In this document: positions 1 through 24,013 of the stretch, piece by piece
Position numbering within the stretch: position 1 is the first letter of the stretch
How the letters are laid out: every line of letters begins with the position of its first letter
DNA from: Rhodospirillales bacterium
GTDB lineage: Bacteria; Pseudomonadota; Alphaproteobacteria; Bin95
Assembly (NCBI GenBank): GCA_038143065.1
Contig: JAYQLI010000003.1
Coordinates: 1 to 24,013, forward strand
DNA: 24,013 nt
Direction of reading: 5' to 3'
Translations under genes and position numbers: made by a program
Notes under the pieces: generated by a model
Told to the model about the DNA's origin: nothing
What the model saw: the letters and a program-made list of their open reading frames with translations, nothing else
Database searches by the model: none

Positions 1-36
1 AGCAAGTTTGTGCAAAAGTTTTACGATCTGCTGTGC

Positions 37-1224
37 TTAAGCGACCAAACAAAGCTGCCGCGCCCATGCCTCCGCCAACACACATGGACGTGTCCTGCAT
101 ATTTTACTCCCCGCCGCCTCCCCTCAAGTAGCGCGTGCCCGACTTGTCTCGCGCCTGTCATACCATAGGGGTGGCCAATCGAAATGGCACCGCCATTCAC
201 GTTGTAAATTTCTGGATCAATCCCAAGATGGTCACGGCAATAGAGAACCTGGCACGCAAATGCTTCGTTCAGTTCCCAAAGGCCGATGTCTTCGTGCGAA
301 GACCTGTGTTCTTCAGAAGTTTTTGGAATTGCATAAATCGGCCGACACCCATCTCTTCCAGTGCGTTTTTCCAGCAACCTTTGCCATACCGCGATAGATC
401 CCAAAGGTGTGAGGCCTTGTTGCTCAGCCATTTTGCCTTCCATGAGCACACAAGCCGAGGCCCCGTCAGAAAGTTGGCTTGCGTTTCCGGCAGTGATCAC
501 ACCGCCTTCGACAACCGGTTTCAATGACCCAAGTGTTTCAGCCGTTGTACCTGGCCGATTGCCTTCGTCTTTTGACAAAGTTACATCCTCTAGGTTTTCC
601 TCTCCGGTTTCGCGGTTTTTTAACCCGTTTGATCGCAGTGATTGGAACGATCTCGTCATCAAAGGCGCCAGCGGCCTGGGCGCGAGCGGTCCGGTCTTGG
701 GAAAGTGCAGCGTATTCATCCTGAGCGTCGCGGCTAATCCCGTAGATCCGCGCCACATTTTCCGCCGTCATCAGCATCGGCATATAGGCATGCTCAGATC
801 AGGCGATAACGTTTGGATCTTTCTCATCGCCCGCCCATTTCAAATAGGCATTCTGCAGGGCGGAAATATTCTCCTGCCCGCCCGCTACGGCAACGTTCTG
901 CCCATCCACATAATCTGCTTTGCAGCCGTCGCAATGGCCATCAACCCGGAGGAGCATTGCCTGTCGATCGTCTGTCCTGCCACCGTATTGGGAAGGCCAG
1001 CAGCAAGCGCAGAAAGCCGGGCGACATTCAGCCACCCCGTTCCTGCTGTAAGGACCGATCCGATAACAACATCTTCGATCGAACCAGGGTCCACACCTGC
1101 ACGTTCAACCGCGTGCTCAATGGCGTGCCCCATCATGGTAGGGGATTTTGATGTTGTTCAGCGCACCTTTGAAGGCAACCCCAATAGGGGTTCGTGCGGT
1201 TGAGACGATAACGGCTTCTCTCAT
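37..1224 (-). CDS. Acetyl-CoA C-acyltransferase (thiolase), frameshifted
   Basis: Stitched from ORFs 885..1136, 538..783, 269..451 and 21..758. It begins [15 protein letters not shown] and contains the catalytic DRQCSSGL, NEAFA, GHPYGMTGAR and C-terminal MCVGGGMG motifs. The ATG at 1224 overlaps the upstream stop (ATGA). Confidence 0.93.
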
Positions 1225-3350
1225 GTTTTTTCCTTTTTGTCATCAAAATACGCATCAAGTGTCACGCCCGAGGTTGCAAGTTCTTTCAACAAAGGCGAAG
1301 GCGTGAACCACATCTCGCCATAGGCACCCTAGCGATTGCCGGTGTTGGTTCATGCGTTCCAATCTGGCTCAATCCAATCTCGTCGGCATAGTGCATTGGG
1401 CCGCCACGCCACTTCGGAAAGCCATAGCCATTAACCCAGATCAGGTCGCAATCACCCGGGCGCGTTGCAATGCCCTCTTCAAGGATGAGAAGCCCTCGTT
1501 GATCAAGGGGAAGACACATCGCTCAAGGATTTCCTGATCGTCGATGGCCCTGCGCTTCACGCCATGAAGGTCCGCCAAATGGGCACTGATTTGAACAATC
1601 TCAGGGTCTTCAACCCGTGTCCGGCCGTCGTAGACATAGCTTCCTCGCCCGGTTTTCTGACCCAGTCGGCCCAGTTCAAACAACCTGTCCTGCACAGCCT
1701 GGTATGTCGGGTCATGCGCGATTTCAATACGCCGTTCCTGACGCACGCGTGCGCCCACATCAACTCCGGCCAGATCTGCCATCGCATGAATGCCCATGGC
1801 CATGCCAAGCCTTCAAGGACGTCATCCACCTGTTTCGGCGTCGCCCCCTCTAGAAGCAGACGGGATCCTTCGCGGAAGTATGGTTCCAGCATCCGGTTTC
1901 CAACAAAGCCGTAGCACACGCCAACCGTGACAGGGAGCTTTCGGATCTTCTTTGCGACCGTGATTGCCGTTGCAATGACATCGGGAGCGGTCTTGGCGCC
2001 CCACACCACCTCCAGCAAGCGCATGACATTGGCCGGGCTGAAGAAATGGAGGCCAATCACATCCTCCGGACGTGACGTGACTGCGGCGATTTCATCAAGA
2101 TCCAATGTCGATGTGTTTGAGGCCAGTATCGCGCCAGGTTTTGCGTGTCGGTCCAGGGCTTCAAAAATCTGGCGTTTGACATCCATGCTTTCAAACGCCG
2201 CTTCAATGATCAGGTCGGCCTCTGCAAGGTCGCCGTAGCTTAGCGTCCCGGTGGCGTTGGCGGCGATTGCCTCTGCCCGATCGGCACTGAGCCGCCCTTT
2301 TTGGCTCGCGCGCTGGAAATGCTCCCGGACATTTTCCAGTCCCTGTTCGAGCGCGCCTTGCGTCGTTTCAGAAGAGTGACCGGATACCCCGCCTGCAGAA
2401 AGGCGATGGCAATGCCGCGTCCCATTGTTCCGGCACCAATCACGGCGACCGATTTAATATCACGTGGCTGATCCGCACGGGTAACGCCCGGAACTTTGTT
2501 GCATTCACGCTCTGCAAAGAACAGGTGTCGGCCCGCGCGCGATTGAGGTGTGTCGAGCAGTTCAGCGAAACCTGCCTTCTCTTGTGCCAACCCCTCGGAC
2601 ATCGGCAATTCACACGCAGCCTTGATGGATTCCAAGCAACGTTCAGGGGCAACAAGGTTTTTGGACCTTTGCGCAATCTGGTCTCGGAATTCCCTCGAGA
2701 AAACCTTTTGGATCAGGGTGTGTGACGGTCATATCCGCACAACTGCGTTTCGGATCGCCCTCATGGCTGACACGGGTGGCAAAACCCAAAACATGCGTGC
2801 TAAAATCTTGGTCATTCTCAAACAGCGCGTCAACCGGTCCGCAAGACAGGGCGTATTCACCTTTCACGGGATCACCCGAGAGGATCATCCGCGTTGCCGC
2901 TTCCAGACCCACAATCCGTGGTAGTCTTTGTGTGCCACCTGCACCGGGCAGTAGCCCCAGCTTAATCTCGGGCAGGCCCATCACTGCATCCGGCGTGGCG
3001 ACACGGCAATCACAGGCAAGCGCGATCTCCAGCGCACCACCCATCGCAGGGCCAGCTATCGCTGCAATAACTGGTTTTCGGCAGGCTTCAATCATTAAAC
3101 ACACGTCTGGTAGATCGGGTGTTTCCAAGGTCCGGTACGAAACTCCACAATATGCCCCTCCAGAAAAGAGTGACAGATTTGACGTAATAACAATAGCTTT
3201 TACAGAATCATCATCAACCGCGCTCTGTAAGTATTCAGTTAATGCTCTACGCATGGTCAAATCGAGTGCATTGATCGGCTTAGACATCATTGTTATTACG
3301 GCAATACCATCGGAAGTTTGGTAATTAATTATATTCGCATTATAGATCAT
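1221..3350 (-). CDS. Bifunctional enoyl-CoA hydratase / 3-hydroxyacyl-CoA dehydrogenase (FadJ/FadN-like), frameshifted
   Basis: Crotonase motifs [11 protein letters not shown] and [19 protein letters not shown]. Rossmann motif [12 protein letters not shown], then [24 protein letters not shown] and [12 protein letters not shown]. Spans ORFs 2643..3350, 2240..2635, 1557..2186, 1441..1803 and 1286..1519. Confidence 0.92.
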
Positions 3351-4060
3351 CAGCTCTCACACGCGCTGCAGTTTTATCGGCAAAAGCTATTAACCTGTCG
3401 TTTGCTTCAGGTTGTGTATTGACCACTCCCAAAGCTTCCATATAAGATGCATCAAGAGCAGACATGTTCCGCGTATGAGAAATCGTTGAGCAGACCGAAG
3501 TTTGAAAGTGAGGGTATTTTTGCAGCAGCTTTTGCAATTTCGATTGCTCTGGTATCACTTGTTTTCGAATGGCAAAGCTCACTCAACGCTTCCTTTATAG
3601 GTGCGCCCAGTCAGCATCATTCAATCATGCACCCGGCCAATAAGCTCGGGAAACCCGAATAGTTGCCCCACCACCGGTAAACAGACCACGCTGCCCTTCG
3701 GGGCAGTTTGGTCAGCCACTCGAATATGCTAATTCAAGGCCACCGCCAACGGTCGCACCTTTCAGAGCTGCAATGACAGGTATTCCACCATATTCAATCT
3801 TGTTGAATGGAAATTCTCAGAGCGTTGCTCTTTTTGGTGTTCAATTAAATCTAGACCTGCAGAAATGCTCTCCTTCTGCTCGCAATACAACAGCCTTGAA
3901 TCCAAGATTAGGAAGTTTTGAAAATAATGAAATTATTTCCTCAATCGTTTCAATATTGAGTGCATTCCGCTTGGCTGCCCGATTGAGACTAACAATAGCG
4001 ATATTTGTGTCTGCTGACAATTATATTCCTAAACTTAGATACTGGTAGCTGCATCTGCAT
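3340..4060 (-). CDS. dmdD: Methylthioacryloyl-CoA hydratase DmdD (crotonase family); has indels and apparent multi-codon deletions, possibly a pseudogene
   Basis: Hand translation gives [78 protein letters not shown] and a C-terminus [37 protein letters not shown]. These closely match Ruegeria pomeroyi DmdD as I recall it. Confidence 0.85.
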
Positions 4061-4115
4061 ATCTGAAACTTTCCGATGAAAAATGGTTGTACTTTTGATC
4101 AAATCATTAATTGTT

Positions 4116-4789
4116 TTATTGTTTGGTAAGGTAGATCTTTGCCCAGTCGTCGAAATGGATCACGTTGCAGGGTGAATTCACGTTCTCGAGCCAGACAAAG
4201 ACCGAGATGAACGGTTGGTCATAGACCCGGGTGGCGTGGGGTCGCCAGCGGCATTCCAAATTAATGATCCAGCCGGATAATCCTGCCATTCATGAGTGCC
4301 AAACCGCCACCCCGATTTTTCGGACAGGTTCAGATAAAGCTCTGGCGCGTCGTGGTTGTGGTCGCGATACAGCGTCCGTGGACCCAGCATGAAAATGCCA
4401 AGGTTGAAATCGGGATGGTGATGTCCACATGCGTCTGGCCCAATTAGCAGAGTATGCAGGTTACACTTTGTGTATCCCTCTCCCAAATCGGCACCGGGGG
4501 GATAGAATTGGGCTTTGTCTTCGCGCCAGATCAGATCATCCTTGGCTGCTTTCAGGCAATCTGCGATATCCTGCAATTCGGGAGCGACAATCCCGGCGAT
4601 GGCGTTCTTCAGAACCTCATCGTGCCGGGTTCCTTGGGGAGGTAATCAATGAGCCTCTCGCCAAACATGATCCATGGCTGTCAGCTTGTCCAACGTCAGA
4701 TCAACGCCGCGCGTGGCAGCTCTGTGAGCCTGCAAATAGGTGACAATGGACCCGATAAGCGCCTGAATACGGCGTTGCTTGTCTGTCAT
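4116..4789 (-). CDS. DMSP-lyase-family cupin (DddL/DddQ-like), frameshifted
   Basis: Starts MTDKQRRIQALIGSIV (ATGA overlap with the ligase stop at 4786). Core LHTLLIGPD..FNLGIFMLGPRTLYRDHNHDAPELYLNLS carries cupin motif 1 (HxH-x4-E-x-Y type). Motif 2 is PAGSLIWN..PHATRV, and the protein ends ..FISVFVWLENVNSPCNVIHFDDWAKIYLTKQ*. Confidence 0.75.
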
Positions 4790-6384
4790 GATTTTAAGTC
4801 CGAGCGCGTTGAAAGGTCTTGACGCACGAGTTTCTTGTCGAGCTTGCCGACGCTGGTTTTAGGTAGGCGGTCGACAAAGATTAATTCGTCTGGAACTGCC
4901 CATTTTGAGATCTCGCCTGCGTCAACACGCGACTGGATTTCTTCCATGACGCTCAAGCGCACAAGATCCGGGTCGGCATCCTCTGATTTGAGCGACAACA
5001 CCGGCCTTTCGCCCCATTTCGCGTGCGGCAACCGATTGCTGCGACGTCCTCAACGCCGCTACAAGACGATGCTATGTTTTCCAGTGCCAGCGAGGATATC
5101 CATTCGCCGCCGGTCTTGATTACATCCTTGAGACGGTCAGTAATCTGCAACGATCCATTCTCGCGGATATACCCAACATCCCCGGTATGCAGATACCCAC
5201 CGTCCCAAAGCTCATCAGAGGCTTGCGCGTTATCCAGATAGCCTTGTGTCAACCAGGGAGCCCGCGCAACAACTTCGCCGGTTGTTTCACCGTCATGCGG
5301 AACGTCTTTCATATCCGGTGTCACAACTCGAAGGTCGACAAGAGGGCCGGAAAACCCGGTTTGCGCCTGCACCTCAGGATCGTTGCTGGACAAATCGGCC
5401 ACCGTCAGAAACGGACAGGTTTCGGACATCCCATATGCCGCATGCAAGGATATACCTGCCGTCGCGGCGCGGGTTTGCAGACTGCGCGGCAAAGCGGCCC
5501 GCCAATGATTACTTTCCATCTATGCAGGTCAGTTTGCGGGCAGTTGGGATGGTCGAGCACCATTGACAGAACCGTGGGCACGCAGTGGGAAAGGTGACAT
5601 TTTCGTCTGAAATCAATCGCAGGATTATGTCAGGGTCATATCGACCGGGATAGACCTGACGCAGCCCCAGCATCGTTGCGGCATAGGGAAATCCCCAACC
5701 GTGGACGTGAAACAAAGGTGTCAGCGGCATGTAGACGTCGCCGCGATGAAATCCGGCGTTTCGGGCCACGCACCAAAGCCGGCGATCAGGCCCAACGTGT
5801 GAAGGACCAACTGCCGATGTGAATAGCTCACCCCTTTGGGATTGCCGGTGGTCCCGGTTGTATAGAACAAGGTTGCCGTTTGGTTTTCATCGAAGTCCGG
5901 GAAGTCAAAGCTTTCTGGGGCCTCGCCTATCCACTCTTCATATCCTTCTCCGTCTCCAATCGGCACAATGATGATATCCCGATCAAAGCCCGACTTGATA
6001 TTATCAATGAACGGCATGAAATCGCGGTGCACGATAATCAGATCCGGCTGCCCATGGTTGATCGTATAAAGAACCTGCGCAGGAGATAGACGGACGTTGA
6101 TCGTGAAAAGGGTCGCACCCATCATGGGGATCGCGAAAAAACACTCAAGATAACGGTTTGTATCCCAATCCATGACACCGACGCGCATGCCCTCACGTAT
6201 CCCGCTGGCCTTTCAGAGAATGGCAAGTTGGTGCACGCGTTTGCCAAACGTCCTCGTAGCTCAATCGCAATTTGCCGCCGCTGACGATTTCTTCGCTGGC
6301 TGACGCAAGCTGGGATCTGGCCAACAAGTGTTTGATCAGCAACGGATAGCCATATGCATTTGATGAAGGTGACAATATTGGCAT
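4786..6384 (-). CDS. Fatty acid--CoA ligase, DmdB-like (methylmercaptopropionate-CoA ligase of the Pseudomonas PA4198 type), frameshifted
   Basis: N-terminal AYGYPLLIKHLL, then VMDWDTNRYLECFFAIPMMGA, the AMP-binding motif FYTTGTTGNPKGV, YGMSET, LHTGDVG, DRLKDVIKTGGEWISS and LPKTSVGKLDKK. Confidence 0.88.
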
Positions 6385-6440
6385 CTAGGTCAAATCCTTA
6401 ACAATCTTTATCTGTATCAACTCTGGCATTTCATACCCTG

Positions 6441-6482
6441 TTTTAGAATTGAAACAAATTTCTTTTCATCAAAAATTCTAAC
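6441..6482. promoter_or_regulatory. Candidate LysR binding region between the divergent ligase and LysR genes
   Basis: AT-rich intergenic stretch containing TTAGAATT (6443-6450), its inverted copy AATTCTAA (6474-6481), and a T-N11-A box within ATCAAAAATTCTAAC (6468-6482). Confidence 0.4.
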
Positions 6483-6624
6483 CAATCAATCGTACCATTA
6501 ATTGCGTTTTATCCCCTGACAGGCTACGAAAAAATTAGCAAAACCTCGCTCAAATCGCGCCCGTTGTCGGATAACTCTGCTTGAGGGTTTTTAGAGATAA
6601 AGGTTTCATCAAGGAGAGCAATCG

Positions 6625-7546
6625 ATGTCACGCATATGCCCACGCTGGTTTCACTGCGCGCTTTTGAGGCGGTGGCGCGTCACAAGAGTTTCCGAAAGGC
6701 CGCTGACGAGATTTGTGTAACGCATGCGGCAGTCAGCCACCAGGTCAAAGCATTAGAAACATCAATCGGCGTTAAACTACTGGAACGCACAAGCCGTTCG
6801 GTCGAACTGACAGTGGCTGGTGAGCAGTATTATCCGGCAGTTCGCGAACACATTCAGGGAATTATCAAAGCCACGCGGCGCATCCAGGCACCTGAGGAAC
6901 CGGACGTGTTGCTCGTTCAGTCCTACGCAAGTTTCAATACAATGTGGTTACAGCCCAGATTGGCTGAATTTCTTCAGGACAATCCGAACACACGCGTGCG
7001 CATAGTCTCTACCTTTGAAGACGGTGATTATGACATGCACCGGTTCGATGTGGGCGTGTTCAACGCGCCACCATTTGACAAACGGTTTAACTATAGCCCG
7101 TTATTCGAAACGGATATCTACCCGGTTTGCGCGCCAGAGGCTTTCAATTCCGCAAGCGGCGGAATGCCACTCGAAGAGCTTAGAAATTACTTATTGTTGA
7201 GTGTCCCAAGCACATGGAATGAGCCGGATGACTGGGACTGTTGGTTGGAGGCTGTAGGCTTAGATCGCGAACCGATGAAATTTGGCTCAATCTTCGATAA
7301 CTACCCTCTTGTCCGCGAAGCCGTTTTAAACAATCACGGTATCAGCGTCGCAAGGGCACCGTTCTGCGCGCGTGATCTTGAGCGGGGTCGCCTGGTCAAA
7401 CCGTTTGAAATTTCAGTGCCCGAGCCAGGCCGCTGGTATCTGGTGACGCAAAAGAACGTGCACCCAACCCCAAGCTCGATACATTTATCGACTGGCTTTA
7501 CGAACAAATCGAGGCCGACCCGACCATGCGGTTCTTCCGGTCCTGA
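6625..7546 (+). CDS. LysR-family transcriptional regulator, GcvA subfamily
   Basis: HTH region LRAFEAVARHKSFRKAADEICVTHAAVSHQVKALE and substrate-binding domain WLQPRLAEF..DLERGRLVKPF. A frameshift near 7470 restores the end KLDTFIDWLYEQIEADPTMRFFRS* (TGA 7544-7546). The start is at 6625 or 6636. Confidence 0.92.
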
Positions 7547-7621
7547 TCTGTTAAATCCCAACTATGCCTGTTAGCGCGTTCCGGATCACCACAGACCTTC
7601 TCGGGGTATTTTTCCAGCCAC

Positions 7622-8588
7622 TCATTTCGTGTGCATGCGCTTTTTAGTTTCGCGCACACGTTTCGTTGCCTCGCGGCTGCCGTCATGAAAGCTTCGAACC
7701 AGTTGTCCCAAGGCATTTCCGGGCCGCCATAATTACATTCGAAATACCGGTGATGCAGTTGATGGTGGAACGACCCGATCTTCAGGTGGGCCTTATCCCC
7801 AAGCACCAGGTTTTCGAAACCCGGCATGCGACGTGGCTGAACCAAGAATATCCAATGAAGAGAAAGTGGATGGGATGCGCTGGCACAACCAGGAAGATCA
7901 GCAGCAAACTTAAATAGCCGACATGCTCGATCGGATGCATGGAAAAGCCTGACCACGGTGCAATGAAACACTACGGTGATGCACAGAAACGCGCTTGTAG
8001 ATCCATGGGATGTGCAGTGCGCGGTGCAGCCAGTAGAAATGGAAGGACTGCGCAACAGGCAACAACAGGAACATGGCAAAAAACCAGATCGGATTGCTCT
8101 GGGCCGTGATCATCGGCGCCCATCCATTGGCGTAAGCCATCCAAACAATAGTATCATAGAACGTCCAGACCGTCACGCCAGATAGGAGCGCAGGTGACAT
8201 TGTCCCAATATTGATCGTTCCAGAGGAAGATGCGGGCATTCTTGGCTAATCCGCGCCGGTCGAACTTGTAATCTTCGTCCTGCTTCTTCCATCCGTAAAG
8301 CCACAGGTGCAGTCCTTGGGCAAAGAAGATCATCAGGATCAGGTTGCGCGCCCAAAGCTGCAAAACCCATGTAAGCGCTGCATCTGCTCCAAGGGTGGCA
8401 CCTTCGATGGTAGGCCATCAGCGTGTAGATTAGGTATTCAGTGAGGAGCCAGTTGGTCGCAAACCACCGGAGCGTAGCTATGGCCTTGGTGGCCATGAAA
8501 AAAGCGGCGTCACCGCTACGGGCAAATCCGGATGCCAGTTCCATTCCTTGCTGATGCCTGCTTTCAGATGCTCATCTGTGTCGGACAT
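7622..8588 (-). CDS. Sterol desaturase / fatty acid hydroxylase family membrane di-iron enzyme, frameshifted
   Basis: Starts MSDTDEHLKAGISKEWNWHPDLP. His boxes HFYWLHRALH, HHRS and FHHQLHHRYFECNYG, followed by PWDNWF. Confidence 0.85.
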
Positions 8589-8988
8589 GTGCGAAGCTCC
8601 TATTATCGGTTCATTCAGACCTTATTCATGTGAATTTCAGAGGTTGAGTGCACGCCCATTCCCTTCACGATTGGACAATTGTGATTAATAACTCTTTGTA
8701 CCGCCAGGCCCACTCTCAAAGAACTGAAAAGATTTTCAGACCATGTAAAATTAGTAACCGCCGGTGGCTGAAGTAAACCTGTCCCTATTATCGGAATGGT
8801 CCGTTTTTGAGCAGAACAGCGAGCCTCTGACGCAATTCGAGTAAAGGTCCACGCCATCCCAAAAGTTCACTAATATATCCTAATGGCGGTCTTATCGGAT
8901 TACCTTTCGCACGTGATCTTAGGCGTTCTGCTTCGACCGTCGTTGGGGAACTTCGGCGAAACGGTAGAGGCAAGGCAAATCGATCTGC

Positions 8989-10061
8989 CTAGGTCCGATC
9001 AGTGCGCGTGGGACGTCGCGTACCCGCTTCAGGTGCGACGCGAGGGACAAGAGCGCGAACCAGTTCGATCATATCCAGTGTGCCGACCGTCTGCTCCCCA
9101 TCTTTGACGACATAGGCGTGTGTCGTATCTCCACCGGACTGCGCGATCACGCTTTCAAGTGTGTCGTTCACGTCCACCTCGCCATGTGCACCATTTGGCA
9201 CTTTGTTCCCACTAACCGGGGTCATGATCGAGCGCACCCGCAGAACCCGTGCGCGGTTGATGTCGCTTACGAAGTCTTCGATGTAGGGGTCGTTGGGGTT
9301 CAGCAGGATATGCTGCGGCTCGCCCTGTTGCACGACAAAGCCGTCCTTTAGGATCACAAGATGATCGGCCAGCTTCAGCGCCTCATCGAGATCGTGAGTG
9401 ATGAAGATGATGGTCTTGTGCAGCTCTTTTGCAGCTCGAGCAGTAAATCCTGCATGTCGGTCCGGATCAGCGGATCAAGGGCCGAGAAAGCCTCGTCCAT
9501 TAGCATGATCGGTGTGTTTGCGGTCAGTGCTCGGGCAATGCCCACACGCTGTTGCATCCCACCAGACAACTGCGCTGGATAATGGTTCTCAAACGCGTTC
9601 AAACCCGCGATCCAGCCATTTCGCGGCTTCGCGGTCGCAGGTGGCCTCGTCCTCGCCACGTACCGACAGGGGCATGCCTGCGTTCTTTAGCACAGTTTTG
9701 TGCGGCAAAAGTGCGAACTTCTGGAACACCATCGACATCTTTTCCTGGCGGGCATGGCGCAGCCATCTTCCGGACAGTTGCATCACGTCTTCGCCCTGCA
9801 CGATGATCTCGCCCGCAGTGGGTTCGATCAACCGGTTCAGGTGGCGGATCAAAGTAGATTTTCCAGAACCGGAAAGGCCCATGACCACTGTGATTTCCCC
9901 AGCCTGCATATCCACATTGATGTTGTTGAGTCCCAGAACATGTTTATGCTGCGTCAGCAACTCAGCTTGCCCATACCACTCTGAACATGGCGCAAAGCGT
10001 CTTTGTCGCGGGCGCCGAAGATCTTGTATAGCCCACGAATACTGACCATTGGTTGTGTCAT
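8989..10061 (-). CDS. Glycine betaine/proline-type ABC transporter ATP-binding subunit (ProV-like)
   Basis: Walker [10 protein letters not shown], signature [15 protein letters not shown], Walker [14 protein letters not shown], and [15 protein letters not shown]. Confidence 0.92.
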
Positions 10062-10073
10062 TAAACTCGCTCC

Positions 10074-11103
10074 TCAGTGTTTAACTTGGGCCTTATCGAC
10101 CCGTGTGAGCGCTGCTTTGGACACGCGATCAAGAATTACGGCCAGCATAACGATGCCTAGACCAGCAACGATGCCTACACCCAATTCCAAGTTTCTGATA
10201 CCGCGCAGAACATTTACACCTAGACCAGGCGCCGACACCAGAGAGGCAATCACGACCATGGCAAGGCTCATCATGATGGTCTGGTTGATTCCGGCCATGA
10301 TGTTCGGTAGCGCCAGCGGCAATTGCACTCGCATAAGTTTCTGACGGTCATTCATACCAAAAGCATTTGCAGCTTCTAAAACGTCTTGGTCTACAAGGCG
10401 GATGCCAAGGATCGGTCAGACGGATTACTGGCACAATCGCGTAAAGGATAATCGCAATTCCATAAAGTTTGGACTCCGTGACCGAGAACAAGAAAATCAG
10501 AGGGATCAGGTATACAAAGGTCGGCAAGGTCTGCAGCAGATCTAGTAGCGGAACAACGCTTTTTTGCAATCGATCAGATTTCGACATGGCAATTCCAATG
10601 GGCACACCGAACAGCACCGATATCGCCGTACATACAAAGATGATTGAAAGGGTTTGCATCGCCACATCGTAGTGGTCGACGAGGGCCAATAGCATAATCG
10701 CGACCGCGACAAAGATCGTCACAGGACGCGATCGCGACGCGTACCACGAAATCGCAACCAGAAGCGGAACCATGATGAACCACGGCATCGCTTCAAACAG
10801 CCAAAGTGCGCTATCCAGCATCCAGCTTAATGGTTGTGTGATCGGGTCTAGGACATTTTTTAGGACCGGTTTGGCCGCCAGAAATCCTTCTTCTATTCCG
10901 TTGGTTACATCGCGCGACTGCCATATGCGGTTGCAGCTTTCATGAAAATTATCAAACGAAGGAATAGGAAAGAACGGCTCAGACGTCTTTTCTCCTCCTG
11001 CTTGCGCCGCAAGGTCCGCGAGCGAAAGAGGCGCATTGTCATCTGACGTGCCACACCAGTCGCTCAAACCCAATGCGCTGAATAACTTGTCATAGAAGGC
11101 CAT
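10074..11103 (-). CDS. Glycine betaine/proline-type ABC transporter permease (ProW-like)
   Basis: Motifs PLLDLLQTLPTFVYLIP, PVIRLTD and VQLPLALPNIMAGINQTIMMSLAMVVIASLV. Frameshift near 10410. Confidence 0.92.
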
Positions 11104-11133
11104 ATAACGCTTTCCGATCTACTTCAGTGCGTT

Positions 11134-11157
11134 AGGGGCATCGCTTAGGATGCCCCT
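11134..11157. terminator. Intergenic stem-loop between the binding-protein and permease genes (mRNA stabiliser or partial terminator)
   Basis: Perfect 9-bp stem AGGGGCATC-gcttag-GATGCCCCT. Confidence 0.6.
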
Positions 11158-11171
11158 GTCCATGCAGTTTA

Positions 11172-12141
11172 CTACAGCAATGCGGAAAGTTTATCTCGCG
11201 CAGCATCGTTAAGCCACGCCCCCACACATCCTTATAGGTTGTTAAGAAATGCACCGCGCCCTCGTCGTAGGAAGCATCGTTATCTTCAACCCATGCCAGT
11301 GTTTCACTCATTTGAGAGTTTGTGAAGGGACAGGTTTGTCATGAGCGAACTGATCGCTTGGTTTCTGCCATAAATTCTTTAAAGACCGTCACAACCAAAC
11401 TACGAGGGAACCCACTCATGGCAGGCGTCTCGCATTCCGCAGTACTGTTGCAGGCCCATACCTCTGCTTTTGTGCTCACCCATTTCGACCAAAGTCATCG
11501 GATACTTACCTAGTACAGATGTCGGTCCCCAGTAAAAAGCCAAACCACGGTTCCTTGTTTCTCGTAGGCCGAAGCGATCGAGGCCGCAAGAGTTTCGCCG
11601 GAACCATGCACAAAGTTTTCAACACCAACGTCAATTAGTCCGCCTGCCTTGAGCAAATTGGTGCTGACGTTCAGGCACGTCCATCCCTCTGGACAGTTGT
11701 GAAAGCGGTTCCCGACAAGCTTGGGATTAGCTGTAATACCTTCTAGTGTTGCTAGTTCTGGGTGTTTCTCGACAAGGTAGTTTGGAACAAAAAATCCTTC
11801 CACACCACCATCTGACAAAACTTCTGTCACAGGAATAATTGCGCCAGATTCAACTAAACCTTCGTATGCTGGGGCACCATTTGTCCAGATTTCTGTTAAA
11901 AAATATCAGGCTCTCCAGTCTCGGATACAGATGCCAGGGCAGGGTTAGATGAAAGCGGCACTGTGGTAACTTCACATCCGTAACCTTCCTCCATGAGGAA
12001 CTTGGCAACCGCAGTAACGATTTGTGCAGATCCCCAATCACCTTGCATAATTGATACTTCACCGCATTCGTTTGCCTGGGCCGCTGAGGCGGTGATTGCC
12101 GCGGCAAATACACACCCGAGTCCCGTTGAAATCTTAAACAT
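11172..12141 (-). CDS. Betaine-type ABC transporter substrate-binding protein (ProX family), frameshifted
   Basis: Signal peptide followed by ECGEVSI..DWGSAQIVTAVAKFLMEEGYGC, GGVEGFFVPNYL, FHNCPEGWTC and HGSGETLAASIASAY; ends WLNDAARDKLSALL*. Confidence 0.9.
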
Positions 12142-12281
12142 TTCTTTCCTCCTTGTAATTGACGAAGTAAGACCGAAGAAAAGCTCCGAGCCATCGTTCG
12201 CCTTGTTTGTAAAAAAATTCTAGTGACAAGCCGATGAGCAAAAAACTGAAAAGAATTTAAGTTTTATGAATCTTGAACACT

Positions 12282-12298
12282 TTAGAAAAACTATCTAA
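12282..12298. promoter_or_regulatory. Dyad upstream of the ABC operon, candidate regulator site
   Basis: TTAGA-aaaacta-TCTAA. The TTAGA half-site resembles those at 6443-6481. Confidence 0.35.
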
Positions 12299-12394
12299 TT
12301 CACTTTCAAAGTCTTCGGGAGTGTTTTTTACGGAATTTTGTTCTCCAGTGGCAACACGGTAACACTTGCATATCATCGCATACAGTTTAGCACT

Positions 12395-12476
12395 GTCACA
12401 CACCCGTCACACAGACATTGACGAAACGGGTATTTTCATGAGATCTTACACTCATAAAGTTGAAACATGGTGTGAC
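12395..12476. repeat. Candidate integrase arm-type repeats next to the tRNA-Met att core
   Basis: GTCACACA direct repeats at 12395-12402 and 12406-12413, with an inverted GTGTGAC at 12470-12476. Confidence 0.45.
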
Positions 12477-12508
12477 ACTAGAAAACTGAGAGATTTGTTT
12501 GAAAACAA

Positions 12509-12556
12509 TGGCAGCGGAGGAGGGACTCGAACCCCCGACACGCGGATTATGATCCG
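12509..12556 (-). other. 3' half of tRNA-Met(CAT), an integrase attachment-site remnant rather than an intact tRNA
   Basis: The reverse complement is CGGATCATAATCCGCGTGTCGGGGGTTCGAGTCCCTCCTCCGCTGCCA: anticodon loop with CAT, T-arm GGGGG-TTCGAGT-CCCTC, and a CCA end. There is no D-arm or 5' acceptor strand upstream. Confidence 0.85.
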
Positions 12557-12734
12557 TTATTCCAAACAAAATTATCCTTTACACCTCCACCAACCATCAA
12601 GCCCGAGGTCAAGTGCAACATCCGGCCCAATCTAGACCCCACCCCTCTAATCAAGTCCAAAGCTGACAGCGAAACGGCTCCAGTAACCCCGGCGCTCCGA
12701 GGTTAGGTTCCAGTCGCGAACTCTTGAAACTTCC

Positions 12735-12756
12735 TGTAGACAAGGTTGTAGACAAG
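12735..12756 (+). repeat. Integrase arm-type tandem repeat TGTAGACAAG x2 (12-bp period)
   Basis: Copies at 12735-12744 and 12747-12756, about 90 bp from att core A. The same motif and period occur at 14079-14099 on the minus strand. Confidence 0.65.
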
Positions 12757-12847
12757 CTTTGTGCTTTAATTGCCAGAAATAATCTAATAAACTGGCTGAA
12801 TAGTGGGAGTTTTTAGACTTGAACTTCCTCGCACAGGCATCGAACTT

Positions 12848-12896
12848 GCCCCCGGGCACCACTTCTTCATAAAAAGAGCCGAGGTTCGAGGTTCAA
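12848..12896 (+). repeat. att core A (tRNA-Phe 3'-end-like GCCCCCGGGCACCA) plus flank; left arm of a ~50-bp inverted repeat
   Basis: GCCCCCGGGCACCACTTCTTCATAAAAAGAGCCGAGGTTCGAGGTTCAA is the reverse complement of 14141-14190, apart from one homopolymer G. Confidence 0.9.
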
Positions 12897-12934
12897 GTCT
12901 CTGAATTATGGAATCTTCGTTCTCTGAACTTAGT

Positions 12935-14091
12935 TTATCCCTCCAGCATCTTCATCCACCGATACTTAACGGCCAGATCATAACCACTTCCATATTTATG
13001 GCCTATGCCAGCAGTTGTCCAACCGCCGATGGCGTCAATGATGTCTGGAAGGGCATTCAACTGCCCTTAACCTGTCTCTCAGACTATGCCTAAAGCTATG
13101 GATAACGCAGCCCTCTGGTATCCTTGGTTTAAGCCACTTGTTCAAAGCAGCGCTGGCAGAGTTGGCATTGCACTTGGTCTCGTCGCAGTATCTGGCAAAA
13201 GCATATTTATGACCGACATCGACAATCCTTATTGCCGCTTCATACGCGCTCCCCACTAATGGAATATCTCTTTCACTAGAAGCCGTTTTCAATGACCGCC
13301 ACGGGTGCTTGCGGAGTGTTATGTGGGGCACATCTGTATCCAGTTGAATGTCTTTAAAGCTCAGGGAGGACCGCAGCTTCTGACAATCTCATGCCAGTAT
13401 CACTTATGATTGCGATTAGCCAACGCTGAGGGTCATCAACCTGAGAGCACTCATGCAGATGGATAACCGGATGGCATCCAGTGGTACGGGCAACCGCCAC
13501 TAGCTGCATTATCCTCTGGAATGAATATCCCTGAGAAGGGATTGGGGTTGGCTATGCCAAGCTCCTTAGAGGCTAGGTTATAGATAGCCTTAACAGAGGA
13601 CAGAACACGCCTAATCGAGGTTGATGCCAAACCCTTAGCAATGAGATAGTCCCTGAACTGACCAGCATTGACGGTTTTGATTGATGATAAATCAACATCA
13701 CCGACACACTCTATTAGGTAGCCGACATTGCGCGTTGATGTTTTTGAATAGGCACGATCCGTCCTGCACCCTTGAGCCTGGATGTAAAGTTCCCAGAGCA
13801 TCGCTGATATTCGTGTCCGCACTATCTAATGGTGCATCTGGAGCACCGCCAAACTTCAGGCCAAGCTCTTGTGAATGAAACCGTTCCAGCCTGAGTGACT
13901 CAAAATATCTCTCAAGCCTATCGGATAGTGCGAAAGCTGCTTTCTGCGCTTTAACCTCTGACCGTGTTTGCAAAGACACAACCACACGGTTCTTATTAAA
14001 CCGCGCCTTTAAATCGGAAGGCACATTGCGTGTGAAGTAATAGATGCCATTACGGCGGTATAGATAATCTGGCGACCCTTGTATACACCAT
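12935..14091 (-). CDS. Tyrosine recombinase/integrase with DUF6538-like N-terminal arm-binding domain, frameshifted
   Basis: N-terminus MVYTRSPDYLYRRNGIYYFTRNVPSDL, then ANPNPFSG. Catalytic residues in DTGMRLSEA (R), LKTASSERDIPL (K), HSFRHSLRDRLR (HxxR), IGGW and HKYGSGY (Y). Stop TAA at 12935-12937. Confidence 0.92.
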
Positions 14092-14140
14092 TGTCTACAG
14101 CCCCTGTCGTTCCTCAAACGTTAATTAAAGGAATTAGAGA

Positions 14141-14190
14141 TTGAACCTCGAACCTCGGCTCTTTTTATGAAGAAGTGGTGCCCGGGGGGC
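14141..14190 (-). repeat. att core B (tRNA-Phe 3' end) plus flank; right arm of the ~50-bp inverted repeat
   Basis: TTGAACCTCGAACCTCGGCTCTTTTTATGAAGAAGTGGTGCCCGGGGGGC. Confidence 0.9.
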
Positions 14191-14602
14191 GGACTAATTG
14201 CCTTTGTACAGCACCAATGCACATCTCACTGTTTGTACTTTCAATAGGGTTACGTATTGGTTAGTCACTGTCACAGGCACGAAGCGTGTACATCAGTTTG
14301 TACATCAGTACGGGTGGGCATGATCCACCCCCTTGCCACACGTATATATACATAGACAATTACACAGATCAGTCTCTGACACTGTTAACCACTATCAGTT
14401 GTCATTTGGCGTAATTCAATGAATCACTAAAATGCCCATAAACGTGTTTAGGCAAAGCTGGTGCCTAAATACGAGTGATAGTATTTGTGATCTTTTAAAT
14501 GGGTGTGATAGAATGACAGAAATGACAAAGAAAATGGAAAGTCATGAGAAGAGTTGGCAGAGGTTTGGTGGATTTAGCTGTCATTCCTGTCATTTGTGTC
14601 AT
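14173..14602 (-). repeat. ~430-bp element-end repeat, copy 1 (att core, arm repeats, hairpins, iteron array)
   Basis: Colinear reverse complement of 22095-22529. Contains TGTACATCAGT x2 (14287, 14299), GGGTGG-N7-CCACCC, TTTAGGCA-N7-TGCCTAAA (14447-14469) and ATGACA/TGTCAT iterons (14513-14602). Confidence 0.95.
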
Positions 14603-14749
14603 ATTTTGTTTTTACGTATAGCGCCTTCTACCTGTTTGCGAAACCTATTTAGCATTACCGTTGGCACTTCAAAATTACATTGAAGTTTTAGAGTGCTCTT
14701 TGACATTTCTAATACTTGTAGAGTTAAACTTTCTGTTTAGGATTAACTT

Positions 14750-15116
14750 ATTTTTTTTGTTCATGTTTTTTATTTCATTGGTTGGCCGTAAAATTACTTC
14801 TTCTAACCCCCACTTCGTATCCAGTTGATTGAAGCGCAATTTAGTATTCTTCAATCGCTAATAAATAAAATTTTTGTCCCGTATCGCAAAGTTGAATAAA
14901 GGTTGCTGTTCGCCGCCTTTACATGAAAGGACTCTAGTTCTTGGTTCTTGAAGTTGGAGATCCAATAGACCATCGGACAAATCCAAATGACATTCATGTC
15001 CCGCATGACAATCATACCAAAAAGACGGTGGGTAAAATTTCAACTCAGCCATCGAGGCAGTTGGTGAGTTCACAAGTAGCAAAATTGTCAGAATTTTTGA
15101 TCACAGTTATTCGCAT
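14750..15116 (-). CDS. Hypothetical exported protein, frameshifted (3' end uncertain)
   Basis: Signal-peptide-like start MRITVIKILTILLLVNSPTASMAELKFYPPSFW; overlaps ORF 14858..15082. Confidence 0.4.
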
Positions 15117-15399
15117 TTTGTTGGCCCAAAAATACTTAGTGGAATAGACACCGCTGACAAAAAACCAAGAACACAGGTATCAAAAAATCTGCTCTAACAT
15201 TGCATCTATTGGTAATTGACTTCTTTAATCCAGCCTCTGCCATCCCATACATAACCAAAATCTTGTTTAACTAAATCATAGAAGTCTTTCTGGTGTCTTT
15301 GGCATCACCATAAACGACAATCCAAGTATTTTCAATTTTTTCAAGAAGATCTTTATCTTCATTTTTCATTTGCAACTATCAACCTTTCCACTTTTGAAG

Positions 15400-16664
<1,265 letters not shown>

Positions 16665-17049
16665 GTTTCAAACCCCAAAGGATATGGCCTTTGTTGCAGT
16701 GGCCCAGCCCCTCATATCTTAGACAACCTTTTGGCGTAAAACATTGTCATTCTTGAAATTGGGGGGGATGTGAGTAATTCTGGCCTTCAAGAAAATATTA
16801 TAAATGCCCTGAGCCAGTTAACGATAGGGTCACGCCAATATTCATCCACGGTTTCGCAACCTCATCATGCCACTCTTGTTTATAGATTTCACCGAACCGG
16901 TGTCAGCATTTGCGGATATAACCTAGTGACCAAAAAAGCGCCAATTACCAATCTGACCAACTAGGCCCCATATTTTAATTTTGATTTCTCATAAACTCCC
17001 AACCTAGTTAAGTCAACGGCTATTTTGTTGTGATATTTTCCGCTTCACA

Positions 17050-17508
17050 AATTTCCAGGAAATCGTTTTTGACTGAAAAATAACATTCCTTTTTCGTAAT
17101 GATAAGTCATGTAATCTTTTGTCTGCGCGATATTTTTTCCATTTCTTTTGATTATTTTTTTAAATTCGTTAAACGCGCAATCTCTGACTTTTTGTCAGGT
17201 AAAAAATTGGATTTTGTGGATTTCCAGATCATACGAAAAGAAAGCGGCATGAGCACCTCACGTATCAAGGCTTGTATTTTCAACCGCCGTTTCCATTACT
17301 TCTTCAGGTCCATCACCTTTTTGTCTTCGCAGCTGCTATCAAACCATCTGCTATTGTTTGAAGTTCCGTCCTCCACAACCAACGCCGATGCCACCAACTT
17401 TTCATGTTTATTCATTTTCGTAATCACTAGCGATAGTTTGTGGTACGCCATCCCAATACTGATAATCTTGATTAAATCTATCTGCCCACCTCTGAAATTA
17501 GTGTTCAT
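17050..17508 (-). CDS. Hypothetical protein, frameshifted, co-oriented downstream of the ADP-ribosylglycohydrolase
   Basis: ATG about 12 bp after the upstream stop. Fragments read MNTNFRGGQIDL.., WRTELQTIADGLIAAAKTK and AFNEFKKIIKRNGK. No recognisable motif; boundaries approximate. Confidence 0.35.
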
Positions 17509-17519
17509 GTTTCGCAACC

Positions 17520-18713
17520 TCAAAAATACCAATTCGTGTCGTATCTGCCGATATCATCCAAAGCCAAGTGCATAGACGGTTTTGAGGCATCAAGCGGATC
17601 AAATATGATCGCCGATTTTTCCTCAATTATGCGAATACACTTTCCCCGGATATATCCATCCATGCGTCCAGCAAGGGTTAGTTGAGCCGAATGGCCCTCC
17701 GGCCCATAATGTTGCTGCTCCACCGCCGTAACTAGCAAGTGGGTGAATGCATAGACAACTGTGACCTGCTACCTCATAGGTTTTTCCTGCCTCTGGGCCT
17801 TGTATATCCAGAAGAGTTTCGCTTACCCTCTGCAACTCTTCCCTTAAGGTCGTCTTGTTTGCGACCTGCAAAAGCCCAATGGTGTATTCTCTGATTTGTC
17901 TACCCCACTGAAGACCTTCAATCATCCAATTCGGAATAGCATCAAAGCCGTAGATGGCTCCAGCAATCATCCCCACAACAGCACCTGTAGTATCACTATC
18001 ATGCCCACGATTGATGGCTTCAATGATGCAATCTTAAAAGTTGGTAGTGGTTTGAAACGCCCACCACGCAGCTTGGTATGTTTCTTTAACATATCCGCCA
18101 GACATCACTTCATTACGGGCAACAGTGTTTGGGTGTTTGTATCCGCTGTTCTTTTTCAGAGGTTTGCGCAGCCACAATTCTTCGGCAAGTAGTTTGCTGT
18201 ACAGAAGCGCTTCATCGGCTCCATGTGTAAGTCTTGTGGACTCTTCTGCCCACTTTATGGCCTCTGAAAAACACCCTGCTCAATAACAGCTGGTGCCAGT
18301 CGCATCAAACCACCATTGCCTGCACTCATTGGGTCGGTCTTACCCGTGTAGGGGTTTGACCCATCAGCCTCGTATGCAGCCAACGCACTGTATACTGTGT
18401 TGCCACAATCAAACATAATTCCACGGGGTGAATACGCGCCCTCATTTTTCCATTTGAGGAAATTGCCCATGATGGTGTGTGGGTCATAGGTTTTCTTTGT
18501 GGTGATGGCATCAGCCATAGCCAACGCCATTGAGGTGTCATCCGTAAATTCGCCCTTTGATACGTTATGCGCACCACCAGTCATGTATGACCGTATATAA
18601 TCTTCAGGTTCACGTGATGGCTGAAACTCAATCGGCGCACCCATAGCATCACCAATGGCAAGACCAAACATCATGCCTAATGCCCAATTTTCTTGGTGGG
18701 TCAAATCAGACAT
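17520..18713 (-). CDS. ADP-ribosylglycohydrolase (DraG/ARH family) with C-terminal extension, frameshifted
   Basis: Motifs GLAIGDAMGAP, FTDDTSMA, SAGNGGLMRLAP, TRLTH, SGGYV and GHDSDTTGAVVGMIAGAIYG (metal-binding TDDT and DSDT). The reading continues about 100 aa past the fold, to 17623 or, with one frameshift, 17520. Confidence 0.9.
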
Positions 18714-19385
18714 TGGACACGCCAAAAAGTTTTGGTTCGGGTGATATAATTTTGCAGGGCGGTGGGTCCCCGTCTTAACATCACCTGTTTCTTCGACTAG
18801 GCCAACGCCGTCATACTTCTCCACCCATTGCCTGAAATTGCGCTTGTTATGAGGGGCATATTTATCGCCCGCCAAAGCAGCAAACGTTTGCTGTAGTTCT
18901 GTCAAAGTGAAGTCACCTTCGTGGAAAGCAAACACAAGATTTGGCTTACTTTCCACGAGGTAACCAACCAAGAGATGTGCATCTTTGCAAATTTGATTGT
19001 GATCAAATGCAAGCTGCGGTGTTCCCGATATGGGGAACCACTTTACGTCTGATACATCTGTATCAGCACGAAGCTGTAATTCATCAGAAGGCTGAATAGC
19101 CATATAGGCTACAGAGATAGTTTGTTGGCGATGGTCCCTTTGAGGATCGCTATAGTTCTTGAAATGCTCGATGTAGGGAGCAGCAACGCCTGTTTCTTCT
19201 TTGAGTTCTCGCAAGGCACATTCATCAAGGCTTTCTCCCTGCTGTAAAAAGCCTCCCGGCAAAGCCCACAAACCATCGTCTTTACGTTTAACGCAAAGGA
19301 TGTGGAGTTCACCCTGTCGAAGGGTAAATAGAACCACATCAGTTGCTACCGATGGATGCCAGAAATCTGATTCAAAATATGCCAT
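18706..19385 (-). CDS. nrtR: NrtR-family regulator (Nudix + winged HTH); in frame with the downstream hydrolase as sequenced
   Basis: PSVATDVVLF, WALPGGF, Nudix box GESLDECALRELKEETG, SDPQRD, LAFDHNQI, and wHTH motifs FTLTELQ, KRNFR and HRPAKLY. Confidence 0.88.
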
Positions 19386-19401
19386 TACGAACTGCCTTAG
19401 T

Positions 19402-19447
19402 TAGTATGTTTTTTATACTATGCATATTTAGTATAAAATCAATACTA
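19402..19447. promoter_or_regulatory. Tandem palindromic operator TAGTAT-N7-ATACTA x2
   Basis: TAGTAT-gtttttt-ATACTA (19402-19420) and TAGTAT-aaaatca-ATACTA (19429-19447), starting 17 bp upstream of the nrtR ATG. Confidence 0.75.
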
Positions 19448-19568
19448 TCATGTCAACAGCTTTTTTGATTTTTTACAATGGCAACTGACAGTTTATCAGT
19501 TACCACTTAACTTGTTGTATAACATATACTTTTATCTTGACTTTGTGCATATCGATCCATAGTAAAAT

Positions 19569-21108
19569 ATGAACAAATGGGCGGTATGCCCAGCGACTTG
19601 CCACAACTTTTGAGTTCAGGTACGGACTGCCTCGCAGCCCACAGCGGCTTGCATTATTGGCTCGTATGGTTGGAGAAATCCAAATCATGACAATAGAAGA
19701 CGACCAAGTCTCAACAGACGTTGAGCAAGCGCATAATGGCGACATAGTCGATATGCGTCTAATAAGACGACCAGAGAATGTGACAGACAATTGGCACTTG
19801 CTGACATTTTTGCCTTTCAGCGGGCAGTTCTTGGGCAGTGTTCTCATCAACTTTGTCCTGATAAGCACTGGTATTTGTGGAATGGTGAAAGGTGGCAGAA
19901 GGACAAACAAAACCCAGATGCTCCTGCGTTCTGCGGAGTTTGTTCGGGAAATAGCCAAGCTAGCTGTTGACTGTGACGAACCTGATATAGCCAGACGATT
20001 TTAGGTTCAGCAAAACCTGATCTGCTCAAAGGCTGAGAACCTGAAAAACTAGCTAAGCCAGTCTGATTAGGTATCATCTCACTGACTTTGATGCTCATCC
20101 AATGCAGCTATGCGTTGAGAATGGTGTCATTGATCTAGCGACTGGTAAGCTACTGGACCCAGAACCATCAATGCATCACAGCAAGATGGCTGGTGTAGCT
20201 TATGATGCCATGCCATTGTTCGCTTCATGCAGTTCCTCAAGGACATCTTTCCTGATGACCCAGAACTGCTGGAATATGGCCAGTGCAAAAGGTAGCTGGC
20301 TATGCACTGACAGGAAGCACGAGGGAGCAATGCTTGTTCATGCTACTTGGAGGTGGCGCCAATGGTAAGTCAACTTTGGTTAGTCTGCTGACGAAGCTGA
20401 TGGGTGACTATGCTGCCAATACAGCAGCCAACACCTTGATGGCTAGCAACAGCAATCAGGTGGGTGATGATCTGATCAGACTGGCTGGTGCTAGGCTTAT
20501 CACCGCAGCAGAGACTGAGCATGGTCAGCGTTTTGCTGAAGCTAAAATCAAGTCCTTTACTGGCGGTGATATGATCAGCGCCAGACCACTCTATGGTGAG
20601 TGGGTAGACTTCAAAGCCTGTCGGCAAGATACTGCTTACCACCAACAACCGGCCTGAGATACGTGGGTCAGATGATGGTATCTGGAGGCGTATTCGGGAG
20701 ATACCATTCAACAGGCAATTCACAGAGGCAGAGCAGGACAAGGAGTTGATGACAACATTGACCCAAGAACTGCCCGGTATCCTGAATTGGGCGATTGAAG
20801 GCTGTCTGCTTTGGCAAGCCAATGGACTGTCTGCTCCAGCATCGGTGATGGCTAGCGTTTCTGAATATCGCAGCGAGATGGATACAGTCTGCTCGTTCAT
20901 CGTGGATGAATGCATCGTTGCTGCACATGAACGCATTCCAGTTGGGAACCTCTACGAACAATATGTCAGTTGGTGTAGATCTTCTGGCAAGCACCCTCTT
21001 AGCAAGGTGCAGTTTGGTAAGGCACTGACCAGTCAAGGCTATGCGGAGCAAATCCGTGGCAGTAATGGACGCTACTGGCGAGGTTTGTCCATTAGCATCA
21101 CTGGCTAA
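19569..21108 (+). CDS. P4-family/D5-like primase-helicase (D5 N-terminal + SF3 helicase + wHTH), frameshifted; start could be 19569, 19666 or 19687
   Basis: D5_N motifs HWYLWNGERWQKD and DFDAHPMQLCVENGVIDLATGKL. Walker A GGGANGKST, then LAGARLITAAE, IKSFTGGDMISARPLY, TNNRPEIRGSDDGIWRRI, ELPGILNWAIEG and LYEQYVSWC. Confidence 0.88.
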
Positions 21109-21216
21109 CAAAACGATAAAGGCGGGGCGAGAAATTGCTCGCTTTCACATACAGGTTTCGGTTGTGTTTTCGTCAAAATGAAATGACCATCCTATCCTCA
21201 TAATTTCAGAGCAAAA

Positions 21217-22063
21217 ATGACAAAACCTATTGCTACAATGTTAGTCCCGTGGGCTTCAATGATGAGTTTTGTTGGTGTGCTGATGAGGCTGCTCGATGAA
21301 GCTACTGGTTTTCAAATTCTTTTTTATCGATCAATCAGCCTTACATTGATTGTGTTGCTGGTCGTCTGCATTCGACGCAGAACCATCCCTTCATTTTTCA
21401 TCAAATCAATTGATAAGCATGACCTGCTGATGGGAGGCCCCCTTGCAGTAGCCTTCACCGATACATTTTTTCCATGCTCTGGAGTTGATTTGCATCAACC
21501 CTATTAATCATCACTATTGCACCGTTTCTTGCTGCAGTAATTGCTTGGAAGTGGATTGAACTCGTCCCTGTTACATTTCAAGTGATTGTCGCAACCTTTG
21601 GCGTGGGCTTAATGGTGTAAGATGGTGCTAACCAGGTTAAAAACTTGGTAATATCAGTGCGTTTATGGATAAAATTGTCTTTGTGATTTTTTAGTCCAAG
21701 AAACGCGTAAAATCGAAAAACATTGTGTTAGGTTGGAAAATAAGCTGGCGTGTTCAAGTCCAAACTTGGAGCAATGACGGCACTTGTTTTTGATGGGAGC
21801 CTTGCAATCAGCCAATCAGATGTTTTGACTATATTGTTTATGGGTGCCTTTACCATTGGCCTTTTTTCTTTTAGTAACAACTGGAACCGGCTTTCCATCC
21901 CTGCTGCAGAGGTAAGTTTACTAGTACTGATTGAAAGCCCATTGTTGGGGATTATTTTGGGTGTTAAAAGGTGAACCAGTTACCATTTATGAAATATCTG
22001 GTGGAGTAATTACATTTTAGCTTTAGACAAAAAAATTGGGTTTATAGTCGCAATCCTCGAGTA
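21217..22063 (+). CDS. DMT/EamA-family transporter, heavily disrupted (possible pseudogene)
   Basis: Fragments SFVGVLMRLLDEATGFQILFYRS, APFLAAVIAW, LFMGAFTIGL and IPAAEVSLLVLIES. The end is approximate. Confidence 0.7.
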
Positions 22064-22094
22064 AATGCCCTCATCTAATGAGATCCTTCCCCCA

Positions 22095-22529
22095 ATGACA
22101 CAAATGACAGGAATGACAGCTAATCCATAAACCTCTGCCAACTCTCCTCACATACGACTTTCCATTTTCTTTGTCATTTCTGTCATTCCTGTCACACACC
22201 CATTTAAAAAGATCACAAATACTATCACTCGTATTTAGGCACCGGCTTTGCCTAAACACGTTTATGGGCATTTTAGTGATTCATTGAATTGCACTTAAAT
22301 GGCAACTGATAGTGGTTAACAGTGTCAGAGACTGATCTGTGTAATTGTCTATGTATATATACGTGTGGCAGGGGGTGGATCATGCCCACCCGTACTGATG
22401 TACAAACTGATGTACACATCGTGCCTGTTGACAGTGACTAACCAATACGTAACCTATTGAAAGTACAAACAGTGAGATGTGCATTAAGTGCTGTACAAAA
22501 GGCAATTAGTCCGCCCCCGGGCACCACTT
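22095..22529 (+). repeat. ~430-bp element-end repeat, copy 2, ending in att core C (AGTCCGCCCCCGGGCACCA, tRNA-Phe 3' end, 22508-22526)
   Basis: Inverted copy of 14173-14602. Iterons ATGACA at 22095, 22104 and 22113, and TGTCAY at 22172, 22181 and 22190. ACTGATGTACA x2 at 22394 and 22406. Confidence 0.95.
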
Positions 22530-22607
22530 TCCTTGTTTCACATTACCTATCTCACTGTTTGTAAACGATTGATGTGTTTGCAGGTGGTGAGTGAGGTGAG
22601 TCAGCGC

Positions 22608-23017
22608 ATGTTCAAATGGGTAGCTGCATTTGTACTATCTTTCGCTTTCCCTCAGTTGGAATCCCATGGATGCTTTATTTGCTCCACACGAGCAAACAAG
22701 AAGCCCGTCAACATCAACTAAGTAGCGGTTACCGAACCCTTGGTTCAGAAAAACCTGGAGACTTCTCTTCGCAAGAGGAATTCAAGAAGGAAATAAATAA
22801 GCAAGTGGATAATCTTGAGGGTTATTGGCGTCAGGGACATCTCTCTAAGGTTAGCGACTTTGACCCCAGTTTTGTTCCTTTAGATGGAATAAACTGGAGC
22901 AGGAAAATCTACACAAATAAATGTCAAAAGGTTGGAAGAAATCCCATACCTGAACTTTTAGAAGATTTTGACCACAATGAAACTGTCGCATCTGAGGCAT
23001 TGGACTCCAAGTGTTGA
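22608..23017 (+). CDS. Hypothetical exported protein, frameshifted
   Basis: Signal-like start MFKWVAAFVLSFAFPQL after a GAGG-containing upstream region, continuing into ORF 22616..23017. It may extend further. Confidence 0.4.
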
Positions 23018-23704
23018 TTTACTCTCAGGCATTATGAGTAAAACAAAAGATAGTATAATTAAGAGATTAAAATTAGTGAGGACCGTTTGAGCATTTTAAA
23101 AGATTATAATCACGACTTAGCCTCGTCCGAAAATCAAATGGTTAATGTGCATTGTGAAAACAGAGTTTGGAAAATTAGCATCGTTAAATCATTGCAATTA
23201 TTGCATGGTGACAAAAGAAGGTTGCTAACTGCGAGAGGTTACAAGAGAGTCCTGAAACTTCTTTCAGTTTATCATTCAGCAATACTTCAAGAGTAGACGG
23301 TGAAGAGAAGTGAATTTTCTGGAAAACTTGGCAGAGTTTTGATAAATCTTTGCGTGAATTTATAGTTAAATTTTAATTTGATTTACCTTGGTCTGCTATA
23401 TATAGTTTTGCTTTCCTCAGTAGCTACATAGCTATGAACAGAATTCCAAATGTTGATTGGTTTTTTCAATTGGAACTTCTATCGCTATCAATGATTGGCT
23501 TTGGGATGTTAATCGTCGGTTGCTTACAACGTCTCTATGCTTTGGAACTGTCAAATTGATTTTACTATCCAAAGCGGTAAGGCCAAGGGTAAGACTTAAG
23601 CTAGTTGTCTGCGGTGTGACTTTCCCTATCTTAATGCTTGGCTTCGATGCTGTTTCTCATGCTGCTCGTTGCCTTATCTAAATAAAAACTATTGGTTTCA
23701 TGAA

Positions 23705-24013
23705 TCAAACATACTGGTAATGCTGAAGCTTATCACTATACCCCTCACCCACTTTGCCTGAAGACCACCCCCCAATTTGGTCAATCATATCTGATGGACA
23801 ATTTACTGCACGAAGCCTGTCACGCATAGAATGTCGAAATGAGTGGATGACATAGTCTGGTCCTGCTACCTGCTTCAGCCATTTGTTTAGAGCAGCACTA
23901 GCAGAGTTAGAATGCACTCCTTTTCATCACAATATCTAGGAAATAAGAAGGGGCTATTACTGGCTGCATAAGCCTGTCTAGCTGCCCAGAGTGACACACC
24001 AACCAATGGAACC
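23705..24013 (-). CDS. Second tyrosine integrase (C-terminal part; runs off the window), homolog of 12935..14091
   Basis: NSASAALNKWLK..VIHSFRHSMRDRLRAVNCPSDMIDQIGGWSSGKVGEGY, preceded by PLVGVSLWAA. Confidence 0.9.

Follow-up and report, generated by a model that had tools for sequence, protein, structure and literature searches.

We found that positions 37 to 6384 of the window, a 24-kb contig (24,013 nucleotides), most plausibly hold a copy of the dddU cluster already described from marine roseobacter-type bacteria, in a rarer five-gene form (probability about 0.6). This estimate applies jointly to the identity of the cluster, its location on an island adjoining an integrase, frame breaks of the error type and a working by way of acrylate. 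The following features were identified:

37 to 1225, minus strand: thiolase (acetyl-CoA C-acyltransferase); Thiolase_N and Thiolase_C (Pfam) on fragments; broken; ATG at 1225-1223.
1222 to 3350, minus strand: FadB-like enoyl-CoA hydratase/3-hydroxyacyl-CoA dehydrogenase; ECH_1, 3HCDH_N and 3HCDH (Pfam) on fragments; broken.
3340 to 4060, minus strand: dmdD-type enoyl-CoA hydratase; weak ECH_1 (Pfam) match on a 59-aa fragment; heavily gapped.
4116 to 4789, minus strand: dddU cupin (DMSP/DMSOP lyase); DMSP_lyase (Pfam); broken at three places.
4786 to 6384, minus strand: AMP-forming acyl-CoA ligase; AMP-binding (Pfam) on two fragments; broken.
6636 to 7574, plus strand: LysR regulator, GcvA-type; HTH_1 and LysR_substrate (Pfam); 312-aa open frame, divergent from the ligase.
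7625 to 8588, minus strand: sterol-desaturase/fatty-acid-hydroxylase family gene; found in pieces by tblastn with the intact L035 protein; broken.
9022 to 12210, minus strand: betaine/choline-type ABC importer (ATPase, permease, binding protein); found by tblastn with the L021 proteins; broken.
13035 to 14120, minus strand: tyrosine integrase remnants at the island edge; DUF6538 and Phage_int_SAM (Pfam) on separate fragments.

The run of five co-oriented genes described by the initial annotation was recovered with Pfam in the same order, in the form of remnants, and the overlaps it had noted at three of the four junctions are present in the sequence as given. The ligase starts with the methionine codon at 6384 and its TGA stop (4788-4786) overlaps the ATG of dddU, the two genes having ATGA in common (4789-4786). 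The hydratase and FadB-like genes overlap by 11 bases (3350-3340), and the FadB-like and thiolase genes again share an ATGA (1225-1222). The window begins at the contig end, 36 bases beyond the thiolase stop, and sequence past the thiolase is not visible. The divergent LysR and the nearby betaine-type transporter were likewise found where they had been described. The LysR is 90% identical in protein to the L021 LysR over residues 2-284, with a 1-base deletion near 7450; the top NCBIfam match of the L021 homologue was the GcvA subfamily at 245.8 bits, under the 288-bit cut-off. The importer pieces located by tblastn were the ATPase (9972-9022), permease (11118-10077) and binding protein (12210-11219), with family names taken from profile matches of the L021 proteins. 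The L035 protein carries Pfam FA_hydroxylase, and a sterol-desaturase-family gene lies near the LysR gene or dddU in 12 of 51 DddU loci as well as in the window.

The cupin, which the initial annotation had placed in the DMSP-lyase family, belongs there and, judged by its sequence, is DddU. Its fragment shares 95-97% identity with DddU-family proteins of 228 aa from Aliiroseovarius, Tritonibacter, Yoonia, Neptunicoccus and others, while its pieces are 85%, 82% and 70% identical to the protein of N. cionae locus L025 and 89% identical to the L021 DddU in tblastn (residues 1-185). Identity to the DddU of strain H-12 is above the 70% that defines the family in the accessible text of Wang et al. 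2023 (PMC11497337), the protein here being in pieces rather than in one frame. That text names His146, Glu150, Tyr152 and His185 as metal or catalytic residues; in the window the first three are encoded in one frame, and a 1-base deletion near 4242 puts His185 in another. Indels at 4646 and 4670 together produce an in-frame TAA. DddU is a poor, slow DMSP lyase. According to the same text, it forms acrylate from DMSP in vitro and deletion of dddU lowers DMS about 2-fold; the rate of the H-12 enzyme is 0.15 per min, and PiDddU has a Km of 8 mM and a kcat/Km of 88 per M per s. DMSOP is also cleaved by DddU, more efficiently than DMSP, in the accessible text of PMC10686828.

The genes flanking the window dddU (ligase, FadB-like, thiolase, divergent LysR and ABC importer) match the published cluster. 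In Neptunicoccus (Amylibacter) cionae H-12, the only strain in which induction by DMSP has been shown, eight genes are upregulated by DMSP, namely the thiolase, hydratase, DddU, ligase, LysR and three ABC genes, and despite this induction DMSP as the only carbon source does not support growth of the strain (accessible text of PMC11497337). The gene order in N. cionae CGMCC 1.15880 (L025) is the same as that of the locus tags in the paper, and the window shares it, with DNA 88.6-89.6% identical to L025 and all four key DddU residues encoded. More widely, the window DNA is 88-90% identical to at least 20 roseobacter loci across both operon halves. We fetched 51 DddU loci, and the order ligase-DddU-FadB-thiolase is conserved in 29 of them, with a DmdD insert in only 3 (plus the window). 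This gene order is not due to chance. The window differs from the N. cionae cluster in its dmdD-type hydratase between dddU and the fadB-like gene, in the sterol-desaturase-family gene between LysR and the ABC ATPase (no homologue in N. cionae at E 1e-20), in having all its frames broken, and in a host genome that is not a roseobacter, judged by its RecA relatives.

We then compared the remaining enzymes with known families through their intact homologues. The ligase had been called DmdB-like; membership of the broad AMP-binding family stood, and the likeness to DmdB was weak. The window ligase is 90% identical in DNA to L011, and the intact L021 ligase scored 374 bits against the DmdB equivalog NF005426 (cut-off 822) but passed the PRK06187 subfamily (545 versus 476). 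Among solved structures it is closest to the acyl-ACP synthetase 8HSY (542 bits), with 6IHK scoring lower at 298 bits. The small hydratase, annotated as dmdD, can be retained as a DmdD relative: its DNA is 88% identical to that of the intact L029 gene, whose protein matches PDB 4IZB (E 1.6e-108), which we take to be R. pomeroyi DmdD. The FadB-like protein has both hydratase and dehydrogenase domains and does not reach the FadB/FadJ equivalogs (453-457 bits versus 869-870), and the intact L021 homologue of the thiolase passes TIGR01930 (411 bits versus 240.55).

The cluster can also be set beside related pathways. It resembles the DmdA-DmdB-DmdC-DmdD demethylation pathway of Ruegeria pomeroyi in its DmdD-type hydratase and in an AMP-forming ligase of DmdB's broad family. 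However, the 24-kb contig has neither a match to GCV_T, the DmdA family, nor an acyl-CoA dehydrogenase homologue in tblastn, in agreement with the initial annotation (13 GCV_T matches lie elsewhere in the same genome assembly), and it adds a lyase, a dehydrogenase and a thiolase that demethylation does not use. Like FadD-FadBA beta-oxidation, it combines a ligase with a two-domain hydratase/dehydrogenase and a thiolase, the genes for the latter two being joined by the ATGA overlap; unlike that system, the dddU cluster has a cupin lyase in mid-operon, a betaine-type importer, a LysR regulator, induction by DMSP (in H-12) and FadB-like scores short of the equivalogs.

None of the five operon genes is open under translation table 11, and codes 4, TAG=Q and TAA=Q repair none; breaks in all five genes went unmentioned in the initial annotation. 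Relative to the intact Ruegeria locus L011, we counted 9 indel events in the ligase, 3 in the cupin, 8 in the FadB-like gene and 10 in the thiolase. Comparison with the intact L029 gene gave 15 for the DmdD remnant, of which 14 are deletions (92 bases in all) and 1 is an insertion; 11 of the 15 break the frame. We consider it likely that these breaks are indel errors of a poorly supported contig and not decay, and the living sequence probably encodes intact proteins. The breaks were read in this way because dN/dS against L011 (ligase 0.18, DddU 0.10, FadB 0.16, thiolase 0.08) is like that of intact comparators (0.05-0.16) and because small contigs of the assembly that overlap one another at 95-99% identity differ by indels about as often as by substitutions (gap-open:mismatch up to 1.26, with 0.02-0.03 in two cleaner pairs). 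This assessment was made from assembled contigs rather than from the reads of the source assembly. The share of length in frames of at least 250 aa is 0.65 for the 2.86-Mb contig C35, 0.19 for the window's contig C3 and 0.07 for contig C22, which carries a second copy of the cluster; 0 of 33 indel events are common to both copies. Over 3024-3729, seawater contigs differ from the window by 5 substitutions but 54 gap letters, and at 12 listed sites where the window has an indel they match the intact gene.

Some observations run counter to an error reading. Deletions of 5 to 27 bases in the DmdD remnant do not look like simple homopolymer errors. Across 26 contig pairs, frame density correlates only weakly with indel ratio (rho -0.33, p 0.09), and two candidate in-frame stops by substitution were counted, one each in the ligase and thiolase. 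A less likely explanation, though one to be taken seriously, is that the breaks are real and that the window holds a recently inactivated copy decaying on a degrading mobile island, with the C22 copy decaying too. Every gene checked on the contig is broken, integrase and primase-like genes included, the deletions in the DmdD remnant show a bias typical of pseudogenes, and natural ligase remnants adjoin dddU in L040 and L045; as DddU is missing from the other genomes of the family, this genome may be able to do without the genes. However, decay fits poorly with a substitution pattern that shows no relaxation, with about 45 indel events against at most 2 candidate nonsense substitutions, with gaps absent from seawater contigs at about 99% substitution identity, and with redundant small contigs of the same assembly differing by indels about as often as by mismatches, which natural divergence does not yield.

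Taking the breaks as errors, the cluster would work through acrylate. LysR would switch the genes on in the presence of DMSP, as shown in H-12, and the ABC system may import the zwitterion. DddU would convert DMSP to DMS and acrylate or DMSOP to DMSO and acrylate, reactions known in vitro and, for DMSP, also in vivo. The ligase would then form acryloyl-CoA, which the DmdD-type hydratase, the FadB hydratase domain or both could hydrate to 3-hydroxypropionyl-CoA. Least certain is the last step, in which the dehydrogenase domain and thiolase might process a 3-hydroxy or 3-oxo thioester, possibly to acetyl-CoA and a C1 thioester. Several points speak against this route: no part in the use of acrylate is established for the dehydrogenase domain and thiolase, DMSP alone does not sustain growth of H-12 though its cluster is induced (accessible text of PMC11497337), DddU is poor on DMSP, and the nearest solved relative of the ligase is a fatty-acid acyl-ACP synthetase and not a C3 ligase. 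In the literature we found no published role that explains the dehydrogenase domain and thiolase of the cluster.

The order of the first two reactions could also be reversed, with the ligase forming DMSP-CoA, DddU or spontaneous elimination freeing DMS to leave acryloyl-CoA, and DmdD or FadB hydration following. The overlap of the ligase stop with the dddU start, present in intact loci as well as in the window, the adjacency of the two genes in 35 of 51 loci (a count that includes partial loci at contig ends and short remnants) and the slow action of DddU on free DMSP (accessible text of PMC11497337) are in keeping with such an order, and DddX demonstrates that a CoA-ligase route to acryloyl-CoA exists (accessible text of PMC13543886). 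We nevertheless regard it as very unlikely: DddU alone makes acrylate from free DMSP in vitro (accessible text of PMC11497337), 15 of the 51 loci have DddU without a ligase, the cluster ligase is of the AMP-forming family and DddX of the ACD family (the latter from the accessible text of PMC13543886), and the thiolase is left unexplained.

A different substrate was suggested by the initial annotation, which argued from the missing acyl-CoA dehydrogenase to an acid already hydroxylated at C3. This does not follow. The argument is weak because acrylate from DMSP cleavage is already unsaturated and needs no such enzyme, because the FadB-like protein keeps a hydratase domain, and because in 12 of the 29 core loci the thiolase is immediately followed by an AraC regulator and an acyl-CoA dehydrogenase. 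The wider idea is that a longer sulfonium acid, gonyol or another onium acid of C5 or longer, loses one acetyl-CoA through the action of the ligase, the 3-hydroxyacyl-CoA dehydrogenase domain and the thiolase, with DddU, and DmdD in the five-gene form, finishing the resulting DMSP-CoA or DMSP. A precedent for the chemistry exists in carnitine breakdown, where a 3-oxo intermediate is cleaved thiolytically to betainyl-CoA. There too a 3-hydroxy onium acid loses acetyl-CoA to give a shorter onium thioester; the likeness is one of chemistry, the gene families differ and the onium is nitrogen, not sulfur. Chain shortening would leave no enzyme without a task, not even the thiolase and dehydrogenase for which the acrylate route has no use. 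It would also suit the betaine-type importer, a ligase closest to a fatty-acid-activating enzyme, and the slow DddU and lack of growth on DMSP of H-12 (accessible text of PMC11497337), and bacteria are described as consuming gonyol by unknown routes (accessible text of PMC7221440).

We nonetheless consider chain shortening unlikely. All eight H-12 genes are induced by DMSP itself (accessible text of PMC11497337), DddU cleaves free DMSP and DMSOP, 15 of 51 loci have it but no ligase, FadB or thiolase, and four bacteria in the accessible text of PMC7221440, of unchecked dddU status, gave no DMS from gonyol. No computation in our analysis bears on substrate choice, and gonyol degradation by the cluster was neither supported nor excluded. 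Among the gonyol papers listed we found none linking the compound to catabolic genes, and we found no paper on DMSP-CoA together with a thiolase.

DddU was found in 0 of 36 other genomes of the host genome's family, and the contig may therefore be an acquired island or mis-binned. Over the hydratase region, seawater contigs with a substitution identity of about 99% were present in runs of four different studies. With the window, a dmdD-insert form of the dddU cluster is added to those known. The results also point to a highly conserved island that travels into non-roseobacter genomes, subject to the possible mis-binning of the contig, and to small contigs of this assembly probably carrying artefactual frame breaks. 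It is improbable that the ligase, dehydrogenase and thiolase form a chain-shortening module for gonyol-like algal sulfonium acids that feeds DddU and DmdD. If so, gonyol breakdown would have its first known genes, and the response of H-12 to DMSP would be induction by a pathway intermediate. The slow action of DddU on DMSP, the lack of growth of H-12 on DMSP and the unexplained dehydrogenase and thiolase make this a question that can be approached in cultured carriers.

The matches of the five-gene block (37-6384, minus strand) fell in the gene order and within the limits proposed by the initial annotation, with the ligase starting at a methionine codon at 6384 and the thiolase ending at 37. 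The overlaps described at three of the four gene junctions were also borne out in the window sequence. We found in addition that all five genes are broken in the window, a point absent from that annotation, whose description of the window was therefore confirmed in part. The longest frame in 1-6400 spans 298 residues from stop to stop, or 245 residues from a start codon (table 11), and the frames of the block stayed closed under table 4 and under codes reading TAG or TAA as Q. The window takes up bases 1-24,013 of contig C3, which belongs to a 4.63-Mb assembly of 52 contigs.

Features of the window (domains of the block by Pfam on stop-to-stop fragments, in gene order)
Minus strand, two pieces: AMP-binding
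Minus strand, fragment after AMP-binding: DMSP_lyase
Minus strand, after DMSP_lyase: ECH_1, a weak piece
Minus strand, after the weak ECH_1 piece: ECH_1, then 3HCDH_N and 3HCDH
Minus strand, last in order: Thiolase_N and Thiolase_C (assigned to the thiolases by NCBIfam as well)
6636-7574, divergent from the block: LysR regulator, 312-aa frame
7625-8588, minus strand: gene of the sterol-desaturase / fatty-acid-hydroxylase family, broken, between the LysR and ABC ATPase genes
13035-14120: tyrosine integrase, in pieces
15878-16597: trypsin-like protease, in pieces
17623-19400: NUDIX-NrtR-ADP-ribosylglycohydrolase, in pieces
20259-21108: D5-type primase/helicase-like gene, in pieces

The cupin fragment shares 95-97% identity with proteins of 228 aa that occur across many roseobacter genera, and this match identifies the cupin as DddU. 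DddU was described in 2023 as a cupin DMSP lyase of strain H-12 of Amylibacter cionae, a species now placed in Neptunicoccus (PMC11497337). That report describes eight adjacent genes upregulated by DMSP (thiolase, enoyl-CoA hydratase, DddU, fatty-acid-CoA ligase, LysR, and three ABC genes), a roughly halved DMS production after deletion of dddU, and the conversion of DMSP to acrylate by purified DddU; its authors likened the thiolase to the CoA-transferase AcuN. We scanned one genome per species and obtained 51 DddU loci. More than 20 of these, the N. cionae locus included, share 88-90% DNA identity with the window over both halves of the operon. The window operon is thus the one already known, in a rare form: compared with the dddU cluster of H-12 it is the same operon, and its own extra is an inserted dmdD-type gene.

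The gene content of the 51 loci was scored by tblastn with reference proteins at an identity of at least 50%. The ligase, DddU, the FadB-like protein, and the thiolase were found together in 29 loci (the core loci), LysR in 37, and the betaine-type ABC genes in 22-23. An AraC regulator and an acyl-CoA dehydrogenase directly follow the thiolase in 12 loci, and DddU occurs without ligase, FadB, and thiolase in 15, a few of which are cut by contig ends. In the natural loci L040 and L045, an intact dddU is directly preceded by short ligase remnants (0.26 and 0.13 of the length), so dddU and the desaturase-family gene can persist after loss of the CoA-side genes. An insertion of about 2 kb interrupts the LysR gene of the cluster at L022 (5700-7750), a locus on a complete Paracoccaceae MAG chromosome. 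Among 30 relatives of the assembly, a DNA search found the cluster only in the assembly itself, on C3 and on a second contig, C22; the other matches, at about 66%, were unrelated thiolase and dehydrogenase genes and were rejected. A class-wide search with the ligase (401 genomes) returned four matches at 39-51% identity with uninformative context.

The inserted gene is visible in the spacing between dddU and the fadB-like gene, which is about 170 bases in most loci and about 930 in the window. The insert is common to the window and three MAG loci: L029 (Pacificibacter), L030 (labelled Rhodospirillaceae; 99% identity to L029), and L051 (Pseudomonadales). The ligase, DddU, inserted gene, and FadB are all open in L029. 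The inserted protein of L029 matches PDB 4IZB/4IZC, which we take to be DmdD of Ruegeria pomeroyi, with an E value of about 1e-108, and passes the PRK08150 crotonase subfamily. The G+C of the insert is below that of its neighbours both in L029 (0.44 vs 0.50-0.54) and in the window (0.44 vs 0.54).

In the scheme that we propose, the betaine-type ABC system would import the zwitterion, and DddU would cleave it. Published work reports that DddU splits DMSP into DMS and acrylate (PMC11497337) and cleaves DMSOP more efficiently than DMSP (PMC10686828). The acrylate may then be activated by the ligase, and either the DmdD-type enzyme or the hydratase domain of FadB may add water. The acrylate scheme leaves the dehydrogenase domain and the thiolase unexplained. 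A DddX-like enzyme of H-12 was considered as the cluster ligase and rejected, as it belongs to the ACD family.

The initial annotation had instead proposed that the block degrades gonyol. In its widened form, in which the ligase, dehydrogenase, and thiolase act on gonyol or another onium acid of C5 or longer, this proposal would use every enzyme of the block, and a betaine-type importer suits a zwitterionic substrate. Among solved structures, the ligase scores higher against 8HSY, an acyl-ACP synthetase for fatty acids (542 bits), than against 6IHK (298 bits), and it does not reach the DmdB equivalog, which also favours the proposal. The same holds for published work, in which H-12 is described as not growing on DMSP (PMC11497337), DddU is slow on DMSP (kcat/Km 88 per M per s), and bacteria consume gonyol by routes stated to be unknown (PMC7221440). 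However, the known inducer is DMSP itself, and DddU acts on free acids and often stands alone in loci. The argument that a missing acyl-CoA dehydrogenase implies a 3-hydroxy substrate also fails, because acrylate is already unsaturated, the hydratase domain is kept in the FadB-like protein, and 12 of the 29 core loci have a dehydrogenase gene after those for the thiolase and AraC. Contig C3 ends just past the thiolase, at position 1 of the window. Neither the AraC gene nor the L051-type downstream gene was found on the other contigs or contig ends of the assembly, and the acyl-CoA dehydrogenase homologues elsewhere in it were distant ones (at most 34% identity), on contig C35. Among the matches listed, our literature search found no genes assigned to gonyol breakdown. 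Taken at its widest, we consider the gonyol proposal quite improbable.

The frame breaks in the block are probably artefacts, and we put the probability of assembly error at about 0.7. Compared with an intact Ruegeria locus (L011), the window carries 42 indel events in 7.6 kb, mostly of one base and many at short homopolymers, with 9 coding indels in the ligase, 3 in DddU, 8 in FadB, and 10 in the thiolase. At most two candidates for extra in-frame stops derived from substitutions were counted. The dN/dS values against L011 (ligase 0.18, DddU 0.10, FadB 0.16, thiolase 0.08) are near those of intact loci in the same comparison (0.05-0.16), indicating no relaxed selection and pointing to error. 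The alternative, that the breaks are real and the window holds a decaying copy of the cluster, is somewhat unlikely. In its favour, 14 of the 15 indel events between the DmdD remnant of the window and L029 are deletions of 1 to 27 bases, and such multi-base deletions are unlike homopolymer errors.

Contig C22 carries the cluster a second time (locus L009, 6300-13050; LysR, ligase, DddU, FadB-like, thiolase), also broken and without the DmdD insert. This copy shares 89-90% identity with the window in FadB and thiolase and about 72% in ligase and DddU, and the identity of its DddU to the Ruegeria type is about 60%. None of 33 indel events in the two copies is shared (17 in the window only, 16 in C22 only), so the breaks are independent, again pointing to error. 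Contig C35 (2.86 Mb), the main chromosome, looks clean, with a longest frame of 1396 aa and 0.65 of its length in frames of at least 250 aa, compared with 0.19 for C3 and 0.07 for C22. Many small contigs of the assembly (e.g. C4/C50, C5/C9, C8/C9) overlap each other (95-99% identity), and their gap-open:mismatch ratios lie at 0.5-1.26, against 0.02-0.03 in two cleaner contig pairs. Natural divergence does not produce one indel per substitution, so this indel-rich disagreement also points to error. Against this, frame density correlates only weakly with the indel ratio (rho -0.33, p 0.09, 26 contig pairs).

At 12 listed indel sites of the window, short seawater metagenome contigs from four studies have the intact-gene state, and over 3024-3729 they differ from the window by 5 substitutions and 54 gap letters. 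This too points to error, but these are relatives from four runs, not demonstrably the source sample, and cannot prove the window wrong. At some sites (e.g. 1806, 2369), part of the seawater depth is without the window's inserted letter, although contigs may merely end there. No sequencing run contained at least half of the window's words, and the best share was 0.41 (seawater metagenomes, 12 studies). The other C3 genes checked (integrase, trypsin-like protease, NUDIX-NrtR-ADP-ribosylglycohydrolase, primase-like) are also broken, a further pointer to error. Two other MAG loci are fragmented as well, with dddU in two pieces in L051 and both dddU and the FadB-like gene in several in L059, probably the same kind of assembly artefact. 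The small contigs of this assembly have few long open frames, and frame breaks on them are to be distrusted.

The closest matches of the RecA on C35 are in uncultured Alphaproteobacteria MAGs (85-90%), and its identity to Hyphomicrobiales-type proteins is about 80%, indicating that the host is not a roseobacter. DddU was found in none of the 36 other genomes of the host's family (E 1e-30). The cluster adjoins integrase remnants, and the G+C of 12300-24013 is 0.435, suggesting that the contig is either an acquired island or mis-binned. With its integrase, protease, NUDIX-NrtR-ADP-ribosylglycohydrolase, and primase/helicase-like pieces, the right half of the window resembles a mobile island. An inverted repeat of 430-440 bases with 93% identity joins 14173-14602 and 22095-22529.

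Ten other loci have, next to LysR/dddU, a gene that shares 79-87% DNA identity with the broken desaturase-family gene of the window. When intact, the protein is 333 aa long, carries Pfam FA_hydroxylase, and is named "sterol desaturase family protein" in the protein atlas; our search found no related solved structure. The gene occurs in 12 of the 51 loci (L022, L035, L036, L038, L040, L045, L049, L050, L052, L054, L056, L057), directly after dddU on the same strand in L054. Ten copies share 88-100% protein identity, including in loci where the identity of DddU is no more than about 60%. A fixed partnership with dddU was rejected, as N. cionae lacks the gene and R. atlantica has its 86% orthologue elsewhere, in a cluster that also contains an Ldh_2 gene, a kinase-like gene, and one more gene of the desaturase family. 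As a lead only, the desaturase-family protein is a candidate maker of DMSOP. Since DddU is reported to prefer DMSOP, whose makers PMC10686828 describes as unknown, an oxygenase beside dddU is a candidate worth assay.

Follow-up and report, generated by a model that had tools for sequence, protein, structure and literature searches.

The window, i.e. the whole stretch of 24,013 nt analysed here, is a contig of a Rhodospirillales bacterium (JAYQLI010000003.1), and contains a cassette that is bounded by two long inverted repeats. These arms (14173-14602 and 22095-22529) are inverted copies with 93% identity over 442-444 alignment columns. At the outer end of each lies the 17-bp core GCCCCCGGGCACCACTT, the 3′ end of tRNA-Phe(GAA), found on the minus strand at 14173-14190 and on the plus strand at 22513-22529; a third copy is located at 12848-12864. 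The distal arm (armL, 14190-14602, plus strand) has its inner module at about 14310-14602, and in the integrase-proximal arm (armR, 22095-22512, minus strand) the inner ~300 bp form a conserved module. Both arms contain a tandem TGTACATCAGT repeat, a GGGTGG/CCACCC hairpin, a TATATATA tract and phased ATGACA/TGTCAT hexamers. The ends of ~430 bp described in an earlier note on this DNA are therefore real and colinear, each abutting a tRNA-Phe core, and every component that it listed for them, the att core included, is present. We note separately that in alignments of the module inspected by eye, one side of a hairpin TTTAGGCA/TGCCTAAA varies without compensation.

The 15-mer ATCTCACTGTTTGTA has only three copies in the window, one in each arm and one at 22549-22563, symmetric about the core, and three matches were found in none of 100 shuffles. 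This distribution indicates that armR, the core at 22513-22529 and the sequence from 22530 onwards make up a site whose two flanking arms match. No tRNA was called by ARAGORN in the window; its cores represent partial ends of tRNA-Phe, and a tRNA-Met 3′ fragment is present at 12499-12553. No Rfam family reached its gathering score in the window, and a permissive scan of 12200-14700 returned chance-level rows only.

Over 444 columns the two arms are separated by 7 substitutions and by 17 gap events that make up 23 gap columns. They had been taken as diverged copies on the strength of their substitutions, a conclusion that does not hold, as the differences are mostly indels and the contig is error-rich. 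Frameshifts break every gene on the contig, housekeeping genes included, and both integrases and all of the cargo genes of the window copy appear frameshifted. Independent short-read contigs differ from the window contig by 0.6-3.8%, mainly in gaps; they have one G fewer in the G run at 14184, and correct indels in the left integrase gene and the adjacent segment D1. Sequencing error can thus explain much, or even all, of the 7% by which armL and armR differ, and true divergence of the two is not shown.

Between the arms the genes diverge outward from ~19.45 kb, as had been noted earlier. A P4-family SF3 helicase (19573-21105, plus strand, in four frameshift pieces) points at armR. The family match lies in the C-terminal helicase domain (TIGR01613, PF08706, PF19263 and PF03288), and the PHROG primase/helicase matches span only profile positions ~400-770. 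No primase domain was found with Pfam and PHROG profiles, the N-terminal 143 amino acids being without a match. On the minus strand, profile matches identify an NrtR-like repressor with Nudix and winged-helix domains, fused to an ADP-ribosylglycohydrolase (17626-19400, frameshifted), and an HtrA/trypsin-like serine protease (15881-16597, frameshifted), so that the helicase, NrtR, glycohydrolase and protease named in the earlier note are all borne out. The putative DMT transporter stands as a membrane protein, in fragments at 21187-21971 on the plus strand; its assignment to that family is weak, the EamA match (E 0.014) reaching 16 bits where the cut-off is 28. The gene is missing from one metagenome contig, in which 21118 is followed directly by 22090.

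Family and PHROG profile scans revealed no integrase, capsid or terminase gene inside the cassette, in agreement, as regards integrase and capsid, with the reading made from the sequence. When 34 ORF fragments of the window were compared with PHROGs the only matches were to primase/helicase, Nudix, ADP-ribosylglycohydrolase and protease families, a lone 'portal' row being a match to the Nudix domain. Capsid-hijacking or packaging genes (terS, capsid, Sid/Psu-like) were not found among these fragments, and PADLOC gave two weak domain-level rows for the window and nothing more. The description of the cassette as satellite-like is therefore unsupported, since neither packaging nor interference genes were found.

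To the right of the cassette, a spacer (22530-23704, plus strand) leads from the site at armR to a second integrase gene. Its start (about 22530-22600) holds the third copy of the 15-mer and is read as a segment D2′, an inverted copy of the integrase-proximal arm. The spacer also contains an ORF of 133 amino acids (22616-23017) that runs toward the integrase and belongs to no family; profile scans gave no family match for the spacer as a whole. The integrase, Int2 (23705-24013, minus strand), is the C-terminal part of a DUF6538-type tyrosine integrase with an HSFRHS...RDRL motif in its translation, and it runs off the contig end. Integrases of the family are found by tblastn. The intact relatives in G259, L084 and L110 match PF00589, and the R, K, HxxR and Y columns are invariant in the integrase alignment; we take these to be the catalytic signature. 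No paper on DUF6538 was found in a literature search.

On the left side, core and integrase are arranged as a compact unit on the minus strand (12848-14172), consisting of D1 (14132-14172), the integrase gene Int1 (12975-14120), D1′ (12865-12907) and the inverted core (12848-12864). Int1 is in three or four frameshift pieces and matches DUF6538 and Phage_int_SAM. It is enclosed by a 59-bp inverted repeat with 96.6% identity. The adjoining sequence (12590-12847, plus strand) is an A-type arm that is homologous to both arms flanking the integrase on contig C36, which is the closest paralogue of Int1; we read it as the arm of a spare attP belonging to Int1. On our reading Int1 is a gene of the array's next element rather than of the cassette.

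The arrangement on the right is found again in a metagenome contig, L110, that is colinear with 22082-24012 of the window. The module is 91.5% identical (armR against L110 4060-4431), the core 100% and the integrase 62% in amino acid sequence over the colinear Int2 region. In L110 a module (1-244) is followed by cargo, an inverted module (4070-4431) and a core with D′ (4486-4573), after which come a 1.1-kb spacer, the integrase (5706-6872, minus strand), D with a core (6829-6916) and tRNA-Phe (6901-6976). The 88-bp repeat around the integrase is 100% identical. Spacers are of similar size, 1.1 kb in L110, 1.3 kb in G137 and ~1.2 kb in the window.

The same layout is present at tRNA-Ser in a closed genome, G259. 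A 20-bp core occurs three times in alternating orientation, with a 160-bp repeat around the integrase and 705-bp inverted arms around 4.3 kb of cargo, both pairs being 100% identical. The three sites have the form tRNA|core|D, arm|core|D and arm|core|flank. Contig C5 of the assembly to which the window belongs has the same triple with 953-bp inverted arms. In all three (G259, C5 and L110) a third, inverted core is flanked by an attR-type arm and an attL-type spacer, and direct core repeats of the tRNA 3′ end are present, one of them completing the tRNA; the attR of L110 is truncated where that contig starts. Within the window, armL|core has its match in armR|core, and D1 and D1′ are seen in the Int1 unit, the partner of D2′ lying off the contig; likewise the attR at 14173-14190 is present, with attL and the tRNA off the contig. 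The three-site layout of attL, inverted attP and attR is thus recurrent, including in a closed genome.

Inverted pairs of the module with other cargo were found at three of 31 metagenome loci (L110, L112 and L133), most loci being shorter than 4 kb; in L112 merely 0.34 kb separates the arms. With C5 and G259 these confirm the suggestion that inverted pairs recur with variable cargo. The repeat around the integrase is present at seven of the 13 integrase loci of the assembly from which the window comes, at 3/15 loci in other genomes of the family (many cut by contig ends), at 3/29 DUF6538 loci in a sample of the class, and at one IMG/VR locus of nine from an alignment search. Five of nine close-subfamily places outside this genome have it, and two of the four that lack it are cut by contig ends. 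The layout is seen in part beside five other tRNA species. No repeats were found for the integrases of G428:C7 and G243 or for that beside the tRNA-Phe of C35, and in C38 the inverted copy comprises core and D alone (122 bp), without an arm. An IMG/VR search with a single integrase gave no match, a 23-mer of the arm is absent from IMG/VR, and the arm has no DNA match among 36 further genomes of the family. Some relatives, such as G259, have no replication gene. At every one of the 15 loci that have a tRNA gene, the 5′ end of the integrase gene faces the tRNA 3′ end.

We consider it probable, at roughly 0.7, that the window covers part of an array in which integrative elements stand in tandem at tRNA-Phe, and that the cassette is the body of one of these. 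The window is oriented opposite to the tRNA sense. Read in that sense, the element would begin with tRNA-Phe, a core and D2 off the contig, followed by Int2 and the ~1.2-kb spacer. Next would come an intact spare attP in inverted orientation, made up of D2′, the core at 22513-22529 (100% identical to the L110 cores) and armR, and then the helicase and cargo, armL and the core at 14173-14190. The latter would be the attR of this element and simultaneously the attL of the next, which probably starts there with the same design (D1, Int1, D1′, inverted core and A-type arm). On this order the 430-bp inverted ends are an arm of the spare attP and an arm of attR. We expect tRNA-Phe, the attL core, the D2 spacer and the N-terminal part of Int2 to lie past base 24013, so the boundaries of this copy are inferred from L110. 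As one option, the earlier note had the cassette mobilised in trans by the flanking integrases. This is wrong in part: Int2 is the element's own gene, as it is colinear with the integrase of L110, which reaches tRNA-Phe, and Int1 is the gene of a neighbouring element.

A different partition of the same features would make the element 12848-22529 (9.7 kb), with direct 17-bp cores and Int1 as its own integrase in flipped orientation. Here A|core|D1 would be attL, armL|core|D1′ the spare attP and armR|core|22530+ attR, so that all three sites of the triple are on the contig and fit the attL/attP/attR pattern. A SAR116 single-cell contig (L007) conserves the junction armL|core|D1|Int1 at ~71%, and modules lie 5′ of the integrases in L004, L006, L115 and L122. 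However, integration would have to use the copy of attP that lies downstream of the integrase gene, or else the integrase segment must have flipped later, and both Int1 and Int2 would be opposite to the orientation seen at all 15 tRNA-adjacent loci. Moreover, L110 pairs the module-type arm with an Int2-like integrase and tRNA-Phe on that side, and both the 15-mer at 22549-22563 and the homology of region A to the arms around Int1's closest paralogue would be coincidences. The orientation rule, the 15-mer and L110 lead us to demote this partition, which we regard as unlikely.

A head-to-head fusion of two sibling elements had also been suggested; each would have lost its integrase end, and the outward divergence of the genes and the resemblance of both outer ends to attR ends speak for it. 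Yet single small elements next to intact tRNA genes have the inverted arms too (the 4.3 kb of cargo in G259, and L112), and a chance fusion would not recur with unrelated arms and different tRNA targets. The layout is a conserved design of single elements, so fusion is unsupported and very unlikely. Slightly less likely still is an artefact of assembly or reading, in which a long read is chimeric or folded back on itself, or sequences were joined incorrectly at a repeat. The contig is indeed short and error-rich, and comes from a fragmented long-read assembly. But a full palindrome is what a fold-back should generate, and here the 430-bp arms enclose unique cargo. The same layout is found again in the closed genome and in Illumina single-cell and metagenome contigs, and the cargo and arm boundaries are covered by short-read contigs of three further studies.

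The tandem-array reading allows a cycle for the element to be proposed. It would insert at the tRNA 3′ end by means of its DUF6538 tyrosine integrase, and recombination of attL with attR would excise a circle that has a long inverted repeat on either side of the integrase gene and a crossover core in each repeat. This predicted topology is that of the yeast 2-micron plasmid. The phased ATGACA hexamers of the arms adjoin the helicase gene, and may be its origin. Our best guess, held with low confidence, is that the spare site lets the integrase or homologous recombination invert the cargo or integrase segments, thereby keeping the repeats identical; the invertibility of the cassette proposed earlier is plausible.

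It is conceivable, if improbable, that the spare inverted attP is a functional design and the excised form a bacterial counterpart of the 2-micron plasmid. Recombination between inverted sites, beside an origin in the repeats recognised by the helicase, would then flip one replication fork and so amplify the element from a single initiation; or the spare site might act in single-stranded DNA as a splint that joins attL and attR.

No circle, empty site or pair of orientations of the window copy was seen in reads or contigs; in the run search the fraction of sampled words present in the best runs was only 0.15-0.26. Two Logan contigs (X1 and X3) have a joint from 22249 to 12845, and its short side lies entirely within the core plus D repeat, so this joint is ambiguous and proves neither a circle nor a flip. 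Further joints, from 22310 to 14383 and from 13088 to 23877, link repeated or paralogous parts.

Two other ideas were considered and rejected. An arm promoter acting as an on/off switch for the integrase finds no promoter-like site directed from the arms toward the core, matches being at chance count. A symmetric overlap, in which the palindromic CCCGGG in the core would join sites either way, is rejected, since none of the three cores is a hybrid and each is intact and asymmetric.

Gene flux in marine bacteria owes much to genomic islands at tRNA genes. An island of this kind that keeps an inverted second copy of its own insertion site recurs in many marine bacteria and appears to be undescribed; no published account of the layout was found in the literature covered, from which subscription journals were excluded. 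The cargo that this family carries in SAR116 and other Alphaproteobacteria is metabolic and regulatory. The family's layout departs from the textbook picture of attL...attR, as an intact inverted attP is retained inside the integrated element. Island-finding software that expects direct repeats alone will consequently misplace the boundaries of such islands, or split them.

Parts of this organization are familiar from other systems. P4 and P4-like/PICI islands have a tRNA-targeting tyrosine integrase, a P4-family helicase and iterons by the replication gene, and the present element shares the integrase type, the TIGR01613 helicase domain and iterons adjoining the replication gene. It differs in that the scans revealed neither a primase domain nor genes for capsid size, packaging or helper interference, and we know of no second, inverted attP in satellite phage P4. 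The 2-micron plasmid, with its FLP/FRT system, has long identical inverted repeats containing tyrosine-recombinase crossover sites. There, as in the circle predicted here, the repeats separate a short unique stretch that holds the recombinase gene from a long one; the present element, however, is bacterial and integrative with tRNA-derived att sites. The C segment of P1, the G segment of Mu and the shufflons likewise consist of a unique segment bounded by inverted repeats that end in crossover sites, next to a recombinase gene, as is seen here. Those segments switch alternative coding ends and their crossovers are not att sites; by contrast, no split or alternative ORFs are found at the boundaries in the window.

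A further comparison is with tycheposons, the cargo-carrying, tRNA-targeting integrative elements of Prochlorococcus (bioRxiv 10.1101/2020.12.28.424599). From the portion of that paper available, the likeness extends to the marine host, the tyrosine integrase beside a tRNA with partial tRNA repeats, the helicase in a small replication module, the variable metabolic cargo and the tandem arrays in genomic islands without capsid or conjugation genes. Here the host is alphaproteobacterial and the integrase of DUF6538 type, and neither an internal inverted attachment site nor repeats around the integrase are mentioned in the same portion of the tycheposon paper. The resemblance is one of working and no proof of membership of the group: integration and replication modules with cargo, flanked by full and partial tRNA sequences, and lying in islands.

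The cassette is bounded by inverted arms of approximately 430 bp (14173-14602 and 22095-22529), which align at 93% over 442-444 columns, bearing out the inverted ends described in the earlier note. That note had taken the arms to be diverged copies. This does not follow, because the contig (C3) itself carries indel errors and most of the differences are gap columns (23, with 7 substitutions). The corresponding arms of relatives with error-free sequence do not differ at all (100% identity). C3, the whole of which is the window, is a contig of 24,013 bp in an assembly of 4.63 Mb in 52 contigs, one of which is 2.86 Mb, and each of its genes is found in frameshift pieces, including those for the thiolase, FadB-like, acyl-CoA ligase and OpuA-type transporter proteins. 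Short-read contigs of other samples differ from C3 by 0.6-3.8%, mostly in gaps, and correct single-base indels in the left-hand integrase Int1, D1 and the core.

The core GCCCCCGGGCACCACTT, the 3′ terminus of a variant tRNA-Phe(GAA), lies at the outer end of each arm, with a third copy at 12848-12864. Other small contigs of the assembly contain longer tRNA-Phe-like copies together with many scattered partial ones. The tRNA-Phe of the main chromosome (C35:2571672-2572017) has a different acceptor stem and the core GCCCCTGGGCACCA, and is directly followed by its own DUF6538 integrase; the core variant of the window is confined to small contigs. This assembly contains 18 DUF6538 matches, and 36 relatives contain 0-4 each. 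The small contigs may represent variant forms of the island in a population, or may belong to another organism in the bin.

Int1 (12975-14120, minus strand; DUF6538 and integrase SAM-like domains) is enclosed by a 59-bp inverted repeat, comprising the core and a 45-bp spacer D. Such repeats surround the integrase at 7 of the 13 integrase loci of the assembly (57-149 bp, 85-97% identical). In relatives from other genomes they are often 100% identical and adjoin tRNA-SeC, -Phe, -Gly, -Ser and -Leu genes. One relative with such a repeat is found in an IMG/VR record (L084), where the integrase lies inside a perfect 84-bp repeat (9933-11273), with the tail/lysis end of a P2-like prophage on one side and a type I restriction-modification island on the other. 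At all 15 loci having a tRNA gene the 5′ end of the integrase gene is toward the 3′ end of the tRNA.

This orientation bears on which integrase belongs to the cassette. The first reading taken was an element of 12848-22529 with Int1, which also fits the three cores of the window, and the junction of arm, core, D1 and Int1-like gene is conserved in contig L007, which still speaks for that reading. We now favour a contig running against the tRNA sense, with the cassette belonging to the right-hand integrase Int2 (cut by the contig end), because of four results. The reading with Int1 would break the orientation rule for both integrases. The window has the 15-mer ATCTCACTGTTTGTA once in each arm, once at 22549-22563 and nowhere else, symmetrically about the right-hand core; three matches were reached in none of 100 shuffles. 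Bases 12590-12847, left of the third core, share homology with both arms around the integrase of C36, the closest paralogue of Int1. Lastly, window 22082-24012 has a colinear counterpart in metagenome contig L110, which extends to the element end, in the order module, core and D′ (inverted D), 1.1-kb spacer, integrase, D and core, complete tRNA-Phe; a second, inverted module lies 3.8 kb from the first.

The spacer between integrase and inverted copy in another genome, G137, is similar in length to that of L110. At loci having this spacer an ORF begins in or just past the inverted D and heads toward the integrase gene (L110:4523-5056, L004:5667-6374, L094:158-1522 and window 22616-23017), the products being a DUF2938 protein, a SOUL haem-binding protein and unknown proteins of 454 and 133 aa. 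The duplicated D may provide a passenger gene with its promoter.

The arrangement is clearest in the closed genome G259, where three copies of a 20-bp tRNA-Ser end alternate in orientation, as tRNA|core|D, arm|core|D (inverted) and arm|core|flank. These are attL, a complete inverted attP and attR. The integrase gene lies inside a 160-bp repeat and 4.3 kb of cargo inside 705-bp inverted arms, both pairs being 100% identical. The same triple is present at a partial tRNA-Phe in C5 of the window's assembly, with inverted arms of 953 bp containing a helicase 3′ fragment.

The tyrosine integrase would integrate the element at the tRNA end in the ordinary way. The predicted excised circle would have the topology of the 2-micron plasmid, with the integrase gene between two long inverted repeats. 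The helicase adjoins the proximal arm in C3, C5 and two other genomes (G257 and G032), and L110 has a helicase remnant next to the distal arm; this pattern is as expected from inversion of a repeat-bounded segment, but is not proof of it. No isomer, circle or empty site of the window's copy was seen among the metagenome contigs matched to the window. The integrase keeps one orientation throughout, an argument that its segment is seldom, if at all, left inverted.

The module (the inner ~300 bp of the arm) is 71-94% identical among relatives, with invariant blocks. An invariant 23-mer is present in five SAR116 single-cell contigs, 31 metagenome contigs, C22 of the same assembly and one further genome record (a Tenericutes MAG, lacking other alignment), and in no IMG/VR record. 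The adjacent cargo is highly variable between loci. Inverted pairs with different cargo do recur, the point the earlier note had proposed to check, with clean examples in L110, L112 and L133; direct pairs are found in L106, L123 and L008. L112 (722-1627) has two facing inverted modules with only ~340 bp between their inner ends, a form of the cassette with almost no cargo.

The helicase gene is directed at the inner end of the module in five of the seven loci holding both, and its end is joined directly to the module in one metagenome contig; in L110 it is reduced to the C-terminal winged-helix part, adjoining the distal module. Given this placement and the phased ATGACA hexamers, it is reasonable to suppose, by analogy with P4, that the arms may hold an origin which the helicase would recognise. 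Long arms occur without a helicase in G259, and thus the arms are not solely an origin.

The cargo of the cassette is as the earlier note had it for the P4-family helicase domain, the NrtR-like protein with ADP-ribosylglycohydrolase and the HtrA-like protease; the DMT transporter has only a weak EamA/DMT match. The absence of an integrase was confirmed, and family profile searches of the predicted genes found no packaging gene either. The NrtR-like fusion (17626-19400, minus strand) joins Nudix and winged-helix domains to the ADP-ribosylglycohydrolase in a single frame. Its repressor is of the ADP-ribose-responsive kind, and the protease is the next gene. A near-identical fragment of the fusion adjoins a module in metagenome contig L126.

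To the left of the elements, 1-12200 encodes a thiolase, a FadB-like hydratase/dehydrogenase, a cupin with a DMSP-lyase domain, an acyl-CoA ligase, LysR and an OpuA-type betaine transporter, all frameshifted; they may be carried by the Int1 element as cargo, or may be chromosomal flank. Positions 46-7518 are colinear with C22 (72-90% identity), which then passes into an integrase remnant and a module of its own. The 3′ part of a tRNA-Met(CAT) gene is present at 12499-12553 (minus strand) and matches the tRNA-Met genes of C33 and C12 at 92-95% identity; it is probably the trace of an earlier site of integration within this island.

The available passages of the tycheposon preprint (bioRxiv 10.1101/2020.12.28.424599) make no mention of a spare inverted site, and we found no published description of the spare-inverted-attP layout in listings and abstracts of the literature outside subscription journals. 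The three-site layout is possibly a general design. In its way of working the element resembles a cargo-carrying tycheposon, or a P4-like island without packaging genes.
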